Shown here: positions 1-64,000 of the stretch, piece after piece
How the letters are laid out: each line of letters starts with the position of its first letter
How positions within the stretch are numbered: position 1 is the first letter of the stretch
Virus record (IMG/VR): IMGVR_UViG_3300031965_000021
Coordinates: 3,175 to 67,174 of that record
Source: a virus
Lineage: Duplodnaviria > Caudoviricetes
Reading direction: 5' to 3' (one strand)
Length of the DNA: 64,000 nt
Notes under the pieces: model-generated
Database searches by the model: none
What the model saw: only the letters and a program-made list of their open reading frames with translations
Told to the model about the DNA's origin: nothing
Program-made: the position numbers and the translations under genes

Positions 1-41
1 CAATCTGCAAATACAGCTGCGATTTGAATTTTAGCTTCCAT
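1..41 (-). CDS. 5' part of a hypothetical ORF running off the window start
   Basis: ATG at 41 with a GGAG RBS upstream; frame open to position 1 (MEAKIQIAAVFAD..). Confidence 0.5.
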   Translation of the reverse strand, partial: MEAKIQIAAVFAD

Positions 42-116
42 AATATTCTCCAAAGGTTTAATTGATCTAAACATCCACACCAGCCCACCGATATTTTGAT
101 GGGCTGAGATTGAGGC

Positions 117-287
117 TTAGTTAAGAGGTTTAATTTCATGGGTAAAAACCAACATGTTTCGCCCTTTATACTCAACGATAACATCATGATTTTTTACAAC
201 AAGGACAGTCATGGTTTTTTCTTGTTTGTAAAAACCTAAAAACCCTTTCCCAACATACTCAACTTTTTGGTTCTTTTTAAATTTCAT
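117..287 (-). CDS. hypothetical protein, 56 aa (not in ORF track)
   Basis: Manual translation MKFKKNQKVEYVGKGF...EIKPLN*, AGGAG RBS upstream. Confidence 0.7.
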   Translation of the reverse strand: MKFKKNQKVEYVGKGFLGFYKQEKTMTVLVVKNHDVIVEYKGRNMLVFTHEIKPLN

Positions 288-329
288 GGCTTGTTCTCCT
301 TACCCGGCTGTTACACCGGGCTGGTTGGT

Positions 330-593
330 TTACCACCCTTTTGTAATTGTTTCGGGATTTATGCTTTTTATATTCCCGTAATTTTCTTTTATCCAATCAA
401 GAGCACCTTTCTTAGAGTAACAATAATCTCCATACTCAGTACTAAAAGTCGTTACTTCTATTTCATTTTCTTTAGTCCAGATATCTATATCCCATTCAGT
501 GAACTTTGAGAACTTTTCATAATCCGAATCAAACTCTACTTTAAATACATGAAATCTTTTGGAGTCATCTTCCGTTTTATAAACATATCCCAT
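330..593 (-). CDS. hypothetical protein, 87 aa
   Basis: ORF with GAGGAG RBS; lies directly downstream of the hammerhead ribozyme. Confidence 0.8.
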   Translation of the reverse strand: MGYVYKTEDDSKRFHVFKVEFDSDYEKFSKFTEWDIDIWTKENEIEVTTFSTEYGDYCYSKKGALDWIKENYGNIKSINPETITKGW

Positions 594-609
594 TTTGTTC
601 TCCTCATTT

Positions 610-662
610 AGTGTTTCGGCCTGCTGGCCTCGTCAGTAAGTTTCGCTTTAAACTCAGACACT
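610..662 (-). ncRNA. type III hammerhead ribozyme
   Basis: Minus strand AGUGU-C^UGAGUUU-AAAGCG-AAACUUA-CUGACGA-GGCC-AGCA-GGCC-GAA-ACACU: full CUGANGA/GAAA core, GUC cleavage triplet, three paired stems. Confidence 0.9.
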
Positions 663-780
663 GTATCCCTTCGCTTAGTCAAGGGGCTAACTTCACCAGC
701 TTGACTTTTGGGCTTCTCGGTTAACTTCCGCCTTTGCTTCCGGTCTCTCTCCGGGTCAATCTCTCTCTTTCTTACTTAAT

Positions 781-809
781 AATATAATTCATCCAATAAA
801 ATATGTAAA
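781..809 (-). promoter_or_regulatory. sigma70-like promoter for leftward genes
   Basis: TTTACA-N17-TATATT on the minus strand, in AT-rich intergenic DNA. Confidence 0.55.
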
Positions 810-929
810 GTCTTTTTATTAAATAAATTAAAAAAAAGATTTAAAGTTGAATTTATTTATAACTATTTAAAATAATACAACAAAACACCACCAAAAATTA
901 CTCAAATTTATCCCTCTCTCAAAAAAGTT

Positions 930-962
930 CTTAATAAACCGTAAAAAATAGCATATAATAAG
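930..962 (+). promoter_or_regulatory. promoter upstream of terminase small subunit (repeated motif)
   Basis: CTTAATAAA-N15-TATAATAAG; near-identical motifs at 47544-47576 and 57445-57478. Confidence 0.6.
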
Positions 963-1018
963 TAAAATTTTAGAATAAAATTTCTGGTCAACTCAAACTA
1001 AACAGGAAACAACCAAGT

Positions 1019-1738
1019 GTGAAGAGAACTAAGCCACCTGCCCCACCTAAACCGCTCCCTAAACAAAAAATGCCCTGGAAATCTTCAGCCAAGGGTAAAA
1101 AACTCACTACCGCCAAGCAACGCACCAAGAGGATGAATAAACTTACTGGTGCTAAAGACAATCCTCAATACTCTGATCTGCTTAACTCTCAACGATTCTG
1201 GGAAGCTAAATCAACATTCGGAAGAAACCCAACATTCGAGACTCCAGAAGATTTAGCCAAAGCATGTACTCAATATTTTATATGGGTAGAGGAACACCCT
1301 TTCTATGAGTTTAAAGTAGTAGGAACACACTTTGGGGAAGCTATAATAGAGAACATCCCCAAGAAGAGACCAATGACTCAAGTCTCACTCTGCTTATTCC
1401 TTGATATCTCTCAGGTTTCTTGGTTAAATTATAGGAAAAAGTCTCAAGATTTTCTTAAAGTCGTAGACATGGCAATGGATGTTATAAAGGAACAGAAGTT
1501 TAGTGGGGCTGCTGCAGGGTTCTTTAATACCAATATTATATGTAGAGACTTAGGGCTAATAGATAAGAAGGATGTAACCTCTGATGGTAAAGCTATCCAA
1601 GGCAATACAACTGTAATAAACAAAATAGACTTGTCCGGCCTAAGTACATTGGAACTAAAAAGTTTGGAAGGATTAGCAACCAAACTATTTGAGAGCAATA
1701 AGGAAGTGACTGAGTTTGAAGAGGAGCACAGGAACTAA
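1019..1738 (+). CDS. terS: terminase small subunit (P22 gp3-like)
   Basis: GRNPTFETPEDL..AC..YF.W..E.P motif; upstream of TerL. Confidence 0.75.
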   Translation: MKRTKPPAPPKPLPKQKMPWKSSAKGKKLTTAKQRTKRMNKLTGAKDNPQYSDLLNSQRFWEAKSTFGRNPTFETPEDLAKACTQYFIWVEEHPFYEFKVVGTHFGEAIIENIPKKRPMTQVSLCLFLDISQVSWLNYRKKSQDFLKVVDMAMDVIKEQKFSGAAAGFFNTNIICRDLGLIDKKDVTSDGKAIQGNTTVINKIDLSGLSTLELKSLEGLATKLFESNKEVTEFEEEHRN

Positions 1739-1944
1739 TGCTTGACACCGATCTTATAGACCACGAAACAGCAGCCTTTAATATATTCCTGATTGGTGAG
1801 TTATTAGGTATTAGTCCACCTACTACCCCTATACAAACAGAAAGATACCTGATCAATATAAAAGAACGGATAAAGCGCCAGCAAAAGCAAATAGCCGCTG
1901 TCAAGAAACTTAAAGAAGCGCTGGATGGATTAAACATCATATAA
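1738..1944 (+). CDS. hypothetical protein, 68 aa
   Basis: TAATG overlap with terS. Confidence 0.65.
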   Translation: MLDTDLIDHETAAFNIFLIGELLGISPPTTPIQTERYLINIKERIKRQQKQIAAVKKLKEALDGLNII

Positions 1945-1945
1945 A

Positions 1946-2146
1946 TTGGAGAATGATATGATAATTTGTGCATGTAATAGGGCGGGAAAAGTAAACTGTA
2001 ATGATAATCGTTGCTCTAAACATAAAGAAATGAAACCATCAAAAACTCACTATGCTCCATGGCGGGTAAATGCTGTATGTACTGGCTCTCTAAGAGCAGC
2101 AATAGATTATGCCAACTCCCTTAATTGGGGAGATGAAGATAAATAA
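1946..2146 (+). CDS. hypothetical protein, 66 aa
   Basis: Tightly packed ORF abutting terL. Confidence 0.55.
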   Translation: MENDMIICACNRAGKVNCNDNRCSKHKEMKPSKTHYAPWRVNAVCTGSLRAAIDYANSLNWGDEDK

Positions 2147-3712
2147 ATGAAACAACCTCTTGACAACCACCCAGCACTTAGAACTATAGTGAGTAACCCT
2201 GAGTTGCTCCGTGCTGAGTTGTGTCGTCGAGACTTCTATTATTTTGTTCAAGAGTTTTGGGATACCATTATACCGGAAGAACCAGTTTGGAATTGGCATA
2301 TGCAATACATCTGCCAAGAGATGGAAAAGACATTTGTCACTGTAATAAACCGCCAAGAGAAAGAATACGACTTAGTTATTAACATATCCCCAGGAACAAG
2401 CAAATCAACTATCTGTACTGTAATGTTTAATGCCTGGGTATGGATAGCCAGGAATCCTCTGCAAAATAAGAGGAAGCAAAAGGACGGCTCATATATAGAC
2501 TGGCTTGGTGCTGATCTTCGTTTTATGACTGGTTCATACAACCAAGCACTCTCTTTAGAACATGCAGAACTGACCAGGGATCTTATTTGGTCTGATAAAT
2601 ACAAAAGGTACTTTCCTGAATTAGAAATCCGTCCAGACAAGAGTATGAAGTCCAATTTCAAAAACACCAACAACGGCACTCGCTTCTCCACGGCTGTCGG
2701 CGCAACTGGTACTGGACTTCATGCTCATTTTATTATTATTGATGATCCGGTCAATCCTAAACAGTCTTTATCCGATACAGAGAGGGATAGTGCTAATCGG
2801 TGGATGGATCAAACCTTATCGACCAGGAAAGTAGATAAGAAAGTCACTGTAACCATCCTGATTATGCAGAGACTTCATAAAGATGATCCTACGGGGAATA
2901 TAGTTCAGAAGAGCACCAAACTTAAACATATTGTGCTTCCTGCTTCTACAGAGTATGAGATTAAACCTCCTTCTCTCAAAAAGTTTTACAAGAATGGTTT
3001 GATGGATCCAGTAAGACTTGATCATTCTGTATTAAAAGAGAACAAGACCAAACTTGGTTCATATGGGTTTGCTGGACAGTTTGGACAATCCCCTAAGCCA
3101 AGAGAAGGAGCAATGTTTGATGAGAATTACTTTGAGATAGTAAATGCTGTGCCAGAAGGTGGTACTGTATGGGTAAGGGGGTGGGATCTTGCTGCCACTA
3201 CTGCTCAAGAAGCAAAGTCAAGTAATGGCCCTGCTTATACAGCTGGTGTATTGATGAAGCAAGGACCAGACGGACTTTACTATATAGGACACGCCAAGCA
3301 TTTTAGGAAGACACCAGAAGGGGTAAGACGCTCTATCAGGAATACAGCCAGCCAAGACCCCATAGGGACGATAATTGACTTACCTCAAGACCCAGGTCAG
3401 GCAGGAAAGAGCCAGGTTAAATCATTTGTCACTTATTTGCCTGAATATAACGTTAGATATTCAACCGAGTCAGGAGATAAAGTATTAAGGGCTGAACCAC
3501 TCTCTGCTCAATGTGAAGCTGGGAATGTAAAAATATTAAAAGGGAATTGGAATACTGAGTTTTTAGATGAGATAGGCTTCTTCCCTAACGGTTTTAAAGA
3601 TTTTGTTGACGCAATGAGTCGGGCATATAGTCGGGTGATTAAAGTGGCCAAGATGGGTCAAGGAACTGTAGGCGGATGTGCTGGGGTTCCAAATTCTAGA
3701 CAAGAAGATTAA
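2147..3712 (+). CDS. terL: terminase large subunit
   Basis: Walker A-like SPGTSKST, Walker B FIIIDDP, C-terminal nuclease motifs GWDLA and DFVDAMS. Confidence 0.95.
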   Translation: MKQPLDNHPALRTIVSNPELLRAELCRRDFYYFVQEFWDTIIPEEPVWNWHMQYICQEMEKTFVTVINRQEKEYDLVINISPGTSKSTICTVMFNAWVWIARNPLQNKRKQKDGSYIDWLGADLRFMTGSYNQALSLEHAELTRDLIWSDKYKRYFPELEIRPDKSMKSNFKNTNNGTRFSTAVGATGTGLHAHFIIIDDPVNPKQSLSDTERDSANRWMDQTLSTRKVDKKVTVTILIMQRLHKDDPTGNIVQKSTKLKHIVLPASTEYEIKPPSLKKFYKNGLMDPVRLDHSVLKENKTKLGSYGFAGQFGQSPKPREGAMFDENYFEIVNAVPEGGTVWVRGWDLAATTAQEAKSSNGPAYTAGVLMKQGPDGLYYIGHAKHFRKTPEGVRRSIRNTASQDPIGTIIDLPQDPGQAGKSQVKSFVTYLPEYNVRYSTESGDKVLRAEPLSAQCEAGNVKILKGNWNTEFLDEIGFFPNGFKDFVDAMSRAYSRVIKVAKMGQGTVGGCAGVPNSRQED

Positions 3713-3820
3713 ATGAAGAAAATAAACTTTTACATGTATGCTATAAAATATTTTATCCAAGGTGATTCTTGGCAAGAAGCAAAGCAATTCGCTTTTGTTA
3801 TAGTTTACAGGTTTAAATAA
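3713..3820 (+). CDS. small hypothetical protein, 35 aa (not in ORF track)
   Basis: MKKINFYMYAIKYF...VYRFK*; starts right after the terL stop and overlaps the portal ATG. Confidence 0.5.
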   Translation: MKKINFYMYAIKYFIQGDSWQEAKQFAFVIVYRFK

Positions 3821-5328
3821 TGACAATTAAGAAAGCCAACAATTTTATAGAAGATTCGAACCGACAACCGCCCACAGACAACGTCAAGCAAGACCATATG
3901 GCTATTGCTGGTGTAGCTGGTGTTAAAATATCCACTGGCTTTGTCCACGACGAGTTCATTGTTAAACTGGTTGGGGAGAGGGGCAGACGAATCTACAGAG
4001 AGATGCGTGACAATGATGCTACTGTAGGAGCTATCCTGTTTGCTGTAGAAATGTTGTTAAGGGCTGCTAAGTGGAGAGTAGAGCCAAAAGAAGATGCCGA
4101 GATAGAAGATGCTGACACCAGCAATGAAGAGAAAGTGGTTGATATATCCGCTGGTATAAAAGATCACGATTCAGCTGTAGCGTTTGTTGAAGGGGTTCTG
4201 TTTAATGATATGTCCCATACCTGGGATGACTTTGTGGCCAATATCCTGACCATGCTCCCTTATGGCTGGCAATGGACAGAGGTATGTTACAAGAGACGAA
4301 ACGGCATAACAAATGATCAAAAAACAACATCTCTGTTTGATGATGGATTAATAGGTATATACAAGCTGGCTGACCGCTCCCAAGAAACACTTGATAGATG
4401 GGACATGGATGAATCCGGCTGTGTATTCGGTATGTGGCAGGAAGGGCCAAATGGAGGTAACCTTCGCTATATTCCTATGGAAAAGAGCCTGCACTTCAGG
4501 CCACACCCTTTTAAAGATTCCCCTGAGGGCCGTAGTGTTCTCCGTGCTGCTTATCGCTCTTGGTACTTTCTGAAGAACATCCAGGAAATTGAGGCGATTG
4601 CTATAGAGAGAGAGTTGAACGGTCTTCCTGTTGTGTATATCCCCTCTGCTATTCTTAATGGTACTTCTACAGAAGCCAAGGCAGCTGTTGAGACATATAA
4701 AAAGATGGTTAGGGATGTTAAATTTAATGAACAGGGCGGAATCGTCCTGCCTTCTGACCCTTTTTATAATAGTGAGGGTGATCCCGGTACTGTAAGACAA
4801 GTTGAGTTTGCTCTGGTAAATGCCAATGGAACAAGAGCTGTTGATACAGACAAGGTCATTAAGCGATACCAGGGAGATATAGCTAGAACCATTCTCGCTC
4901 AGTTTATCCTAATGAGCCAATCAGGAAGTAAGGGTGGATATGCTCAATCAGAAAACGAAACAGATATTTTCCTAAGGGCTGCAGAAGGGTGGCTTGAGTC
5001 AATAGCAGCAACAATCAACAGACAACTTATCCCTAAACTCTGGCAATTGAATGGATTAGATCAAGAGTATATGCCACATGTAGTTCCTGGCCAACTCAAG
5101 CCGGAGAATTTAGGCATACTTGGTGATTTTATCCAAAAACTATCTGGTGCTGGATTAATGTTCACTGATATTGATACAGAGAATCATTTGAGAGAGCTGG
5201 CTGGACTGCCTGCTGTAAGTGAAGAGACAAGGGATGAAATAAACTTTGACGACGAGCCAATTAACCCTGACCTGACTAAACCAATTAACGCCAAACTAAA
5301 CACTGGGTTGATTGAGGAAGAAGAATAG
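3820..5328 (+). CDS. portal protein (DUF935 / Mu gp29-like)
   Basis: Position after terL; YREMRDND, PEGRSVLR.AY..W, IERELNG.P motifs. Confidence 0.9.
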   Translation: MTIKKANNFIEDSNRQPPTDNVKQDHMAIAGVAGVKISTGFVHDEFIVKLVGERGRRIYREMRDNDATVGAILFAVEMLLRAAKWRVEPKEDAEIEDADTSNEEKVVDISAGIKDHDSAVAFVEGVLFNDMSHTWDDFVANILTMLPYGWQWTEVCYKRRNGITNDQKTTSLFDDGLIGIYKLADRSQETLDRWDMDESGCVFGMWQEGPNGGNLRYIPMEKSLHFRPHPFKDSPEGRSVLRAAYRSWYFLKNIQEIEAIAIERELNGLPVVYIPSAILNGTSTEAKAAVETYKKMVRDVKFNEQGGIVLPSDPFYNSEGDPGTVRQVEFALVNANGTRAVDTDKVIKRYQGDIARTILAQFILMSQSGSKGGYAQSENETDIFLRAAEGWLESIAATINRQLIPKLWQLNGLDQEYMPHVVPGQLKPENLGILGDFIQKLSGAGLMFTDIDTENHLRELAGLPAVSEETRDEINFDDEPINPDLTKPINAKLNTGLIEEEE

Positions 5329-5466
5329 ATGACTACAAAACTGCTCAAACTTCTGCTCAGTGTATTAATATTGGTTGGTGAGCTTGATGCAGGAAAGAGT
5401 TATACGAGTCGAGACATTGTAGAAGCAGCAGAAAGTTATTGTAAAGAATTTCTTGAGAAAGAGTAA
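5329..5466 (+). CDS. small hydrophobic hypothetical protein, 45 aa (not in ORF track)
   Basis: MTTKLLKLLLSVLILVGELD..; fills the portal-MuF gap exactly. Confidence 0.5.
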   Translation: MTTKLLKLLLSVLILVGELDAGKSYTSRDIVEAAESYCKEFLEKE

Positions 5467-5467
5467 T

Positions 5468-7258
5468 ATGGCCATTTCCCCCTTTATCATAGAAGCAAAT
5501 AAATATGAGCCAAAGATGCGCTCTGCTTTGATAAAGGCATTTAATGAATTGCGTACTCAGGAATCAAGAGCAGCTATTGTAAGGGCACTACAGGAAGGCG
5601 GTGTTGATGCTGTAATGAGGCTATTTGAGAATATAGAACCAAAGATTGCCGCTCAACTCTCTCCTGTAATAGATCAGGCATTAGGTGCTGGGGCTTCTCT
5701 TCCATCAACCATGATACCTGCAGCCGCTTTCTTGAATAAAGATGTAACTGTTAGTTTGTACAATCAGGCTACAGTTGCTTTTCTGGAAAGGTACAAACTG
5801 GATTTGATTCAACAGATAGGGAGAAATACCCGGGAAGCAGTTCGAACTTCTTTAATAGCCGATCAGATAGCCGGGATTAACCCTGTAGAGACTGCCAGGA
5901 ATTTCCGTAATACACTCGGCCTCACAGTAAAACAGGAACAATCAGTAAGGAACTATAGGTCATACCTCGAACAGCTCGACAAGCAAGCATTACAGCGACA
6001 ATTGAGAGATAAGCGGCATGACTCTATTATCAGTAGGGCTATTGCTGACCAAAAACCTCTTTCTCCTGAGCAGATCGAGAAGATGACCAACCGTTACAGG
6101 GAAAGATATATCAAGTATCGGGCCGAGACTATTGCCAGGACAGAAGCATTAAGGGCTGTATCAATAGGTAATAGAGCTGCACTTGATCAGATGATTAATA
6201 ATGCCGATGTGGATACAGAGAAGTTGAGAAGGTTCTGGCATTATACCGGGGATAGTCGGACCAGACAGGCACACAGAGAGATTCCTGGTATGAATCCTGA
6301 TGGAAGGAAATTGGATGAGCCTTTTCAAACACCGCTTGGCCCGTTGATGTTTCCGCGTGATCCGAATGGGACTGCTGAGAATACCATTAAGTGTCGGTGC
6401 GTCGAGTTTTACAGATTGATATTAGATAATGGGAAGTTGAAAGGTCCGAAGCCTACTGATGAGAAGCCGAAAGTCACTGTGACAGATGCTGCTCAAGAAA
6501 TTAAACCTTCACAACTATTGCCTACGACTAAAAGCGAAGTCCCTATTGATAAACTGTTGAATTTGGATTTTGTTAAAAATGAAGCGGCAGGTGTTCATCA
6601 ATTTAATGAAGAGATGGGTGGAAGTAATGCAGCATATTTTATTGCGAAAGAAAAAGGGTTTACTAAATTACCAAGTGTTGTAAATGCGGATGAATATAAA
6701 AAACTTATTGAAGAAGGTAAAAACCCAGAGATGTTTCGTGGGTTTTATGGAAACAATGTAAAGTCTGCTACTGATCAAATAAAGCAATATAAGGAAGGGG
6801 ATTTTTATATTGGTAAGGGAGTATATGGAAGAGGTAGTTATTTTGGTGTAGGTAATAATGCTAATGAAAAAGCTCTTCAGTTTGCTGAGAATAACAAAGA
6901 CCAAGTTATTTCGTCAGTATTAAAGTCCGACGCAAAAGTTATCCGTCATTCAGATTTGATAAAACAGCAAGAAAAATATTTAAAAGAACTAAAAGAAGAG
7001 TTTAGCTATTCATCAATGAGTAAGAAAATAGAGGCTGGGAAAGTATCTGCATCTGAAGTTGATGGGTTGATGAATAAAGGAAATTTATTAATAACAGAAT
7101 TGAACGACCCAGGAGTATTTGCTATAGCTATGGATTATGATGCTATTTGGGTTGATTTACAAAGTGGAAAAACTGCATATGTTTCTTTGGCTACCAGTAC
7201 AGGGTCTGACGAAATAATGGTTTTGAATAGAAGTAAGCTGATAATTAAAGGGCAATAA
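5468..7258 (+). CDS. MuF/SPP1 gp7-like head morphogenesis protein with C-terminal ADP-ribosyltransferase-like extension
   Basis: RAETIARTE, W....D.RTR.AH, P..P.....I.CRC MuF motifs; C-terminal FRG..GVYGRGSYF..DEIMVLN. Confidence 0.8.
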   Translation: MAISPFIIEANKYEPKMRSALIKAFNELRTQESRAAIVRALQEGGVDAVMRLFENIEPKIAAQLSPVIDQALGAGASLPSTMIPAAAFLNKDVTVSLYNQATVAFLERYKLDLIQQIGRNTREAVRTSLIADQIAGINPVETARNFRNTLGLTVKQEQSVRNYRSYLEQLDKQALQRQLRDKRHDSIISRAIADQKPLSPEQIEKMTNRYRERYIKYRAETIARTEALRAVSIGNRAALDQMINNADVDTEKLRRFWHYTGDSRTRQAHREIPGMNPDGRKLDEPFQTPLGPLMFPRDPNGTAENTIKCRCVEFYRLILDNGKLKGPKPTDEKPKVTVTDAAQEIKPSQLLPTTKSEVPIDKLLNLDFVKNEAAGVHQFNEEMGGSNAAYFIAKEKGFTKLPSVVNADEYKKLIEEGKNPEMFRGFYGNNVKSATDQIKQYKEGDFYIGKGVYGRGSYFGVGNNANEKALQFAENNKDQVISSVLKSDAKVIRHSDLIKQQEKYLKELKEEFSYSSMSKKIEAGKVSASEVDGLMNKGNLLITELNDPGVFAIAMDYDAIWVDLQSGKTAYVSLATSTGSDEIMVLNRSKLIIKGQ

Positions 7259-7695
7259 TGAACATACAAAAGCAAAACAAATTCCAGATAACCAAAGTTG
7301 ATACCGAGAATCGGATGGTTTTCGGCTTCTTCAACGTCAACAAGATTGGCGACGAATTGGTTGAGGATCTCCAGCAGGACACTATTGAGACGGAAGAGTT
7401 GGAGAAGGCCGCTTATGACTTCGTGCTCAATGCCAGGATAGCAGGAGAAAGCCATTTACGCAAGGGTGTAGGTAATCTGGTTGAGTCAATGATGTTCACT
7501 TACGAGAAAGAGCAAGCCATCCTGAAAACACTGGAGCAGATCGGCATTAAAGATGCTCAATTCTCTCTCGGTATAGAGGGCTGGTGGGGCGGCTTTCAGA
7601 TTACTGATGAAGAAGTGCTGGCGAAGATTGATAAAGGCGAATACCCCATGTTTTCTGTTGGTGGAAAAGCTGAACAACGGATTGAGGAAGAATAA
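7258..7695 (+). CDS. XkdF-like prohead serine protease
   Basis: ELEKAAYDF, GESH, GNLVES, GWW.GF.I, FSVGG motifs. Confidence 0.8.
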   Translation: MNIQKQNKFQITKVDTENRMVFGFFNVNKIGDELVEDLQQDTIETEELEKAAYDFVLNARIAGESHLRKGVGNLVESMMFTYEKEQAILKTLEQIGIKDAQFSLGIEGWWGGFQITDEEVLAKIDKGEYPMFSVGGKAEQRIEEE

Positions 7696-8796
7696 ATGGC
7701 AAAGAGAACAAGAAAGAAAGGAGCATTAAAAGGTTTGTCATTTGATGAAGTATCTTTTGTCGGTCAAGGGGCAAACCAGAATGCACATATCTCCATCATC
7801 AAGATGGCAGATGGTCAGGAAGAAATAGCCAAGCGGATGTTTGAGGAGGTTCTTTCTGAAATCTTGGAAGACGAAAAACTCTATAAATATTGTGAAGAGC
7901 TTTATATCAATAATAGAGCACTCACTCAATCAGTATCGTCAATTGTCCACGACGAAAAAATAGAGGACAAGAAATCAGCTATATTGCAAAGTCTGCAACA
8001 ATTTGTCCAAGTCTTTACCTCCATGGTACTTGACACGGACGTAATAAAGTCGGGCCAAGACATCGTGTCTATTCTCGGCGAATCAAAACCAAATACGGAG
8101 GTAAACGAAGTGGAAAAAGGAATTTTGTTTTACAAGGCAATGGCCGGGATTACTGATGAGCAGAAAGCAATCTATACTGCTCTGAAAGAAGCAGATCAAG
8201 AAGCAATCCTGAAATCAGCAACCAAAGATGACGAAATTGACGTTGAATTGTTTGCCAAATCTATCAATGCCAAGAAGGTCACTAAGAAGCGTACTCAAAC
8301 CGCCGACGAGTCTTTCGAAATGGACGGTGAGACGATTTCTAAATCAGTAGTAGGTGAAGCTGTCTATAAACTGTTAAAAGCGCAGGGCGCTAAGATGGAA
8401 GCTCTTGAAAAGCAGGCTGCAGATGACCGGGCTATTGCCAAGGAAGAACGTGATGCCCGTATCCTCAAAGAATTGTCTGAGGAAGCTGTCCAACTCTGGC
8501 CAAATCTCCCTGGTACTGCTGTAGAGAAAGGAGAAACCCTTCGAGCTATTCGTGCTTTGCCTGAGAATCTTCAGAAAGCTCAAATGGCTATGCTGGCTGC
8601 TGGTAATGTCTCATCTTCTAAACTGTTTAAGGAGGCTGGTCACGGTGGGCAAGGTGATGATCTGGATGCAAACGGTAAATTGACCAAACTAGCTAAAGAA
8701 CACGCCGAGAAAACAGGGGTAGATTTCCACAAAGCATATACGGAAATCCTTGACACTCCGGTCGGCAAACAACTGTATGAAGAAAGCCTGAATTAA
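7696..8796 (+). CDS. scaffolding protein with N-terminal protease-type EVSFV..GAN segment
   Basis: Helical, charged protein upstream of capsid genes. Confidence 0.65.
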   Translation: MAKRTRKKGALKGLSFDEVSFVGQGANQNAHISIIKMADGQEEIAKRMFEEVLSEILEDEKLYKYCEELYINNRALTQSVSSIVHDEKIEDKKSAILQSLQQFVQVFTSMVLDTDVIKSGQDIVSILGESKPNTEVNEVEKGILFYKAMAGITDEQKAIYTALKEADQEAILKSATKDDEIDVELFAKSINAKKVTKKRTQTADESFEMDGETISKSVVGEAVYKLLKAQGAKMEALEKQAADDRAIAKEERDARILKELSEEAVQLWPNLPGTAVEKGETLRAIRALPENLQKAQMAMLAAGNVSSSKLFKEAGHGGQGDDLDANGKLTKLAKEHAEKTGVDFHKAYTEILDTPVGKQLYEESLN

Positions 8797-8855
8797 TACT
8801 CCGGCTGAACTGTAACAACAAATTGTAAGTAAATAATTCAAAAGGAGTACAAATA

Positions 8856-9230
8856 ATGTCTGAAAGAAACAAAAAGTGTTTGTCTTTTCCTGTTCTCGGT
8901 GATCAGAAAGGCAATATGTACAAGTTCATGAAAGGAAATACTGATGGTCAAGTCTTGCTCAACGATGTTGCCGGTGGTGCTTGTGTTGGTGTACTTGATA
9001 CCGTAGATGGTGATGCAACCGGAAAAGTTGTCCCTGTAGCCTATGAAGGAGTTGTCCGTGTTCTTTTAGGGGCAACTGTTGCAAAAATGGCATTAGTTGC
9101 TTCCACTAATACTGGCCTGGCTACAACTGCTACTGGCGGCGACTATGTACAGGGTTTGTGTATTGTCGGTGGGGATAGTGGTGATCTTGGTGAAGTACTG
9201 CTTTATCAAAACGCTCAGTTAAACGCATAA
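8856..9230 (+). CDS. capsid cement/decoration protein (DUF2190-like)
   Basis: Small Gly/Val-rich beta protein between scaffold and major capsid genes. Confidence 0.6.
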   Translation: MSERNKKCLSFPVLGDQKGNMYKFMKGNTDGQVLLNDVAGGACVGVLDTVDGDATGKVVPVAYEGVVRVLLGATVAKMALVASTNTGLATTATGGDYVQGLCIVGGDSGDLGEVLLYQNAQLNA

Positions 9231-9274
9231 TCAATTTTTAATAACTTTTTAACAATATATAAGGAGTACAAACA

Positions 9275-10276
9275 ATGAGTAGACCTACCCCCGGCGATGT
9301 CCATGTAAATACGCCATTGACCAACATTTCGATTGCCTATATGCAGTCGGCCGCTGGTTTTATTTCCAATCAAGTTTTCCCTAATATCCCTGTCACCAAA
9401 CAGTCTGATCGTTATTATGTTTACGATCGTGGTGAGTTTAACCGTGATGAGATGGCTGAAAGAGCACCAGGCACCGAATCTGCTGGTGGATCTTACAAGC
9501 TGGATAATACACCGACTTATTTCAGTAAGGTATATGCTTTCCATAAAGATATCCCTGATGAGTTACGCGCTAATAGCGATTCTGTTGTTCAACCTGATCG
9601 TGATGCTACTAATTATGTCACCTCTAAGGCCTTGATTAAGCGAGAAGCACTTTGGGCCAGTAAGTATTTTGTTACCGGTGTTTGGGGAACAGATGCAACT
9701 CCTTCCACTTTGTGGAGTGCTGCTAATTCTACCCCAATTGTTGATGTAAAAGATGCCAAGCGTGATATGCTTGCTGATACCGGATTTGAGCCAAATACTC
9801 TGGTTCTTGGTAAGAAAGTATATGATGTTTTGACCGAGCATCCTTCTATTATTGACCGTGTTAAATACGGACAGACTGCTGGCAACCCTGCTATGGCTGG
9901 ATTAATGGCTCTTATGGCCTTACTTGAGATTGAGCGTGTTTTTATCATGAAGGCAATCAAGAATACTGAGCCTGAGAAAGCTACCAATTTTGCTCATCCC
10001 CCACAGGCTGGTTACTTTGCCCATAGCTTTATTGGTGATCCCCTGTCCGCTCTGCTTTGCTACTCTGCTCCTTCTCCTGGTCTTATGGTCCCGACCGCAG
10101 GGTATACATTTTCTTGGACTGGACTTATTGGTGCTGGAAATCAGGGGAATCGTATTAAGCGTTTCCGTATGGATCCTCTTAACTCTGATCGGGTGGAAAT
10201 TGATTGTGCATTTGACCAAAAGCTTGTTGCTGCCGACCTTGGCTACTTCTTTAATACTTGCGTTGTGGCTGACTAA
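9275..10276 (+). CDS. major capsid protein
   Basis: 333 aa; LTNISIAY...FP.IPV start typical of lambda gpE-like HK97-fold capsids; strong RBS; hairpin downstream. Confidence 0.85.
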   Translation: MSRPTPGDVHVNTPLTNISIAYMQSAAGFISNQVFPNIPVTKQSDRYYVYDRGEFNRDEMAERAPGTESAGGSYKLDNTPTYFSKVYAFHKDIPDELRANSDSVVQPDRDATNYVTSKALIKREALWASKYFVTGVWGTDATPSTLWSAANSTPIVDVKDAKRDMLADTGFEPNTLVLGKKVYDVLTEHPSIIDRVKYGQTAGNPAMAGLMALMALLEIERVFIMKAIKNTEPEKATNFAHPPQAGYFAHSFIGDPLSALLCYSAPSPGLMVPTAGYTFSWTGLIGAGNQGNRIKRFRMDPLNSDRVEIDCAFDQKLVAADLGYFFNTCVVAD

Positions 10277-10309
10277 TCTGATAAACAGGAATAGTAGTGG
10301 AAATACAAT

Positions 10310-10340
10310 AGCCCAGGGGTAACGAAACTTACCCCTGGCT
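10310..10340 (+). terminator. stem-loop after major capsid gene
   Basis: CAGGGGTAA-CGAAAC-TTACCCCTG; no clear U tract. Confidence 0.5.
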
Positions 10341-10363
10341 GAAATCATAAAGAGGATATAACA

Positions 10364-10783
10364 ATGGCAGGATTTGAATTTGGAGAAGAGTTGATTGTGC
10401 TGAAGAAAATTGATGTAGGATCAACTCGATATAAACCTGGCGACGATTTTGAATATGAAGAGTTAGAATTGGATTTTGTTGAAAAACTTTTATCTCAAAG
10501 GATACTGATTCGAAAGGCTTTGGTTTCTCAGAGACTGATGGGCCAATTGAAGGCGTCAAAAGTGGCCAAAATAATCAAAAACGTCAAAGGAGTCAGAATG
10601 GCTGTTTCCTGGCCCTCTGATGAAGATTTGCCTGAAGGAGTGCTAGACTATAGATTTTATAAAAACGACGTACCACAGGCTGATTTGAAAGAAGTAATCG
10701 AAGAACAAGAACCACCCGCTAAGAAAAAAGTTAAAACACCTCGTCGGCGGGCTAAAACTACACTCAAAAAGGACTTTGAATAA
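10364..10783 (+). CDS. hypothetical protein, 139 aa
   Basis: AGAGGA RBS; within the head module. Confidence 0.75.
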   Translation: MAGFEFGEELIVLKKIDVGSTRYKPGDDFEYEELELDFVEKLLSQRILIRKALVSQRLMGQLKASKVAKIIKNVKGVRMAVSWPSDEDLPEGVLDYRFYKNDVPQADLKEVIEEQEPPAKKKVKTPRRRAKTTLKKDFE

Positions 10784-11355
10784 TGACACGAAAAGCAATT
10801 GAAACAGGTTCTCCGTGGAATAATGAGAATGCTGAGGCCAACTTCACAGAGATATATGCGGAAGCTGTGCCTATCGTCCCTATGGCTCCTGCTGCTGGAT
10901 TTCTCGGTACTGGTACTGTGTATAAAAACTCTGTCAAAGCTGACGGGGATTTTATTAAGACCCAAATTTATATTGATCTGACCGGGGCCAAATCCTCCAC
11001 TACTGATCTGGATATTATCGGCAATACTGGAGTTGCTTATATAGGCCAGATACTTGCTGCGATAAACGGCACTATTGTTGGCGGTACTGTTACTTGTCTG
11101 GAAGCACCAGTTGGTGGTATTGCTGATATTGATCTTTATTCTGCTGCTGAGGCAACAGGGGCATTTGATGGTGGTATTGGTACTCTGGCTGAAACTGCCT
11201 TAGTGACTTCCGGTGAGGCCTGGGCGCTTGGGGCAATAAAAGCTATGTCCGGACTGCCTGCTGCAGACAGTTATCTTTATCTTTGTGGTGGGGCTGCTGG
11301 AACTGCAGCTACTTATACAGCAGGCAAGTTTATGATCGAGTTGATCGGCGTATAA
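10783..11355 (+). CDS. hypothetical virion protein, 190 aa
   Basis: TAATG coupling; Gly/Ala/Thr-rich composition. Confidence 0.7.
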   Translation: MTRKAIETGSPWNNENAEANFTEIYAEAVPIVPMAPAAGFLGTGTVYKNSVKADGDFIKTQIYIDLTGAKSSTTDLDIIGNTGVAYIGQILAAINGTIVGGTVTCLEAPVGGIADIDLYSAAEATGAFDGGIGTLAETALVTSGEAWALGAIKAMSGLPAADSYLYLCGGAAGTAATYTAGKFMIELIGV

Positions 11356-11391
11356 GCATCATTATAAATAACTAAATAAAAGGAGTTTATA

Positions 11392-11646
11392 ATGTCGGGA
11401 AATTACGCCGGAATGATTGTGCCGGGGTTCGGATCAACAAAAGTTACCCCGAATGATAATATAGTTTTTGATCCACCGTCAAGGGGGTTGTGGATAGGAA
11501 CCGCAGGGAATATATCTGTTACTTTTCCTGATGGAACTGCCGCAGTTGATATGCCTGCACAGGCAGGATTTTTCCCTTACTTTGTAATCCAGGTCAATGA
11601 AGGATCAACTCCAACAGCAGCAGATAACATTTGGACAATAGTATGA
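11392..11646 (+). CDS. head spike base protein (RcGTA Rcc01079-like)
   Basis: VTPND...PPSRGLWIGTAGNISVTF pattern of this family. Confidence 0.6.
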   Translation: MSGNYAGMIVPGFGSTKVTPNDNIVFDPPSRGLWIGTAGNISVTFPDGTAAVDMPAQAGFFPYFVIQVNEGSTPTAADNIWTIV

Positions 11647-11668
11647 TGATTTCTTTATCTATTAGCCA

Positions 11669-11791
11669 ATGAGTATTCTTGTTTCTGAAAACAGTGGGGA
11701 AAATATTGCCGCTGTGCCTACTCTCGATGACTTATTAATTTCTGAGATCGATGAAATGACTATTGATGAAATTGATACAACTTTAATATGA
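11669..11791 (+). CDS. small acidic hypothetical protein, 40 aa (not in ORF track)
   Basis: MSILVSENSGENIAAVPTLDDLLISEIDEMTIDEIDTTLI*. Confidence 0.4.
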   Translation: MSILVSENSGENIAAVPTLDDLLISEIDEMTIDEIDTTLI

Positions 11792-11798
11792 GGATGCT

Positions 11799-13634
11799 AT
11801 GAGACGCATTTGGTATGTATTTATTATCCTGTTATGTTCGCTGAATGCCTCATGGTCTTTGGCTGCTCAGGAAACACTTTTTGAATCTATACAAGAGTTG
11901 GATGAGCAACCAGGAACATCTAAAGGAGCAGATTGGCGACTTACTGATTTTGCTAACTTTGCCTTGCAGAATGATAATAATGACGAGCTTTACGGTCATA
12001 AAGTAGTTTCAGGGTCAGTAATCGGAGACACTTTAACCCTCATTCTGGCAGACGATTCAACAATTGCTGTGGATGTCGCCACGTTGCTCGACAACACAGA
12101 CGCACAGACAGTCACTACCTTTAGTCTAAACTCGTCAACTAATATCCTGACCCTGACGTTATCCGGCGGGAATACAGAAACTGTTGATTTGTCTGGGTTA
12201 GTTGGTACTGATGGCCTTGTTGATGCCTCAAGTGATGGGGCTGTATATGGTAGGAAAGACGGCGCCTGGGTTGCTGTTGAGCCACTTAAAGGCGCAGATG
12301 ATAATTATGTAACTGATGCCGAAAAAACTGTTCTGGGAAATACTTCTGGAACCAATACAGGCGATCAGGATTTAAGTGGAAAGCAAGATACTTTGGTTAG
12401 CGGTACAAACATCAAGACAGTCAACAGCACCTCTATTCTTGGACCTGGTGACATTGCTGTAACAGGCAGCAGTATTACAGACGGAACGGCAATAGGAGAC
12501 TTAGCCGAGTGGGATGGTGATTCATGGGAGCCTGTTACCCCTGACGAAGTATCATTCGTAGAACCATTATCTTACGATGATACGTTGAAAGAGGTGTCGA
12601 TTGATACTACTGGATTAGGCGGAATCTCTCACGTTGCAAGCGGCAACCCTGATGATGGATCCTGTAACTGGAACACTGCTGATTTCATCTTGAGATGCCG
12701 CACAGGAGCAACAGTTTATGCCAGTGCTGCAATGACTCTTGAAGCTACGCTTGACATAACTGCTCCAACAGCAAGCTCATTCGCAACTGATTCAACTGGT
12801 TTGCAATACAGCTTCACCGCCTCAGAAACATCAACGGTTGACTGTACTAAACTCACGGCAACATGGGCGAATGCAGGAACTTTAGCCGATTTCACTGGCA
12901 CTGATTCCCCTTGCGTAAGCTCAACCCCTGTTTATTCTGACGACACTGGTACCATGGCAGGAGCACAGGGTTTTCTCGTTGATACCGCCCTGAATGAGAG
13001 TATTTCTTTTAGTGGTGAGAGTATTGATAATACGTTAAATACCGCTGTTGCAGCCGGCGAAACGCTGATACTACATTTAGAGGGAACAGAAAGTAATGGT
13101 GGTTCCCTGTTAGTCGGCACAGGGACTGTTTTCTTAACTGGAACCAACTCCACCTTTGTTGAAGCAGACAGCGGAACGGGCTTTTCTCTCACGCAGGTCT
13201 ACAATAGAGTATCTGTAGATTCTGTCAATATAAACCCTAATGAATTCAGAACTGAATTTAAGTTTAAGCGCACTGCTGCCCCTGCGTCTTATGGTAAATT
13301 TTTCGTGGTGGACGATGACACTACTTTACAGTTCAATAGGGCCGCATCCGATACCGCGTATAGCATAACATACAACGGGGTTATCATCTGGTCAGAAACA
13401 GCAGGAGTTAATCTCTGGGATGGAACTGCCTGGACTATATCTGTACAATTGGATAATGCCACTGATACAGTGGAAGTTAAAATTAATGGTGATGTTGTGG
13501 TTAATGATGTTGGAGCAGTGACCTGGCCCACAGATATAGGAACAACAACTACTTTAATGTTTGGAAACAGGCCTACAGAGGACCGTCAAATCGGCGGACT
13601 AATAGGGGATATAAAAGTCTATGCACTGGATTAA
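11799..13634 (+). CDS. signal-peptide protein with fibre-like repeats and C-terminal LamG/ConA-like domain
   Basis: MRRIWYVFIILLCSL..SLA leader; DGAVYGRKDGAW and SGTNTGDQDLSGKQDTLVSGTNIKT fibre motifs; ends QIGGLIGDIKVY. Confidence 0.7.
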   Translation: MRRIWYVFIILLCSLNASWSLAAQETLFESIQELDEQPGTSKGADWRLTDFANFALQNDNNDELYGHKVVSGSVIGDTLTLILADDSTIAVDVATLLDNTDAQTVTTFSLNSSTNILTLTLSGGNTETVDLSGLVGTDGLVDASSDGAVYGRKDGAWVAVEPLKGADDNYVTDAEKTVLGNTSGTNTGDQDLSGKQDTLVSGTNIKTVNSTSILGPGDIAVTGSSITDGTAIGDLAEWDGDSWEPVTPDEVSFVEPLSYDDTLKEVSIDTTGLGGISHVASGNPDDGSCNWNTADFILRCRTGATVYASAAMTLEATLDITAPTASSFATDSTGLQYSFTASETSTVDCTKLTATWANAGTLADFTGTDSPCVSSTPVYSDDTGTMAGAQGFLVDTALNESISFSGESIDNTLNTAVAAGETLILHLEGTESNGGSLLVGTGTVFLTGTNSTFVEADSGTGFSLTQVYNRVSVDSVNINPNEFRTEFKFKRTAAPASYGKFFVVDDDTTLQFNRAASDTAYSITYNGVIIWSETAGVNLWDGTAWTISVQLDNATDTVEVKINGDVVVNDVGAVTWPTDIGTTTTLMFGNRPTEDRQIGGLIGDIKVYALD

Positions 13635-15114
13635 TATTACAATATTATTGATATTTGGCACCCCGACAATATTAATGTCGGCGACAACATCCTCGTTAAC
13701 CCAATATGGTATAACGTGGACATTTTCAAACGAGATTGAATATGGCCAGTTTATTAATGGGGATTACTGGGTGGTAGATGCTGGGTCTGGTGTCAATATC
13801 ACTGGTATTTCCCCTGGATATACAGACACCCCAAGAGCTATGAATGGCAGCACGATCAATCCATCGGGAGCCACTCACGGTTATGATAATTTCACTTCGG
13901 CAGTGTATGACGCAGCGAAGAATGTTGGAATAGGAATATCTCCCGAAACCCCTCTAGTTCTGTCTGCCGGGGATTCACTAGTGTCCACGATAAGCAACGA
14001 AGTCGCAGGAGATCAGGGAGGAGGGGTTCACATTCCATATGTCAATTCCGCTGCGGTCCTTTCCGTGGTTTCATCCCCCCCGGCAAGTGGTAGTTTTCGT
14101 CCAGGGTTTTGTGATGTAGTCGCAAAGTCAGTACACAATATCGAAGATATAGAATGGACTAAATTGCAGTCATTATCAATGGTTTCTACCAAGCCTTCAT
14201 TAAGTGAAAAAGCCAGTAAATTACAAATGCCTTGGCTTAATCATCTTGCTGGAGCGGTTGCACATAGATATCTGCACCCCTCGTCAAGTGGGTTGGATAA
14301 CTACTACTATGCGGGAGATTTTGCGGAAACAGCGATTATGCTTCATTTGGATTATCCGCTAGAGGATAAAAAACCTCTGGCTATCAGGTACATACAATTA
14401 GGCATAGACTTGTACAGTTATGTTGCTGGTGGGGGTAGGTGGCACTCTCCTGATGGGGGCCATTTCACAGGTCAGAAATGGCCTATGCTCTTTGCGGGGT
14501 TAATGCTTAACAACCCTGATATGCAAAATATAGGCAGCACGTACACAACAGGAATAGGAAACGAGGACGACCAGACATTTTATGTATCTCAAGCTGATGT
14601 GGATTTCACTGTTGAAGCCGGGAATGAGGGATATACGACCGAACACGTAGGTATGCCGGAATGGTTGGATAAAGCTAGCAAAAGAGACAGTTCATGGAGC
14701 GCAACTTATAGAAACATCGGTACTGGTGGTAAACTGTGGGGAGCTTTTGCTACCGCCGCAAGGATCATGGGAGCTGAAGGGTTATGGAACAACCCGTCTT
14801 TCTTCGACTACGTAGTACGGTATATGGCTATAGCCAAAGGTGATCCTGATCCGTTTGGTTATATGGTCAGTAACCAGAGTGCAGGAGATCGGGGCTCGGC
14901 ATTAAATGGGGAGTTTTATGATACGTACTGGAATTATGCTACTGCCGAGCCGACATGCTCAGACCTCACCCAAAACGGTGATGAGGAAGGAATAGACTGC
15001 GGAGGAAGTTGCCCTCCATGTGAAACATCTGTACTACAAGGATTACGCAAAGGAGCGTTTAGAATGGCAGGGGCAGGGGGTAAACCAGTTAATTTAGCGG
15101 AAACAGTAGAGTGA
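13621..15114 (+). CDS. signal-peptide protein, possibly polysaccharide-active, with Cys-rich C-terminal module
   Basis: Hydrophobic leader; aromatic-rich core; TCSD..QNGDEEGIDCGGSCPPC motif. Confidence 0.6.
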   Translation: MHWINITILLIFGTPTILMSATTSSLTQYGITWTFSNEIEYGQFINGDYWVVDAGSGVNITGISPGYTDTPRAMNGSTINPSGATHGYDNFTSAVYDAAKNVGIGISPETPLVLSAGDSLVSTISNEVAGDQGGGVHIPYVNSAAVLSVVSSPPASGSFRPGFCDVVAKSVHNIEDIEWTKLQSLSMVSTKPSLSEKASKLQMPWLNHLAGAVAHRYLHPSSSGLDNYYYAGDFAETAIMLHLDYPLEDKKPLAIRYIQLGIDLYSYVAGGGRWHSPDGGHFTGQKWPMLFAGLMLNNPDMQNIGSTYTTGIGNEDDQTFYVSQADVDFTVEAGNEGYTTEHVGMPEWLDKASKRDSSWSATYRNIGTGGKLWGAFATAARIMGAEGLWNNPSFFDYVVRYMAIAKGDPDPFGYMVSNQSAGDRGSALNGEFYDTYWNYATAEPTCSDLTQNGDEEGIDCGGSCPPCETSVLQGLRKGAFRMAGAGGKPVNLAETVE

Positions 15115-15263
15115 AAGATTAGAAACTACTATCTGTCATTTTATGTTAACTCAGATATTTTAGACTTCTCGGCATTACTTGATTTCAGTGGCGGGGGAAT
15201 AAGGGCTTGAACCTTGATAAGCGGAGTCAGATAAAAAGAAATGAATTTTAACAGAGAGAAGAA

Positions 15264-16721
15264 ATGAAGAAACCTTTAATAGTTATTAGTCTAATCTTCC
15301 TGACTGCATCTTTCTCTTTTGCTGCGTCAGGGCAAGGATTAACATCGTGGGATGCCCAAATAGAACCTGTAGCAAGTTCTGATTTGGTCGGGATTACGGA
15401 TATATCTGACACCACTCAATCGGACAATGGCTCTTCAAAGAAAGCCACTATGACCCAGGTTGGGGCTTTTATGGCAACCTTGTTTACTTCGAAAACGGGT
15501 AATGAGACAATCGCAGGGATTAAAACATTTACTTCTTCCCCGATAGTGCCTACTCCTACAACGGATATGCAGGTGGCCACGAAAAAATATGTCGATGATA
15601 ATTCTGGAACAGGTACAGTAAATGTTGTCCAGACCGTAAGTCCAACAGGATCGACCTCTTCTGCACCGTCTGAATCCGCTGTTGGTATTGGTTTGGCAAG
15701 TAAGCAAAATACGGCAGATGTACAGGAAGTTTCCGCTGATGTTGAGGCCATGTTGGAGTCAGCAAATAATGCTGAAATACTCAGCAATATCGGTGCAGCT
15801 CCAGCCGGTACAACTGGTGCTACATCGATTGATGATTTAACTGATTGGCCTACAGGTGTAACAGCTACTGAGCTGGGCTATGTAGATGGTGTAACGTCCT
15901 CAATTCAATCTCAAATTAATAGCCTGACGGTAGGCGCACCTGTAGTTGCTGTTCCTACTTACTCAGATGAGGCTTGCACAGCAGGTGTATATTCCCTAAG
16001 TACATCTCCTCTTCGTCAATACATTTGTTTCGCAACTGGAGACTGGAATTATATAGATTCAACAGGATTAGTTGATTGGGATAACCCTGCTCCAGTTACC
16101 GAAAGCACTACTTTCTTTTTGGATTTTGAGGGAACCGAAGCTGAAGACCTGGCTCAGGGTGGGACATGGACAAAAGATTTTCCTGCCGGTATCTTCACTC
16201 TTGATTACACTGATGGTCCCATAGCTGGTTCGCAATCATTAAGAATAGTAAATGATGCTGGAGGGACTAATTATTTATATTCTCCATTATATCCATCTCC
16301 TGTAGATACTGTGTACTATTCTTATAGTTTCAAAATGGGTAGTACCACATCGTCAATTAAACAAGGATTTGGAGCATTTGGTACTTTAGATGCATCTGTT
16401 GGTATGACAATTTACGAGGGAGGCTTAAAGCTTAAACAAGGAACAACAGCATCAGCAGGTATACCAATATCAACAGGCTCCACATATTATATATGTGGTA
16501 AAGTTGTGTCATCTAGCGGCAGCAACGACGGTATGCATATAGCCCGTGTTGGTACTGATTCGAATTATAATATTAATCCCGTCTATGGTATTACAAACGG
16601 TACAAATACCGATTTGATAAAACAAGTGTATATGGCTCAATACTCATCTAACTCGTTAACTGTAGACGATTGGAAAACTTCAACTGAGGTACTGTCAGAA
16701 TGTGGCGACTTGTCTTTATAA
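15264..16721 (+). CDS. signal-peptide protein with tail-fibre-type repeat and C-terminal ConA-like domain
   Basis: MKKPLIVISLIFLTASFSFA leader; GNETIAGIKTF..SPIVPTPT...VATKKYVDD fibre repeat; ends LTVDDWK. Confidence 0.7.
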   Translation: MKKPLIVISLIFLTASFSFAASGQGLTSWDAQIEPVASSDLVGITDISDTTQSDNGSSKKATMTQVGAFMATLFTSKTGNETIAGIKTFTSSPIVPTPTTDMQVATKKYVDDNSGTGTVNVVQTVSPTGSTSSAPSESAVGIGLASKQNTADVQEVSADVEAMLESANNAEILSNIGAAPAGTTGATSIDDLTDWPTGVTATELGYVDGVTSSIQSQINSLTVGAPVVAVPTYSDEACTAGVYSLSTSPLRQYICFATGDWNYIDSTGLVDWDNPAPVTESTTFFLDFEGTEAEDLAQGGTWTKDFPAGIFTLDYTDGPIAGSQSLRIVNDAGGTNYLYSPLYPSPVDTVYYSYSFKMGSTTSSIKQGFGAFGTLDASVGMTIYEGGLKLKQGTTASAGIPISTGSTYYICGKVVSSSGSNDGMHIARVGTDSNYNINPVYGITNGTNTDLIKQVYMAQYSSNSLTVDDWKTSTEVLSECGDLSL

Positions 16722-18418
16722 TACTACTACTGTTTGCAAATAATGTTCTTGCAGAAACTGTAGCCTATCACGACTTTAATGACAACAGTTTTGGACCATT
16801 TAGTGCTGGTGATACATGGTCTATTCAGCAATCAGGAGGTATTGATAACTCAAGAGCTGCTATGCTTTCTATTACAAAAAGAGCGGATGGTACATCACTT
16901 AGTAAGTCGGTTTTGAGTTATAAATCCAGGGAATATTGGGTAGAATTTGACGTTAAAGTAACTGGCACGCTTATAGGAGGTCATAAGTTTATAAAATTCT
17001 TTGGTGCTGTTGATGGGTGGTCCCACAATAACATGACTGTTGGTATAGAAGAAGGTTCTCACAAGAACGAAGGTGTTGGATTTTATGACGATTCCCGACG
17101 TTTCGATAGATGGACTGGGCCTCCGGCATCAGGAAACTACACTGGGTCTGTGTGGAATAAAACAGGAGAATATATAGATATAAGGGGTGGTGGCTGGGGT
17201 AGGATTAAAGTTTGGGTAAAACGCGCCCTCCCTAATACCAGGGACGGTGAAATAAAAATCTGGTGGAAAGGAAATCTAGTATCTCACATATCCAACATGG
17301 ATAGTTATGAAGAGTCGTTTGCCGATACTATCCCTGGCTTTAAAAGTATACAGTTGGGCGGATATGTTCACGAAGGCTTCGTTGATGGTGTTACAGCACC
17401 TTGGTATTTATGGGTTGATAATCTTTATATGGGAACCACAGAACAAGGCGATACTACCCCTGAACTACTGACTTGCTACCCTGATTTGGATAACGATCTT
17501 TACCCAGGATCGGGAAGCCAATCAGCAGAAACCTGCCCAGCGAATTATTTCACCTTTGCCCATTTTACTTCGATGGAAACAGATTGTAATGATACTAATT
17601 TGGCAATTAATCCGGGAGCCACCGAAATTTGTGGGAACTCTATAGACGATGATTGCAATGGTTATGACGAAATATGTCTGGAAGAGTTGGAGTGCAGCGC
17701 CACTTACTTTAATTTATGTGATGTAACACAGTGTTCTGCATTGGGGTTGTACCCATGGGGGGGCACCTGCAACACAGTGCCACAACCTGCAAGTATTGTA
17801 AGTGATAATTTGATACTCAACTCAAATCTGGTGGAGTGGACCTCGACTTTGCCTGAAAATTACACATCATATCAAGAGTCAGATATATCCAAATCAAGCC
17901 TTGGTGCGAACATGGATAACGGGGCTTTGTTGAATCCTCTTTATTTTCTAACTCCTGACACCACTTATACTGCTGTGTTTAACTTAATTAGGATACAGCA
18001 TGGAACTAGCAAGCTGTGGTCTTATGGCTTTTCCTCAGATATTACTTCAGGTACTACGGGCACTGTAGTGCATGAGTTTACCACGCCGTCTGTGCTTAAT
18101 GATAAAAAAATATACATTGGATCAAGTCTATCATCTAACGTAGATATAAACAATATACGGTTATACACCACCACAACTCTATCATGTACTGATTTAGATG
18201 GCGATGGTTATTCAATTGAGGGTGAGCTGTGCGGTATTGTTGATTGCGACGATACCAATGCAGCAATTAATCCTGGGGAAACTGAAATATGTGGAAACGG
18301 TGTTGATGATAATTGTGTTAACGGCGACGAAGTGTGTGATGTAGTACCTGTTGAACTTGGACCGTTTTGGCTATACAAAAACTCGTTGGGTAGGGCTTAT
18401 ATACCTGCCCCAGAGTAA
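16700..18418 (+). CDS. signal-peptide protein with polysaccharide lyase-like beta-sandwich and MopE-like Cys repeats
   Basis: MWRLVFIILLLFANNVLA leader; GGHKFIKF..DGEIKIWW..LWVDNLY pattern; two DC.D.N..INPG.TEICGN..DD.C repeats. Confidence 0.6.
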   Translation: MWRLVFIILLLFANNVLAETVAYHDFNDNSFGPFSAGDTWSIQQSGGIDNSRAAMLSITKRADGTSLSKSVLSYKSREYWVEFDVKVTGTLIGGHKFIKFFGAVDGWSHNNMTVGIEEGSHKNEGVGFYDDSRRFDRWTGPPASGNYTGSVWNKTGEYIDIRGGGWGRIKVWVKRALPNTRDGEIKIWWKGNLVSHISNMDSYEESFADTIPGFKSIQLGGYVHEGFVDGVTAPWYLWVDNLYMGTTEQGDTTPELLTCYPDLDNDLYPGSGSQSAETCPANYFTFAHFTSMETDCNDTNLAINPGATEICGNSIDDDCNGYDEICLEELECSATYFNLCDVTQCSALGLYPWGGTCNTVPQPASIVSDNLILNSNLVEWTSTLPENYTSYQESDISKSSLGANMDNGALLNPLYFLTPDTTYTAVFNLIRIQHGTSKLWSYGFSSDITSGTTGTVVHEFTTPSVLNDKKIYIGSSLSSNVDINNIRLYTTTTLSCTDLDGDGYSIEGELCGIVDCDDTNAAINPGETEICGNGVDDNCVNGDEVCDVVPVELGPFWLYKNSLGRAYIPAPE

Positions 18419-18431
18419 GGGGGTTTATTTA

Positions 18432-18821
18432 ATGAAGAAAACAATAGCAATAATCATAATTACCTTTGCTCTGATTGGTTGTTCCCCACAAAAACAATAT
18501 ACCTTAACTGAGCAGCAAATTGACAGCCTGAACGGAAGCACAGCTATAGCCCTATGGAAAGCAAGTAAAGCTAAAACCGATGAATGTTCAAGCCCAGCAG
18601 TTGTTAAGGCTATAGCCGGAATGTTTTTTGTCAGGAATTATTCTGATTGCTGCTGGCAACATGATTTTGATTATAGCTATGGATATATATATGGAATAAG
18701 TAAAGAGCAAGCCGATTATAGTTTACATGAGTGTGTAGATGCAAGTAACAACCCAATTGTGGCAGATGTAATTTATAGTTTTGTTAAAGTTTTTGGTAAT
18801 GGATTTTATAAAGGAGATTGA
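18432..18821 (+). CDS. lipoprotein with phospholipase A2-like motif
   Basis: Lipobox FALIG-C from ATG 18432; CCWQHDFDY resembles the PLA2 C-x-x-H-D motif. Confidence 0.55.
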   Translation: MKKTIAIIIITFALIGCSPQKQYTLTEQQIDSLNGSTAIALWKASKAKTDECSSPAVVKAIAGMFFVRNYSDCCWQHDFDYSYGYIYGISKEQADYSLHECVDASNNPIVADVIYSFVKVFGNGFYKGD

Positions 18822-19006
18822 AAATGCCAACAGTAAAACAACAAGTAACATCAAAAACAAATGCGGGAATGGTTGTAGTTGGGGCAATTCTTGCGGCCCT
18901 ACCTATATACGGTATTGATTTAGGCGAAGAATTGACTGCTTTTATAATGATGGGCGCAGGCATTCTTCTCAGACAGATAACGAAAGAACCACTGTCGGAT
19001 AAATAA
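18818..19006 (+). CDS. putative holin
   Basis: 62 aa, two hydrophobic segments, ends GILLRQIT.EPL. Confidence 0.55.
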   Translation: MKMPTVKQQVTSKTNAGMVVVGAILAALPIYGIDLGEELTAFIMMGAGILLRQITKEPLSDK

Positions 19007-19383
19007 TGGAAAGTAAAATAATCTCTATTGTCGGAATGGTTACAGGTTGGATTTTGTCGGCATTGGCTCTTGCAGCATGGGTTGGAAAACTAGGAAACAG
19101 AGTGGATAAGTGTGAAGATGATATAAAAGACCTTTCTAGCGCTGTTACTCTCCCACAATGTATAGAAAGAATGGATGCGATAAAATCAAATTCCAATTTG
19201 CAATTTAACCATGCTGCTGAACGACAAATAGAGATTAAAAAACTAATCCAAGAACAAAACGAAGCAGTCTTGTTGCTTAATGAACAAAATGAAAGGAGAT
19301 TGGCAAAAGTTCAGGAATTAGCTGAGGAACGTTTTGATAGATTGGTTGGGCTATTGGTCAAGAACATAGAGAATAATAAATAA
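19006..19383 (+). CDS. membrane-anchored coiled-coil protein (holin/antiholin/spanin-like)
   Basis: N-terminal TM segment then coiled coil; in the lysis cassette. Confidence 0.5.
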   Translation: MESKIISIVGMVTGWILSALALAAWVGKLGNRVDKCEDDIKDLSSAVTLPQCIERMDAIKSNSNLQFNHAAERQIEIKKLIQEQNEAVLLLNEQNERRLAKVQELAEERFDRLVGLLVKNIENNK

Positions 19384-19400
19384 TTTAAATAGGAGAGAGC

Positions 19401-19601
19401 ATGTACAAATTATCTGTAGATTTTAAAAAATGCAAAGATTGCTGGACATGTGAAACTCTCCTTCCTCGATTCCGTTCTGTATATGGTGGGTCGTTGCTAA
19501 TCAGTGAAACAAAAATCGCTGATGAAGAAATCAGGGCAGCAGCAAGAAGAGTACAAGATGGCTGCCCTAATGGCGCGATAAAACTTCAGAGGGTTGAATA
19601 A
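19401..19601 (+). CDS. ferredoxin-like protein (single Fe-S cluster type)
   Basis: CKDCWTC...CPNGAI (CxxCxxC..CP) in 66 aa; GGAGAG RBS. Confidence 0.65.
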   Translation: MYKLSVDFKKCKDCWTCETLLPRFRSVYGGSLLISETKIADEEIRAAARRVQDGCPNGAIKLQRVE

Positions 19602-20089
19602 TGTTTAGACCTGAATATTTGCGTGACATCATAAGGCTTTCAACTAGGACAATTAACAGATGGTCACCAAACTCTGAAGAAATCCAAATAATGATAGCTG
19701 CCCACGAATCCTATCTTGGCCTGCACTTAAAGCAAATTGGCGGAGGACCAGCAAGAGGTCTGTACGGCATGGAGTTTGGCGTGGATTCAAAAGGCAAGGA
19801 CAGAACGGAGTGTGATATCTGGCGATCGTATTTGTCCTTTAAACCTGGAATAGTGGCACAAATCAAAGCACTTGGTGGTCCGAGTGGACCTGATGAGTTA
19901 CACCTGACATACAATTATGTTTACGCAACAATTATGTGCCGGATTAAGTTGTTACAATGCCCTGGTCCTTTACCTGCTGCTGATAACATTCCGGCTATGG
20001 GAGAATATGCCACAAGATTTTGGAATGGGGGCGGCAAAGCCTCACCGCAAAAATATATCAATGATTATGAACGGCTAGTTTTAAACTAA
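19601..20089 (+). CDS. lysozyme-fold endolysin/transglycosylase-like protein
   Basis: AAHES..L.Q.GGGPARGLYGME pattern; coupled to the ferredoxin gene. Confidence 0.55.
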   Translation: MFRPEYLRDIIRLSTRTINRWSPNSEEIQIMIAAHESYLGLHLKQIGGGPARGLYGMEFGVDSKGKDRTECDIWRSYLSFKPGIVAQIKALGGPSGPDELHLTYNYVYATIMCRIKLLQCPGPLPAADNIPAMGEYATRFWNGGGKASPQKYINDYERLVLN

Positions 20090-20107
20090 AAGGAAACAGG
20101 TCTTAAA

Positions 20108-20524
20108 ATGGCAACACTAGATACCATACGAGTTTTAATTCAGGATACCAGTTTAACCCCAATAATGGCCGATGCTGATATCGAAGCTGTTCTCTCGATA
20201 GAAGACAACGTTTATAGGGCAGCATCGACCTGTTGTAGGGCCATGGCGGCCTACTTTGCTAAAAAGGTATCTCTTACTATAGATGTTATAAAAATCGCTA
20301 ATAATCAGAAATTTGAGCACTATACAGCGTTAGCTAAGTTTTATGACCAAAGAGCAAGGGAGGGTGGTGGCTATATTGGTGGTGGAGCGGTTGGCACAGG
20401 TGTTCTTTTAACAGGTGTTTCTGCTTCTGAAATGGATGCTGTAATAGATGATACTGACAGGGTAGATTCAGTTTTTTATGTAGGGTTAAATGATAATCCA
20501 AATCCTGATGAGGAATTAAGTTAA
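20108..20524 (+). CDS. head-tail adaptor
   Basis: 138 aa; IRVLIQDT..D.DIEAVL start; synteny. Confidence 0.6.
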   Translation: MATLDTIRVLIQDTSLTPIMADADIEAVLSIEDNVYRAASTCCRAMAAYFAKKVSLTIDVIKIANNQKFEHYTALAKFYDQRAREGGGYIGGGAVGTGVLLTGVSASEMDAVIDDTDRVDSVFYVGLNDNPNPDEELS

Positions 20525-20874
20525 TGGCCGATTTAACAATTCCTGCTGATATTATAGAGGGCTTTTTAGAAATACTGGAAGAGGTAGGGGTTGAAGGGCA
20601 ACTACAAATTAATACTGTATCTGGTACAGAATTTAATCCTATAATAACCCCTTCAACAGAAAACATTGATCTTGTTCCTGTTAATTACAAAGTAAAAGAA
20701 ATTGACGGAACAGTAATTCAACAGGGCGATAGGAAGTTTTTATTTTTATCTACTGCTATTCCAACAACAACCGGGAAAGTTATTTTAGATAGTATCAATT
20801 ACAATATTGTTGATGTTCAAATAGTAGCTGTATCGGGAGTAACGGTTTTATATAAAGTCCAGGGCAGGAAATGA
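20524..20874 (+). CDS. head closure/joining protein
   Basis: IDGTVIQQGDRKF...YKVQGR pattern; synteny. Confidence 0.65.
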   Translation: MADLTIPADIIEGFLEILEEVGVEGQLQINTVSGTEFNPIITPSTENIDLVPVNYKVKEIDGTVIQQGDRKFLFLSTAIPTTTGKVILDSINYNIVDVQIVAVSGVTVLYKVQGRK

Positions 20875-21296
20875 GTTTTGCTGACGACATTAAGAGGTTT
20901 GCTGAAAAGACAAATAACACGATTGACGAGGTTGTTATATCTTTTGTGCTTGATGTCTCTGAGAAAGTAATTGTTGGGGATGGCGGAGGTTGTCCAGGAA
21001 CTCCTGTTGATACAGGTTGGGCTATTAATAATTGGGTTGCTACTGTTGGCACTCCTAATTCTTCTGTACCAAATCAGGCTGATAAATTAGCTCAAACAGC
21101 ATTGACAGGCGTAGCTTTTATGGCTCTTTCAGCTCCTGGAAAAATATATTATTTAACCAATAACGTTGTTTATATAAATAGACTTGAATACGGATATTCA
21201 AAACAGGCACCAAGAGGAATGGCCAGGCTAGGTGTTATGGCCGCCAAAAAGGAAATGATGAGAAAGGTCAGGAGGGGTTATGGTTCAGTTCGTTAA
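20871..21296 (+). CDS. HK97 gp10-like neck protein
   Basis: TPVDTG.A..NW, NNVVYI.RLEYGYSKQAPRGM motifs. Confidence 0.8.
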   Translation: MSFADDIKRFAEKTNNTIDEVVISFVLDVSEKVIVGDGGGCPGTPVDTGWAINNWVATVGTPNSSVPNQADKLAQTALTGVAFMALSAPGKIYYLTNNVVYINRLEYGYSKQAPRGMARLGVMAAKKEMMRKVRRGYGSVR

Positions 21297-21320
21297 CTCA
21301 AACAGAAAGGAGGTGATCTA

Positions 21321-21728
21321 GTGTCTACAGCCTTGGTCCATTTAGCTATTCAGTCCGCCTTGGCTGCGTTGACTCCAGCTATATCTAACAGCTGGGAAAA
21401 TGTCAATTTCGTTCCTGTTGCTGGCACACCGTTTCAAAAGCTGAATATCCTTCTTTCTGACCCTGATAATTTAGGTTATGGGTCCGGACCTTATCGAGAA
21501 GAAGGGTTTTTTCAAGTTTCTCTGTTTTACCCCAAGTATGCCGGAACAGCAACAGTACAAGCAAGGGCTGATTTAATTCGCTCAACATTTTACCGAGGGA
21601 GGATATTGACGTCCGGCTCTCAAAAAGTAGTAATTCAAAGGACTCCGACTATTTCGGCGGGCCGGGTGGATGGTGACTATTACATGGTACCAGTCACCGT
21701 TTATTTCTTTTCTAACACAGGAGTATAA
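21321..21728 (+). CDS. tail terminator protein
   Basis: WENVNF.P..GTPF..G.FQVSLFYP..G pattern; synteny. Confidence 0.7.
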   Translation: MSTALVHLAIQSALAALTPAISNSWENVNFVPVAGTPFQKLNILLSDPDNLGYGSGPYREEGFFQVSLFYPKYAGTATVQARADLIRSTFYRGRILTSGSQKVVIQRTPTISAGRVDGDYYMVPVTVYFFSNTGV

Positions 21729-21734
21729 AAACAA

Positions 21735-22946
21735 ATGACAATTGCATCTGGTATTTTTAAAGTATTATCAATCAAAAAGCAGACTGGCCTCGGAGTTGCT
21801 GCTTCTGGGGCTGACGGTACCGCCCTTCCTAGAACCTCTTCAAACATTGCTTTGAAGAAAGCTTCTTATGGTTCTGCCACTATCAAGTTGAGCCAACAGC
21901 GTTCCGACTTCCGTCATGGTATCCGCTCTGTTGACGGAACTATCTCAGGGGAGCTGAATGTTGGTGTATATCAGCTCTTTGAGGCTTCTATGCTCAGACA
22001 GGCTTGGCAAACAGCGGCTACCACCACAGAGATTTCTGATGTGACCGCATCTGCCACTGGGCCTCAATATGTTCGTGGTTCTGGATCCTTCTTGACTAAT
22101 GGGTTCAAGACCGGTGATGTTATCCGTTGGGCTGGTTTTACAGCTACTCAAAACAACGCCAACAACTTTCTGATTACTGCCCTTACAGCTACTCAAATGA
22201 CGGGTATCCACCTTAATGGCGATGCTGTTGTTGCTGAGGCAGCTGGTTCTTCTGTTACTGCCGCTTTAGTTGGGAAGAAAACCTGGATTCCTCAAACCGA
22301 TCACACTCGGGACTACTACAGTATCGAACATTTCCATTCTGATATTAATCAGTCTGAGCTTTTTACTGATTGTATGCTGGGCCAAATGGCCGTTAAACTT
22401 CCCGCAACCGGTATGGCAACAGTAGATTATTCGGTTATGGGCTTGAATATGACAGCCGGGACATCTCAAGTTCTCACTACCCCCGTAGCGGCTACCGAAG
22501 GTGGTAATATCGCTGCTGTAAACGGCGCTCTGTATATTAACGGTACCGCTGTTGGTTTGATTACCGGTTTGGATTTTACCGTTAATGGCAACGTGACTGC
22601 CCCTGGTGGTGTAGTTGGTTCTAACGTGGATCCTGATCTTTTTCCAGGCGCGTTTGATGTTAAGGGTAATGCCACTGTATATTTCCAAGATGCGGTAATG
22701 AGGGATATGTTCATTGATGAGGATGAGGTAGCGATTGTAGCCGCATTTACAACCGGCTCTGATAAAGATGCTGAGTTCAAAGTCTATGTCTTCCCACGGG
22801 TTAAGTTTGATGCCGCTTCTAAAGATGATGGTGAGAAAGGCTTGATTGCAACTATGGGTTGGACTGCTCTTGAGAATATCGCTGGTGGAGCGGCTGTTGA
22901 TTCTGTTGCGTCAACTATGTCAATTCAAGACAGTAAAGTGGCATAA
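21735..22946 (+). CDS. major tail tube protein
   Basis: 403 aa; RHGIRSV.G.ISGE motif; precedes the chaperones and tape measure. Confidence 0.8.
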   Translation: MTIASGIFKVLSIKKQTGLGVAASGADGTALPRTSSNIALKKASYGSATIKLSQQRSDFRHGIRSVDGTISGELNVGVYQLFEASMLRQAWQTAATTTEISDVTASATGPQYVRGSGSFLTNGFKTGDVIRWAGFTATQNNANNFLITALTATQMTGIHLNGDAVVAEAAGSSVTAALVGKKTWIPQTDHTRDYYSIEHFHSDINQSELFTDCMLGQMAVKLPATGMATVDYSVMGLNMTAGTSQVLTTPVAATEGGNIAAVNGALYINGTAVGLITGLDFTVNGNVTAPGGVVGSNVDPDLFPGAFDVKGNATVYFQDAVMRDMFIDEDEVAIVAAFTTGSDKDAEFKVYVFPRVKFDAASKDDGEKGLIATMGWTALENIAGGAAVDSVASTMSIQDSKVA

Positions 22947-22971
22947 TAATAGTACGATTTATTTTATAAGA

Positions 22972-22993
22972 GCCTGGCTGTAAAAGGCCAGGC
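22972..22993 (+). terminator. GC-rich stem-loop after tail tube gene
   Basis: GCCTGGC-TGTAAAAG-GCCAGGC. Confidence 0.45.
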
Positions 22994-23025
22994 GTAATTA
23001 CAACCAAATTCCAATTATTGGAGAA

Positions 23026-23460
23026 ATGAAAATCATGGAAAACCAATCTTTTAGCCTCTCAATGTTTGATACAGTTTCTGCTTGTAACAGTGGCGCCAAA
23101 ATAGAACTGCTGAAACCAAATGGTGACGGTTCAGGCATTTTTATTTTTATTCTCGGGCGCGACTCTGATGTGTATAAAACTTTTGAAAGAGAGCAACGTG
23201 ACTCTATGAACAGGAAGATCATGTTGGCTCGAAAGAGAGGTCAAGATATCCGCCTTGATTCCGCTGAGATGACAGAAGAAAAGGAAATTGAGTTATTGGC
23301 CAGACTGACTACCGCTTGGGAAAATGTCCCTGCTTTTGATGGTCAAGGGCTGCTTCCTTTTAGTAAAGACAATGCAATTATATTGTACACCAAATACCCG
23401 TCTATTCGGAGGCAGATGGATGACGCTTCTGGGGATATGCAAAATTTTATAAAGAGCTGA
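23026..23460 (+). CDS. tail assembly chaperone (gpG-like)
   Basis: Between tail tube and tape measure; contains a slippery site near its 3' end. Confidence 0.8.
   Translation: MKIMENQSFSLSMFDTVSACNSGAKIELLKPNGDGSGIFIFILGRDSDVYKTFEREQRDSMNRKIMLARKRGQDIRLDSAEMTEEKEIELLARLTTAWENVPAFDGQGLLPFSKDNAIILYTKYPSIRRQMDDASGDMQNFIKS
23442..23448 (+). promoter_or_regulatory. programmed -1 ribosomal frameshift site A AAT TTT
   Basis: X XXY YYZ heptamer in the G frame; the -1 frame is open (KFYKELIQDLVAFAK..) into 23472-23807. Confidence 0.75.
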
Positions 23461-23471
23461 TTCAAGACTTA

Positions 23472-23807
23472 GTGGCATTTGCCAAATACTTCTTCGAGTT
23501 TGATATAAAAGGAGAGGATGGAAGCACAAAACGTGATCATTTAATGGTTGCTGCAAATGCCACTAAAAAAGTTCCGGTTGAACTTCAGGACCAACCGGAA
23601 CTGCCTGAATCAGCTGCTCATGTGTGGGATTGGTTTTTGGAATTAAACTCTGAAAGAACAGCATCAATGGCCGGACTAAATACAATCAGTTACTCAGAAA
23701 TAAAAGCTTGGGCAGAATTGGAAAATGAGAAATTGGCAGTTTGGGAAGTCAAAGCAATAAAAGCCCTAGACAGGGCCTTCTTGAGTCGTAAGGATAAAAA
23801 TGGATGA
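23472..23807 (+). CDS. tail assembly chaperone, frameshifted portion (gpT-like)
   Basis: -1 frame relative to the upstream ORF; P.LP..AAHVWDWF.EL..R motif. Confidence 0.75.
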   Translation: MAFAKYFFEFDIKGEDGSTKRDHLMVAANATKKVPVELQDQPELPESAAHVWDWFLELNSERTASMAGLNTISYSEIKAWAELENEKLAVWEVKAIKALDRAFLSRKDKNG

Positions 23808-26800
23808 TATTACCTCTCTTCAGATAAAAGTTGATTCTACTCAAGTAAAACAGGGTACAACAGCATTAAACGAACTTGGTAGGTCAGGGGCGGTTGCTGA
23901 GGTCGGAGTAAAGAAGGTTGAGTCGGCTTCTGGCCTTATGTCTTCAGCCCTTGCTAAAGCCGCTACAGCAGCAGCTGCTCTGTACGCATCTCTTCGGCTT
24001 ATGGATAGGTTAAAAGACATTTCTATTTTAGCTTCCCGGTATGAGACTCTCGGGGTGGTAATGAAAGTGGTTGGCAACAATGTTGGTTATACTGGAGCGG
24101 AGATGGACAAGTATACCAAGGCTCTGCAAAAGAACGGTATAGCCATGATAGAAAGCCGGGAAACACTAACCAGAATGGCTGCAGCACACATCGATCTTGC
24201 CAAAGCTAATGATCTAGCTAGGATAGCTCAAGATGCTGCTGTAATTGGCAACACCAACTCTTCGGAAGCATTTAGTAGGATGATTCAAGGTATTCAGCGT
24301 GGTGAAACTGAGATAATGAAAACAATCGGCCTCAACGTTGATTTTATGGGTAGCCAACAGAAGTTGGCCAAAGAACTTGGCATTACTACTCAGCAACTTA
24401 CCCCGATGCAAAAAGTATTATCTAATACTAATGAGGCATTTCGTGCTGGTGTCAGTATAGCAGGTTCTTATGAGGCAGCTATGGGAACAGCCGGGAAAAT
24501 GGCCAACTCCCTCAAAAGATATATTGATGATATTAAGGTTTCTTTGGGTGAGGCTTTTGGTCCAGCCATGACTTTACTTATAGAGCAATTGACCGCTGCT
24601 CTGAAGAAAACAGACACACAGTTAAAAAATAATAAAACTGCTGTTAATGAGTGGGGCCAAGATTTCAGAAAAACCTTAATTGATTTAGAAATACATATAC
24701 ACGGAGTGGCTATCCTGATTGATTTATTAGGTGGCACTCTTACTCACGCTGGGAAGGCTCTTTTTGCTTTTGGCAATGCTATCGGAAATGAAAATTCTGA
24801 AAAACAATATGCCAAAATGATTGAGCTTAATAAAATGTTTGAGGAAAGGGCAATTGCTTCATCCGTAGCAATAGAAAAACTGAAATATGAAAGAGATAAG
24901 GATATTGATTCAATCCGTGAACTTGCTAAAGTTGAAGAAGATGCCAGTGAAGCTAAAAGAATGCGCTTGGCTTTGGCAGCTCAACTACATTTAGAAGCCA
25001 GCGAACAAAGGCAAAAGGCTGAGGAAGAAGCTGCCAAAGCTACCGAAGAAGCCGCCAAAATTGCAAAACAGGCAGCAAAAGAATACGAGATATTTTATCA
25101 ATCCACTCTTGATAGGCTCCTTCCTTTAGTAAAAGAACAAAAGGATTATAATGCTGCTTTGGCGGTTCTTAAAGATATGGATCCAACCCAGTCTACAGAA
25201 GCATATAGGACTGCACTTGATAATCTTGAAAAATCTCTGACTGTAAATATTGAGAAAGCAAAAGAATTAGCAATTGAGAGAGAAAGACTGGCGGAGAATA
25301 TTCAACTTGGCTCTACTGGACCAGATGAATTAAGAAATGCCGCTGCCCCTGAGCAAGTCCAACAACAAAATGAATTGCTCAGATTACAAAATGAATATAA
25401 CGAAGCAGTAGATAAACAAGTTGCTATTCAAAAAGAGTTGGGAACTGCTTATGGCCTGTCTGCGCAAGAAGCTGAAAAGTTAAAAAAGGCTTTTGCTTCT
25501 GAGCAAATAATGAAAGAGGTAGATTCCTTACAATATCTAACCACTTTCTCTGGCCAATCTTTTGGAAATGAAATAGCTGACGGGGTAAATCGTGCCGCTC
25601 TTTCTGTTTCTAAAATGAATACCATGTTTGAGGAACAACTCAAATTACAAGATGAAATTAAAAAGAAAAGGGAAGCAATAACCAAAAGTACCGAACTCGA
25701 TGCTAATCAAAGAAAGAAAGGTCTCAAAGAATTAGATGATCTTGAATCATCAATGCTCTCTGATCAATTATCCGGGTATAGCAATTTATTCGGAACTATT
25801 GGCCAACTCTTTGATGAGAATAGCAAAGAGAGAAAGACCATGCATACCTTAGAAATGGCCTTTGCTGCAGCTGAAATAGCTATAAACGTCCAGAAAGCCT
25901 TAACTAATGCTGTAGTGGCTATAACCAATCAGGGTTCTGGCGACCCTTATACAGCTTTTGCTAGGATAGCCGCTATGGTTGCTATTATGGGTGGAATAGT
26001 CGGTATGATAGGTGGTTCTCTTTCTGGTGGCGGCTCTTCCAGCAAACAGAGTTCTTCCGCTACTACAGGAACGGTATTTGGTGATTCTTCTGCTTCTTCT
26101 GAGTCTCTTAAAAATGCCACAGACATTCTTTCTGAGTTTGAGGAAAAGCAATACTCTGAGTTAAGGGCTATTCACCGAGAAATGACCGCTTTAAATTCTA
26201 ATATCACTGGTTTGGTAACAGGATTGATCAGAAGTGTTGGTGGAGAATTTAATGGAATGACATTGTCTAACACTGTAAACGAGACAGTAAAAAAATTCAG
26301 CATGATGCTTGACCCTCTCACCACTTGGCTTCTCGGGGACAGCTCCGTTGCTAAATGGCTGTGGGGAAGTAAAAAAGTATCTGTAACAGGAACAGGAATA
26401 GATGTTGCGCCAACAACAGTGGGGTCATTGCTCGGTGGCGGGGATGCAAGTGTTAGGATGTATCAAGACATAGAAACGAAAAAGAAAGGAATGTTCGGTG
26501 GTTTGTTTGGCGGAAATAGTACTAAAAACTCAACTACTTATACACAGGCGGATGAAGATGTAACTAGACTTTTTACCCAAGTGTTTTCTGGGATGAGTAA
26601 AACACTTGTTGAGCTTACTGAAGGGTTAGGGGCTAATTTATCAACAGCATTGTCGTATGCCTTTACTATCCCTAAACTCAATTTAATGGGCAAAAATGGC
26701 GAGGAAATTACAGAGGCAGTTCAGGCCGCTATTTCTACTGCTTTTGACAATGCTGCTTCTGCTGTATTAGGTGGATTAGTCGAAAAGTATCAACAAGTTT

Positions 26801-28638
26801 CTGAAGGGATGTTTGAAACAGCAGTAAGGGTTTACACCAATCAAGTTGTTGTGATGGACGCGTTAGGGAGAACAGGGAACACTACATATGGCAATATACT
26901 TGATTTGACCCAATCAATTGTTGGGCTGGCTGGGGGCACAAATGAATTTGTTGCTACTTTCGAAAACTACATAGAATTGTTTACTACAGAAAATGAGAAG
27001 TTAGCAAAGTCTTTAGATTTTACCGTAAAGTCAATTGCTGATTTGGGCCTGGTCTTCCCGACTACTAGGGAGGGTTTTTCTGATTTAGTTTCCTCTCTTA
27101 ATGTAACTACAGAGTCAGGCCAAAGGGCGTATGTTACACTATTAAATTTAGCCGATAGTGCCGATCATCTTTATTCTGCTATTGAAGAAATAATGGAGTC
27201 GATAAATGATACATTGGCTAAATTAGGAATGTCTGATGCGGAAAAGAGCCTCTACAATTTAACGAAACAATATGATGAGTATATTGAGACTCTAAAAGCC
27301 TCTGGTGCTGCCTTATCTGATATTAGCAAAGTAGAGAGAGCTAGGACCGGACTTTTAAAAGAAGCCGCTGGTGATTTACTGGCCACCATAACAAGCCAAG
27401 TGGAAGAGTATGCCAATGCGGTAAAAATTGCTGAGGACAATATCCAAAGTGCATATTCCAATGCTGTTTCTAAAAGAGATGCTGCTCAAGAAAGAGTTAA
27501 TAGCTTACTTGAAAAATCTTCTGTTAATTTAGAAAGTTTCTCCAAATCTATCGATAGTTTTTTAAATTCTCTTGACCTTAAAACTTTAGAATCTAACTTC
27601 GATAATTTAAAAGCTCAATTCATGATAACTGCCAGTGCAGCTGCGGGTGGTGATTCTACAGCTCAGAACAATCTTTTGGCACAAGCCAATTCTGTACTGG
27701 CTGCTGCTGAGTCAAATAGTACAGATAGGCTTGAATATGACAAGATAGTCGCCTTAGTTAGATCACAAGTATCAATGGTTCAAGGTTCTATTTCACCTGG
27801 GATAAATACCGATATAGCTGATGCGCAGTCCGAATTGGCAGAAGCAACAAGTGAGCTGGCTCAATTTGAAGTCTTGGCTATCAAAGCCGGGGTTACTTTA
27901 GAAACTTCAGCCGATAAAACCGCTAAACTTTTAGCTGAATTAGATGATGTTTATCAAGAGGCGTTTTTAAATAATGTAGATGCTCAAAGACAATATCAAA
28001 TAGCATTATCTTTAACTAATGGGTTGACTTTTGAAACAGCAACAGCCCTCTCTGAATTAATATCAAATGTAAATGCTCTTCGTTCTACAATGAGCGCATA
28101 TACTAATTCATTTGGTAATGCAAATAACTCTTATTCATCAACGAGTTTTGACCCCGCAAATATAATGTACCTGACTGCTCAGTTGGGTTCTATGTTCGAT
28201 ATTATGGCTGAAATAGAGAGATACAAAAGCCAAATAAATAATCAAATATCAGGAAGTTTTGCTGTAGGAACAGATTATGTTCCTTATGACATGACTGCAA
28301 ATATCCATCAAGGTGAAAGGATAGTTCCTGCTGCTTATAACCGAAGTGACAAAACTAACGCAGAACTATTAGCAGAAATACAACAGCTTCGAAAAGAAAT
28401 GAACGCGGTCATGTATCAAGTGGCAAAAAATACCTTAAAAACTGCCGACTATGCGGAAAGACAAGACGGAACAGTTATGAAGGTAGCCGTTGTGGAGGAA
28501 ATACCAACCTATCAGCGTGAACCTCAAGTAGTTGGTAACACTATAGATGGAGAAACTGGTGGTGACTCTGCAATATTATTGGAAGATGGTACAGTTGCAA
28601 CACAAGAAGATGGATCTTATTGGGGTCAAGAGGGTTGA
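23800..28638 (+). CDS. tape measure protein
   Basis: 1612 aa, helical Ala-rich; C-terminal FAVGTDYVP.DM.A.IH.GERIVP motif. Confidence 0.95.
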   Translation: MDDITSLQIKVDSTQVKQGTTALNELGRSGAVAEVGVKKVESASGLMSSALAKAATAAAALYASLRLMDRLKDISILASRYETLGVVMKVVGNNVGYTGAEMDKYTKALQKNGIAMIESRETLTRMAAAHIDLAKANDLARIAQDAAVIGNTNSSEAFSRMIQGIQRGETEIMKTIGLNVDFMGSQQKLAKELGITTQQLTPMQKVLSNTNEAFRAGVSIAGSYEAAMGTAGKMANSLKRYIDDIKVSLGEAFGPAMTLLIEQLTAALKKTDTQLKNNKTAVNEWGQDFRKTLIDLEIHIHGVAILIDLLGGTLTHAGKALFAFGNAIGNENSEKQYAKMIELNKMFEERAIASSVAIEKLKYERDKDIDSIRELAKVEEDASEAKRMRLALAAQLHLEASEQRQKAEEEAAKATEEAAKIAKQAAKEYEIFYQSTLDRLLPLVKEQKDYNAALAVLKDMDPTQSTEAYRTALDNLEKSLTVNIEKAKELAIERERLAENIQLGSTGPDELRNAAAPEQVQQQNELLRLQNEYNEAVDKQVAIQKELGTAYGLSAQEAEKLKKAFASEQIMKEVDSLQYLTTFSGQSFGNEIADGVNRAALSVSKMNTMFEEQLKLQDEIKKKREAITKSTELDANQRKKGLKELDDLESSMLSDQLSGYSNLFGTIGQLFDENSKERKTMHTLEMAFAAAEIAINVQKALTNAVVAITNQGSGDPYTAFARIAAMVAIMGGIVGMIGGSLSGGGSSSKQSSSATTGTVFGDSSASSESLKNATDILSEFEEKQYSELRAIHREMTALNSNITGLVTGLIRSVGGEFNGMTLSNTVNETVKKFSMMLDPLTTWLLGDSSVAKWLWGSKKVSVTGTGIDVAPTTVGSLLGGGDASVRMYQDIETKKKGMFGGLFGGNSTKNSTTYTQADEDVTRLFTQVFSGMSKTLVELTEGLGANLSTALSYAFTIPKLNLMGKNGEEITEAVQAAISTAFDNAASAVLGGLVEKYQQVSEGMFETAVRVYTNQVVVMDALGRTGNTTYGNILDLTQSIVGLAGGTNEFVATFENYIELFTTENEKLAKSLDFTVKSIADLGLVFPTTREGFSDLVSSLNVTTESGQRAYVTLLNLADSADHLYSAIEEIMESINDTLAKLGMSDAEKSLYNLTKQYDEYIETLKASGAALSDISKVERARTGLLKEAAGDLLATITSQVEEYANAVKIAEDNIQSAYSNAVSKRDAAQERVNSLLEKSSVNLESFSKSIDSFLNSLDLKTLESNFDNLKAQFMITASAAAGGDSTAQNNLLAQANSVLAAAESNSTDRLEYDKIVALVRSQVSMVQGSISPGINTDIADAQSELAEATSELAQFEVLAIKAGVTLETSADKTAKLLAELDDVYQEAFLNNVDAQRQYQIALSLTNGLTFETATALSELISNVNALRSTMSAYTNSFGNANNSYSSTSFDPANIMYLTAQLGSMFDIMAEIERYKSQINNQISGSFAVGTDYVPYDMTANIHQGERIVPAAYNRSDKTNAELLAEIQQLRKEMNAVMYQVAKNTLKTADYAERQDGTVMKVAVVEEIPTYQREPQVVGNTIDGETGGDSAILLEDGTVATQEDGSYWGQEG

Positions 28639-28658
28639 TATTTAAATAAGGAACGTAA

Positions 28659-30275
28659 ATGGAAATAATTGTACCGTTAACAATAACAGAAGAAATGATC
28701 ACGTCGTCCAATGTTGCTGAAGATGATTATGAAGAGTGGACGGATATTGGTACAGAAATGTATTCTTTTAATGCCTCCCCTTTAGAGTGGTCAGGTATAT
28801 CTATTGATTCGTTAACAGCTGATGTATATGCTTGTTCAGCTACAGAGATTAAATGGTCAGGTATTACCATCGATGAGAATACCAAAACCGTTTACTCCTG
28901 TGTAAAAGGTGGAGATGTTTATTTCAGGGCATTGGGGGATTCTTATTTTAATGCCCTTGGTCAAACAGTTAGGGATTGGTCAGGAATAGCTGTAAATTCT
29001 TCTAATGGTGATCTATACGCCTGTGTTTATGGTGGCGGTGTTTATAAAAGAGTAGGTGCAGGCGATTTTATAGAGGTAGATGCGTCGATTAGGAATTGGG
29101 CAGGGGTAACTATAGACTCTGCTACAAACGACGTGTGGGCATGTGTTTTTGGCGGTTTTATCTATAAACAGACTGCCGGGGCTGGAGCATTTAACGCTAT
29201 AACAGCAACCGCCCGTAATTGGTCAGGGATAACCATTGATCCTATAACTAAAGATATTTACGCCTGTGTTAATGGTGGAGATATTTATAAACAGACAGGT
29301 GGTTTGGGCGACTTTGTAGCTATGGGACAAACCTCAAGGGCTTGGTCAGGTATATCTGTCAACTCTGATACAGGGGATATATATGCTTGTGTAGCTCGGG
29401 TTGGCTTATTTATCTATGGAACAACTGTTTATAATACTGGTGACCGGGTTATCTCTACTACAGACCACAGTATCTATGAATCGTTAGTTGATTCCAATGT
29501 AAGAAAAAATCCTATAACAGATTCTGTTTCATCAAATCCTTCCTGGGCAAGAGTAGGTACGACAAATAAATGGAAAATGTTTGACTATAAAGTGAGTAGT
29601 CAAACTATTGTGGCAAGAAATATTACAAGTGTGATAACCCCAGGGGTAAAAATATCCGCCATAAGCCTAATAGAAGTTGAGGCCACTCAGGTAATTGTTA
29701 CAACAGAGAATCCTACAACAACTAGGGTCGTTGATATTACTGATGAAATAACAGACTTAGTGATAAAAGATCTTGCTGCTGATGATATAATCATAGATAA
29801 TTCTCTGATTTCTGATCTCGATGATATGCTTATATCGGAACTTGATGAAACTGTAATTGGAGATACAGCGGCTTGGAATGAATCAACAGTGTTTACAATA
29901 ACTATAATTAACTCTTCATCACCAGCTAAATGTGGAGAATTGATTATGGGAGCACCCCAAGACTTAGGTTTTACTCAATATGGGGTTGACCTTGGCATTT
30001 TAGATTATTCTGTTAAAGAAACTGATTCTTTCGGCACCCCTAAATTAATAGTCAGAGAGTTTGCTAAAAAGGGTAATTTTGATGTTTTAGTAGATCAAAC
30101 CAGCCTCAATTCTGTTTATAGAAAATTAGCCAAATATAGAGCGACCAATGTTTTATGGATAGGCGATGATAATATAGCGCCAACTATTATTTTTGGCTGG
30201 TGCCGCAAATTTAATATTGTTTTGCCGCAATTAAATGTAAATATCTGCTCACTTGAAATAGAGGGGATGACATGA
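28659..30275 (+). CDS. tail protein with inserted beta-propeller repeats
   Basis: Seven WSG(I/V)..D..T.D.YAC repeats inside a tail-protein frame (..TNKWKMFD..). Confidence 0.7.
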   Translation: MEIIVPLTITEEMITSSNVAEDDYEEWTDIGTEMYSFNASPLEWSGISIDSLTADVYACSATEIKWSGITIDENTKTVYSCVKGGDVYFRALGDSYFNALGQTVRDWSGIAVNSSNGDLYACVYGGGVYKRVGAGDFIEVDASIRNWAGVTIDSATNDVWACVFGGFIYKQTAGAGAFNAITATARNWSGITIDPITKDIYACVNGGDIYKQTGGLGDFVAMGQTSRAWSGISVNSDTGDIYACVARVGLFIYGTTVYNTGDRVISTTDHSIYESLVDSNVRKNPITDSVSSNPSWARVGTTNKWKMFDYKVSSQTIVARNITSVITPGVKISAISLIEVEATQVIVTTENPTTTRVVDITDEITDLVIKDLAADDIIIDNSLISDLDDMLISELDETVIGDTAAWNESTVFTITIINSSSPAKCGELIMGAPQDLGFTQYGVDLGILDYSVKETDSFGTPKLIVREFAKKGNFDVLVDQTSLNSVYRKLAKYRATNVLWIGDDNIAPTIIFGWCRKFNIVLPQLNVNICSLEIEGMT

Positions 30276-31429
30276 CAACTATTACCAGCCCCACTATATT
30301 TGCTCCTTCAGCAGATACTGTTGTTAAAAAAGGAGGAATATTTAAAATAAGCTCGTTAGGGCATTTAGAATATATATCTAAACAAAAACCTCAGATAGAA
30401 GCCACCTCACTTGCCGGATTAATTGAGTTAGCCCAACTAGGTTCTACAATAATTGATGGTGGATATATAAAAACCAATTTAGTTGATTCTGATACTTTAT
30501 TGGCTGATGTTTTATTTATAGGAGATATGTTAGACGGGGATTTTTTGAGACAAGACCGTATTGACGTATCTTCATTAGTCACAAATATGGGCCTTGGTGC
30601 TTTGGCTTATGAAGATGTTGTCGAGGCTGCTCAGTTAGGGACCACTTTAATTTCCGGTGGGTTTATACGAACAGATTTAATAGATACCGATGCTATATTG
30701 GCAGATGTTATTGTTTCTGGTGATTTAGGAGAGCTTGCCGGGTTAGATACAATAGAGACTAATCATCTTGGAGCGACAATAATATCTGGTGGGTATATAC
30801 GAACTTCGCTATTAAGTACCCAGATTCTATATGTTGGTGATGCTGATTTAACCTCTGAGAATATAGCACTTAATACTTCTTATGTTGGAACACATCTAGC
30901 AACTGATGTTGCTTATTGGGCAAGTCACCCTGCTGAGGTAATAAATGCGAATGTAACTACCATATCTGGCGGGAAAATAACTACAGGATCTATTGCTGCT
31001 GATAAAATTATAAGTAACTCCCTTACAGCTAATCAAATTGCTGCTAACGCTATTACAGCAATTGAGTTGGCTTCTAATTCTGTCACTGCAGCTAAAATAA
31101 TGGCTGGGCAAGTAATTGGCGGTCACATAGCAACGAGAACATTAACTGCTGATAAGATAGCAGCTAACTCTTTAACAGTTACTGAGATATGGGGGTTGGC
31201 TCGTATAAACGGCAATCGGCTGAATGTTATTGCTACAGGGTCTGTTAGTTACGGTATTGGTGGAAGCGCAACCATAACGCATAACTTGGGGAGGTTTGCC
31301 GTAGTCAGTTGGTTCGGGGGGCAACATACTAAAGCAGGCCTTTCAAACAATACAGTAAATTCGTTCACGTTCAACTACTTACCAGAACAAAATGAGGGGG
31401 GGATAACGTTCAGCTATGCCTATATATAA
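30272..31429 (+). CDS. tail fibre/tail tip protein with gp58-like repeats
   Basis: Three LG.T.I.GG.I.T.L repeats and ITTGSIAADKI-type repeats. Confidence 0.65.
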   Translation: MTTITSPTIFAPSADTVVKKGGIFKISSLGHLEYISKQKPQIEATSLAGLIELAQLGSTIIDGGYIKTNLVDSDTLLADVLFIGDMLDGDFLRQDRIDVSSLVTNMGLGALAYEDVVEAAQLGTTLISGGFIRTDLIDTDAILADVIVSGDLGELAGLDTIETNHLGATIISGGYIRTSLLSTQILYVGDADLTSENIALNTSYVGTHLATDVAYWASHPAEVINANVTTISGGKITTGSIAADKIISNSLTANQIAANAITAIELASNSVTAAKIMAGQVIGGHIATRTLTADKIAANSLTVTEIWGLARINGNRLNVIATGSVSYGIGGSATITHNLGRFAVVSWFGGQHTKAGLSNNTVNSFTFNYLPEQNEGGITFSYAYI

Positions 31430-31862
31430 AATACAGATAAAAGAAAATGGAGAGATTTTTGGTTACCAGAAAATAGAATCCATAGATGATGCTTTTTGGA
31501 TTGACGGCATAGAAGTTGAACAGGAGTTCTACGATCTTGTCGCTGCTGATTTGTGGCTTGCCATAAACACATACTATTTCGACTTCGTTACTGAAACCTT
31601 TATTGCTCGTCCAGAGATGGAAACTGATCACAGTCAGTCAGAAATTTCCGAATATCCAAGTATTGAGGCCGATGGTATCGATTCAGTTACGTTCGAGCCT
31701 TTGCCGATTCCTTGTGTAGTTAAGATTGATAGTCAGGAATTTATTCTCGATGATCCAGCTGACCCTGTTTTTGAATTTTCTACACCAGTTGCGGGAACAT
31801 ATATTATTACAGCCGAGCAATTCCCTTATAAGCCAAAATTCTGGACAGTGGAGGCTATATGA
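31416..31862 (+). CDS. tail-associated hypothetical protein, 148 aa
   Basis: Overlapping ORF in the tail module. Confidence 0.65.
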   Translation: MPIYKIQIKENGEIFGYQKIESIDDAFWIDGIEVEQEFYDLVAADLWLAINTYYFDFVTETFIARPEMETDHSQSEISEYPSIEADGIDSVTFEPLPIPCVVKIDSQEFILDDPADPVFEFSTPVAGTYIITAEQFPYKPKFWTVEAI

Positions 31863-32206
31863 AGGTTGTATTTAACGGTTCATTGAAGAAAGAAAAGTAC
31901 GCTGAAGATGCCAAAACCCTACGTGATGCACTTGAGATAGCTGATATTGAGGTATTTGGCGTCATGTGGCAGGTTCGAGATAAGGACCGAGCAAGAATCC
32001 AAGAGACCATTAATGCATCTGTTATTCTCAATGCTCCTCCGGAAACAACTGTGGATTGGATACTTGCCGATAACAGTGAAAGACCAACAACAGCAGACGA
32101 TCTACGCCAGGTACTATTGGCTTATGCTCTTCGAATGCAAGAATTGTTTTACAAATACAGAACATGGCGATCTAGCGGCAGGAACAGGATATTTACAGCA
32201 GAATAG
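31859..32206 (+). CDS. DUF4376-like tail fibre assembly protein
   Basis: WQVRDKDRARI..VDWILADN pattern. Confidence 0.65.
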   Translation: MKVVFNGSLKKEKYAEDAKTLRDALEIADIEVFGVMWQVRDKDRARIQETINASVILNAPPETTVDWILADNSERPTTADDLRQVLLAYALRMQELFYKYRTWRSSGRNRIFTAE

Positions 32207-32250
32207 ATTTACTAACAGATAAAATATGAAATCAACAATAAGGCTTTATT

Positions 32251-32619
32251 ATGGGTGATCTTTCCAAAGACTTTTCCAGAAGTGAATATACTTGCAGATG
32301 TGGTTGTGGATTCGATACTGTTGATGTTGAGTTGAATAGGGTTATGCAGGATTTGAGGGATCACTACGGGAGAAGGATCACTATAACAGGGCCGAACAGG
32401 TGCTTTACCAAAAACCTTAATACTAAAGGGGCGGCAAGGGATTCTCAACACCAATTTGGCAAAGCAAATGACTTTATTGTTGATGGGGTTTCTGCGGAAG
32501 ATGTGTTTGACTATTTGAATTTGAAATACCCGAGCCGGTATGGCATAGGTTTATATACTGATCCTGCTCGGGTCCACTTGGACATCAGGCCGTACCGGGC
32601 ACGTTGGCGGATGCCTTAA
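32251..32619 (+). CDS. peptidase M15A (D-Ala-D-Ala carboxypeptidase fold) cell-wall hydrolase
   Basis: F.RSEY.CRCGC, SQHQFGKAND, VHLD.R zinc-binding motifs. Confidence 0.85.
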   Translation: MGDLSKDFSRSEYTCRCGCGFDTVDVELNRVMQDLRDHYGRRITITGPNRCFTKNLNTKGAARDSQHQFGKANDFIVDGVSAEDVFDYLNLKYPSRYGIGLYTDPARVHLDIRPYRARWRMP

Positions 32620-32887
32620 ATTCCGGGATTGATATTTTGGCTCTTAATACAGTTTCGTGCTTTACGTTATCATAAAAACACTCAAGTTCCTGATTATTTT
32701 CTGTTCTCATAAAGATATTATCAGGGACTCTTACTTCTCCACCGTTTACATGAATAGCCGTCCAAAGAAGTCTTTTTGCAGCTTCCAATTCTTTGGCAAG
32801 ATCGTTTATCATTTTGTTTGATTCAACTACTCTTTCTAAAACGCTTTTGAGTTTTTGCTCAGCATATTCAGCAGTTAATTCTTCCAT
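32585..32887 (-). CDS. hypothetical protein (probable start MEEL at 32887)
   Basis: GAGGGA RBS before ATG 32887; the upstream extension overlaps a terminator. Confidence 0.7.
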   Translation of the reverse strand: MEELTAEYAEQKLKSVLERVVESNKMINDLAKELEAAKRLLWTAIHVNGGEVRVPDNIFMRTENNQELECFYDNVKHETVLRAKISIPEFKASANVPGTA

Positions 32888-32909
32888 CTCGTCCCTCTTA
32901 ATCAATTTA

Positions 32910-32942
32910 AAAAGCCGGAAGAATTGCGAACTCCCGGCTTTT
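32910..32942. terminator. intrinsic terminator, possibly bidirectional
   Basis: AAAAGCCGG-N15-CCGGCTTTT with A/T tails on both sides. Confidence 0.65.
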
Positions 32943-33075
32943 ATTTCTAGCATACGTTTGTTTTGTTTTATTCCGAATTGTTTTATTCTATTAATTATCA
33001 GCCACTCTCTATGATTCGTCAGCCACCGCTAACTATGGCACCATATTTGCCTCCTTTATTTTTCATGTTTTGTTA

Positions 33076-33726
33076 CTAAATAATTTGAGTGACAACAGTT
33101 TGTCGACCGCGTATAGTAAATTCAAATACACGATCAGCAACTTCTATAATTTCTTCGCGCGTTGCCCTTTCATCAGCAATCATTACAATCTGCAACCCTG
33201 GCCAATGTCTTTCTGGGATAGGTTTGCAAATCTCTTTTAACATTGCAAGTGCCCTTCTGTTTGGCTCTTTAGCTTTTAAATGTTTGAACGGCTCATCCAA
33301 CCAGATACTCGCCCTACTTCGAGGATTCTGTAAAGACCACAGAGCAGGCCGCAAAGCCATTCCTGCTATATCTACAGGGCCAAGCCCGGTATTATCTTTC
33401 GGGGAAATAGGCTGCCCATCTCTGACAAACCAGAAATCCACCTCAACACTTCCCCTTCGTTGCTCGAACTTTACATCAAAGTCGTAAGGATCATCAAATA
33501 CGGAAGAAAGGGCCAGTTTGGGTAGCTCACAGAGTTGATACCTCAATTGCTCTTGAGTTTGCTGTGCACATAATTGAACGAGGGCAGAGGCTTCTTCAGC
33601 ATCATTTAATTCTTGCTTCAGCTCTCTTCGTTTGTTTTTGGCAGCCTTCAACTTTTCCCGGATCTTATCCCTGGCTCCGGAAAGTTTGTTGTATCTGGTT
33701 TTTAAATCAATTAGGCTCGTCATCAA
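33076..33726 (-). CDS. SbcC/Rad50-like ATPase, C-terminal half
   Basis: Coiled coil, then signature-like GLGPVD and Walker B WLDEPF. Confidence 0.75.
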   Translation of the reverse strand: MMTSLIDLKTRYNKLSGARDKIREKLKAAKNKRRELKQELNDAEEASALVQLCAQQTQEQLRYQLCELPKLALSSVFDDPYDFDVKFEQRRGSVEVDFWFVRDGQPISPKDNTGLGPVDIAGMALRPALWSLQNPRSRASIWLDEPFKHLKAKEPNRRALAMLKEICKPIPERHWPGLQIVMIADERATREEIIEVADRVFEFTIRGRQTVVTQII

Positions 33727-33976
33727 TTCCCTCTATTTTGTCGAGCAGAACCTGAATTTGGTCGAGGAGATCTTCAAGCGTCTCTTTGATTCCTTGGGTT
33801 TTGGCCTCCAGCTCTTTCAGATAAGAGTCAACATCGGCATCTTCTTCGAGACCAAAAGATTTGATTTGGTTGTTAACTTGTTTCAGCTCACCCTCAAGCC
33901 CTGCCTGCTGCTTTTGGAATTTCTTGAGGGATTCTTGGTTGGCTTTTATTTCTTTTTCGATTTCGTTTATTTGCAT
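33707..33976 (-). CDS. coiled-coil protein, 89 aa
   Basis: Heptad-rich; overlaps the SbcC C-half. Confidence 0.7.
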   Translation of the reverse strand: MQINEIEKEIKANQESLKKFQKQQAGLEGELKQVNNQIKSFGLEEDADVDSYLKELEAKTQGIKETLEDLLDQIQVLLDKIEGIDDEPN

Positions 33977-34033
33977 TTGTTCAACCTTTTATTTCGGAAA
34001 ATAGTTAATTAGTATTAGTCGTTGGCCTGATAA

Positions 34034-34297
34034 TTATCCACTAATACCATCGATATTTACAGAGCTATATATTTCCCCTAAATAAATCCCCTGTGCTTCT
34101 TGTAAACCATCTTGCAGCTCTAAATTATACTTTTCAGCAACAGATCTGTCATATACAGAAAGTTGTGCGTCACCAATAGTAGACAACCCAAGTCGTGGAG
34201 GACAGGACATAAGAGCTTTTTCTAACCTCTTCATCCATGCCTCCTCTTTTTTACTTAGTGGTTTAACCTCGTCTTTGTAATTCTTTATGTTTCTCAT
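34034..34297 (-). CDS. hypothetical protein, 87 aa
   Basis: ORF in the minus-strand operon. Confidence 0.7.
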   Translation of the reverse strand: MRNIKNYKDEVKPLSKKEEAWMKRLEKALMSCPPRLGLSTIGDAQLSVYDRSVAEKYNLELQDGLQEAQGIYLGEIYSSVNIDGISG

Positions 34298-34315
34298 TTA
34301 TCAACCCACAATCTT

Positions 34316-35251
34316 TCATATCCCTTCATAATAAGACCAGACCTTATCAATTATACGCCTGTCTATATCTTTCGTTAAGAGTGCTTGAAGATTTTGTTCA
34401 AAATTAATTCCTGTAACAACCTGTTCCCCCAGTTTCTCTACGAATGCACTCAACCTCTCTTCCTTTTCTTTTACTTCTTCCAGATGAAACCTGCTCACTA
34501 CACCTGATTCTATAGGTAAAAATACCCTCTCGACGCGATTTTCAGCGGCAAACCATAGAAAGATACTCGGTTTAAAGTTTTCCTGATCTGCGTCGTTTCT
34601 CATTAAAGAACCGGGGTTGACTAAAAGGGTATTAGTCCTCTTATTAAAACCGGTAAAAGTAGCGTGGTGGTGGCCGGATACAATTAAATCAAAGTTGGAG
34701 AATATTCTGAGCAACTGTCCTTTCTCCCATCCCTCACATCCAGGGAAAGGCATATTGTCATCATATACCATTGTATGAATCAAAAGGACATTATAATCAA
34801 AATCGTTTGCTTCTATCACCACAGGTTCTACAGGTTCACCCCATGGTATTCTATGGATTTGTACTTTGCGTTCATTCCTCAAAGCAAAGAATCGTTTTTT
34901 AGAGATAACCCTGGCACTCTCTAGAACCTTCATAGCTGATCTATCATAATTAGCCATAGATTTGCCTGGCAAGTCATGGTTACCGGGGACAGTAAAGAGC
35001 GGTTGAGGAAGATTTCTGATTGCCCAGGAGACAAGAAAGTAATTAGGGGATTGTTTATACTTCTTGTCAAATAGATCACCACCATCTAGGATAGGACAAT
35101 TGTATTTGTTAGCCAGATCGGAAATGAACTTGATTTTTCTTTCCTGTGCGGCCCAGTGGTCATCAAGTCGACAGAGTGGGGTATGCGCCCTAAGTTCTAT
35201 ATCCCCTGTGATTATAGCATCAGGGATTTGGGTTTGTTTGGTTCGTTTCAT
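34316..35251 (-). CDS. SbcD/Mre11-like metallophosphoesterase nuclease
   Basis: GGDLFD, PGNHD, H, SGHHH and NPGS motifs. Confidence 0.85.
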   Translation of the reverse strand: MKRTKQTQIPDAIITGDIELRAHTPLCRLDDHWAAQERKIKFISDLANKYNCPILDGGDLFDKKYKQSPNYFLVSWAIRNLPQPLFTVPGNHDLPGKSMANYDRSAMKVLESARVISKKRFFALRNERKVQIHRIPWGEPVEPVVIEANDFDYNVLLIHTMVYDDNMPFPGCEGWEKGQLLRIFSNFDLIVSGHHHATFTGFNKRTNTLLVNPGSLMRNDADQENFKPSIFLWFAAENRVERVFLPIESGVVSRFHLEEVKEKEERLSAFVEKLGEQVVTGINFEQNLQALLTKDIDRRIIDKVWSYYEGI

Positions 35252-35253
35252 AT

Positions 35254-35691
35254 CTATTTTATTTGAAAGAAAATAGATGGGTTTTTAACTTCAGCCAATA
35301 TTCTATAAACACTAAGTATTTCTTTAATAGGATCAGAAGATAGTGTAAATTGAAGCGCTACCCGTTGCCAATCATTTAATGCGACTGGACTGCCATCTTT
35401 ATATAATTTAAGAATTATATGACAATGAGGTTCACCGCTGCTTGATGACGTTATACTTTGATGAATTTCATCAAAAAGATAATTATCAATCGCTCCTAAT
35501 AATTCCTCTTTCCTTTTGAAATAATTCTCTTTTTGCTCCTTGGTGTCAATATCCAAGAATAATTCATTTTTTCTTGGATATAATACAACTAAACCTCTAT
35601 CTTTGGCTGTCTGTTCTGCCGATTCTTCAAAAATATAAAGCTCATCATGAATCCTAATCTTTGTTGCATCTTTATTTGGTAATAAGCTCAT
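35254..35691 (-). CDS. hypothetical protein, 145 aa
   Basis: ATGA coupling to the upstream ORF. Confidence 0.7.
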   Translation of the reverse strand: MSLLPNKDATKIRIHDELYIFEESAEQTAKDRGLVVLYPRKNELFLDIDTKEQKENYFKRKEELLGAIDNYLFDEIHQSITSSSSGEPHCHIILKLYKDGSPVALNDWQRVALQFTLSSDPIKEILSVYRILAEVKNPSIFFQIK

Positions 35692-36188
35692 GTTCTTTCT
35701 CCAATAAGATTAAAAATAGTCAACTGCCCTCTCTCTTCTTGAATCCTTTTAATGTCTCGTAGCCTTCTTCTCTGAATAGCAAGATAGTTTTCAACTGGAG
35801 TCACCTGGATTAAATGACCTGGATTAACACAAGTTGTATTCCTACATTTATGGTCAATATGCATTTGCTCTTTTATCGGCCCATTAAATAATGCGTAAGA
35901 AACTCGATGACCCCATTTTGTTCCTTCAGGAGTGTAGCAACAAGCATAACCATTGTGAATCCTGCCTTGCCACTCCCAACATCCGCAAATAGACAACCTT
36001 ATGTTCATTAAAAATTCTTGTAAAATGCGTTCTCTATGCTCGTCTTTAATTTCATAAGGCTTAATTACCATTTTCCCACAACGACCAAACTTTCCAGCCG
36101 CTATTCCTTCTTCTTGTCTTTGAACTGCTGTTAGCCAAGGCATTTTAAAATTGATCCTCGAAATGTTCTGGAAAAGTTCCAAATTCAA
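35688..36188 (-). CDS. HNH endonuclease
   Basis: CWEWQG..GY..HRVSY..IDHKCRN..CVNP.HL. Confidence 0.85.
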   Translation of the reverse strand: MNLELFQNISRINFKMPWLTAVQRQEEGIAAGKFGRCGKMVIKPYEIKDEHRERILQEFLMNIRLSICGCWEWQGRIHNGYACCYTPEGTKWGHRVSYALFNGPIKEQMHIDHKCRNTTCVNPGHLIQVTPVENYLAIQRRRLRDIKRIQEERGQLTIFNLIGERT

Positions 36189-36534
36189 TAAAGAAGGCTA
36201 TATCGGAATCACTCATATTTAATTCTTTCCCTAAAGTTTCATTAATATCTTCGAGGTATGGTAGATACTTCGATTTAGTAGTCTTCCCGTCTTTTAACCT
36301 GTTTAAAAATTCTAAAATATCTTTGCGTTTAATTATTGTTTTCTTTCTCTTATCTAAAAACAAACTACAGAAATCTTGATACCAGACAGGGTTACTGGTC
36401 GCTACCTGTCTACTGCAACAACCGTTACTGGCCCTGTCTGGATTTGTAGAAGGAATCAGGTAAACATCTAACTTATTACTGAGCAAATCATAATACATAA
36501 ACTCATAGATTTGCTGTTTGCTTAAATTACTCAT
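36145..36534 (-). CDS. hypothetical protein, 129 aa
   Basis: ORF in operon. Confidence 0.6.
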   Translation of the reverse strand: MSNLSKQQIYEFMYYDLLSNKLDVYLIPSTNPDRASNGCCSRQVATSNPVWYQDFCSLFLDKRKKTIIKRKDILEFLNRLKDGKTTKSKYLPYLEDINETLGKELNMSDSDIAFFIEFGTFPEHFEDQF

Positions 36535-36779
36535 TTGATTAACAACTCAACATCCTTAATCCAACTATCAATAGCCTGATGGTTCTCACATTGGGCTAGA
36601 TCGACCGAACCCGCCATGCCATTTGATTCGATCAGTAGCAGGTTGCGGCCTCGGTTACAGAACAGGATTAGACCAGGGAAAAGTTTTATTTTTTTATCCA
36701 AAGGGCGGCATGCCTCATATGGTTCGGCCACCCTGTCCCAACTGTCCTCATTGTTTTTCATAATAATCACATACTCCAA
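36531..36779 (-). CDS. hypothetical protein
   Basis: ORF in operon; start uncertain. Confidence 0.55.
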   Translation of the reverse strand: MEYVIIMKNNEDSWDRVAEPYEACRPLDKKIKLFPGLILFCNRGRNLLLIESNGMAGSVDLAQCENHQAIDSWIKDVELLIK

Positions 36780-36831
36780 TAATATTGTTAATATTAAATA
36801 ATATATGTTACTTGGTCATATCCTTTCTTTT

Positions 36832-37047
36832 TTACTTACTTATCAGCAGCAACTCAACTTCCCTGGCCCTCTCAATATATCCTGCAGCTAAAGCCATTCC
36901 GGCCTTGTCTTTCCCCAATCCATTTTTAGCCATAGAGGAAATAAAAGAACCTATGGCAACACGTATAGTCATGGCTTGAGATGAAGTTAATAGTTGGCCA
37001 TTTATGGTTATTGTTGGTTCTGGTGGAAATTGAGTTGGCGTGTTCAT
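36832..37047 (-). CDS. hypothetical protein, 71 aa
   Basis: AAGGA RBS; ORF in operon. Confidence 0.65.
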   Translation of the reverse strand: MNTPTQFPPEPTITINGQLLTSSQAMTIRVAIGSFISSMAKNGLGKDKAGMALAAGYIERAREVELLLISK

Positions 37048-37050
37048 ATA

Positions 37051-37239
37051 TTAGTATCCTTTGGCCTCAAGAATTTTATCCAGTACCAACACTACCGCTG
37101 GGATGCACAAAAGAATAACTGTGCCAACTGCCAACAAAGCCGCGATGAATTTCAAATCCTCTATCCTCTTCTTGGGCAGCCTGGATAAAAATGGGACCGA
37201 TTGATTTTGTACATCTCTCATTTTTCCCTCCAAATTCAA
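37051..37239 (-). CDS. small membrane protein, 62 aa
   Basis: One TM segment; GGAGG RBS. Confidence 0.6.
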   Translation of the reverse strand: MNLEGKMRDVQNQSVPFLSRLPKKRIEDLKFIAALLAVGTVILLCIPAVVLVLDKILEAKGY

Positions 37240-37317
37240 TAATAATGATTTCTAAATCTGCTATTTCACTTTCCAGTTGTTTGATCCGGTTTTTGGCAAA
37301 ATCAACAACTACAGCGT

Positions 37318-37545
37318 TCATGTCTCGAAATCTCCACATCGGCCAATCGCTTCAAGAATCTGTAATCCAATCGTGCTTTTGGCCAAACAAACTCTATCAA
37401 GTTCAATTTTTGCCGCAGTCACACATCGTAGCGTTTGGGCTTTTAATATTTCTTTGATTTCATTGTCCAGATAATTTGTTACCGAGCCTGTCTCTTCCAT
37501 TTTTGTCATAGCCTCATTTTGATTATTGAACCACATGTTGGGCAT
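37318..37545 (-). CDS. hypothetical protein
   Basis: Short ORF following the SbcC N-half. Confidence 0.45.
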   Translation of the reverse strand: MPNMWFNNQNEAMTKMEETGSVTNYLDNEIKEILKAQTLRCVTAAKIELDRVCLAKSTIGLQILEAIGRCGDFET

Positions 37546-38552
37546 TGCTCAGGAATTATTTTTTCTAAATCAGCAATCTTTTTGTTCAGAATCTTTATTT
37601 CCTGGACATAGCCCTGTTGACTTTCAATTAATCCCTTTACACTATTATAGCGTTGTTTTGTGGTTTTATACTCAAAAAATGTTTGTTCACTGGAAAAAAT
37701 TAATTTTGAAACAGTAGAAAGCCGCTTTGGATTTATTCTGGAGGATTCTAATCGGCTTTTGTTAGCAAATGTGTGTTTGATTTTATTATATAAAATTTCG
37801 TTTTGGTCTATCTCTAAAAGAAGTTCCTGAGATTTGGTCACGAGTTTTTCAAGGTCAGGAAGGCTTTTCAACTTCTCGACAGACTTCAACAACTCTTGTT
37901 TTCTTTCCCAATTCAGTTTAATGGAATGGATGACTTGATTATTATCACGAACCTGCTGGTCAAGTCCTTCTGCTTGAGTAAGTAGCTCTTGGGCCGTAGG
38001 TAGTTCTTTGTAGTTAACCAAGTCGTCTTGGTATTCTTTGACTAAAGCAGTTTGAATCTTCCTGTTTGACTTAATCTTGTTGACATCTGATTTAGCATTG
38101 GAAATGGTGCTATCTATCTTATCAAGGCCAGCCAGCTTATTAAGTATCCGGCCTCTTTCCCCGGCTGTCTCGAACATCAAGAAGGATCTGTCTATTTGGG
38201 TTTGGCAATTTATTTCCTGCATATTAAAAATGGCTCTTACTTCTTCCGGAACACTGGTACCCGCGTTCATCAAATCTGAATCATTTACTTGATAGAAGTT
38301 GCCGGATTTCTTTTGGTGCCAGGAAACAGATTGGCCTTCCTCGAAAGTTACTTTGACAAGCCCATCCCCTTGCCAATACAGCGGGCGCATTCCGCTTCCC
38401 AGAGGGGAGTTGGTTCGACACTTATTGAAAGCTCTGAAGAAGCCCGATTTACCACGATCTGATTCACCTACAATTATATTAAGGCCGGGATGGAGATTGA
38501 TAATCGTGTTCTTGTGAGATTCATAGTTTTTAATTTCTAATTGAGTTATCAT
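37506..38552 (-). CDS. SbcC/Rad50-like ATPase, N-terminal half ending at zinc hook
   Basis: I.NY.SH start, Walker A GESDRGKS, Q-loop, coiled coil, terminal CPTCG. Confidence 0.85.
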   Translation of the reverse strand: MITQLEIKNYESHKNTIINLHPGLNIIVGESDRGKSGFFRAFNKCRTNSPLGSGMRPLYWQGDGLVKVTFEEGQSVSWHQKKSGNFYQVNDSDLMNAGTSVPEEVRAIFNMQEINCQTQIDRSFLMFETAGERGRILNKLAGLDKIDSTISNAKSDVNKIKSNRKIQTALVKEYQDDLVNYKELPTAQELLTQAEGLDQQVRDNNQVIHSIKLNWERKQELLKSVEKLKSLPDLEKLVTKSQELLLEIDQNEILYNKIKHTFANKSRLESSRINPKRLSTVSKLIFSSEQTFFEYKTTKQRYNSVKGLIESQQGYVQEIKILNKKIADLEKIIPEQCPTCGSIIKMRL

Positions 38553-38839
38553 CGTTTTGCTGCAGCCTCTGCTTTCTTTTTAGAATAAAACCAGTATTTA
38601 GTATTTATATTATATTTCCTTAATGCCTTTTTAAGGTTGCTAACGGAGAGTTTTTCGATTCTTTGACCTCTAGGTGGGCAAGGAGTTTTTTGTGAATGTA
38701 GGAAATACTTTATGACATATTTAGTTCTTTTCTCATCATATAAAAAACTATCATCAATAACATAATAAACTGTTTGACCCTGACGTAATGATTTAAAAGT
38801 CGGATGTTTTCTTTTTGCCATTGTGGTATTCCTTTTCAT
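38549..38839 (-). CDS. hypothetical basic protein
   Basis: ATGA-coupled ORF. Confidence 0.6.
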   Translation of the reverse strand: MKRNTTMAKRKHPTFKSLRQGQTVYYVIDDSFLYDEKRTKYVIKYFLHSQKTPCPPRGQRIEKLSVSNLKKALRKYNINTKYWFYSKKKAEAAAKR

Positions 38840-39048
38840 TCTTTGTCATCTGAAGAAGCAGGGATCATTATTAAACAAATTCCAATAAGGACAAACCACA
38901 ACCAACTTGATATATTGTTGTGCTCAAGATATACACAGCCGGACAGTGCTGCTATTGCAACAATACCTTTAATTAAGGTTTTCATGATCCTGTCCTCCTG
39001 TGATTTATTTACAATATTTATAATCTGCTTTCTTATATTTTGGATCAA
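38836..39048 (-). CDS. small membrane protein
   Basis: Two hydrophobic segments. Confidence 0.55.
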   Translation of the reverse strand: MIQNIRKQIINIVNKSQEDRIMKTLIKGIVAIAALSGCVYLEHNNISSWLWFVLIGICLIMIPASSDDKE

Positions 39049-39364
39049 TTACAATTGGGCCACCAATTCCAAATCTTTTTGCAGTTATTCCGCAAGAAGA
39101 ACATCTCCAAGTGTCAAACATCCTCCCGGCCTTTTTTATTGTCACTAAATTGGTCTTTTCCCAATCATGTTCTTTTCTATTGGTAAAATCTAACACCCTT
39201 ACATGTCCGGATATTTCTCGGCGGCTTTCACCTGGCTTTAATGTTTTATTGAAATTATCCAGTACACTTTGAACATATTTGGTTGGGTTATCTGTAACCG
39301 CTTCAAACATTTCTCTATAAGTTTCGTTTTTATTAACAATCAATATCTTTGCTCTGAATTTCAT
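39005..39364 (-). CDS. hypothetical protein with CxxC
   Basis: ORF in operon; WRCSSCG motif. Confidence 0.65.
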   Translation of the reverse strand: MKFRAKILIVNKNETYREMFEAVTDNPTKYVQSVLDNFNKTLKPGESRREISGHVRVLDFTNRKEHDWEKTNLVTIKKAGRMFDTWRCSSCGITAKRFGIGGPIVIDPKYKKADYKYCK

Positions 39365-39377
39365 AGTTATTTCCTTA

Positions 39378-39884
39378 TTATTTATAAAAAGTAGGTTCTA
39401 TTCCATATTTTTTAAATAAAGCGGCTAATTTTGCCGTCAACAAACAAGTCTTTTTATTATATTCAGGAAACTTTGCTTTGCCCCTATAAACTCTTTTCAG
39501 CTTTAAATACGATGCCTTTTGAAGTCTCAGTCTTTTCGGTCTCTCTGATGGATGGATGTAGGGTAGGTGTTGTTGCTCCAAATAAACTGCACATGATCTG
39601 AGGATTTCCGGCAACTCACTTTGAGAAATCCCATATCTTCCAGCATTGTTTTCGGACTTTGCAATAAAGACGTTGCAAGTCCTGCACAAAACTCCTCGTA
39701 TAAGCCCTGTTCCTTTAATGCGTTTAACATGTGAGTGGTCAAGACAGGCATCTTTTATTTCCCTTTGGCAGATTGGGCATATCCCGTTTTGTTTTTCAAG
39801 AAGTTGATTTCTTAAAATAGAAACTTCGGTGGTTTTTAATTGCTTTGGTTCGTTACTTATTATAGCCGGTTTCGTGCGTTTCAT
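39378..39884 (-). CDS. endonuclease VII-like Holliday junction resolvase
   Basis: QNGICPIC..LDHSH...IRGVLCRTCN. Confidence 0.85.
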   Translation of the reverse strand: MKRTKPAIISNEPKQLKTTEVSILRNQLLEKQNGICPICQREIKDACLDHSHVKRIKGTGLIRGVLCRTCNVFIAKSENNAGRYGISQSELPEILRSCAVYLEQQHLPYIHPSERPKRLRLQKASYLKLKRVYRGKAKFPEYNKKTCLLTAKLAALFKKYGIEPTFYK

Positions 39885-39890
39885 TAAGTT

Positions 39891-40463
39891 TTATTTATGA
39901 TAACCAAATTTAAATTCAGGCCATGCATTTTTAATAGCCTTAACCAATTCGGAACGGTAGTTACAAGTCCATTGAGAACACTGCATTTCAAAGGTAAATC
40001 TGGCAAGGGCAGCTTCAAGAGGATCATTATACAAACCTAATTTAATAAGTTTGTAGTTAACCTTTATTTGACTTTGCCACATTTTTGTTCTTTTATCTAA
40101 TGTTACCCCAGGAAAACCAGATGTATTATTTTTAGATATTTTTTGATTTTGTAAATTACAAGATTTTGTAACGTGTTGGATTTTTAACCACCTGTTATCA
40201 TCTCTAATACCAAATTTATGATCGATTTCATGTTCTGGCCAATATCCTTTCATATATAGGTGAGCAAGACGATGAGCACTATAATTTTTTCCATTAATTC
40301 CAATTCGAATATATCCATCAGAACAAAGACAGCCAGCAATTGATCCAATCAATATCCTGTTACTGTTTTTTATTAACCAAGTAAATATCCCTGTTTTAGG
40401 ATTATAGTGAAGTTTTCTTTTTAGCTCTTTTTGTGTTAATTCAACTTTCATCAAAAACCTCAA
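39891..40463 (-). CDS. HNH-AP2 homing endonuclease
   Basis: L.Y.P.TG.FT, AHRLA, IDH..G.RDDNR, NTSGFPGV motifs. Confidence 0.85.
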   Translation of the reverse strand: MRFLMKVELTQKELKRKLHYNPKTGIFTWLIKNSNRILIGSIAGCLCSDGYIRIGINGKNYSAHRLAHLYMKGYWPEHEIDHKFGIRDDNRWLKIQHVTKSCNLQNQKISKNNTSGFPGVTLDKRTKMWQSQIKVNYKLIKLGLYNDPLEAALARFTFEMQCSQWTCNYRSELVKAIKNAWPEFKFGYHK

Positions 40464-40466
40464 GTT

Positions 40467-40706
40467 TTAATATAGCTTTGCCCAATGTGTTGCAAAGTAT
40501 TTCGTACATTCAAATTTGTGCGGCTCGTAGTCCTTATAAAACTCCGTACTCAGCCGCTTTTGAAGAGCAAGAAAGTCAGGAATAGTACTGATTGAATATT
40601 GACCGTTTTCCATCTTTAATAACACTTGCCCTTCCTGATAAGGTGGAAGGCGTGTTGAGACAGGAATCAGCAAAGACTCAAACATTGCTTGCTTTGACTT
40701 TTTCAT
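40467..40706 (-). CDS. hypothetical protein, 79 aa
   Basis: ORF in operon. Confidence 0.55.
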   Translation of the reverse strand: MKKSKQAMFESLLIPVSTRLPPYQEGQVLLKMENGQYSISTIPDFLALQKRLSTEFYKDYEPHKFECTKYFATHWAKLY

Positions 40707-40709
40707 ACT

Positions 40710-40856
40710 TTAACTTACCCACTTGGAGTAGATTTTCAGATATACCTGCTTTTTCTTATTGCAGTAGCGGCATCTTCGATAAGCCCTGCCTTTAAATCCG
40801 CTGTAGTCATATTTGTGGATACCGAAAAAGCAGAGTATATTATTTATTATTGTCAT
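40710..40856 (-). CDS. small Cys/His protein, 48 aa (not in ORF track)
   Basis: MTIINNILCFFGIHKY...RRCRYCNK.. Confidence 0.5.
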   Translation of the reverse strand: MTIINNILCFFGIHKYDYSGFKGRAYRRCRYCNKKKQVYLKIYSKWVS

Positions 40857-40889
40857 GGCTTTTTGTTTTTGGAAGGTTGTCAGTTAGTA

Positions 40890-41033
40890 TCAATCATCTT
40901 CTGATTCTTCACCTAAACCGAGTGTCAGAACCAACCCTTTGCCTTGAGCAAGTTCTTCTAAATCAGTAAGAAACTGTTCATACTCATCTTCAGGAATCCC
41001 ATATATTTTTACATTAACATCCCATTTTTTCAT
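40890..41033 (-). CDS. small acidic protein, 47 aa (not in ORF track)
   Basis: MKKWDVNVKIYGIPEDEYEQF..; AAGGA RBS. Confidence 0.55.
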   Translation of the reverse strand: MKKWDVNVKIYGIPEDEYEQFLTDLEELAQGKGLVLTLGLGEESEDD

Positions 41034-41046
41034 CTTCTTTCCTTAA

Positions 41047-42192
41047 TTAATACCTCGCCTTTCGACCAAGTTGCAATTTGTCTTCTCTTTTATTCCATTC
41101 AGCCTGAACTATCCGCTTCAATTTTTGCTCCAGCCCCATATCTTCAATAGCCCTAATCAACTTATCCTTTCCATTTTCTCTCAAACCTAAATCATCAGCA
41201 TCTATCCATGACCCAGATTTCCAGTGCTTCTGTTCCAACAGAAAACTGACCATCGAACCAATATCATCAACACCCATGTCATAATAAATGTCAAACTCTA
41301 TATCCCTCAATTTTCCGGTTACAGAGTTTTTGTCCATAGAGCATCTAGTGCTCACCCCTGTCTTACAACCTAAATCTTTTATTGAACCTATCTTTGATAA
41401 ATAAGGCCGGACGTGAGAATAAAAATAAGGAGCCTCACCACCAGAAGTAACCCACTTAGCTTGGCCAAACATTGGATTCATTCTCTGCCTTAATTGCTGA
41501 GTCAAAATAAAAACAGAATTGGTATTGGCCACCAGATCATTTATCATCCTTAGAATCTGGCCTGTTATTTTGGCTTTTTCAGCATTAAACGATCCTGCTA
41601 TCTTATTCGCTGCCTCCGGGCTTTTTGCTGCGGCTAGTGCTCTCTTAAGCTCCTTATCTAATTCTTCATCAGAGCTAAAGGAATCAAGCGAATCAGCGAT
41701 ATAAATAAAAGGCTTTCCTTCTTTCTTCAGCATCAACATTCTATTTCTTAAATCTTGAATAGTTGTTGAGATTCCTGATTCATCTAAATGATTTTGTAAA
41801 TCTTTATAAAGTAATCCGGATGGGGTCATCAATCGATCAGTAAGGGGTGGAAAGAGTTTATTGAAGTGAAAGTCACAGCGCCTTTCTACATCATCGTAAA
41901 ATAAATTGTATTCGTTAAATCTTGAATCAAGACAAGCCTCACAAAAGGTACTCAGGACCAGAACTGTTTTACCAGCAGAAGATTGTCCAGGTAAGGTTGA
42001 GATTCTGCCTAAAGGCCACCCGCCATTAACACTGTCGGACATAGCAAGATTTAGCATTGTCGACCCAGTAGAAAGAAAGGAGTTGGTTTTCTTTTCCCTT
42101 TCAACTCTCCTAATTCTTCTTTTCATTTGCTCATCAAGAGGTGTATCTTTTTTAGTGGCTTCTGGGGCTTTCGTTCTTCGTGATCGTTCCAT
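41047..42192 (-). CDS. RecA/UvsX-like recombinase
   Basis: LSTGS..LN.A..GG.P.GRI, Walker A GQSSAGKT, DSLD, SGG..PYFYS. Confidence 0.9.
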   Translation of the reverse strand: MERSRRTKAPEATKKDTPLDEQMKRRIRRVEREKKTNSFLSTGSTMLNLAMSDSVNGGWPLGRISTLPGQSSAGKTVLVLSTFCEACLDSRFNEYNLFYDDVERRCDFHFNKLFPPLTDRLMTPSGLLYKDLQNHLDESGISTTIQDLRNRMLMLKKEGKPFIYIADSLDSFSSDEELDKELKRALAAAKSPEAANKIAGSFNAEKAKITGQILRMINDLVANTNSVFILTQQLRQRMNPMFGQAKWVTSGGEAPYFYSHVRPYLSKIGSIKDLGCKTGVSTRCSMDKNSVTGKLRDIEFDIYYDMGVDDIGSMVSFLLEQKHWKSGSWIDADDLGLRENGKDKLIRAIEDMGLEQKLKRIVQAEWNKREDKLQLGRKARY

Positions 42193-42202
42193 GAGTAACC
42201 TT

Positions 42203-42415
42203 TTAATTTGTTTCGTTCGTTATTTTTCCACTGTGGATATATTTCATATATTTCTCCGGCAGGATGTACCACTTCCCGCCTTTACCACCAAGTTGGAAGC
42301 CAAGTTTATACTCTTGACACCACTTGATAAGCGTTGGCAGGCTCACCTCTATCCCTACAACTGCCGCCTTTTCAATGGCTTTAGTTGTACTCCAATATTC
42401 TTTTTTCTTTGGCAT
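42203..42415 (-). CDS. small helix-turn-helix DNA-binding protein
   Basis: VSLPTLIKWC..G.Q.GG..GKWYI pattern. Confidence 0.55.
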   Translation of the reverse strand: MPKKKEYWSTTKAIEKAAVVGIEVSLPTLIKWCQEYKLGFQLGGKGGKWYILPEKYMKYIHSGKITNETN

Positions 42416-42994
42416 TTATCTATTCCTTCTTTTTCCAAATTTAAACTGTGGCCAGGCTCTTTTTATAGCTTTAGCCAATTCACTTCTGTAGTTACAAGTC
42501 CACTGTGGACACCAAACCTCTGCTGTAAATCTAGCGAGCGCTGCTTCAAGTAAACTATCATAATATCCAAGGAATAAAAGTTTACCATCAACCCTTATTT
42601 GACTAAGCCACTTTTTCTTTTCCTCACCCCAAGTCACCCCTGGAAAACCAGAAGTGTTAGAACTATATACTTTCATATTTTGCAAATTACATACTCTTGT
42701 GACATGCCTAAGATTTACCCACCTATTATCATCACGTATGCCATTTTTATGATCAATCTGATATTCCGGCCAATATCCTTCCATATAGAGTCAAGCAAGA
42801 CGATGGGCTCTATACCCTTCATTATTAACTGTAATAATAACATATCCATAAGGATTAGCACGCCCAGCAATTTCACCTACTTTTACACTATTGCAATTAC
42901 TAATTAATCTGGTAAATATCCCTGTGTCTGGATCATAATGGAGTTGCCTTTTTAGTTCGCTCTGGGTTAGGTTGTTTTTCTTTTTATACATAGC
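42416..42994 (-). pseudogene. HNH-AP2 endonuclease interrupted by in-frame TGA (42791-42793)
   Basis: Reads AHRLA*LYMEGYWP; paralogues read AHRLAHLYM / AHRLACLYT. Confidence 0.8.
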
Positions 42995-43078
42995 TTTTTC
43001 TTTAATTTGGGGGTAGGGCAAAATATCTACCCCCAAATTTTTATTATTTATAATTAATACTCTGTAACCTTTTATTTC

Positions 43079-44197
43079 TTACCGCTTTTTCCCTTTAGCT
43101 TCCAATGCTTCTTGTTCATCCTTACACGTCTCCCATATCTCACAGTCGTCACAAACTTCATCAGTATCGCAATCAGTACCAAACATTAAACCGTGAGGGC
43201 AACCGTTATCATCCGGGCCTTGCTCGTCTTCTTCCGGCTCAGGCTCAGGTTTTCTTCTTGACCGTTTTGGTTTTTCTTCAGGTTCAGGCTCATCGTCTTT
43301 CTCTTCAGCCTTTGTTCTTCTGGTTCGTTCTCTGCCTTTTGGCTTTTCTTCCGGCTCATCTTCTTCTTTCTTTCTGGATGATCTGGAAGGCCGACGAGTT
43401 TCTTCTTCCTCCGGCTCATCATCTTCAGCACCGATAAAGCCATGAAACTTCTTATACAACTCATCATAGGTAAGGATGCGCAGGCAGGCATCAAAATCTA
43501 CTGCCTCATCAATCAACTCATCCGGTAAATCATCACGCTCTTCAAAGTCGATTCGGGCAATCTCGGGAAACTTATTACCGGCAAAAGAACCTTGATCAAA
43601 ACGGGCGATAATGGAAAGACCATCCTGGACATCCGCATAGAACTTTCCGTCAAAATTCCGTTCACTCTGGACCACTTCTTCATCATCCAGCATAAAACCG
43701 AACATGTGAGGAGACATTTCAAAGATTTGGATACCTTTATCTTCATCGTCGTGATCCAGGATATTAAAGAGCTGCCGTTGCTTTGGCTTTAATTGATCAG
43801 CCAAGTCAGGATCGTTACCGCTTTTAATCAATGCAGCCCTGTACTCGCAGATAGGGCAACGTTTTTCTGTACTCTGAGCGGTAGAGGCCAGACAAATAAA
43901 ACTCTTTCTGTCTTGCCCTTCTCCTACAGTATGCCGCCAGTAAGTACATTCGTGCCACAACTCACCGGGAGTTTGAAAAGGGTGATTGTCGATACTTACT
44001 TCATAAGGAATAATTGAGAAGAAGTTTTCACCCTTAACCCCTTTACCCATCTTCGGTTTGAAAAACTCAATCTTGTCCGGTAGGTCTTTTAGAGTATCTA
44101 ACCCGCCACTTGACCTTTCTTTGCTTTCTGCAGCCTGCCGGGCTTTATCCCGAATAGATGCTCTTTGCTTTCCTGCTACTTTCCCACGTCTTGCCAT
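43079..44197 (-). CDS. single-stranded DNA-binding protein (T4 gp32-like), probable start MARR at 44197
   Basis: H..G...F.C....CPIC zinc motif; long acidic C-terminus; GGAG RBS. Confidence 0.75.
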   Translation of the reverse strand: MARRGKVAGKQRASIRDKARQAAESKERSSGGLDTLKDLPDKIEFFKPKMGKGVKGENFFSIIPYEVSIDNHPFQTPGELWHECTYWRHTVGEGQDRKSFICLASTAQSTEKRCPICEYRAALIKSGNDPDLADQLKPKQRQLFNILDHDDEDKGIQIFEMSPHMFGFMLDDEEVVQSERNFDGKFYADVQDGLSIIARFDQGSFAGNKFPEIARIDFEERDDLPDELIDEAVDFDACLRILTYDELYKKFHGFIGAEDDEPEEEETRRPSRSSRKKEEDEPEEKPKGRERTRRTKAEEKDDEPEPEEKPKRSRRKPEPEPEEDEQGPDDNGCPHGLMFGTDCDTDEVCDDCEIWETCKDEQEALEAKGKKR

Positions 44198-44232
44198 GTT
44201 GTTTTCTCCATGTTGAATTAGAATTTTAATAC

Positions 44233-44397
44233 TGCAAGAGGCAGGATTCGAACCCGCAATTATCATATGCTAATTATAGAGGGTTTTCATTACTCGGCGC
44301 CAGTCAAGCTACCCGTACAACAGCGGCCATCTCTGCCCTCCGGACTCCTGTTCATTACTAACCGATCTATAGCGTCTACCAATTCCGCCACTCTTGC
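44233..44397 (-). ncRNA. tRNA-like RNA A: Leu-type body with 85-nt insert replacing anticodon loop (165 nt)
   Basis: Acceptor GCAAGAG/CTCTTGC+A73; D arm GCG-GAATTGGTAGA-CGC; stem ATAGA/TCTAT; long variable hairpin; T arm GCGGG-TTCGAAT-CCTGC. Confidence 0.75.
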
Positions 44398-44412
44398 ATT
44401 GTACTTTCACCC

Positions 44413-44445
44413 AAAAAGCCCGAATGGAATTAACCATATCGGGCT
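44413..44445 (-). terminator. intrinsic terminator
   Basis: AGCCCGA/TCGGGCT stem followed by TTTTT on the minus strand. Confidence 0.65.
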
Positions 44446-44543
44446 ATCCCTTTCTCGGCATATACGTCGTTTCGGGATTAAACAAACACATTGTTTAAAA
44501 TGTCTTTTTAGTGGCTATTGCCTATATCGATGTTTTCGAATCT

Positions 44544-45029
44544 CTATTTCCTTCTTCGCCTCCTTACGAGTTTTCCACTGGCCTTTTCACGGGCCAGAAC
44601 GGTTTGTTCCTCCCTCTTCTTACTGGATTCACCAGCAAGATCCCGTGGCTCAGATGGCCTGGCAAAGTAATCGGCCATGGCAAGTCTGGTCAGGTTCTCA
44701 ATCATATCTTTTCTTTGGCGCATTGCAAAACAGGCAGCAGAAGCTATATTTTGTTCATATTCTGCTTTAATCAATTCCTCCTTGGCTTCGATATGTTTGG
44801 GGTGGTTTCGATAATACGCTTCAACAGCTTGAGCATTTTTTAATGTTTTATCTTCTGCTGCCTGCAATATAAGTTCTGACCGGATTACCTTTATTTTCTC
44901 CCAGGCCAGTTGGTATTTGTTTTTTGCTTCCGCTTCCGCTTTTGAATACTGGTAAAACAGAGATGCTTGCCTGAGTGATTCTACATCAAGCGCCGATGGG
45001 TCAATTTCAATGTCTTCTTCGTAATTCAT
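44544..45029 (-). CDS. UvsY-like recombination mediator
   Basis: Helical protein with ID...LD.E..RQ..LFY.YS pattern; next to SSB and RecA. Confidence 0.55.
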   Translation of the reverse strand: MNYEEDIEIDPSALDVESLRQASLFYQYSKAEAEAKNKYQLAWEKIKVIRSELILQAAEDKTLKNAQAVEAYYRNHPKHIEAKEELIKAEYEQNIASAACFAMRQRKDMIENLTRLAMADYFARPSEPRDLAGESSKKREEQTVLAREKASGKLVRRRRRK

Positions 45030-45032
45030 AAT

Positions 45033-45371
45033 TTATTCTCCGTCTAATTTTGCAGCCTTAAACCTTCTTATTAACTCATGAATGTGTACTCGTAAAACTG
45101 ACTCGGTATAACTTGAAGGAATTTGGAAACCATAATATTCAGAATTACCTTCTTGAGCAAGAGAGGTTTCAATAATATACAGAAGAACATCATCATTAAA
45201 CAGAGGTTCTAAAATCCTCCGGTCATATGAGTTCATCCTCATTTCTTTATATTCTTCAAGGGTAATCGGAGAACCATCTAAATAAACTCTGATCATCGTT
45301 TTCTCTTGAACATGGAGATAGAAATTTTTCTCACGTTCTTTCGACCGTTCTTTTAGGAATTTAAATGTCAT
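45033..45371 (-). CDS. hypothetical protein, 112 aa
   Basis: ATGA-coupled ORF. Confidence 0.65.
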   Translation of the reverse strand: MTFKFLKERSKEREKNFYLHVQEKTMIRVYLDGSPITLEEYKEMRMNSYDRRILEPLFNDDVLLYIIETSLAQEGNSEYYGFQIPSSYTESVLRVHIHELIRRFKAAKLDGE

Positions 45372-45631
45372 TTCGTTCTCCTTCTTCTAAATCTAAATTC
45401 TGGCCACTCTGCTTTGATTGCCTTGGCCAGCTCCGAGTTATAATCACATTTCCACCGAGAACACCACACCTCAAAAGTGAATCTGGCCAAAGCAGCCTCA
45501 AGAGAAGTTTTGTAATACCCCAAATGAATTTTCTTACCGTTTACTTTTATATGAGCATTCCACTTTTGATGAAATCCGTTATATGTAACGCCAGGGAAGC
45601 CAGAAGTATTGCGACTATTAATTTTCGGCAT
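45368..45631 (-). CDS. stand-alone AP2-like domain (truncated HNH-AP2 paralogue)
   Basis: NTSGFPGV..EAALARFTFE..SELAKAIKAEWPEF with no HNH domain. Confidence 0.7.
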   Translation of the reverse strand: MPKINSRNTSGFPGVTYNGFHQKWNAHIKVNGKKIHLGYYKTSLEAALARFTFEVWCSRWKCDYNSELAKAIKAEWPEFRFRRRRTK

Positions 45632-46013
45632 GTTCTTTACCCAATCTTCGATAAATATCTTTCATCTTTTCAAATAAAGATATCCTGTCATTTTTATCCT
45701 TAATAAGGTCAACAGGCAGATTCAAAAAGGCTTCTGTGGTTTTTACCCACACAATAAATTCAGTTTTTTCATTAGGAACAATTAAATCATAAATTACACC
45801 TTTATAATCTATGTAATAATTACAAAAAAGATGATCATCTGAATAACCATCATTATAATTTATGCCACATCCCACAAGATCAGCAAAATGCTCATTCCAA
45901 ACATCTGGGGAAATAATATAGTCACGATCAGATTTTGATGATGTTGAAACTCCAAAAACAGAAGAGCCAGTCGGGACACCAAGTCGACGAATCTTTTTAA
46001 TTATATCTATCAT
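45618..46013 (-). CDS. hypothetical protein, possible nucleotidyltransferase-like fold
   Basis: TGSSVFG....SDRDY resembles the GS..G..D.D motif. Confidence 0.45.
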   Translation of the reverse strand: MIDIIKKIRRLGVPTGSSVFGVSTSSKSDRDYIISPDVWNEHFADLVGCGINYNDGYSDDHLFCNYYIDYKGVIYDLIVPNEKTEFIVWVKTTEAFLNLPVDLIKDKNDRISLFEKMKDIYRRLGKEHAEN

Positions 46014-46045
46014 TCTCTAACCCCAAAGTCTTATGGCTTAATCAT

Positions 46046-46120
46046 TGGTGGGCGCGGAAGGAATCGAACCTTCGACTAGTCGGTTATGAGCCGACTGCTC
46101 TACCGCTGAACTACACGCCC
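46046..46120 (-). tRNA. tRNA with CAT anticodon (Ile2-like; Met possible), CCA encoded
   Basis: GGGCGTG..AGTCGG-CTCATAA-CCGACT..GGTTCGATTCC..CGCGCCC-A-CCA cloverleaf, 75 nt. Confidence 0.95.
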
Positions 46121-46132
46121 TTAATTTTAAAT

Positions 46133-46258
46133 GATGAGAGGCAGGATTCGAACCTGCATGTAAGGGCTACTACTGATCCGGATTTACGGCAATTCGCTCC
46201 ACTTACAGGGTTGGCTATTTCACCAGCACCTTACGTCTACCAATTTCGCCACTCTCAC
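46133..46258 (-). ncRNA. tRNA-like RNA B: same scaffold as RNA A with 63-nt insert in anticodon arm (126 nt)
   Basis: Acceptor GTGAGAG/CTCTCAT; D arm GCG-AAATTGGTAGA-CGT; AAGG/CCTT stem; T arm GCAGG-TTCGAAT-CCTGC; in tandem with the tRNA. Confidence 0.75.
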
Positions 46259-46263
46259 CAAAC

Positions 46264-47196
46264 TTACTCTCCGGCCTCCAAAGCCTCGTAGCAAGCCAAT
46301 GTTAAACCGGCTCGGCCGCTATCATAAAACGGTTCACGGAAAGAATCCAAAACCAGATATGCTTGAGGATCACCATCATTCAATAAAACAGTTGAGGCCC
46401 ACCCCAAAACACTTCTCCTGATCGATTCCTCCGGCTCTTTCTCCAGTCCTTTTAAAATTGAACTTACTTCTTTCCACGACTTACCAGCAATCAAAGCCCT
46501 ACACAAATCAATACTTTGACTTTCTACTTGAGCAGATTGCTTGGCGGCCCTCAGCATTTGTCTTTCCGGCAAGTCGATTATCTTTTCCAGGATAGTCAAT
46601 GCTTCTCGTGGCCGCCCCAAACTATCTTTGGCAATCTGCTCAAGCACCTCTTGAGGGATATCTTTTCCCGCTACTTTACTCAACAACTCGGTAATCTGCT
46701 TGGTTGATAGTGGCCTGACTTCGTAAGTAGAGCATCTACTTTTGATGGTGGTTAAGATATTTTGTGGATCGGTCGAGCAAATAAAAAAGTATACGTGCGA
46801 GGGTGGTTCTTCCAAGATTTTTAATAGAGCATTCTGTGGTTTGTTTTTAGGGCTGTTGCCACCTTCACCAAATAGATGAAACTCATCTAGGATCCATCCT
46901 TTATTTCCGCCATTACCCAAAAGAGATGCTGTTCTGGCTTTCCTGATAATCTCCCGAGCATCTTCCAGGGTTCTTTTGTCCGAGCAATTAATTTCCTTCA
47001 AGTCAAATCCGGTAATACCTAAATTGGCCGCGGCTATCCTTGCTAGTGTCGTTTTTCCGCAGCCAGAATCGCCCGTAAATAGATAGCTGTGTGGCCGGGA
47101 TTCTTTAGCCAGGGTATTCTTTAAAGCCTGTACTGTAGAGCGGTTACCGATAAAGTTTTCCAGTGAGTCAGGACGGTAGTCGAGATGTAATGGCAT
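46264..47196 (-). CDS. dnaX: clamp loader ATPase (DnaX gamma/tau-like)
   Basis: YRP..L....G, Walker A GDSGCGKTT, ILDEFH, LLK.LEEPP, SRC. Confidence 0.9.
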   Translation of the reverse strand: MPLHLDYRPDSLENFIGNRSTVQALKNTLAKESRPHSYLFTGDSGCGKTTLARIAAANLGITGFDLKEINCSDKRTLEDAREIIRKARTASLLGNGGNKGWILDEFHLFGEGGNSPKNKPQNALLKILEEPPSHVYFFICSTDPQNILTTIKSRCSTYEVRPLSTKQITELLSKVAGKDIPQEVLEQIAKDSLGRPREALTILEKIIDLPERQMLRAAKQSAQVESQSIDLCRALIAGKSWKEVSSILKGLEKEPEESIRRSVLGWASTVLLNDGDPQAYLVLDSFREPFYDSGRAGLTLACYEALEAGE

Positions 47197-47484
47197 TTAC
47201 TTTTCTCCAAATAATACATTTTTCAGCTCGGCAAGTTTAACCAATTCCTCTTTTAGTCTTCTGCGAAAGCAATCTTCGAGTGATTCTGCTGGCTCATCAT
47301 CTTCATCAAGTAATCTTGTTTCTTCCTCTGATGACCAAAGTTGAATATCTTGGAAAGTAACAATAAATATATTTCCATCTGTTTTTAATACCAAACAGTA
47401 TTGACCATCATCATAACCAATATTTTCTTGGATATTATCAGTAATGTTTTCTACAGCTTCCAACAAGTTTGTTATGTTTTCCAT
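47197..47484 (-). CDS. hypothetical acidic protein, 95 aa
   Basis: GGAGA RBS; first gene after the promoter motif. Confidence 0.7.
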   Translation of the reverse strand: MENITNLLEAVENITDNIQENIGYDDGQYCLVLKTDGNIFIVTFQDIQLWSSEEETRLLDEDDEPAESLEDCFRRRLKEELVKLAELKNVLFGEK

Positions 47485-47543
47485 TTTTACTTTTCTCCAG
47501 TTGTTTCTAAAATAATCGTTTAATATTTTTTATAAACTTTATA

Positions 47544-47576
47544 CTTATTATATACCCTAAAGTCAGTTTCATTAAG
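47544..47576 (-). promoter_or_regulatory. promoter (repeated motif)
   Basis: CTTAATGAAA-N14-TATAATAAG. Confidence 0.65.
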
Positions 47577-47584
47577 GCAAAATC

Positions 47585-50500
47585 TTAAAATATAAAAAAT
47601 TTCTTATACTTCCTCAAATCTTCATCAGTAGTCACATAATCAGGATCAAATGCCTTCACGCAATTCAGTATGTTCATGGTCTTTTCATCAATCCCGTTTA
47701 TCTTCTTGTTCTCATCAGGTAAAGTAAAGAAACTCTTGACACGTTTCTTTTTTTCTTTGAACTTGGCAATCTTCTCTGCTGTTACATCTCCAACCCCTTT
47801 AATGGATATAAACGGGGCAAACAGATTCTTCTTGTTGTCGCAATTCCACTTTAAAGGATGGGAGATACCAATTTTAGGCAGGTTGATCTTCAAACCTAAT
47901 CTCCTGGCCTCTCGAATATATTCGACGTTTTTATCTTTGTTACCGAGCGTCAGACAGGCCGTTATAAACTCGGCTGGGTAGTACGTCTTGCTAAACATAT
48001 CATAATACGTGATCATGGAATATGTCACAGAGTGGGATAGGTTGAATGAATACGATCCTGACTCTGACATCATGTTCCAAATCTGAATTGCTTTATCGTC
48101 TGATACAGTTTTATTATTTTTACAGCCTTGAAGAAATTCCTCTTTATATTTATCAAAAGCAGCGTGCCCCATACTCTTGCCCATAACTTTCCTGATTTTA
48201 TTACAAGTGGCCATAGGGATTCCAGCCAACTGGTTAACCACCTTCATTACCTGTTCTTGATAGACAATAACTCCAAATGTCTCTTCAGTTATCTTGTCGA
48301 AGATAGGATGAATCTTTTCAACCTTTTCCTTTCCCCTTTTCCTTTTAGAATATGATTCAGTCATTCCTGATTGCATTGGGCCGGGCCGCCATAAAGCAGT
48401 TACAGCGTAAATCATAGCAAAGTTTTCAACACCAAGCTCCATACAATAACTGGTCATTCCATGGGTGCTTATCTGGAAAGCCCCTGTGGTATGGCCTGCA
48501 GTAATCTCAGCAAATACTTTAGGGTCATCAAAAGTCAGTTTCTTGTAATCAATATCAACATTATGGTTCTGCTTGATAAGTCTTTTAGTCTCATTTAAGA
48601 TGGTCAAGGCAGATAATCCCAGCACATCTAATTTCATCAGGCCACAATACTCCGCATTACGCATATCCCAATTGGCCACAATATTTCCTGACCTAGACAC
48701 TAGATTACAGTTGTATCCTTCTCTCAGATCATTTTTAGAAATACAGATACCCGCTGCGTGCTGGCCGCAATTATGAGCGATTATCTTATTACAAACAAAA
48801 TTATGATTTTTACTTTTCATCTCTATATCGTATGTCATTTCTTTGCCGACATATTCAAAAGAAATTGTTTTTGCCCATCCAATAGTTTTTAATGGATTTA
48901 CTTTGTGTATTTCTTGATCGCTTATTTCCCAATGTATTTTATGATGACAATCGATACAAGTGGCTAATAAATTTGATTCATCATTATTATATACATCCAA
49001 ATCAATATGATGAATCTCTTTTGTCGGAGAAGAGCCACAAACTTCGCAAGTAATATTCTCTGCTCGATATTTATTCACAAGAGAATATCGACCATGTTTA
49101 AATGATCTTTTTGATATTTGTTTTTTAATTTTTTCACTTTTAGACGGATTGTTTTCTTTCATCCTGATCGAATGAACCATAATCCCTGGATGATCTTCTT
49201 TCTTTAATCCTTTATTCCATGCTACTTGCGCCCCTTTTAACCCCTTGTTCCAAGGTATACCATTAGTCGCAACGTATTCACCAATTTTTATATCTCCTGC
49301 TTTTTTCCACCCATCTTTTGTCAAGAGTTTATGATCAGCAGTCAATCTTATTTTTCTTCCTCCATTATTAGTTACAAGATCATAAACCTTTTTTATTCCA
49401 GTCTGCCAAATATCTACGATGTCGTCAAAAAATAGAATGTTTTTTGTTAAATCATACGCTCTGGCTTTACCTCTATATTTTTCTGCATATAAATGTTTTA
49501 TCTTTTTTACCCTAACTCTATCTCCATTAGGTAAAATCAAACGACAATCACCACTAATACAACCCCTGATCTGTCCTTCTATCGACTTAGCAACATCCGT
49601 AACTTCAGGATATTTTTTGCCGAATCGTTTTAACTCCGAACTTACAACGATAGATCTTTCAATTTGGCCGTTTTCCTTATCGTCAAGCATCGATTTAGCT
49701 GCAGTGTTTACTTCCACTAGGGGAACATCGAAAACTCTGCTAACGTCCCTTAAAACGCCTTTTCCTTTCATGGTCAGAAAATTAGATAAGCCGGACACAT
49801 TAAACTCGCCATATTTATCACAGAGATACTTTCTGACCTCACCTCTTTTAATATCCTCAAAATCCATATCGATGTCCGGCAAATCTTCACGCTCTTCAGA
49901 AACAAATCTAAAAAACTCTGTGCCATAAATAAGAGGGTCACAGTCAGTGATAAACAGCAAATATGCAATTAAACTTCCACCTACGCTGCCCCTTCCTGGC
50001 CCGGTCATTATCCCTTCCTTCTCACACCACTTGATCAGATCCCAGACAATTAGAAAATATCTAGTAAACTTCTTAGCGATAATCAACTTCATTTCCATAT
50101 CGATTCTCTCTCTATATGGAATAAGCTCATCAAAAGTTTTATCTTTTAACCGCAACCTCAACCCTCTGTGGATTCTGTTTTCCAGAAAGGTTATTTCGTC
50201 TTGCTCAGAGGGAAAATTTTTAATACTCGGCAAATATACCTCTTGCTTTTCTATTCTAAAATTCTCACACAGTTTGGCCACAGTTACTGTTCTTCTGATA
50301 GCTCTTTTTATTTGGTGGTCCATCAAACAACCCTGCTCCTGAAAAGCCTCAAACATCTGCTGTTCTGATTTTAAAAACAGCCCACCACAGTTAAATTTCC
50401 ATCTATCCTTATCTAGCCACTTCTTTTTGGTTTGAATCGCTAGGAGCACTTCCTGGTGCTTTGTAGCTTCTGAGGTAGGATAGTGGATATCGTTGGTAGC

Positions 50501-51073
50501 TACTATTTGAAGACCAAGTTTTTTAGAAAGAGAAATGGCTAGTTTGTTTATTTCTATTTGCTCAGGTATTTGATGTGGCATTACTTCAAGGAAAACACGA
50601 TCTTTGCCGATAACCTTAATATAATCCCTGAGCATATCCGCGCCATTATCTTTCTTGATAAAAGACATGGAGCAGGCAGAAAGGACGACAAGCCCTTCAA
50701 TGTGACTTAATAAAGTTTGATGGTCTATCCTGGGGCGATAATAAAACCCGTCTATATTGGCGATGGTCAGGAGTTTTAAAAGATTTCTCCAGCCTATTTG
50801 GTTTTCTACAAGCAGGGTAATATGATATCTGGTTTCCCCTTTATTTTTTACATAAAGGTCGTCGACCAAATACATCTCGGCGCCAATAAGCGGCTTGATT
50901 CCGGCATCGAGGCATTGCTTTTGATGTTCAATCGCTCCGTCAATATTGCTGTGATTTGATAAGCATAGCCACTCCTGACCTAGCTCTTTGGCCATAGCGG
51001 CATATTGTTTAGAGGTGCCGACTCCATCAAGAACAGAATATTCATTATGGACATGTAGATGTGCAAAGGTCAT
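47585..51073 (-). CDS. dnaE: DNA polymerase III alpha subunit (family C) containing an intein
   Basis: PHP HLHVH.EYS.LDG, GPGRGSVGGS, LPDIDMDF, K.D.LGL motifs. Confidence 0.95.
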   Translation of the reverse strand: MTFAHLHVHNEYSVLDGVGTSKQYAAMAKELGQEWLCLSNHSNIDGAIEHQKQCLDAGIKPLIGAEMYLVDDLYVKNKGETRYHITLLVENQIGWRNLLKLLTIANIDGFYYRPRIDHQTLLSHIEGLVVLSACSMSFIKKDNGADMLRDYIKVIGKDRVFLEVMPHQIPEQIEINKLAISLSKKLGLQIVATNDIHYPTSEATKHQEVLLAIQTKKKWLDKDRWKFNCGGLFLKSEQQMFEAFQEQGCLMDHQIKRAIRRTVTVAKLCENFRIEKQEVYLPSIKNFPSEQDEITFLENRIHRGLRLRLKDKTFDELIPYRERIDMEMKLIIAKKFTRYFLIVWDLIKWCEKEGIMTGPGRGSVGGSLIAYLLFITDCDPLIYGTEFFRFVSEEREDLPDIDMDFEDIKRGEVRKYLCDKYGEFNVSGLSNFLTMKGKGVLRDVSRVFDVPLVEVNTAAKSMLDDKENGQIERSIVVSSELKRFGKKYPEVTDVAKSIEGQIRGCISGDCRLILPNGDRVRVKKIKHLYAEKYRGKARAYDLTKNILFFDDIVDIWQTGIKKVYDLVTNNGGRKIRLTADHKLLTKDGWKKAGDIKIGEYVATNGIPWNKGLKGAQVAWNKGLKKEDHPGIMVHSIRMKENNPSKSEKIKKQISKRSFKHGRYSLVNKYRAENITCEVCGSSPTKEIHHIDLDVYNNDESNLLATCIDCHHKIHWEISDQEIHKVNPLKTIGWAKTISFEYVGKEMTYDIEMKSKNHNFVCNKIIAHNCGQHAAGICISKNDLREGYNCNLVSRSGNIVANWDMRNAEYCGLMKLDVLGLSALTILNETKRLIKQNHNVDIDYKKLTFDDPKVFAEITAGHTTGAFQISTHGMTSYCMELGVENFAMIYAVTALWRPGPMQSGMTESYSKRKRGKEKVEKIHPIFDKITEETFGVIVYQEQVMKVVNQLAGIPMATCNKIRKVMGKSMGHAAFDKYKEEFLQGCKNNKTVSDDKAIQIWNMMSESGSYSFNLSHSVTYSMITYYDMFSKTYYPAEFITACLTLGNKDKNVEYIREARRLGLKINLPKIGISHPLKWNCDNKKNLFAPFISIKGVGDVTAEKIAKFKEKKKRVKSFFTLPDENKKINGIDEKTMNILNCVKAFDPDYVTTDEDLRKYKKFFIF
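48770..49561 (-). mobile_element. intein (264 aa) with HNH endonuclease domain
   Basis: Begins CISGD after QIRG, ends IIAHN before C-GQHAAG; internal CEVC..HHID....N...NL...C..CH. Confidence 0.9.
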
Positions 51074-51981
51074 ATATTAATTCCTAATTTGTTTTCTGAT
51101 TCCCCAACTTTCTTGATATTCTTTTTGTAATCTTCCCATAAAACTGAATTGAAGATAGCTTTATGATTTACCCATCTGCAAAAATCCAGTTGCTCTTTTG
51201 ATGGCTTAAGTTTTCCATTTTTATCTCTATATGGTTGTGCAAATGGGTCTAAATATAATGATTTTAATAACCTTATTCTTTCAATTGCATCGGAGATATC
51301 TTTTACAAGAACATAACAAAAATACTTTCTTGGGGTGGCGTTATTCCACCTTAAAAGAGATACAGCATTTATTATATGCGGAATTTGAGATACAGTGTCA
51401 CAAGCAAGACGGATAGGATTTAGCCAATTAATCTTGCTTAATAGTTTAGCAATATTTTTATCAATTAATCTTGAATCGAGACCTTGATTAAAATCTATTT
51501 TCAATTTTAGCTTTATTATTTTTTCAATTTGAGAAATTCCAAACTCACTTGCTAAAACATTGTTATCCATTAGAATAACATTTTGATGCCTAGCAAATTC
51601 ATCTATATCAGCGTGCTTTTTAATATACCCCTCTTTCTCCGGGACAACACACCAAGAACATTTGTTCGGACAACCCCTAGTTAAAAATCCATAGCTCTGT
51701 TTACAACCATATAAAGAGTAGTCTGGACAAATATGTTCAATCTCGTCTGACAACCATTCGTTACTATTATATCCAGTCCCGCCTTTTATTGTATTTTTAG
51801 GGAGTTTATTATTCGATTTAGTCCAGGTAAAAACTTTAGATGAGAAAACCTTGTCATATTTTTCCAAAGGTGAAAACCATTGTACAATATCACCTTTGGA
51901 CTTATGAAATGCCGAAATCTTCATTAATGCTAGGTTAGGATATCCACTTTTCATTTCTGAATCAAACAAACCGATTTTCAT
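51070..51981 (-). CDS. radical SAM protein with B12-binding-like N-terminus
   Basis: TRGCPNKCSWC (CxxxCxxC); PNLALMKISA N-terminal motif. Confidence 0.8.
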   Translation of the reverse strand: MKIGLFDSEMKSGYPNLALMKISAFHKSKGDIVQWFSPLEKYDKVFSSKVFTWTKSNNKLPKNTIKGGTGYNSNEWLSDEIEHICPDYSLYGCKQSYGFLTRGCPNKCSWCVVPEKEGYIKKHADIDEFARHQNVILMDNNVLASEFGISQIEKIIKLKLKIDFNQGLDSRLIDKNIAKLLSKINWLNPIRLACDTVSQIPHIINAVSLLRWNNATPRKYFCYVLVKDISDAIERIRLLKSLYLDPFAQPYRDKNGKLKPSKEQLDFCRWVNHKAIFNSVLWEDYKKNIKKVGESENKLGINI

Positions 51982-52364
51982 TTCACCCCATGTTTTTCAA
52001 TCCAATTACTCTTAACTAAATATTCAGACAAAGCATTTTTCCCAACCCACAAAGCAGGATTTACCACATCCTCTTGTTTCATATCGAGAAGATTAAAATC
52101 AATGTCTGTCTGAACATTAACAATGGTCTTATTAATTATATTCAGCAACTCCCGGTTGGTGTTACTCTTTTTCCATACAACCGCCCTTTTGTTCTGCCAG
52201 CACATCGCTAAAAACGGTACTTTGTGGATTCTGGTAAAAGTCAGAAGTAACGGCTTAAACCTCAACACTTCCTCAAAGTATACCGTCACTTCTTCTTTTG
52301 TTTCCAGGATCAGAATAAGATCAGTATTCATTATGATGGTTCCATATCCCATCAAATCCGGCAT
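51978..52364 (-). CDS. hypothetical protein
   Basis: ATGA-coupled ORF; start uncertain. Confidence 0.6.
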   Translation of the reverse strand: MPDLMGYGTIIMNTDLILILETKEEVTVYFEEVLRFKPLLLTFTRIHKVPFLAMCWQNKRAVVWKKSNTNRELLNIINKTIVNVQTDIDFNLLDMKQEDVVNPALWVGKNALSEYLVKSNWIEKHGVK

Positions 52365-52854
52365 CTGTACTATCTAACTCTATGCCAGTAGAACCAAACC
52401 CATTGGCTCCACGCTCTGTCTCATCCAGAGAATTAACCAATTCGAATACAGGGGATTCGTGCTTTAAAATAATAATTTGAGCTATCCTGTCACCAGGCTT
52501 AAACTGAACAGGAAAATCACCAAAGTTGTGAAGATGAATTTTTATTTCACCACGATAGCCAGAATCGATAATGCCTGCGCCTACCTCAATCCCGTGTTTA
52601 AAAGATAAGCCAGAACGAGAAACTACTTTGCCGACATATCCTTTAGGGATGGCCATCGATAACCCAGTGCTGAATTGAGCTGATGTATGGCCGTAAATAA
52701 CTTTTTCTTCGTTGGTGGATATATCGTAACCTGCATCACCTTCTTTAGCAGGAACAAGTTGATACGGGCCTTTATATTTTATTTTCATTGGTTTAATAAC
52801 TGTCTTATCTTCATCAGACTCTATGTGTTTTAAATATCCTAATATGCTAGTCAT
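52321..52854 (-). CDS. dut: trimeric dUTPase
   Basis: AGYD, SRSG, G.IDSGYRGEI, RIAQ, RG..GFGSTG motifs. Confidence 0.95.
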   Translation of the reverse strand: MTSILGYLKHIESDEDKTVIKPMKIKYKGPYQLVPAKEGDAGYDISTNEEKVIYGHTSAQFSTGLSMAIPKGYVGKVVSRSGLSFKHGIEVGAGIIDSGYRGEIKIHLHNFGDFPVQFKPGDRIAQIIILKHESPVFELVNSLDETERGANGFGSTGIELDSTDAGFDGIWNHHNEY

Positions 52855-52879
52855 TTATCATTCCTTTATTTTATTTTCA

Positions 52880-53899
52880 TTATTCTACAACCTCCAAAGC
52901 CACCACATGGCGGAAAGAATCAGACTCAAACAAAATCCGGTTGTCACTCACCACCCCTTTATCAACAGTAGATAGAATCTGGATAAGGTACTGAGGATTA
53001 ATATTGAATTGGATAGCCGACCCGGAATGTTTAACCCGCATACTTTCTTCCAACCAGCCGCTATCCCCTTCCGCCCTCACTTTCAAAACTCCTTTGTCAC
53101 TGATAGAGATTTCCACCAGCTTCTCCTGATCAAAATCGGCCTCAATAAATATTCCTGCCCGATCCATCATATCTTTTATCTCAGCAGGAAAGACTAATTC
53201 CTGGCCATCAACTACAAACAGCTCGTCCAATTCGGGGAATTTGCCCGCCATGGTTCGACAAGAGAATATAGAGGTACCATCAAGATCAAAGTGGAGCCAG
53301 CCACCATTAAAGGCATAAGCAATAATCTTCCCATAACTGATAAGGGGCTTGGCTGCTTCTGCGGGAATAAGGATTGGTGGGTCGAAATAATCTTTATCAA
53401 GATCACACTGGGTGGCCCTTTCCGAATCAGTACTTTCCACGATAGCTTGGTCACAGTTGATAACAGTCAATATTTCCCGGCTCATATCCTTAGAAGTAGA
53501 GAAGACCACCGAGCGGAGAATCTTATCAAACTTTTCAGGCAGTTCAACAAATAGTTTGGGTATTTTGATTTCCTCTATCGGCATGTGAATTTCCGCTTCC
53601 AGGCGAATCCCGGCTTTGATCTTGCCGTTTTTGATTAATAACTCATTGTCGGTAAATTCCACGTCACACTCATCCCCTTTTAACTTGCCGATCAGGGCTT
53701 GTAGTTCTTTGGCACTTACTGCCCCTTTAACTTTCTTTAGCGGGAATGGAGTGCGAACGGAGATATCGTCGTTGTAGGTGAAAGCCATACCATCCTGAAA
53801 GGCAAACATATTGGATTGGTCGGTGGTTTCTTTTCCTCCGGATAAACCAGGCTTTAGAATACTGAGTACCTTCTTCAAATCTTCAATTTTCACTTTCAT
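52880..53899 (-). CDS. dnaN: DNA polymerase sliding clamp (beta/DnaN-like)
   Basis: 339 aa; STDSERA, G.FPE, FNINPQYL..IL motifs; DnaE and DnaX nearby. Confidence 0.75.
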   Translation of the reverse strand: MKVKIEDLKKVLSILKPGLSGGKETTDQSNMFAFQDGMAFTYNDDISVRTPFPLKKVKGAVSAKELQALIGKLKGDECDVEFTDNELLIKNGKIKAGIRLEAEIHMPIEEIKIPKLFVELPEKFDKILRSVVFSTSKDMSREILTVINCDQAIVESTDSERATQCDLDKDYFDPPILIPAEAAKPLISYGKIIAYAFNGGWLHFDLDGTSIFSCRTMAGKFPELDELFVVDGQELVFPAEIKDMMDRAGIFIEADFDQEKLVEISISDKGVLKVRAEGDSGWLEESMRVKHSGSAIQFNINPQYLIQILSTVDKGVVSDNRILFESDSFRHVVALEVVE

Positions 53900-53910
53900 T
53901 TTCTCTCCGT

Positions 53911-54858
53911 TTAAATAAACTTTTTAAAATATTGGATAGTCATTAAAAGTCCTTCTTCGAGTTGTATTCTTGGCAGCCACCCTAATATGTCACTGGCCAA
54001 AGAAATATCCGGACATCTTTGAGTAGGGTCATCTGAAGGAAGGTTAAGGAAATTGATTACAGAACTGGATCCAGTCAGCTCAACAACTTTCAATGCCAAC
54101 TCCTCGATAGTAAATTCTACAGGATTCCCAAGATTAATTGGTCCAGTAAATGACTTGTCAGTATCATCCATCAGCCTTACAAAACCCTCAATTAAGTCAT
54201 CAACATAACAAAAAGACCTGCTCTGCAAACCATCACCATAAATAGTAATGGGCTTATCCTGAAGAGCCTGGATAATAAAATTAGAAACAACACGGCCGTC
54301 ATTAAAACTCATTCGAGGGCCATATGTATTAAATATCCTGGCCACCTTAATTTCCATATTGTGCTGCCTTTTATAATCAAAGAAAAGAGACTCAGCACAT
54401 CTCTTTCCCTCGTCGTAGCAAGACCTGATTCCGATAGGGTTAACATTCCCCCAATAATATTCTACTTGAGGGTGAATAGACGGATCACCGTAAACCTCAC
54501 TGGTGGAAGCCTGAAATATTTTAGCCTTAGTTCTTTTGGCAAGACCGAGCATATTAATAGCCCCGAGCACTGCTGTTTTAGTAGTCTGGACCGGGTCAAA
54601 TTGATAGTGAATAGGAGAAGCCGGGCACGCAAGGTTATATATCTCGTCGATTTCCACATATAGTGGAAAGGTGATATCGTGCCTTAGAACCTCAAAATAA
54701 GGATTAGGGAGCAGATGTGCAATATTTGCTTTGCCTCCAGTGAAGAAATTATCAACCGCTATAACTTCATGTCCATCATTTAAAAGTCTCTCACAGAGAT
54801 GAGAACCGAGGAAACCTGCCCCACCAGTTACTAAAACTCTTTTTCCATATGATTTCAT
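53911..54858 (-). CDS. UDP-glucuronate decarboxylase (UDP-xylose synthase, extended SDR)
   Basis: [48 protein letters not shown]. Confidence 0.9.
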
Positions 54859-54870
54859 TCTTAATTCCTT

Positions 54871-55419
54871 TTAAAAGTTAAATTCTGGCCAAGCAACTTT
54901 TATTGCCTTGACTAACTCACTCCTATAATTACAAGTCCATTCTGAACATTGATCTTCTACAGTAAATCTAGCTAGAGCAGCTTCGAGTGGATTATCATAT
55001 GAGCCAAGATAGTTTTGTTTTTTATTAATTGTTATCATAGATATAAATTTTTTACCATTTTCGCTCAATGTAACACCAGGAAAACCAGTATTATTTTTTT
55101 TATAAACCATTTGATTTTGCATATTACATGATCGTGTAGCATGTTGTAATTCAGACCACCTATTATCGTCTCTAATCCCAAATTTATGATCCATATCATA
55201 TTCAGGAAAATACCCTTCCGTATATAAACATGCTAAACGGTGAGCTAGGTACTTTTTGCTATTAATGCTAATGGCTATATATCCATTAAAATAACAACCT
55301 GCAATATCTCCAACTTTTACTCCGCCACCATTACTTACCAGCCTAGTAAATATACCAGTATTAGGATCATAATGGAGTTGCCTTTTCAACTCTGCCTGTG
55401 TAAGTCTTTCTTTCATCAT
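54871..55419 (-). CDS. HNH-AP2 homing endonuclease
   Basis: Paralogue of 39891-40463 with the same motifs. Confidence 0.85.
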   Translation of the reverse strand: MMKERLTQAELKRQLHYDPNTGIFTRLVSNGGGVKVGDIAGCYFNGYIAISINSKKYLAHRLACLYTEGYFPEYDMDHKFGIRDDNRWSELQHATRSCNMQNQMVYKKNNTGFPGVTLSENGKKFISMITINKKQNYLGSYDNPLEAALARFTVEDQCSEWTCNYRSELVKAIKVAWPEFNF

Positions 55420-56615
55420 TTCGATTTAACTAGCGTCATACCATATTCATTCTGAGTTTTGGTAGGTACTATGCCCTCTTTTAATATCAATCTGTTTCTT
55501 TTAAATTTTGAGTAATCGACGTTGTGATGCCAATGACCAAACTTCCAAGTTACAGTAACCTCATCAGGGTGTTGTTTTTGAAGAGATTTGGCAAAAGAAA
55601 GCCGGTGGTCACCAGTATTATACACATTATCTGTATTTCCACCCTTCATCGCTCCTTTTTTATCACCAGCACCTTTATATGTCTGTAACTTATTCATTAA
55701 TAAAGCTCTAAACAATACCGTGCAATACCCATCTTTCAATAACCGGAGGCTGAGGTCAGTATCCTCATTGTATCTCCCTCTCCATCTATGAGGCAAATTA
55801 GTATCAAGGAGAATACAAGAATATATTCGGCTATTTAAGAGGAATGGAGTTGATTTAGGCATCCTATCAGGCATAAAAGCCTGATCATGTGGACCAGCCA
55901 TAGCAATATTTTCATATCTGTCAACGAAGTCTTCCATGGCTCTAAAGAATCCACCGCCACGAACTTGAAGCCTTCGATTATTATTACACCGAACAAAATT
56001 CCCAATATTATCATCTAAAGTCCAGTGCCTTTTAAATTCTCTTTCTTTGGCCCAATCCCAGATATAATTTCTTGCAGGAACAGACCCTTTGCCAAGATCG
56101 TGAAAAGGCATCACCACGACGTTTTCTTCCCCGAGGTGATCTATATACTCATCACCTTCTGTTTCCTCTACAAAGAACTTATATGAGATTCCAAGAGCAT
56201 CTAATACCTTCCCTGTAGTTTGAACATCAGCCCTACCTTTACTTGGAATGCAAATAGGGTATCGGCTATCTGTTGGTTCACCGATATACTCAAACTGAGC
56301 GCTTTTTAACCTTTCCTGAGGAGGCCACCAAGTAGAATCAGATTTATGAGTAACCCTAATTCCAAGTTTCTTTGCAAAGTCCTGAACATCTTCCTTAGTC
56401 ATAAAGTTCATGGTTATCTGATATTTCGGGGTGGCGTCTTTCATCTCAAATTCCGGCATACCCCACCAAATATTTTTCCAATCCGGTTCTACATCAAATA
56501 AGTTTACACACTTGATTTCTCTGGTGGGTCTGTTCTTGTTTAAGTCTTCCATCTGATATTTATCCAAGAAGGTATAGTTTATAGAAAAATAGGGATGCCA
56601 GAAAATATCCAACAC
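55416..56615 (-). CDS. GREB1/TET-associated (TAGT)-like GT-A glycosyltransferase with N-terminal accessory domain
   Basis: YPICIPSKGR, ARN.IWD.A, HW.LDDNI, RIYSCIL, RYNEDTDLSL. Confidence 0.7.
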   Translation of the reverse strand: MLDIFWHPYFSINYTFLDKYQMEDLNKNRPTREIKCVNLFDVEPDWKNIWWGMPEFEMKDATPKYQITMNFMTKEDVQDFAKKLGIRVTHKSDSTWWPPQERLKSAQFEYIGEPTDSRYPICIPSKGRADVQTTGKVLDALGISYKFFVEETEGDEYIDHLGEENVVVMPFHDLGKGSVPARNYIWDWAKEREFKRHWTLDDNIGNFVRCNNNRRLQVRGGGFFRAMEDFVDRYENIAMAGPHDQAFMPDRMPKSTPFLLNSRIYSCILLDTNLPHRWRGRYNEDTDLSLRLLKDGYCTVLFRALLMNKLQTYKGAGDKKGAMKGGNTDNVYNTGDHRLSFAKSLQKQHPDEVTVTWKFGHWHHNVDYSKFKRNRLILKEGIVPTKTQNEYGMTLVKSK

Positions 56616-56659
56616 CCCTATTTTGTTTTCGAAACAGCATTAAGCAGAATTACTTAGAA

Positions 56660-57370
56660 CTACTTTACGAACTTGCGGTTGTATGCATAGAGGGCGTTGC
56701 CGATTACTCGGTACGGCTTTTCCGGGAACTTTTCTTTGGCCTGTAGAACAATTGCATCTTCGTGTTGAGTACCGAGGCCGGTTGGGATAACTGATACAAA
56801 AAAGTCATTGATACTAACAGATGATTCTTTCGGTTGCTTGGCAGGTTTATCTGCTTTTCCTTTTTTACCAGAAGGCTTTTCCGGAGCCGGAGCTGAACCG
56901 TCAAGTTTCCCAATCAAATATTCTTTGAGTTTGGCAGTATCCTTATAGAACGGCGGCGGAATCCGAATTGACCAGGCCTTGGCGATGTTCTTCAACTTCT
57001 CAACATCTTTGGTCTTTTTGACTAGGGCAATATCAGCGGCTTTGGCGGCTGCATCTTCATCACCGTTTTCTTCTTCCTGGCCGTTTTCTTCCTGCTCTTC
57101 GCCCGGCTCCTCAAAATCTGCAATACCGGCTATAGTTTCAATATCAAGGGCATTAAGGGTTTCGGCGGTCTCTTTCTGGATGGTATCGGTTGCTTCAAGT
57201 TCTTCGGCTGTCTCTGTTACTTCTGCTTTCAGCTCATCATATTCCAGTTCCAAATCAATACCTTCTTCTGGATCTGCAAACATGAAAGAGTTAAAATCTT
57301 CGGCTACAGCAATAAGCTGCTCCAGTGTCACTTCTGGCTTCGGGTTTTTCTTACTTTTTTTAGGGGCCAT
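56660..57370 (-). CDS. hypothetical protein with highly acidic N-half and Lys/Pro linker
   Basis: AGGAG RBS; first gene after the promoter motif. Confidence 0.75.
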   Translation of the reverse strand: MAPKKSKKNPKPEVTLEQLIAVAEDFNSFMFADPEEGIDLELEYDELKAEVTETAEELEATDTIQKETAETLNALDIETIAGIADFEEPGEEQEENGQEEENGDEDAAAKAADIALVKKTKDVEKLKNIAKAWSIRIPPPFYKDTAKLKEYLIGKLDGSAPAPEKPSGKKGKADKPAKQPKESSVSINDFFVSVIPTGLGTQHEDAIVLQAKEKFPEKPYRVIGNALYAYNRKFVK

Positions 57371-57444
57371 GGTATTTCTCCTGTTTTTAGGAATTTTCAG
57401 TTTGGTTGATGGTCAGAATAACTTTTAAAGTCATCCTCATTTGT

Positions 57445-57478
57445 CTTATTATAGACTTGAAATCGTGTTTCATTAAGA
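57445..57478 (-). promoter_or_regulatory. promoter (repeated motif)
   Basis: CTTAATGAAA-N15-TATAATAAG. Confidence 0.65.
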
Positions 57479-57507
57479 AATATTTCCAATTTTTTAAAAA
57501 TAAATTG

Positions 57508-59043
57508 TTAAAAGCTGTCTACTATGGCCCTCCCTTGCGCTAAAGACTGTAGTATCGTTACGTAATTCTTCTGATCACTATCATCTTCCCTGACTGCCAA
57601 CATACCTAATCTCATAACTCTTCGCAGCTTTTCTTCCGGTAGTTGGTTCAAAGTTATTGTGCCAGTTACATGGGAAAACTTACGCTTGTCTTCGCTGAAA
57701 TTGCGGTAGCCCAACCACTTCAAATATTGGCTCTCTGCATCAGATTGACTGGCAGAGATAACCAAACAGTGCTTTTCCTGGGATAATCCACGCATACTGG
57801 CCCACGCCTGATTGATAGCATTCCTGTCATGATTCGGCACAATCAAGTCCATATAGTCGGTTATAATCACATCCGGAACAAAACCATCTTCGTCTTGCCA
57901 TAAATTTAGCTGGTGTCTAATCTCCTCCATAGTCAGAGTATTATTGGCATACGAGGAAAGTCTCATTTTAGACTTCTTCCCCCACCTTCTATTCAACTTC
58001 TCTCCCGCCTTAACAGCATCGGTCCATACAAGCGGTGTAACCGGCTTCCTAAGAACAAACCAGGATGACCCTTTAAAAGTATACCCCTCCTCTTTATTTT
58101 TTAAGCAGTGAGTGCAAACAACGTGGTCTTTGGCTTCCTCATAAGTTAATAACTCACCCTTTTCTTTATCCTTAACTATTCCCCAAATACCGGCTCTATG
58201 AGAACAGTCACAAGAATCATCTTGATTATGCCAGCAATCTAAAATGGGAACTTTTAATTCACCACAATATCGAGGTTTATGACTTCTTCCTGTAAACCTG
58301 ATCCCGTATCTTAATTGAAGTTGAGGAGTGGTCATATCCCCGGCAGAAAAGAAAGCCACATTTAAACCCGCTTTTCTGGCCCACATGGATAGTTCAATTA
58401 GCAAAAATGTTTTCCCTCGTTTTTCAGGGCCTAATAAAGTGACAAATCCATCCCTTACAAAAAGATCGTTGAGGAATTTGCCTACAGCCCCAGGGAGTCT
58501 AAAGAGCGGCTCACCTGCCGACTCAAAGGCTTTTTGCATCCCATCTCTATCAGTAAAAGGATCAATACCATTTGACTGAGGAAGGGATATTCGTTTGTAC
58601 TCAAGAATTTCTTTTTGGGCAGCTGCCACATCACCCCTGCTTAATCCTTGTTTTATCCCGGCTACTTTATTGGCCAGATTTCTACTCTCGAAATGCTTCT
58701 CTGCTTGATCAAGAGTATAAGCGCTATTGAATTGCTCTGCCCTCTCATATTCGGTATTGAGGCTTAGAAGCAGGTCGGAAATAAGTTTTTCCTGGTCATC
58801 ATCTAAATTGCCGTTTCTGACCTGCTTTTTGTAGATATCCTCAATGTGAATACCTGGAGCAGACTCAAATTGTTTGTAGTATTCCTGGCACCACCCGATT
58901 ACAGTTAAGATGAATGGGGTTTCGATCAAGTCTGTTTTTAGGATAGGTTGAACATCCCTAATAAACTTATCGTTAACGATCATCCCCAGGAGTATTTGCC
59001 TTTCCGGATTTTCAGATACTTTTCTTCTCCTGTATGTTGTCAT
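57508..59043 (-). CDS. DnaB-like replicative helicase
   Basis: Walker A GPEKRGKT, IITDYMD, SASQ motifs. Confidence 0.85.
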   Translation of the reverse strand: MTTYRRRKVSENPERQILLGMIVNDKFIRDVQPILKTDLIETPFILTVIGWCQEYYKQFESAPGIHIEDIYKKQVRNGNLDDDQEKLISDLLLSLNTEYERAEQFNSAYTLDQAEKHFESRNLANKVAGIKQGLSRGDVAAAQKEILEYKRISLPQSNGIDPFTDRDGMQKAFESAGEPLFRLPGAVGKFLNDLFVRDGFVTLLGPEKRGKTFLLIELSMWARKAGLNVAFFSAGDMTTPQLQLRYGIRFTGRSHKPRYCGELKVPILDCWHNQDDSCDCSHRAGIWGIVKDKEKGELLTYEEAKDHVVCTHCLKNKEEGYTFKGSSWFVLRKPVTPLVWTDAVKAGEKLNRRWGKKSKMRLSSYANNTLTMEEIRHQLNLWQDEDGFVPDVIITDYMDLIVPNHDRNAINQAWASMRGLSQEKHCLVISASQSDAESQYLKWLGYRNFSEDKRKFSHVTGTITLNQLPEEKLRRVMRLGMLAVREDDSDQKNYVTILQSLAQGRAIVDSF

Positions 59044-59735
59044 GGTCTATAATTTCGATCAAACTTCTTTTCACATTCTCTGCAACGAAAGATATCATCG
59101 GCAGCCAAATAGGTTTGTACTGCTCCGGGGCAGGTACAATATTCTTTCTCAGCAACAATTAATTTACATTCATCAGAAGAGGAGGATTCATCATCATCAT
59201 CATCATCCTCCTCAATAACTCCTTTACAATATTGGCAACGATAAATCCGTTGTTTATAGTCATAATATATGCCTTTTGATTCAGAACACCCACAATAGCC
59301 TGATGAAACAACTACTGATGCTATTTTTCTATCGTTAGGTATTTCAATATCATCGGTATTTACTGGATGCTTCAGAAGGATATCCCTATCCAAAATCACT
59401 TCTTTTAAATTTTTATTTCCTTTTGCAATTACTTGGCAGACAGGACAATCACAAAGAAGATTGTCAAAATGGCTTGGTTGTTTCTTCTGTTCTTCAACCG
59501 TTTCTTTATAATCCTTCTCAAAAATAGCCTGCCGCAAATATACAACCAAATCAAGCGCTTCCTGATAAGCATCAATCAAGACATTCCGACCATTAAAAGG
59601 TTGGAGTCTTGTTCCATATTTTTCTTTCCCTTTCTTGTCTCTTTCAATTATATCCGCATACACAAGATCCCAGACAGCAGGGAATTTATTTTTAATCGGT
59701 GCTGGTTCATGTTCATTTAATTTCTTAGAAATCAT
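59040..59735 (-). CDS. possible all-alpha NTP pyrophosphohydrolase-like domain plus Cys-rich C-terminus
   Basis: ER..KG..KYG..L....G...L.DAYQE.LD..VYL; three CxC/CxxC clusters. Confidence 0.4.
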   Translation of the reverse strand: MISKKLNEHEPAPIKNKFPAVWDLVYADIIERDKKGKEKYGTRLQPFNGRNVLIDAYQEALDLVVYLRQAIFEKDYKETVEEQKKQPSHFDNLLCDCPVCQVIAKGNKNLKEVILDRDILLKHPVNTDDIEIPNDRKIASVVVSSGYCGCSESKGIYYDYKQRIYRCQYCKGVIEEDDDDDDESSSSDECKLIVAEKEYCTCPGAVQTYLAADDIFRCRECEKKFDRNYRP

Positions 59736-60052
59736 TTCACTTTATCTCCCAGGTCAAGTTCTTCTCCAAGAACTATTGATTTGTGATCATCGATTATCGG
59801 AGCATGTCTGATGTCTGCCCGTTGTCTTGAGCTAAAAGTTCTTTTCAAATATTCTTTTGCTGCTATCAAGCCTTCATCTGGCTTGATACCGATTTTCTTT
59901 TTTAGACCAGTAAAGAGGCCCCCAAAATAGATTTCCTTTGTTTTCTTTTCAGGGGCTGGTTTGGGTTTAGGGGGTTTGTCGACAATAACAACGTTGACAT
60001 CCACTCCACGAAATGTTCTCGTTACCGTTCTCTTATTGCCGTCATCTTTCAT
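59732..60052 (-). CDS. hypothetical protein, 106 aa
   Basis: ATGA-coupled ORF. Confidence 0.65.
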   Translation of the reverse strand: MKDDGNKRTVTRTFRGVDVNVVIVDKPPKPKPAPEKKTKEIYFGGLFTGLKKKIGIKPDEGLIAAKEYLKRTFSSRQRADIRHAPIIDDHKSIVLGEELDLGDKVK

Positions 60053-60085
60053 TTATTTCCTTTCCCTCCTTTTACTATCTATGTA

Positions 60086-60355
60086 TTAAATAATTTTTTC
60101 CAAATTATCAGTGAGATTACCGAGTATCTGAAATACTTTTCTCTGGTCGATGTTTGAATCCATATTATATCCAAAATGCTTATCTATTTTGTTGATTGCC
60201 TTTCTGTAACAATCAAGTTTCCTATTTGATGATTCTAATGCATTTGCTAATTGTTCGTAAGTTGGGCACCTACCATATTTATTACAACTTCCTCCATCTT
60301 CATTCCCTGGTGTTGAATACCTAACTGGCCTACCACAACCACATTTACCTTTCAT
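60086..60355 (-). CDS. hypothetical protein, 89 aa
   Basis: GGAGG RBS; Cys-rich N-terminus. Confidence 0.65.
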   Translation of the reverse strand: MKGKCGCGRPVRYSTPGNEDGGSCNKYGRCPTYEQLANALESSNRKLDCYRKAINKIDKHFGYNMDSNIDQRKVFQILGNLTDNLEKII

Positions 60356-60993
60356 TTACCCCTCCTATCTTTGTGTGTTCGTCTGTCTGCTCCGCTTAAT
60401 TTGATGATTTTACACATTCCTCTTATCCTGCTGGTAATCCTATCATCCCCGAGTTTGTCTGCCAATTCATCCAGATCAAAGTTTGAGGTAATAATTGTTG
60501 TCCTGATATTCTCGTATCGCTGATTAATGATTAGGTACATAGTCTGAAGCGCCCATTCTGACGTTTTCTCGACTCCGAGATCGTCAAAACAGAGCCAGGG
60601 TATAGAAGAGTACTTCTCGACTAAAAAACGCTCGTCCTGGGCCTGCTCCGGGCTATTATACGACTGTCTAATGTTGAAAAGCAGCAAGGAAACGTTTATC
60701 CAGGCAAATTGATTGAAGTTGGTTGGTGTGGCATTCATCATCTCAGCATACATAATCTTGGCAGCAAGATGGCTTTTACCAGTTCCTTGCTCCCCATGAA
60801 TGAAGGTACTGCTTTTGAACGCACATTCCGGGTCATATTCCTTGGAGATATTTTCGATGATTACCCGTGGCACTTCGGCAGGTAAAACTTTGTCAGGGGC
60901 AAGAGCCGCCAATGCTCTTTTTTTTCGACATTGTAGACAGAGCGGAAAAACATCTCCTTTCAGTTTGATATCGCAATCTTTGCATCTGGTCAT
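60352..60993 (-). CDS. DnaC/IstB-like helicase loader ATPase
   Basis: GEQGTGKSHLA, LCFDDLG.EK, TIITSN, RI.SRI. Confidence 0.9.
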   Translation of the reverse strand: MTRCKDCDIKLKGDVFPLCLQCRKKRALAALAPDKVLPAEVPRVIIENISKEYDPECAFKSSTFIHGEQGTGKSHLAAKIMYAEMMNATPTNFNQFAWINVSLLLFNIRQSYNSPEQAQDERFLVEKYSSIPWLCFDDLGVEKTSEWALQTMYLIINQRYENIRTTIITSNFDLDELADKLGDDRITSRIRGMCKIIKLSGADRRTHKDRRGK

Positions 60994-61004
60994 AGCATTT
61001 CTCC

Positions 61005-62030
61005 TTATAAAGAAAACGGAAGACCCGTTTTTGAGTATATCAGGTTCCCATCTTTGTCGGTTTCCACTTCTTCGGTTTCTGTTCCAGCGTATTTCTTGGG
61101 TTTTACTTTGGTGCCGTTGCCTGGGCTTGTTCTGGATCTTGTTTTTGGTTCTTGCCTGGTCATTGCTGATTCAAGTTTATTGAATTTAGTGCGGAAGGAT
61201 TCAGCAGAGAAACATTCCGGGACAAACTCTTCACCTATATGATCGGCGTACCAGTATAACACTTCCCAAATGCGCGGAATCGGAACTTGGTCAATCTCAT
61301 TTAGTTTACGGAAATGGGTGGGCCATTGATGGGTGCGGGTGCCCAGGGTTATTTTATTTACAGACGAAACAGTCTCTTTCAGGTTTTCAGAGAAGCGGCT
61401 ATATATTCTTTTTACAGAACCAGCTACTTTTTTAGTTTCAGAGGTTTGGTTACCCCCTGAATCAAAAGAATTAGTATTTTTTTCTTTCAGAGAGATATCT
61501 TTTAAGTCCTTTACTGTCTTTTTACTATTTACTGTCCTTTTATATTGGACTATAGATTTTTGGCTTACTCCGGACTGTATATTTTTTATATACTCGGGAG
61601 AGGCCACTTTTCTAAATATACCTCCCTCTGGATTATAGAATTGATCATTGAAATGATTCTCATCTGATAGTGGTGTTGGATAGTCTTTTTCCTTTATGAT
61701 TATATCGTCAATACTGTTAAGTATATACTTGTATGGCTGATGAGAAAGGCGTGCTTGCCCTTTTGGGGCTATAACCTGAATGAAGTTGTATTTCTTGAGG
61801 ATACGTAGGTGGGTCTTGAATGTCTGAAGAGATATCCCAATATATTCCGCCCAATCGTCTTGTTTCATATTGGTGAATACTTGTTCTTCTCTTCCTGCAC
61901 AATACCGTTTGAATGTGCTAAGGATAGTAAATGCTGTTGGTCCTATTATTCTGATATAACGGTCAATGATTGCATTTTTTGTTTCAAAGTAGCCTTCTCT
62001 GGCATCTTTGTCTTGGAGGATCATTGTCAT
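61005..62030 (-). CDS. replication initiator-like protein with N-terminal winged HTH (probable start 62030)
   Basis: ATGA overlap with the upstream stop; HTH-like N-terminus; upstream of the DnaC-like gene. Confidence 0.65.
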   Translation of the reverse strand: MTMILQDKDAREGYFETKNAIIDRYIRIIGPTAFTILSTFKRYCAGREEQVFTNMKQDDWAEYIGISLQTFKTHLRILKKYNFIQVIAPKGQARLSHQPYKYILNSIDDIIIKEKDYPTPLSDENHFNDQFYNPEGGIFRKVASPEYIKNIQSGVSQKSIVQYKRTVNSKKTVKDLKDISLKEKNTNSFDSGGNQTSETKKVAGSVKRIYSRFSENLKETVSSVNKITLGTRTHQWPTHFRKLNEIDQVPIPRIWEVLYWYADHIGEEFVPECFSAESFRTKFNKLESAMTRQEPKTRSRTSPGNGTKVKPKKYAGTETEEVETDKDGNLIYSKTGLPFSL

Positions 62031-62386
62031 CTTAAAATCCCCCTTTGTCTTTTTATTAAATAAAATTCTTTTGCTGGGATTCCTTTCATATAAGTTTCTA
62101 GCATCCCAAGTTCTTTCAATTTCTTTTTGCAATCTCGAATCTGGAATTTAGAAAGCCCAATACAGTCAGTAATGTATTGCTGAGTTATTACAAATGATCC
62201 GTCTTCTTCAATTGTCCTTGGATCTTGACCTGGATTACTAACAATATCGTATTTTTCTTCAATTATAAAGGCATAGAATATAGCTAGATTAAAACCATGC
62301 TTTTTGACTAATAATTTATTAATGCATAAAGCATTGGGGTGTGGGCTTTGAAAACTGGTAAAAACGGAAAAATCTTGATCGTTCAT
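62027..62386 (-). CDS. winged-HTH replication protein-like
   Basis: F.ITQ..I....GLS..Q...C.K.L...G.LE....G.PAK.FY pattern. Confidence 0.65.
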   Translation of the reverse strand: MNDQDFSVFTSFQSPHPNALCINKLLVKKHGFNLAIFYAFIIEEKYDIVSNPGQDPRTIEEDGSFVITQQYITDCIGLSKFQIRDCKKKLKELGMLETYMKGIPAKEFYLIKRQRGILR

Positions 62387-62423
62387 TTTTGATCTCCTTC
62401 TTTGAAAAGAGTTATAAAAGACA

Positions 62424-62516
62424 GGGAGGAAGCAAAGATGTTTATTTAAAGTTCCGGTGGACTATGCCGTCTTTAAATAAACCTTCCTCCCCTGGCCCTT
62501 TCAGGCCACACCGGGG
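62424..62516 (-). promoter_or_regulatory. structured 5' leader with long hairpin (attenuator-like)
   Basis: 9-bp and 12-bp perfect inverted repeats plus an adjacent GC hairpin. Confidence 0.5.
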
Positions 62517-62655
62517 ATCAGCCAGTGCTCTTTAGGGATTGTACAAATTTAGTCCTGAAGATATTTATTATATACTAATTTTTAAATTTTACTTAGATTT
62601 ATTTTTAAGTTAGGGAAAATAACTTAAAAAGTATTACAATGTAGTATTAAAAAAT

Positions 62656-63576
62656 TTAATAGTTAAGCAATTCTCTTATCAATCCATCAGCGTCTTCCTG
62701 TTTCATCTCTCCCGGATCTCCTTTTAACAACTCCACTATCTCCACATGACGATCCTCATTATAAAGAGCAATTGCCAATAGTCTGGCCTGCTCCTGAGCC
62801 TGCTCCTCTCCATCAAATAAAATAAACACCTTCCTGAATCTCAGCAATAACACCACCTGCTCCTGAGTATACTTAATCCCGAAAGTCGCAACAGAGCCAT
62901 CTCCCAACCGCCACACATCTGTAACCCCTTCAACCACCACTACACTATCACCAACAACATTATCATACCCATATAAACAGTGCTTGTGAGGCCTGACTTC
63001 ATCCTCTTCCCTACAAGCCTTATATTTTAATTCTGATCTGCCGGTTATATCCCGCCCTTGATACGACACTAATTTGCTTTCAAATTCGATCGGAATTATA
63101 ATCCTATGGTTATACCCTCCCGCTGGCCCTGTGGCTTGTAGTGAGTACTTTGCAGCGATTTTTGAAGGAAGAAAGCCTCTTACCCTCAGATATTTTTTAT
63201 GGATAGTCTTCAGTGGGCCTGTTCCTGGTGGCAATTTACAAACTGTTACTCCTGAAGACGGTCCTTTTTTAATCCCTGGAGAATAAAAGGCTATATTGCT
63301 GCCTTCTAAAGAGTATTGCTTAATGATCAAATAGGCTTCTCTTTCATCAACAGATAGGATGGTTGAGATTACTTTGGTGGCTTTCTTTCCTCCACACCGC
63401 CAACAGGAGAAGGCGCCAAAGAACTTTGATTTTAGGTCAACACAATAGCCCAGGTGATTTCCTGCGTGTCCCGAGCAAAATGGGCAGGGGATTCCCACCC
63501 ATCCTTTGGCTATACCGGGACCACTTTCTTGAAAAGTAATCCCGAACTTTTGATAGAGTTTGATTATGTCAATCAT
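62656..63576 (-). CDS. DNA primase (zinc finger plus Toprim)
   Basis: CPFC..H....CWRCG; VVEGVTD; LFDGE. Confidence 0.85.
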   Translation of the reverse strand: MIDIIKLYQKFGITFQESGPGIAKGWVGIPCPFCSGHAGNHLGYCVDLKSKFFGAFSCWRCGGKKATKVISTILSVDEREAYLIIKQYSLEGSNIAFYSPGIKKGPSSGVTVCKLPPGTGPLKTIHKKYLRVRGFLPSKIAAKYSLQATGPAGGYNHRIIIPIEFESKLVSYQGRDITGRSELKYKACREEDEVRPHKHCLYGYDNVVGDSVVVVEGVTDVWRLGDGSVATFGIKYTQEQVVLLLRFRKVFILFDGEEQAQEQARLLAIALYNEDRHVEIVELLKGDPGEMKQEDADGLIRELLNY

Positions 63577-63953
63577 TACTGGTACTCGATTGAAAAAATA
63601 TCACCTGAAGAAGCCTCGGCAAGTGCAACTACTTTATTTGTAACAACTCCACCAAAAGTATTTTTGCCGCGAAAGAGCATTGTCAAAAGCAGATACCCAT
63701 CTTTATCAATATATCTTGTTTCAACGTGCTTAAAACTTTCTGGATCATTCATATTAGACTTTATTACTTTAACTAATTTTTTGTGTGATCCATCCCATAG
63801 ATCAAATTGGTTTTCAATCAATTGTTGTTCTGATGCCGCTGGCGCTATAACTTTTGTTTCGGTTGGTTTTACGGTTACGTCATTTTTGAGATTTCTTCCA
63901 ACCATAACAAGTGATATAAAAACAAGGAAAAGTGTTATTAAAGTTCTCATCAC
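63576..63953 (-). CDS. membrane-anchored hypothetical protein
   Basis: N-terminal TM segment; MNDPESFKH..T..FRGKN.FGG.V motif. Confidence 0.7.
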   Translation of the reverse strand: MMRTLITLFLVFISLVMVGRNLKNDVTVKPTETKVIAPAASEQQLIENQFDLWDGSHKKLVKVIKSNMNDPESFKHVETRYIDKDGYLLLTMLFRGKNTFGGVVTNKVVALAEASSGDIFSIEYQ

Positions 63954-64000
63954 GCCACCTCATTACATACACAGTTTTTTAGGTTGATTACCGAGCAGAA

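Follow-up and report, generated by a model that had tools for sequence, protein, structure and literature searches.

The stretch of DNA analysed here, referred to below as the window, covers 64 kb (bases 3175-67174) of an IMG/VR phage record. The record is complete at 67,174 bp and has terminal repeats of 127 bp; the window represents nearly all of the 67-kb genome of an uncultured tailed phage. Rightward from position 1019 lie the genes for the small terminase (PF16677), the large terminase and the portal protein. Leftward from position 593 lie, in order, ORFans of 87 and 56 aa, a Zn-ribbon protein, a DenV-type pyrimidine-dimer glycosylase/endonuclease V (PF03013), further ORFans and a helicase. 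The interval between these two gene sets carries, on the minus strand, a type III hammerhead ribozyme together with a candidate promoter, a leader and a Shine-Dalgarno (SD) sequence (Table 1).

Table 1. Features of the ribozyme locus, in window coordinates
Feature	Position	Strand	Remarks
Candidate sigma-70-type promoter	781-809	(-)	TTTACA, 17 nt, TATATT; 10/12 consensus matches
Leader	663-775	(-)	non-coding, 69% purine; would be the 5' fragment after cleavage
Type III hammerhead ribozyme	610-662	(-)	complete core, three helices, GUC site
Stem III	662-658 with 614-610	(-)	5 bp, including the A15.1-U16.1 pair
C17	657	(-)	predicted cut 3' of C657
Stem I	656-650 with 643-637	(-)	7 bp, one G-U
Loop 1	649-644	(-)	6 nt
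Core CUGACGA	636-630	(-)	
Stem II	629-626 with 621-618	(-)	4 bp, GC pairs only
Loop 2	625-622	(-)	tetraloop
GAAA	617-614	(-)	A614 pairs with U658
Spacer	591-609	(-)	single-stranded; SD GAGGAG 605-600, ATG 593-591
First gene after the ribozyme	330-593	(-)	87-aa ORFan
Hairpin-plus-SD joint	284-329	(-)	between gene 330-593 and gene 117-287; not a hammerhead

Since the minus strand has no gene upstream of the ribozyme, the leftward promoter must be located within 594-1018. This interval contains one sigma-70-like candidate (809-781). The ribozyme thus belongs to a 5' leader, with transcription likely to start about 120 nt upstream of it. The first-pass annotation, made from the sequence before this analysis, had designated the same site as the promoter. 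The site exists, and its -35 hexamer and position are kept in three related contigs (L002, L003 and L133, described below), but sigma-70-like sites are no commoner in the window than in shuffled sequence and it is treated here as a candidate. The leader ends, just before the cut site, in a weak 5-bp hairpin (685-667).

The ribozyme ends 16 bases before the start of gene 330-593, and 12 unpaired nucleotides separate the stem II hairpin from the SD. The hammerhead thus occupies the leader ahead of the ribosome-binding site of this gene, as had been annotated, with SD and ATG directly downstream. The SD is predicted to be mostly unpaired both before and after cleavage; unmasking of the SD by cleavage was considered and rejected on this ground. 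SD sequences precede 36 of the 57 long ORFs of the phage, against a background of 34%. The 87-aa product of gene 330-593 has no Pfam or PHROG match and no IMG/VR relative by pattern search. The joint that follows this gene consists of its stop codon, a 5-bp GC hairpin and a further SD. A terminator-like match on the plus strand (622-638) was also rejected: it is the complement of the ribozyme stems, and no plus-strand gene reads into it.

A blastn search of GenBank phages with positions 1-1100 of the window gave no match. The best named relatives of the large terminase (TerL), from Croceibacter and Cellulophaga phages, are about 43% identical and too distant for a comparison of the locus, and a TerL search of bacterial genomes gave no prophage relative.

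Elsewhere in the window, a tRNA-like gene occupies 44233-44397(-). It scores 37.1 bits with the Rfam tRNA model; its D arm is of the Leu type and its variable arm is long. The region of the anticodon loop is interrupted by an insert of about 84 nt, with the 9-mer AGTAATGAA near each end of the insert. ARAGORN makes no call at this gene, and no intron or ribozyme family gave a match at E<=0.05.

Structure and statistical support of the hammerhead

Every element described in the first-pass annotation, namely the whole hammerhead core, stems I, II and III of 7, 4 and 5 bp and the GUC triplet, was found in place, and reading of the minus strand predicts the same cut, between 657 and 656. All core bases of the Rfam family Hammerhead_3 (RF00008) are present: CUGANGA, GAAA, A15.1-U16.1 and H at position 17 (C657). 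The pairs flanking the core are all standard: U656-A637 (1.1-2.1), G629-C618 (10.1-11.1) and A614-U658 (15.1-16.1). The acceptance rules of Perreault et al., which concern the core bases and the core-adjacent pairs, are likewise all passed. The topology is that of type III, with loops closing stems I and II and stem III open to the flanking RNA. Stem I is AU-rich. The hammerhead fold has a predicted energy of -12.7 kcal/mol, against -13.8 kcal/mol for the minimum free energy structure, a gap of 1.1 kcal/mol. Fast cutting at cellular Mg2+ depends on a tertiary contact between loops 1 and 2; the two loops could form at most 2 bp with each other (GC/GC), as read from the sequence alone.

An Infernal search with Rfam hammerhead models, which had been proposed as a check, aligned RF00008 end to end with 608-664(-). 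The E-value is 1.5e-7 locally and 3.1e-5 when calculated for the whole window. The score, 40.1 bits, lies below the gathering score of 48.5 bits, which is a curation cut-off and not a structural criterion. At gathering thresholds the Rfam search of the window reported no hammerhead, and the RF00008 match appears only when E-value thresholds are used. It is the sole match to this family in the 67-kb genome, so that the ribozyme is present in a single copy.

Two further searches support the identification. A loose type III descriptor, specifying the core with stem I of at least 4 bp and stems II and III of at least 3 bp each, was applied to both strands of the window and gave one match, 610-662(-); it gave none in 300 dinucleotide-preserving shuffles of the window. 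A covariance model, R1, was built from 14 type III hammerheads of unrelated phages, none of them from the lineage of the window. Because MAFFT alignments of the hammerheads, with their unequal loop lengths, were not structural, R1 was built from a gap-free subset instead. It scores the site at 49 bits (E about 1e-13), with no other match in the window, and about half of this score is not independent, since the seeds were collected with the window's own core-plus-stem II pattern. As the seeds share stem II by construction, the independent evidence is limited to stem I, stem III and the cleavage triplet.

The module in close relatives and in other phages

L002 and L003 are IMG/VR contigs found by a TerL search, with 99% TerL identity to the window; L133 was found by scanning for the stem III-SD string. 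In L004 and L005, TerL relatives at a greater distance, the short contigs contain no hammerhead. The ribozyme is 98% identical to those of L002 and L133, the single difference falling at the free position 7, and the SD spacer (591-609) is 95% identical to theirs and 95-100% identical across the relatives, though the coding sequence behind it differs. The leader, in contrast, is only 40-46% alignable to L002 and L133. The leaders of the window and of L002 (about 4690-4820(-)) are unrelated in sequence, yet both are 69-72% purine.

Behind the ATG the coding sequence of L002 and L133 is unrelated to that of the window, small genes of their own replacing gene 330-593, and blastn homology ends at the start codon of this gene to resume at its stop codon. 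The hairpin-plus-SD joint is 94-96% identical in L002 (4126-4172) and L003 (4122-4170), while the gene before it differs; judging from these alignments, it is the downstream boundary of a swapped cassette. The question raised in the first-pass annotation, whether related phages keep the ribozyme at this gene, thus has a divided answer: ribozyme and SD are kept at the locus, but the gene behind them is not.

A second hammerhead, variant B, lies one small gene further down in L002 and L133. It is also detected by R1. Variant B keeps all the core bases, stem III and the SD spacer of variant A, the form found in the window. Its stem I is shorter, and one extra U lies between A9 and stem II. Both loops differ from those of variant A, and each contains the self-complementary UGCA, again a reading of primary sequence. 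Within the stems, two of the differences are compensatory (A-U to U-A at 1.3-2.3 and G-C to A-U at 10.2-11.2) and a third replaces G-U by A-U (1.2-2.2). Variant A precedes three unrelated genes, of 87 aa in the window and of 59 and 58 aa in L002 and L133, and variant B precedes two, of 85 and 54 aa. The compensatory changes between the two variants, and the maintenance of the module before differing genes, indicate that what selection maintains is the fold of the RNA and the ribozyme-SD unit, and not the genes next to them.

L003 has variant B only, joined directly to the leader that L003 shares with L002 and L133 (L003 4443-4680(-)). Recombination between two hammerheads, at their identical 5' parts, would account for this arrangement through loss of the variant A cassette.

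The Rfam alignment, the phage model, the shuffle test and the conservation with compensatory changes together carry the identification. The assignment of 610-662(-) as a genuine and complete type III hammerhead ribozyme, with predicted activity, holds.

The hammerhead also belongs to a wider class. A search pattern consisting of the core plus stem II of the window, with 19 specified bases and no selection for context, matched at least 120 IMG/VR contigs, but only 31 sites in bacterial and archaeal genomes totalling 596 Gb. Among the IMG/VR matches listed, type I and type III are about equally numerous, and some of the contigs contain more than one copy (two or three). An SD and a start codon lie within 80 nt downstream of 44 of the 49 distinct type III copies among the matches listed, and within 30 nt in 40 of them, with a median of 21; a GC-rich hairpin precedes 32 of these 49, and the genes downstream mostly encode proteins of 50-145 aa. 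Pairing is maintained throughout this class. In a model-fitted alignment of 50 distinct phage type III hammerheads from the matches listed, pairing is found in 96.3% of cells; the corresponding values are 66.5% for shuffles and 24-43% with slid partners. Double changes occur in 11 of its 15 pairs, among them all six of stem I and three of stem III.

Clusters of copies are found in some contigs unrelated to the window. L047 and L068 each carry three type III hammerheads within 0.5-3 kb, and L036, L048 and L116 carry two each over the same range; in these contigs every copy stands before an SD and a start codon, often directly after a GC-rich hairpin. Among the 31 matches in bacterial genomes, 11 are located on separate short contigs of one Dysgonomonas MAG, GLO_MAG_00070 (L136, L138, L143, L148, L155, L161-L163, L165, L166), which points to an element present in several copies or to foreign DNA in the bin.

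Predicted role of the ribozyme in the leftward operon

The position of the hammerhead between a variable leader and a conserved SD leads us to infer, with a probability of about 0.6, that it trims the leader of the leftward operon to give a standard, hairpin-capped mRNA with a 5'-OH end. Transcription would start at a promoter about 120 nt upstream of the ribozyme, and the RNA would cut itself co-transcriptionally after C657. The purine-rich variable leader would depart with a 2',3'-cyclic phosphate, and the remaining mRNA would begin with a 5'-OH nucleotide that takes part in the first pair of stem I. Downstream of this first hairpin would come that of stem II and then, after some 12 unpaired nucleotides, the SD with the start codon behind it. 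Such a 5' end would be poorly attacked by decay pathways that need a 5'-monophosphate or a single-stranded 5' end; Bouvet and Belasco are said to have found that mRNAs whose 5' terminus is base-paired are protected from RNase E. Since cleavage would leave a fixed and structured 5' end, any gene behind the module would obtain the same 5' UTR, whatever lies upstream. An mRNA with a 5'-OH end protected by hairpins had been proposed in the first-pass annotation. The proposal fits both the anatomy of the locus and the recurrent order of hammerhead, SD and start codon in other phages, with cleavage itself a predicted step.

In the relatives with two modules, cleavage may moreover part neighbouring cistrons, detaching the upstream cistron with its 3' hairpin. 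In L002 (4354-4689(-)) and L133 (5266-5598(-)), one gene of 58-59 aa has a hammerhead on either side, and the stem III strands of the two ribozymes are identical. Double cleavage there would free a one-gene RNA of about 280 nt, whose 3' end could pair over 8 bp with the stem III 3' strand of the first ribozyme and so rebuild a hammerhead. Ligation of this RNA into a circular one-gene mRNA is conceivable. Perreault et al. sought circular products elsewhere and detected none (PMC3088659).

The module may alternatively act mainly at the DNA level, as a homology block for swapping, gaining or losing small accessory genes, with RNA cleavage secondary or vestigial. Short blocks of homology of the appropriate kind are present, one formed by the roughly 70 bp of hammerhead plus SD and the other by the hairpin joint further downstream; homology breaks exactly at start and stop codons; the same variant stands before unrelated genes (three for variant A, in the window, L002 and L133, and two for variant B); and the fusion of leader and variant B in L003 is the product expected from a deletion between identical hammerhead 5' parts. 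However, every catalytic nucleotide is intact, which a pure homology block would not need, and the compensatory changes keep stems I and II paired between variants A and B, as pairing is kept across the class. As a principal function this is unlikely. A role as recombination joint beside RNA cleavage is more likely, the two being compatible. The two could also be combined, the hammerhead plus SD serving as a portable gene-cassette joint that provides both a homology block for exchange and a natural 5'-UTR insulator for incoming genes, a proposal that we regard as rather improbable in this full form.

Leader trimming might also have the opposite effect on expression. Cleavage would then lower it or make it conditional, either through faster decay of the 5'-OH mRNA by RNase J or through slow cutting modulated by Mg2+, temperature or a factor, thereby throttling early genes that are potentially toxic. 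In hosts with RNase J, the 5'-OH end produced by the glmS ribozyme can speed decay (PMC3997798), and regulated cleavage was raised by Perreault et al. for phage hammerheads (PMC3088659). The AU-rich stem I and the short loops may slow the copy in the window. On the other hand, the 5' end of the product would be paired from its first nucleotide, which would hinder 5' exonucleases, and the ribozyme has no ligand-binding or sensor extension. The same layout before many different genes argues for a generic rather than a gene-specific role, and down-tuning of expression seems rather unlikely.

The first-pass annotation had offered, as its other possibility, the release of the leader of about 120 nt as a separate RNA. 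The purpose of cleavage would then be to produce a functional small RNA of about 118 nt ending in a 2',3'-cyclic phosphate; the leader is indeed non-coding, 69% purine and provided with a small hairpin just before the cut. This possibility is weakened by the poor alignment of the leader in close relatives (40-46%) in which the ribozyme is 98% identical. The leader, moreover, matches no Rfam family and folds no better than its shuffles (z -0.23), making such a role very unlikely. Least credible of all is a chance look-alike, or a dead relic without catalytic activity, for although the Rfam score is under the gathering threshold, this would have to be reconciled with the empty shuffles, the R1 E-value, the island of conservation with its compensatory variants in the relatives, and full agreement with the rules of Perreault et al.

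Comparison with known hammerhead systems

The catalytic core of the window hammerhead is that of the type III ribozymes of RF00008, a family of Rfam clan CL00010 (C3 U4 G5 A6 N7 G8 A9, G12 A13 A14, A15.1-U16.1 and C17). Its loop 1 (6 nt) and its tetraloop 2 are shorter than in the model consensus, and its setting is the mRNA leader of a DNA phage, not the transcript of a viroid, satellite or repeat.

Prophage hammerheads flank single genes and cleave both in vitro and in E. coli; Perreault et al. (2011) proposed that they process long transcripts into gene-length mRNAs (PMC3088659). In the haloviruses HF1/HF2, a hammerhead lies 13 nt before the start codon of a helicase gene, and the mapped 5' end of the transcript is at most 3 nt from the cut (PMC3088659). 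The window copy resembles these phage and prophage examples in lying between genes, on the coding strand of a tailed phage, where it heads an early-type operon and is followed within a few nucleotides by a start codon. It is of type III with a canonical core, whereas many of the prophage examples are of type II and that of HF1/HF2 is a core variant. The clustered arrangements described by these authors have a counterpart in L002 and L133, where two ribozymes bracket one small gene (58-59 aa), but not in the genome of the window with its one copy. Compared with the published examples, the ribozyme and SD of the window form a fixed module before interchangeable ORFans.

A mechanistic likeness, as distinct from membership, links the module to the engineered insulator RiboJ, in which a hammerhead is placed before the ribosome-binding site to normalise 5' UTRs and the uncleaved mRNA is taken to decay faster (PMC7536230). 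In both cases the hammerhead stands between the promoter or leader and the ribosome-binding site, and the cut drops, or here would drop, the upstream context and leaves a hairpin-capped 5' UTR. The module of the window is natural and lacks the extra 23-nt hairpin that follows the ribozyme in RiboJ; insulation is attributed to it by analogy.

Hammerheads adjacent to phage genes have been known since 2011 (PMC3088659), and the window copy is a clean but ordinary example. Somewhat new is the possibility of a circularisable one-gene RNA in the two-copy relatives, as is the presence of one ribozyme-SD module before five different small genes in four near-identical phages, with one or two copies per phage, which amounts to a natural experiment. 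The window copy itself is a compact, canonical hammerhead in a complete genome.

Follow-up and report, generated by a model that had tools for sequence, protein, structure and literature searches.

Two exchangeable pairs of fibre-like and enzyme-like proteins with predicted Sec signals beside a likely lysis cassette in an uncultured long-tailed phage

In the complete 67-kb genome of an uncultured long-tailed phage, an island of four plus-strand ORFs (ORF1–ORF4; 611, 497, 485 and 572 aa) follows a head-spike base gene, and the explanation that we favor, holding it to be somewhat probable from sequence evidence, is that the island encodes late-made, Sec-exported pairs of glycan-binding and glycan-cutting proteins beside a likely lysis cassette. 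The first-pass annotation of the stretch of DNA under analysis (the window, 64,000 nucleotides) had described four leader-bearing ORFs of these sizes in two overlapping pairs, and their coordinates (Table 1) and overlaps (14 nt for ORF1/ORF2 and 22 nt for ORF3/ORF4) were verified. The gene structure of the island, its leaders and their kept form, the family memberships of its products, the boundaries of its mosaic segments and the existence elsewhere of a LamG–enzyme fusion are established here.

Table 1. Coordinates of the island, its exchange cassettes and the adjoining genes (positions in the window).
Feature	Coordinates	Strand	Basis
Head-spike base protein, 84 aa, RcGTA Rcc01079 homologue	11392..11646	+	profile, PDB 6tb9, PHROG 12296
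Acidic 40-aa ORF occupying the GTA-type head-fibre slot	11669..11791	+	relative L002, fibre N-termini, PMC7296036
ORF1, 611 aa: leader, fibre-repeat N-terminal part, variable LamG-like C-terminal domain	11799..13634	+	
ORF2, 497 aa: leader, beta-sandwich + helical toroid-like enzyme candidate, Cys-rich tail	13621..15114	+	
ORF3, 485 aa: leader, tail-fibre-type N-terminal part, variable C-terminal domain	15264..16721	+	
ORF4, 572 aa: leader, PL-like jelly roll (putative), two MopE motifs, conserved tail	16700..18418	+	
Exchange cassette 1: ORF1 C-terminal domain + ORF2 body	13052..14943	none	blastn segments
Exchange cassette 2: ORF3 C-terminal domain + ORF4 body	15746..18235	none	blastn vs relatives
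Lipoprotein, 129 aa, lipobox LIGC	18432..18821	+	PHROG 6098; kept in relatives
Holin-like 62-aa ORF, then i-spanin-like 125-aa protein (both putative)	18818..19383	+	sequence form only
162-aa protein, probable lysis-enzyme slot	19601..20089	+	PHROG 3108; L002 slot content

Regarding the leaders, those of ORF1 (aa 1-22; MRR, 12 hydrophobic residues and SLA-AQ), ORF3 (aa 1-20; MKK, 10 hydrophobic residues and SFA-AS) and ORF4 (aa 1-18; MWR, 10 hydrophobic residues and VLA-ET) all combine a basic n-region, a hydrophobic core of 7-15 residues, small residues at -3/-1 and no acidic residue before the core, the features by which type I signals were defined in our heuristic screen, while the weaker leader of ORF2 (aa 1-20, ending in LMS-A) is devoid of the basic residue. 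In this screen, a crude one built on hydrophobicity and the -3/-1 residues and covering 82 gene-like ORFs, only ORF1–ORF4 are signal-like; the comparable N-termini beyond them belong to the adjoining lipoprotein and to one ORF with an N-terminal membrane anchor (63576-63953). By our own arithmetic, the chance adjacency of four such ORFs is ~79/C(82,4) = 4.5e-5. An in-frame stop codon is located 2-4 codons 5' of each of the four ATGs, so that longer N-termini are impossible, and a start at an internal ATG would not free ORF1, ORF3 or ORF4 of its leader. For these three ORFs, the objection that the true starts lie downstream of the leaders thus fails and export, as first proposed, survives the start-site check; ORF2 has a second ATG at codon 19, from which a leaderless form could start. 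The orthologues in two relatives, L002 and L003, retain leaders, those of ORF2 and ORF4 being rewritten in sequence across the same relatives in which the spike-base protein is 94-98% identical. Indeed, in comparisons with relatives and within families, the form of the leaders stays while their sequence drifts, and homologues place them alike. The leaders of the island ORFs are hence most likely real Sec signals. This comparative evidence upholds the proposed export of the four proteins, which may then either join particles at lysis or act at the cell surface or in the matrix. As both pairs bear secretion signals, this fibre and enzyme gear probably folds outside the cytoplasm, the site of particle building.

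ORF2 matches PHROG 34846 (E 1.8e-32) and has 906 homologues. Its body (aa 21-440) is followed by a conserved Cys-rich C-terminal tail (aa 441-497). Leaders are present in 103 of 120 homologues, the mature domain always opens with S-I/L-T-Q-Y/H-G-I-T-W, and the phage forms without a signal start exactly at this mature domain. Fusions to dockerin, T9SS sorting domains, FN3 or F5/8C are found in the family, which also occurs in cellular contexts, for example beside O-antigen-ligase-like genes; judged from these homologues, ORF2 belongs to a bacterial secreted family. In the AF2 model (pLDDT 82), the helical half shows weak similarity, with all Z <= 5.5, to (alpha/alpha)-toroid enzymes such as the chondroitinase 9o3q (Z 4.7), GH105 (Z 4.3), GH88 (Z 4.0) and alginate lyases (Z 3.8-3.9). 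Foldseek returned no match at E <= 0.001, and two viral structural relatives were found at E 1e-26. ORF2 is a candidate enzyme with an N-terminal beta-sandwich and a helical toroid-like part. Signal-bearing runs of 2-5 genes ending in an ORF2-family gene are present on at least nine other viral contigs (L026, L027, L028, L032, L034, L041, L042, L045 and L047), and endolysins adjoin signal-bearing cassettes of the ORF2 type in L047 and L016. ORF2-family genes without a signal follow the major head gene, within structural modules, in L030, L037 and L043, and in L036 such a gene is ~4 kb from an endolysin. The phenomenon, which had been called unusual, is so, but with these runs and three proteins of phage phi18:3 discussed below it is not unique.

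ORF4 comprises a jelly roll (aa 19-250), two MopE-type stretches (~aa 295-322 and ~aa 496-546) and a conserved C-terminal tail. The putative metal-binding motif PF11617 scores 67.9 bits over both stretches against a cut-off of 27; together with the paired cysteines found in all four island proteins, it bears out the Cys-rich modules noted at first reading. In an AF2 model with pLDDT 60, the jelly roll aligns with the PL14 structure 5gmt (Z 15.1, rmsd 3.4, 205 residues aligned), with PL36 6kcw (Z 14.6), with vAL-1 (3gne, Z 14.0) and with 2zzj (Z 13.3); generic lectins reach Z 12-13, merely 2-3 Z units under the lyases. Foldseek E-values range from 1.5e-6 to 7e-6, the Foldseek and VIA matches are PL14, PL36 and PL20, and the ESM Atlas clusters (PL-like/PL14) agree with these fold matches. 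We thus regard the N-terminal domain, for which a set of invariant polar residues was recorded, as a putative polysaccharide-lyase-like (PL14/PL36) jelly roll. All five close homologues carry leaders, of differing sequence, before HDFN, and ORF4, by this comparison, belongs to a bacterial secreted family.

The partners of these enzyme-like proteins are built like fibres, as had been proposed from their motifs. ORF1 has a conserved fibre-repeat N-terminal part up to ~aa 418, with a stretch (KGADDNYVTDAEK...NTGDQDLS) that is also found in 17 other phage fibre-like proteins, and ORF3 has a conserved tail-fibre-type part up to ~aa 160 with a GxKTFxSSP motif at aa 77-91. The N-terminal 240 aa of ORF3 retrieve 503 homologues carrying the tail-fibre Pfam domains PF18338, PF12789, PF13884, PF12708 or PF07484, its direct Pfam match (BppL_N-type) being 18.3 bits, under the cut-off of 25.8. 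Neither ORF1 nor ORF3 has a sequence match in the PDB at E <= 1. The lectin-like C-termini claimed for both find weak support in the case of ORF1, the variable domain of which (aa 468-608) matches Laminin_G_3 (PF13385) with 17.2 bits and E 0.006, under the Pfam cut-off of 27.6 bits, and has LamG phage proteins as ESM Atlas neighbours (scores 0.82-0.89); for ORF3, such a domain received no support. Just eight of 120 fibre homologues of ORF3 bear leaders, among them P0380 (type I) and P0377 (lipobox), which carry theirs ahead of the same mature motif. The modules of ORF1 and ORF3 otherwise occur in leaderless virion fibres, and their conserved N-terminal and variable C-terminal parts form a pattern typical of particle-attached receptor-binding proteins; both observations run against the reading that we favor.

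Comparison by blastn with L003 and L002 revealed that the only swapped segments are the ORF1 tail with ORF2 and the ORF3 tail with ORF4. Cassette 1 has diverged from both relatives between flanks that are 82-89% identical, the ORF2 orthologues share 43% identity, and the ORF4 of the relatives has 355 aa versus 572 aa here. We propose that the need to fit the same glycan makes each binding domain vary together with its enzyme, as a single exchange unit. The same pairing, LamG with an ORF2-like domain (PHROG 34846), is found in gp45 of the cluster J mycobacteriophage Halley, in which Laminin_G_3 (E 1.3e-11) is joined to the ORF2-like domain; its gene directly precedes those for lysin A, lysin B and holin, at a tail/lysis gene junction. 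In contrast to the island, Halley gp45 is a single polypeptide without a leader, is 28% identical and comes from a phage of Mycobacterium, and it and its kin are annotated as hypothetical protein, minor tail protein or lysin A. The island also resembles the receptor-binding modules of phage tailspikes and depolymerases and the exchange cassettes of fibre and chaperone genes, such as Mu S-U and T4 gp37-gp38. In these systems, as here, the N-terminal part is conserved while the C-terminal domain and the downstream gene are swapped together; these systems differ by the lack of signal peptides, by cytoplasmic assembly and by a small chaperone as partner instead of an enzyme-like protein of ~500 aa.

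Upstream of the island, profile evidence establishes the 84-aa ORF, described at first reading as a head-spike base gene, as genuinely homologous to the spike base of RcGTA. Its 80-homologue profile aligns positions 3-80 of 84 with PDB 6tb9 ('Head spike base Rcc01079') at E 5.3e-16 and matches 8cjz_h ('Spike Base Protein') with E 4.8e-11; the ORF also matches PHROG 12296 with E 1.7e-7. The analogy with the RcGTA spike (Rcc01079 and the fibre Rcc01080) holds for this base gene, which is likewise followed by a glycan-binding fibre-like gene, but not for the fibre itself. In RcGTA, the hydrophobic N-terminal peptide of one fibre subunit holds the fibre in the base pentamer (PMC7296036). Across 22 of 401 Pseudomonadota genomes, most of the genes that come after a base homologue overlap its stop codon; their products start with short alternating hydrophobic/Gly plugs of ~9 residues, of the MGRFGFGFG- and MPGFGYGFGIG- types, then charges, with no n-h-c leader. 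ORF1 starts 152 nt downstream of the base gene with its own ribosome-binding site and has a Sec-type leader, while the GTA-type fibre slot is occupied by the acidic 40-aa ORF, which in L002 is fused to an ATG overlapping the base stop codon and thereby gains a plug-like N-terminus (MMISLSISPMSVLVS...). As true head-fibre N-termini are plugs unlike the leaders, ORF1 does not belong with the head fibres of the RcGTA type; its contiguous 12-residue core, its RR and AXA and the absence of a base-stop overlap set it apart from Rcc01080-like fibres.

Downstream, the interval 18432-20089 is likely a lysis cassette, as suggested by the form of its genes and by one relative. The 62-aa ORF has two hydrophobic segments and appears holin-like, and the 125-aa protein, which combines a coiled coil with a membrane segment at its N-terminus, would be i-spanin-like. 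The 162-aa slot is probably that of the lysis enzyme, since the equivalent slot of L002 encodes a PF07486 cell-wall hydrolase.

According to our preferred explanation, the island would provide two translationally coupled pairs, each made of a fibre-built and an enzyme-like protein, the fibre-like partners ORF1 and ORF3 combining a conserved N-terminal stalk with a swappable C-terminal binding domain. All four proteins would come from the long plus-strand structural transcript; on the plus strand, the phage promoter motif occurs just once, at 931, and it is absent from the island. Sec would carry the proteins across the inner membrane; freed of their leaders, they would form disulfides and fold in the periplasm or outside, and then bind and cut a host surface polysaccharide (e.g., capsule, EPS or O-antigen) beside, and in step with, the neighbouring probable lysis cassette, the benefit being progeny freed from matrix and debris, or stripped receptors. 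We infer the translocation itself, the removal of the leaders, the substrate, the timing and the benefit.

A different fate for the same exported proteins is that all four, or at least ORF1 and ORF3, fold in the periplasm and dock onto finished particles only once lysis breaches the membrane, at the spike base, elsewhere on the capsid or on the tail, to serve as host-recognition fibres and depolymerases. This reading, which we deem unlikely, is consistent with the homology of the ORF1 and ORF3 modules to virion fibres, with their conserved N-terminal and swapped C-terminal parts resembling receptor-binding proteins, with the location of the island inside the structural operon, directly after the spike-base gene and near probable lysis genes, with the signal-less ORF2-family genes behind the major head gene and with the annotation of Halley gp45 as a minor tail protein. 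However, no docking motif was found in the island proteins, the cleaved N-terminus of ORF1 is acidic, unlike known head-fibre plugs, and ORF2 and ORF4 derive from ordinary secreted bacterial families; no tailed phage is known to add periplasm-matured parts. A case in favor is the lytic Cellulophaga phage phi18:3 (NC_021794), whose gp085-gp087, with textbook signal peptides, are the sole signal-bearing proteins among those found structural by virion MS/MS and, like the island, form consecutive large late genes (three), located just upstream of genes for membrane proteins, an endolysin and spanin-like products. Nevertheless, they have no detectable similarity to ORF1-4 (BLASTP E above 0.04), belong to another phage family with a Bacteroidota host, are not known to form an enzyme or lectin pairing and are not beside a spike-base gene, and MS/MS of purified particles can catch abundant secreted or vesicle-bound proteins. 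We rate a shade lower the specific version in which exported, disulfide-bonded fibre-lectins and enzymes wait in the periplasm and dock on capsid vertices or tails at lysis, vertex docking using the spike base, perhaps via the small acidic 40-aa ORF; if true, it would represent a two-compartment assembly route without prior description for Caudoviricetes. Very unlikely, in our view, is the absence of any export, in which case the hydrophobic N-termini would stay uncleaved and plug ordinary cytoplasmic virion fibres into the base pentamer or elsewhere on the particle. The anchoring of an RcGTA fibre subunit by such a peptide (PMC7296036) and the place of ORF1 after the base gene would fit, but the leaders show an unbroken row of 10-12 hydrophobic residues together with a basic n-region and AXA, versus alternating plugs of ~9 residues, those of ORF2 and ORF4 vary among relatives despite a base protein that is 94-98% identical, P0377 fills the equivalent position with a lipobox signal, and bacterial homologues bear leaders without a phage context.

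Export to the envelope, as in our preferred explanation, would also serve the masking or destruction of the phage's own surface receptor by the exported proteins and the lipoprotein (superinfection exclusion), sparing progeny loss on infected cells and debris and barring further phages. The fast swapping of binding and enzyme parts would be expected if a host surface glycan were tracked, and the N-terminus of the adjoining conserved lipoprotein weakly resembles Cor (PHROG 1119, E 0.0016). We nonetheless find this quite improbable: the Cor match is limited to the leader portion of the lipoprotein, four large proteins far exceed the needs of known exclusion systems, and the island genes are in a late operon, whereas genes for exclusion are typically active early or in lysogens. 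That the proteins are nutrient-type auxiliary products, degrading environmental polysaccharide for the metabolism of the infected cell, we consider barely credible. The ORF2 and ORF4 families are indeed widespread secreted bacterial proteins, and ~5% of prophage-encoded CAZymes have signal peptides (PMC13507307). Yet no integrase was noticed among the genes examined in part of the window, the replication genes seen at first reading, e.g., DnaE polymerase, suggest a lytic phage, a late structural operon would be too late for feeding the cell, and fibre-like partners swapped in the manner of receptor-binding proteins fit host-surface targeting better.

Signal peptides on phage genes have also been described in the 'Nixviridae' prophages of Porphyromonas gingivalis (PMC10367356) and in signal-bearing prophage CAZymes (PMC13507307), which, similarly to the island, are presumed to work at the host envelope or extracellularly; these phages are temperate, the genes are of unknown function or encode single enzymes, and no fibre-enzyme pairs or late-operon cassette were described. 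Outside phages, the mosaic adhesive trimer (MAT) fibres of Bdellovibrio bacteriovorus are surface-exported, glycan-binding and phage-tail-fibre-like (PMC10769870). While MATs are chromosomal, of ~1000 aa, encoded by a predatory bacterium and without paired enzymes (PMC10769870), ORF1 and ORF3 have the same plan of signal peptide, conserved domain and variable C-terminal tip; the likeness shown is one of design, not of homology.

The four open reading frames of the island were borne out as the first-pass annotation had described them, i.e., as two overlapping pairs (overlaps of 14 and 22 nt), and the feature is real, non-random and recurrent. Every start codon lies 2-4 codons past an in-frame stop; no alternative ATG is present near the start of ORF1, ORF3 or ORF4, and ORF2 has one at codon 19. 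Regarding the leaders (signal-peptide-like N-termini), those of ORF1, ORF3 and ORF4 are made of 1-2 basic residues and 10-12 contiguous hydrophobic residues, followed by SLA/AQ, SFA/AS and VLA/ET, respectively; the ORF2 leader is weaker than the other three. A simple leader screen of the 82 gene-like ORFs flagged ORF1-4 only, and similar N-termini also occur in the lipoprotein directly 3' of the island and in one unrelated membrane-anchored ORF. By our own arithmetic, the chance of four such genes being adjacent is ~4.5e-5.

Features of the window around the island (in order) and loci of other contigs
Feature	Position	Strand	Remarks
Siphovirus-type structural module	~930 to 32,600	+	
Promoter motif	931	+	sole + strand copy
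Large terminase, portal, MuF, scaffold-like protein		+	
Major head protein	9275-10276	+	followed by three small proteins
139-aa protein	10364-10783	+	after the major head gene
Spike base	11392-11646	+	84 aa
Stretch from base stop codon to end of acidic ORF	11643-11791 (+)		
Acidic ORF	11669-11791	+	40 aa
ORF1	11799-13634	+	611 aa
Variable block, ORF1/ORF2	13052-14943		
ORF2	13621-15114	+	497 aa
ORF3	15264-16721	+	485 aa
Variable block, ORF3/ORF4	15746-18235		
ORF4	16700-18418	+	572 aa
Conserved lipoprotein			
62-aa protein			two hydrophobic segments
125-aa protein			membrane segment and coiled coil
66-aa Cys-rich ORF	19401-19601	+	CKDCWTCE ... GCPNGA
162-aa protein			
Head-tail connectors	from 20108	+	
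Tail tube, tape measure, distal tail proteins, M15 peptidase endolysin		+	
Acidic ORF joined to upstream ATG	L002 450-611		
Halley gp45	L152 8305-10425		706 aa
phi18:3 gp085-087	L155 3892-9584; L154 (as far as gp095)		three consecutive proteins
Trio of signal-bearing proteins	L016 1238-5604		611, 317, 596 aa

Our judgement on export rests mainly on comparison with relatives and homologues, beyond this simple screen. The two close IMG/VR relatives, L002 (a 19.8-kb contig) and L003 (a 64.7-kb contig), keep the leaders in all four orthologues; in the diverged ORF2 (43% identity) and ORF4 (about 51%) these leaders have been rewritten with their form unchanged, and the neighbouring spike-base protein is 94-98% identical. 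Likewise, 5/5 close homologues of the ORF4 N-domain have differing leaders ahead of an invariant HDFN. For the fibre part of ORF3, 503 homologues were found, which carry classic tail-fibre domains; leaders are present in only 8/120. Of these eight, P0380 starts with a type I leader and P0377 with a lipoprotein leader (LSSC), with the same mature motif behind both; the lipobox of P0377, standing at the leader position, would be hard to explain except by export. Close cysteine pairs are present in mature ORF1, ORF2 and ORF3, and ORF4 contains 16 cysteines.

The DNA is 82-89% identical to that of L003 and L002, except in two blocks, one covering the ORF1 C-terminal domain and the ORF2 body and the other the ORF3 C-terminal domain and the ORF4 body; what is kept is the N-terminal part in ORF1 and ORF3 and the C-terminal tail in ORF2 and ORF4. 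This two-block mosaic is the sequence pattern of receptor-binding-module exchange. In cluster J mycobacteriophages, a protein such as Halley gp45 joins a Laminin_G_3 domain (E 1.3e-11) to an ORF2-like domain; this fusion is independent support for the pairs as functional units and suggests that the LamG binder and the putative enzyme domain work together. Halley gp45 is leaderless, and its gene has minor tail genes on one side and lysin A, lysin B and holin on the other; cluster J records label this type of protein variously as hypothetical, minor tail protein or lysin A.

ORF1 comprises its leader, an N-terminal part kept in the relatives, fibre repeats common to many leaderless phage fibres, and a LamG-like C-terminus under the Pfam cut-off (E 0.006), whose Atlas neighbours are LamG phage proteins. 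In ORF3, the leader and a tail-fibre-type N-terminal part precede a C-terminal domain for which Pfam, profile and BLASTP comparisons found no family; reading this domain as ConA-like was unsupported at the sequence level (hhalign probability 0.1 against the ORF4 N-domain profile; BLASTP E 1.7 against the L003 ORF1 C-terminus). ORF4 is composed of a leader, a jelly roll and two MopE Cys-rich motifs flanking an uncharacterised middle part. Its predicted jelly roll is nearest to PL14, PL36 and PL20 lyases (Atlas scores 0.96-0.97, TM 0.77-0.79), and its AF2 model (pLDDT 60) matches Aplysia PL14 (Z 15.1) and Aly36B (Z 14.6). Sequence searches of ORF1-4 against the PDB gave nothing useful; against GenBank phages, tblastn of ORF4 had no match and ORF1 and ORF3 had short motif matches only.

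ORF2 belongs to a family of >900 proteins without Pfam entry, a promising candidate as a new family of glycan-active enzymes. Leaders are present in 103/120 members and the mature domain always starts with S-I/L-T-Q-Y/H-G-I-T-W. Fusions to dockerins, T9SS sorting domains, FN3 and F5/8C domains are known in the family, which in MAGs from many phyla also has clearly cellular surroundings, in some cases with O-antigen-ligase-like and glycosyltransferase genes as neighbours. In two bacterial MAG contigs (L050 and L054), these neighbours are multi-pass O-antigen-ligase-like membrane proteins and glycosyltransferases, a hint that these proteins may trim exopolysaccharide made by the cell itself. In 23 viral contigs, two forms are found: one with a leader, closing a run of 2-5 signal-bearing genes (L026, L027, L028, L032, L034, L041, L042, L045 and L047), and one without, beginning exactly at the mature domain (L030, L037, L039 and L043). 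The cultured relatives of ORF2 by tblastn are cluster J mycobacteriophages and one Microcystis phage. The predicted ORF2 model (pLDDT 82) combines an N-terminal beta-sandwich with a helical toroid-like domain; Foldseek found no solved relative, an exhaustive structural scan returned only weak rows, many of them polysaccharide lyases or hydrolases (chondroitinase at Z 4.7, also GH105, GH88 and alginate lyases), and two viral proteins of BFVD match at E 1e-26. In a host search, the Bdellovibrionales MAG bearing the second-best ORF2 homologue among genome contigs had neither ORF3 nor the ORF4 N-domain.

The virus record, of which the window represents bases 3175-67174, is a complete genome of 67,174 bp with direct terminal repeats. 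Megablast of 9000-20000 found no similar DNA in GenBank phages, and NCBIfam gave no match for nine island proteins. The genes downstream of ORF4 form a probable lysis cassette, and L002 has a PF07486 cell-wall hydrolase in the slot of the 162-aa protein. Endolysins adjoin signal cassettes in two other contigs (L047 and L016), and in L036 an endolysin lies ~4 kb from a signal-less ORF2-family gene. Since only one of the four copies of the phage's own promoter motif is on the + strand, at the start of the structural module, the island is probably transcribed late, together with the structural genes. Scans of 10200-20200 for consensus promoters and terminators gave no useful excess over shuffles.

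The first-pass annotation had further linked the island to RcGTA, in which the head-fibre gene follows the spike-base gene. Half of this link stood, namely the spike base; ORF1 as head fibre did not, its N-terminus and spacing being wrong. Alone, the 84-aa protein matches the PDB weakly (8cjz_h, E 0.076), and a profile of 80 homologues, gathered by exhaustive HMMER search, matches 'Head spike base Rcc01079' almost from end to end (E 5.3e-16) and 8cjz_h as well (E 4.8e-11). In RcGTA, residues 2-10 (I-A-L-G-L-G-L-G-L) hold one fibre subunit in the base pentamer (PMC7296036), a hydrophobic anchoring that raised the possibility of the leaders being capsid plugs. A base homologue is found in 22/401 Pseudomonadota genomes, where the following gene usually overlaps the base stop codon and begins with a short alternating motif (MGRFGFGFGAG, MPGFGYGFGIG, MIGLEL), then charged residues. 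The leaders of ORF1-4 are different in kind and unlikely to be head-fibre plugs. With such a leader, with a start 152 nt past the base gene (and its own GAGGA), and with the true fibre slot taken by the acidic ORF, ORF1 falls outside the head fibres. In L002, a one-base difference joins this acidic ORF to an ATG overlapping the base stop codon, giving a plug-like N-terminus (MMISLSISPMSVLVS...) that alternates hydrophobic and small residues as in the RcGTA plug; the window and L003 have a stop after the first nine codons (MMISLSISQ). The acidic ORF may be a head-fibre remnant, or a mini-plug or adaptor for a head fibre. Neither tblastn of the spike base against GenBank phages nor single-sequence queries (P0187, P0190) aimed at spike-base neighbours in other phages found a match, and the other viral loci examined had no base homologue, so their signal cassettes are unlinked to spike bases.

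The main rival is that the exported proteins are captured on virions after lysis, which we consider rather unlikely. It would account for the fibre architecture and the conserved-N/variable-C pattern of ORF1 and ORF3, and in three contigs (L030, L037 and L043) signal-less ORF2-family genes do follow the major head gene. It is also raised, without being established, by a cultured analogue: Cellulophaga phage phi18:3 gp085-087 all have textbook leaders, lie just upstream of membrane proteins, endolysin and spanin-like genes (gp085-gp095 region), and are the only signal-bearing proteins of this phage annotated as structural 'based on experimental MS/MS proteomics analysis'. However, they have no sequence similarity to ORF1-4 and could have co-purified with the particles. 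Moreover, ORF2 and ORF4 represent ordinary secreted bacterial families and the Cys-rich modules point to an oxidising compartment as the place of folding, both counting for action in free form or on the envelope. On balance, we lean towards the island encoding two Sec-exported units beside lysis genes, each pairing a glycan binder with an enzyme. Exported phage-fibre-like adhesins of the MAT family are described in Bdellovibrio (PMC10769870), signal-bearing phage genes were noted in P. gingivalis prophages (PMC10367356), signal peptides occur in 5% of prophage CAZymes (PMC13507307), and viral NosD-like proteins have been suggested to act at lysis or in adhesion (PMC13452462). Our literature search found no account of signal cassettes that pair fibres with enzymes in the late operons of lytic tailed phages.

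The cytoplasm is the assumed site of folding and assembly for the receptor-binding fibres and depolymerases of tailed phages. An increasing number of uncultured phages, this one included, have modules of these kinds that bear export signals and paired cysteines, adjoin lysis genes and are swapped as binder-plus-enzyme units. If free or on the envelope, they would belong to a so far neglected group of secreted late phage factors, with effects on receptor turnover and on release from capsules or biofilms; if joined to particles after lysis, they would reveal a new assembly route. Either fate bears on the genome-based prediction of host range and depolymerase content.

Finally, several minor observations were made. 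In phi18:3, gp085-087 are also followed by one protein that has a membrane segment at its N-terminus and another that has a lipobox, and the record's annotation is silent on signal peptides. In L016 (IMGVR_UViG_3300025011_000235), an unrelated phage fragment, the three consecutive signal-bearing proteins are flanked by the terminase and by a cassette with membrane-protein and lysozyme genes; the 611-aa one carries the fibre motifs KGADDNYVTD and GDETIAGIKTFSS, and a protein of L027 has the same mature N-terminus as an L016 protein (TDFxDTDQxYGWNG). The spike-base domain is repeated (up to 7 stretches) or N-terminal in proteins of 396-1909 aa (P0189, P0192, P0254, P0295, P0297), so that other viruses may have fusions of base and fibre, or poly-base proteins. 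The 66-aa Cys-rich ORF, within the probable lysis cassette, is ferredoxin-like by eye. The 139-aa protein, for which there was no family match, starts with MAGFEFGEEL, has a strongly basic tail (KKKVKTPRRRAK) and is kept in the relatives.

Follow-up and report, generated by a model that had tools for sequence, protein, structure and literature searches.

A UDP-xylose synthase and a TAGT-family glycosyltransferase form a candidate xylose-transfer cassette in the replication operon of a soil phage

The genes described here lie on the minus strand of a 64,000-nucleotide window from the complete 67-kb genome of a soil phage (Caudoviricetes; IMG/VR record IMGVR_UViG_3300031965_000021). An earlier, sequence-only reading had placed a UDP-glucuronate decarboxylase (UDP-xylose synthase, UXS) beside a GT-A glycosyltransferase, the two separated only by a homing endonuclease, and all three genes were found where it had placed them (Table 1). 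Its placing of the pair inside the replication operon beside the clamp gene was also borne out. The clamp gene is the immediate downstream neighbour of UXS and is followed by genes for a dUTPase, a UDG-like remnant, a radical-SAM protein and an intein-bearing Pol III alpha, while those for DnaB, DnaC and primase lie upstream of the TAGT–UXS pair. The pair sits in an early replication operon, with the structural genes on the opposite strand. The sequencing data best matching the phage were soil and sediment metagenome contigs, with no RNA dataset listed.

Table 1. Features of the TAGT–UXS locus, in window coordinates
Feature	Position	Strand	Remarks
Acidic 236-aa protein, first gene of the operon	56660..57370	(-)	no Pfam or NCBIfam match; pI 4.7
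TAGT-family glycosyltransferase, predicted GT-A	55416..56552	(-)	378 aa from probable ATG; PF20691 and phrog_842
N-terminal putative docking module of TAGT, residues 1-98	56259..56552	(-)	conserved in alignments A1 and A2
Free-standing HNH homing endonuclease	54871..55419	(-)	HNH_3 31.4 bits; phrog_99 E 1e-51
UDP-glucuronate decarboxylase (UDP-xylose synthase, UXS), 315 aa	53911..54858	(-)	phmmer E 8.6e-121 to human UXS1 (4gll/2b69), residues 5-313
Beta-type sliding clamp	52880..53899	(-)	phrog_947 E 3.9e-36; Pfam DNA_pol3_beta_2/_3 below cut-off

The HNH gene sits between the TAGT stop codon, which it overlaps through an ATGA, and the UXS ribosome-binding site. DNA alignment showed it to be a clean insertion of ~550 bp that is missing from the TAGT–UXS junction in loci L003–L008, and HNH paralogues are present elsewhere in the phage genome. 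The acidic 236-aa protein was matched in seven loci, with ~89% identity in L003 and L004/G001 and 43–51% identity in L005–L008, G003 included, and its gene adjoins the TAGT–UXS pair in related lineages.

The UXS gene product is an extended SDR (Pfam Epimerase, 164 bits) that lies closer to the UDP-glucuronate decarboxylases than to sister SDRs (UDP-GlcA 4-epimerase, ArnA, UAXS, GalE and RmlB), with far weaker phmmer matches outside the UXS family (8.8e-39 for 6zl6, 5e-22 for ArnA and 1e-21 for UAXS). Identity to human UXS1 and the bacterial enzymes is ~60% over the full length, as estimated from the alignment. The Rossmann GxxGxxG NAD+ site is present (GGAGFLGS, residues 12–19), the catalytic motifs ASTSEVYG (117–124) and Y148-x3-K152 (CYDEGKR) are identical to those of 4gll, and a further family motif, DDPTQRCPD, occupies residues 276–284. 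The phage SDR is accordingly assigned by homology as a true UXS, an orthologue of UDP-glucuronate decarboxylase, in agreement with the sequence-only reading, which had credited it with all motifs of the family. Host UDP-glucuronate, a sugar nucleotide that E. coli makes, would be converted by this enzyme to UDP-xylose. Unlike the human and bacterial enzymes, which serve proteoglycan or polysaccharide synthesis, it is phage-encoded and is tied to a DNA-type glycosyltransferase.

Over residues 119–316 of the long ORF, the neighbouring glycosyltransferase scored 131.7 bits with Pfam PF20691 (TAGT, the TET-associated / JGT-like glycosyltransferases; cut-off 27.5), and a six-frame search gave 133.8 bits. 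The family is large: 6637 relatives were found at E<=1e-10, and among the matches listed those close to the phage enzyme are ~375–390 aa long. All relatives in alignment A1 start at the position of Met22, which corresponds to ATG 56552; this ATG is probably the true start, with the GTG at 56615 lying too far upstream. The core (approximately residues 99–378) is basic (pI 9.1) and carries R107, D180-D181-N182 and E263-D264-T265. The third Asp of the family DDD motif is here an Asn, which is nearly invariant (at least 90%) in the 60-sequence alignment A2. An AF2 model of the enzyme (pLDDT 87.6, pTM 0.88) retrieved only generic GT-A enzymes from the PDB by Foldseek (TM 0.3–0.4), and a PDB sequence search gave no match. 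With neither a TM segment (max KD19 0.96) nor a signal peptide detected, TAGT is predicted to be a soluble enzyme.

Ahead of the core, a flexible N-terminal peptide carries LF at residues 18–19 and leads into a WWGMPxF module. The logo of 108 relatives gave the peptide consensus R-E-x-x-Q-x-[TS]-L-F-D-[LVI]-E-P-D-W, which resembles the beta-clamp binding motif QL[SD]LF; the peptide of this phage (CVNLF) lacks the Gln. The beta clamp is on this resemblance a possible tether of the TAGT N-terminus. A clamp gene co-occurs with fused-type TAGTs in 12 loci. Scanning the remaining proteins of the phage for clamp motifs by regular expression was uninformative. In other clades the ~60-aa module occurs as a stand-alone ORF of ~93 aa or fused behind a ParB_N domain. 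The module was modelled confidently only together with the TAGT core, the isolated module folding poorly in prediction (pLDDT 66.7, pTM 0.36), and an ESM Atlas search with the N-terminal part returned only sub-threshold leads (viral hypotheticals of 86–111 aa, score 0.82). ParB is known to activate phage DNA dioxygenases (PMC13229309).

UXS and TAGT are adjacent in all six close viral contigs, one of them from a phage with only the replication module in common. In G003, which shares that module alone, the order of the two genes is swapped and they are still adjacent; they are also its best-conserved genes, at 67–69% identity versus 31–57% for the replication proteins. In a set of 65 TAGT loci, a nucleotide-sugar SDR is the neighbour met most often, lying 0–800 nt away on the same strand in 21 of them. 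UGDH, TAGT and UXS occur together in two loci (L074 and L075), and in four further genomes UXS lies 10–14 kb from TAGT. The adjacency of UXS and TAGT is more than chance. From its conservation, the swapped order in one lineage and the repeated presence of SDR and UGDH genes beside TAGT in other clades, UXS is judged to be functionally coupled to TAGT. Such coupling, together with the assignment of the SDR as a true UXS, makes phage-made UDP-xylose the likely donor, and the earlier proposal that the phage supplies its own pentose donor is to that extent upheld. Many TAGTs that are 57–70% identical to the phage enzyme have no UXS, some of them in complete genomes, and a search for residues separating the UXS-linked from the UXS-less enzymes yielded none that was informative; for these reasons UDP-xylose is a likely rather than a proven donor. 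Throughout its relatives the TAGT gene always lies among replication or packaging genes, in some cases adjoining portal or terminase genes. No candidate substrate gene accompanies it across clades, the only recurrent modules being SDR, UGDH and ParB_N. Homologues of 35–40% identity are present in Aeromonas phages Aeh1 and 65.

The bases of canonical DNA carry no hydroxyl group, and to our knowledge all phage DNA glycosylation pathways begin with a hydroxylated pyrimidine; we know of no DNA glycosyltransferase that acts without a hydroxyl acceptor. Genes for a hydroxylase or hydroxymethylase, for which the sequence-only reading had suggested searching the rest of the genome, were found in none of the three complete genomes carrying the pair (G000, G001 and G003). 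Searches of these genomes gave no match to PF12851, PF00303, PF13640, PF13532 or PF00145, with no thymidylate-synthase-family hydroxymethylase, 5hoC synthase, TET/JBP or other 2OG-Fe oxygenase, or C5-methyltransferase detected, the TET search being one that had no positive control. The T4 alpha- and beta-glucosyltransferases are likewise absent from the three (no PF09198 or PF11440 match), the PF09198 search recovering T4 beta-gt as a positive control. Among 43 further TAGT-bearing viral records there was no thymidylate-synthase or TET match, again with no positive control for TET. The phage itself showed no dCTPase-type exclusion system beyond the ordinary dUTPase. Two local candidates were considered and rejected. 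The radical-SAM gene (51070–51981), whose product had no match in a PDB sequence search, is absent from G001 and G003 and so is not an obligatory acceptor-maker, and the 395-aa ORF at 43079–44266, considered as a hidden oxygenase, appears by eye to encode a gp32-like zinc SSB.

Restriction-site usage was compared with a panel consisting of T4 and T7 only. Palindromes of 6 bp are avoided in the pair-carrying genomes (mean z -1.2 to -1.35, observed/expected 0.80; GAATTC observed once against 19 expected) almost as strongly as in T7 (mean z -1.67, observed/expected 0.59) and unlike T4 (mean z -0.28, observed/expected 0.94). Palindromes of 4 bp are depleted in T4 also and do not discriminate, so that the 6-mer result alone was used. 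By this measure the DNA behaves as restriction-sensitive. Such avoidance is not expected if one base is wholly replaced by a bulky adduct, and it argues against a blanket protective modification.

Taken together, these observations suggest that UXS and TAGT make up a mobile cassette of two genes for sugar transfer, co-expressed with those for replication, in which soluble TAGT would use phage-made UDP-xylose as donor, as the gene linkage indicates. The acceptor may be phage DNA at the replication fork or in its wake, a step that has less support than the donor, and the enzyme would reach it through the N-terminal docking module. Here the short LF peptide of the module may attach to the beta clamp, whose gene lies two genes downstream. 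Other clades have the module fused to a ParB_N DNA-clamp domain. Modification would be sparse or site-limited, unlike the wholesale base replacement of T4, and its acceptor chemistry would be independent of a pre-made hydroxymethyl- or hydroxy-pyrimidine. This mechanism, a mobile UXS–TAGT cassette transferring xylose sparsely to phage DNA via the docking module, is put forward tentatively at a probability of about 0.4, and the best overall reading is of a cassette that acts either on DNA, at few sites, or on a protein of the replisome. The replication and packaging contexts, the ParB_N-fused docking module and the clamp-motif-like peptide are hints of a DNA target. The T2/T6 relatives of TAGT act on DNA (PMC13216743), as do JGT-like phage glycosyltransferases (10.1101/2023.12.21.572611). 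The homologues in Aeh1 and 65 count against a DNA target, as gene 42 is missing from these phages and DNA of their kind is considered free of major modification (PMC2993671). A rather unlikely extension of the DNA reading is that a widespread, clamp-recruited TAGT family, using either a clamp-binding peptide or a fused ParB CTPase, sugars nucleic acid directly, here with xylose and with no pre-installed hydroxymethyl or hydroxy base. N-glycosylation of an exocyclic amine at scattered sites would be one example.

The same lack of an acceptor route, and restriction-site avoidance suggestive of ordinary DNA, also favour a possible if doubtful alternative, that TAGT uses the phage UDP-xylose to O-glycosylate a cytoplasmic protein, whether a replisome component (the clamp, SSB or the acidic 236-aa neighbour), a host factor or a defence protein. 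Consistent with this are the predicted solubility of the enzyme, the presence of the acidic gene beside the pair in related lineages and the report that GREB1, a eukaryotic TAGT relative, glycosylates a protein. Pyle et al. also regarded the ~65% of glycosyltransferase contigs without 5mYOX or ThyS as less likely DNA modifiers (10.1101/2023.12.21.572611). All characterised phage members of the family act on DNA, however, the ParB_N fusion and gene contexts point the same way, and a protein substrate has no conserved candidate gene travelling with TAGT. The ParB_N fusion, which suggests double-stranded DNA, likewise weighs against RNA or a small molecule as acceptor, with xylose placed on a ribose or modified-base hydroxyl of primers or phage tRNA-like RNAs, or on a nucleotide-type metabolite or signal. 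RNA and nucleotides would offer the hydroxyls missing from canonical DNA bases and are accessible to a soluble, cytoplasmic enzyme, but no RNA or nucleotide-metabolism gene accompanies TAGT across clades, and such an acceptor is considered improbable. It is about equally improbable that donor and transferase are unpaired, UXS acting as an auxiliary metabolic gene to alter the UDP-sugar pool of the host (for instance through UDP-GlcA drain or UGDH feedback inhibition) and TAGT using a common host donor such as UDP-glucose. The UXS-less TAGTs and the lack of any specificity-determining residue fit this view, yet adjacency is maintained across divergent phages even with swapped order, and UXS, other SDRs and UGDH have been independently recruited beside TAGT in several clades. 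There is also experimental precedent, since phage GT-A enzymes with an 'epimerase' neighbour depend on that partner for DNA glycosylation (Pyle et al., 10.1101/2023.12.21.572611).

The DNA hypermodification proposed by the sequence-only reading fared unevenly. Its UDP-xylose donor for TAGT is retained, whereas a T4- or TET-like route of hydroxymethylation followed by glycosylation is not, given the enzymes missing from the three complete genomes and the avoided palindromes. A genome-wide pentosylated hydroxymethyl- or hydroxy-pyrimidine that protects against restriction and CRISPR nucleases, on the model of T4, RB69 or Thanatos, is accordingly very unlikely, despite the family membership of TAGT and the pentose-on-cytosine precedents of RB69/DLP3 arabinosyl-5hoC (PMC13326640) and Thanatos deoxypentose (PMC12838424). 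Those precedent pathways start with a thymidylate-synthase homologue or a TET-like oxygenase, and the phage adds no dCTPase-type exclusion system to its dUTPase. The chance is equally slight that the target is a virion protein or a host surface glycan, modified in seroconversion or receptor masking, as the sequence-only reading had offered as its alternative. TAGT adjoins portal or terminase genes in some relatives, and xylose-containing surface glycans occur in some bacteria; against this, the pair lies in the early replication operon on the strand opposite the structural genes, the enzyme shows neither a signal peptide nor a TM segment, and no flippase or lipid-carrier genes were found.

Among the nearest known systems are the 'subclass II' clusters of Pyle et al. 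for post-replicative sugar hypermodification of phage DNA (bioRxiv 10.1101/2023.12.21.572611; Cell Rep 2024), in which a GT-A enzyme of the JGT/TAGT kind likewise stands beside a donor-supplying extended SDR, in contexts that similarly include clamp, polymerase, ParB and terminase genes. Those clusters make 5hmC with a C5-methyltransferase and 5mYOX/TET, both absent from the phage genome here; the sugars reported for them (hexose, HexNAc, HexA and heptose) include no pentose, UXS does not occur in them, and their active-site motif is R...DDD...EDY/F as against R...DDN...EDT in the phage TAGT. The founding TAGT, the T2/T6 beta-glucosyl-HMC-alpha-glucosyltransferase, shares PF20691, the PHROG, a GT-A fold (here predicted) and a replication-gene setting, although tblastn with the phage TAGT at E 1e-5 did not reach the T-even enzymes. 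It places a second glucose on alpha-glucosyl-hmC and needs gene 42 and alpha-GT, neither of which is present here, and it lacks the N-terminal putative docking module and dedicated UDP-xylose supply of the phage enzyme. Arabinosyl-5-hydroxycytosine in RB69/DLP3 and deoxypentosyl-cytosine in Shewanella phage Thanatos also draw on a phage-encoded supply of activated pentose. In both, the acceptor nucleotide comes from a thymidylate-synthase homologue, the pentose is activated by nucleotidyltransferase-type enzymes rather than UXS, and the transferases lie outside this TAGT subfamily. Literature searches found no xylosyl modification of DNA, in keeping with the sequence-only reading, which knew of none.

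By glycosylating their DNA, phages mount a major counter-defence, and the pathways involved also supply enzymes for epigenetic sequencing. The cassette described here is small, at two genes, and belongs to an abundant TAGT subfamily that is repeatedly tied to its own sugar-nucleotide supply, in complete genomes without known acceptor-making enzymes. If true, direct clamp-recruited sugar addition would constitute a DNA modification of a new chemical class, its donor supplied by the phage itself. More broadly, the identity of the acceptor would reveal either a new kind of nucleic-acid modification, involving a pentose that DNA has so far not been seen to carry, or a large protein-directed branch of a 'DNA-type' glycosyltransferase family, and either outcome would alter the annotation of about two thirds of phage glycosyltransferase-containing contigs.

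The genes for the GT-A glycosyltransferase TAGT (Pfam PF20691) and the UDP-glucuronate decarboxylase UXS (UDP-xylose synthase) lie inside a long minus-strand stretch of early genes, arranged as the sequence-only reading had described. The source record (G000; 67,174 bp), of which the window covers bases 3175-67174, has direct terminal repeats and an IMG/VR completeness rating of 100%.

Features around the TAGT–UXS site, in listed transcription order down to the clamp loader group, followed by other minus-strand genes
Feature	Position	Strand	Remarks
Primase	62656-63576	-	first in order as listed
DnaD-like	61005-62132	-	
DnaC-like	60352-60993	-	
Cys-rich protein	59040-59735	-	231 aa
DnaB-like helicase	57508-59043	-	
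Acidic protein	56660-57370	-	236 aa
TAGT	55416-56615	-	Pfam TAGT and phrog_842
HNH	54871-55419	-	HNH_3
UXS	53911-54858	-	315-aa SDR
Beta clamp	52880-53899	-	
dUTPase	52321-52854	-	
UDG-like remnant	51978-52364	-	128 aa
Radical-SAM protein	51070-51981	-	
Pol III alpha	47585-51073	-	contains intein
Clamp loader, SSB, RecA-like, SbcCD-like		-	last in order as listed
395-aa protein	43079-44266	-	
HNH_3 gene or fragment	42416-42784	-	
HNH_3 gene or fragment	39891-40463	-	
HNH_3 gene or fragment	35688-36188	-	

In 98%-identical relatives, the ribosome-binding site and start of UXS fall no more than 14 nt past the TAGT stop. Here an HNH ORF of ~550 bp exactly fills the gap as a clean insertion, its ATG overlapping the TAGT stop. 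HNH paralogues are dispersed across the genome, with four HNH_3 homing-endonuclease genes or fragments in the early region, so that mobile endonucleases have settled densely in the replication module. The Pol III alpha intein also contains an HNH.

In the 231-aa protein, which has no Pfam match, the ~75 N-terminal residues hit several PHROGs without an assigned function as well as the C-terminal end of a dNMP-kinase PHROG, and are followed by zinc-ribbon-like repeats rich in Cys and an acidic stretch. Relatives (e.g. L007:13172-14395) have ~407-aa UDG plus 3'-5'-exonuclease proteins ahead of a family-A polymerase, and the UDG-like ORF is a homologue of their N-terminal UDG-superfamily domain; since an intein-bearing Pol III alpha is used here, the polymerase module has been swapped and the remnant kept. 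The radical-SAM protein (CPNKCSWC motif; phrog_9298, E 1e-86) has no solved relative by sequence, and was rejected as an obligatory partner of UXS and TAGT because it is absent from the complete related genomes G001 and G003. The 395-aa protein, conserved in both of these genomes, has no Pfam or PHROG match but by eye looks like a T4 gp32-type zinc SSB, with a CPICE motif and a long acidic/basic C-terminal tail.

UXS adjoins TAGT in all six close viral contigs. One of them, the complete 68.8-kb G003 genome, has only the replication module in common with the window phage, and there the order is reversed (UXS then TAGT) and adjacency kept; the two are the best-conserved proteins between these phages (67–69% identity), with helicase, clamp, primase and recombinase at 31–57%. 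In a census of 65 IMG/VR loci that carry TAGT relatives, an extended SDR was the commonest co-occurring gene (22 loci by tblastn), on the same strand and within ~800 nt of TAGT in 21 of them. UGDH (UDP-glucose dehydrogenase) genes occur in 8 of the 65, and loci L074 and L075 encode UGDH, TAGT and UXS, the full route from UDP-glucose. True UXS orthologues (53–96% identity) adjoin two separate TAGT clades, and other SDRs, 24–29% identical to UXS and generic epimerase/decarboxylase-like in a PDB search, adjoin several more; in four further genomes of the 60–64% TAGT clade, UXS lies 10–14 kb from TAGT. DNA glycosylation by phage GT-A enzymes adjoining an 'epimerase' has been shown experimentally to depend on that partner (Pyle et al., 10.1101/2023.12.21.572611). 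With this precedent, the conserved adjacency and the SDR/UGDH co-occurrence give good support to the proposal that the phage makes its own pentose donor: on comparative evidence TAGT and UXS can be taken as a pair, with UDP-xylose the likely donor of TAGT.

In a PDB sequence search, UXS matched human UDP-glucuronate decarboxylase over residues 5–313 (E 8.6e-121; ~60% identity judged by eye from the alignment), the next-best family being UDP-GlcA 4-epimerase (6zl6, E 8.8e-39), with ArnA and UAXS at ~1e-21. All motifs are present (NAD site GGAGFLGS 12–19, ASTSEVYG 117–124, Y148-x3-K152 and DDPxxRxPD 276–284), and the gene is regarded as an orthologous UDP-xylose synthase. The window phage has no UGDH, so UDP-GlcA must come from the host. 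UXS was matched as two pieces ~45 nt apart (residues 5–73 and 69–312) in G037 (record of L062; 20734-21711) and G006 (record of L025; 2-409), which may reflect a small insertion or frameshift.

Against Pfam TAGT (cut-off 27.5) the TAGT ORF reaches 131.7 bits. Its subfamily is a very large one from metagenomes, with 6637 proteins at E<=1e-10, the best 120 of which are all at least 64% identical to it. Relatives among the matches listed are mostly ~375–390 aa and start at the Met22 position, so the true start is probably ATG 56552. A confident AF2 model from a 60-sequence alignment (pLDDT 87.6, pTM 0.88) has only generic likeness to solved GT-A enzymes (TM 0.3–0.4; ColGalT1, K4CP, SpsA, TarP). 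The active-site motifs R107...DDN 180–182...EDT 263–265 are near the R...DDD...EDY/F of phage JGT-like GT-A enzymes (Pyle et al., 10.1101/2023.12.21.572611). The core is basic (pI 9.1), and no hydrophobic segment was found (maximum KD19 0.96). At L039:9965-12274 and L028:9168-11429, in genomes without UXS, two full-length TAGT paralogues stand in tandem, which suggests that those phages add sugars one after another or have two acceptors.

Gene context, a docking module and a clamp-like peptide still point to DNA as the target. The TAGT gene always lies among DNA-transaction genes: those of replication in this phage and many relatives, portal/terminase genes in others. The first ~100 residues of the protein can be told apart as a module of their own. 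Distant clades have ~60 residues homologous to positions 50–110 of the long ORF either as a free ~93-aa protein or at the C-terminal end of a ~204-aa protein with an N-terminal ParB_N domain, followed directly by a ~290-aa TAGT core. The module was modelled confidently only when folded with the core, on which it therefore probably docks. CTPases of the ParB type act as clamps on DNA, and recent work shows that they activate thymidine dioxygenases of phages (PMC13229309). In fused TAGT forms a low-confidence peptide precedes the module, with the logo R-E-x-x-Q-x-[T/S]-L-F-D-[L/V/I]-E-P-D-W across 108 relatives. This logo is similar to QL[SD]LF, the pentapeptide that binds the beta clamp in bacteria, and at motif level would fit a clamp tether; the window TAGT has CVNLF at this position, and the fused form occurs in 12 of 12 loci encoding a beta-type clamp.

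All characterised phage DNA glycosylation begins from 5hmC/5hmU or 5hoC (thymidylate-synthase homologues), from a C5-methyltransferase step followed by a TET-like 5mYOX, or from a sugar already on DNA (Pyle et al., 10.1101/2023.12.21.572611; PMC13216743; PMC13326640). Six-frame profile searches of G000, G001 and G003, all complete and all with the pair, gave no match to Thymidylat_synt (positive controls matched), Tet_JBP (searched without a positive control), 2OG-FeII_Oxy_2 and _3, C5 DNA methylase or T4 alpha-GT/beta-GT (the beta-GT search recovers the T4 gene), nor did hmmscan of early ORFs of at least ~95 aa yield an acceptor-maker candidate. The hydroxylase or hydroxymethylase sought elsewhere in the genome was thus not found by these profiles. 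Neither thymidylate synthase nor TET matched in 43 other TAGT-bearing viral records (7 of them at least 90% complete) or in cultured Vibrio phage 1.076.O. In Aeromonas phage Aeh1 a true thymidylate synthase was the only match, which agrees with published work in which Aeh1 and 65 lack gene 42 (PMC2993671).

Full replacement of a base by a bulky adduct should relax selection against restriction sites. Counts of 6-bp palindromes were compared with maximal-order Markov expectation, and with non-palindromes by Mann-Whitney. Avoidance was evident in G000 (mean z -1.35, observed/expected 0.80), G001 (-1.21, 0.81) and G003 (-1.24, 0.81), each with p about 1e-12 to 1e-14; the two calibrators were unmodified T7 (-1.67, 0.59, p 8.2e-15) and the first 50 kb of glucosyl-hmC T4 (-0.28, 0.94, p 0.014). 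Avoided sites include GAATTC (1 observed vs 19 expected), GCCGGC (1 vs 11) and GAGCTC (0 vs 7.4) in G000, and CCCGGG (2 vs 26.7) and ACCGGT (1 vs 15.9) in G003, suggesting pressure from particular host type II systems on the three phages. With only two calibrators this is moderate evidence, and suggests that type II restriction can still reach the DNA at sites that include all four bases.

Together, the missing acceptor enzymes and the palindrome avoidance fail to bear out a hypermodified base blocking restriction, and blanket modification retains a small share of the probability. A sparse or site-specific mark is compatible with the avoidance, and the leading interpretation, at a probability of about 0.4, is that the cassette marks DNA sparsely, by unfamiliar chemistry. 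Glycosylation of a protein at replicating or packaged DNA is the next, and less probable, form of the reading. Smaller shares fall to RNA or small-molecule acceptors, to surface glycans and to a role of UXS unlinked to TAGT; a TAGT 57–61% identical occurs without UXS in several genomes that are complete or almost so, and a search for residues distinguishing UXS-linked from UXS-less TAGTs found none.

Phage cassettes of a GT-A enzyme with a sugar-nucleotide enzyme have already been published, most GT contigs lacking 5mYOX or ThyS (Pyle et al., 10.1101/2023.12.21.572611); the literature searched contained no TAGT fed by UXS and no xylosyl DNA. New here are the acceptor-enzyme negative across three complete genomes, the argument from restriction-site avoidance, the census of SDR/UGDH co-occurrence with TAGT, the clean HNH insertion and the modular build of the docking domain, which comes with either a peptide or ParB_N. 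Most economically, the pair would be a mobile xylose-transfer cassette, in which a soluble TAGT is directed to DNA, either replicating or packaged.
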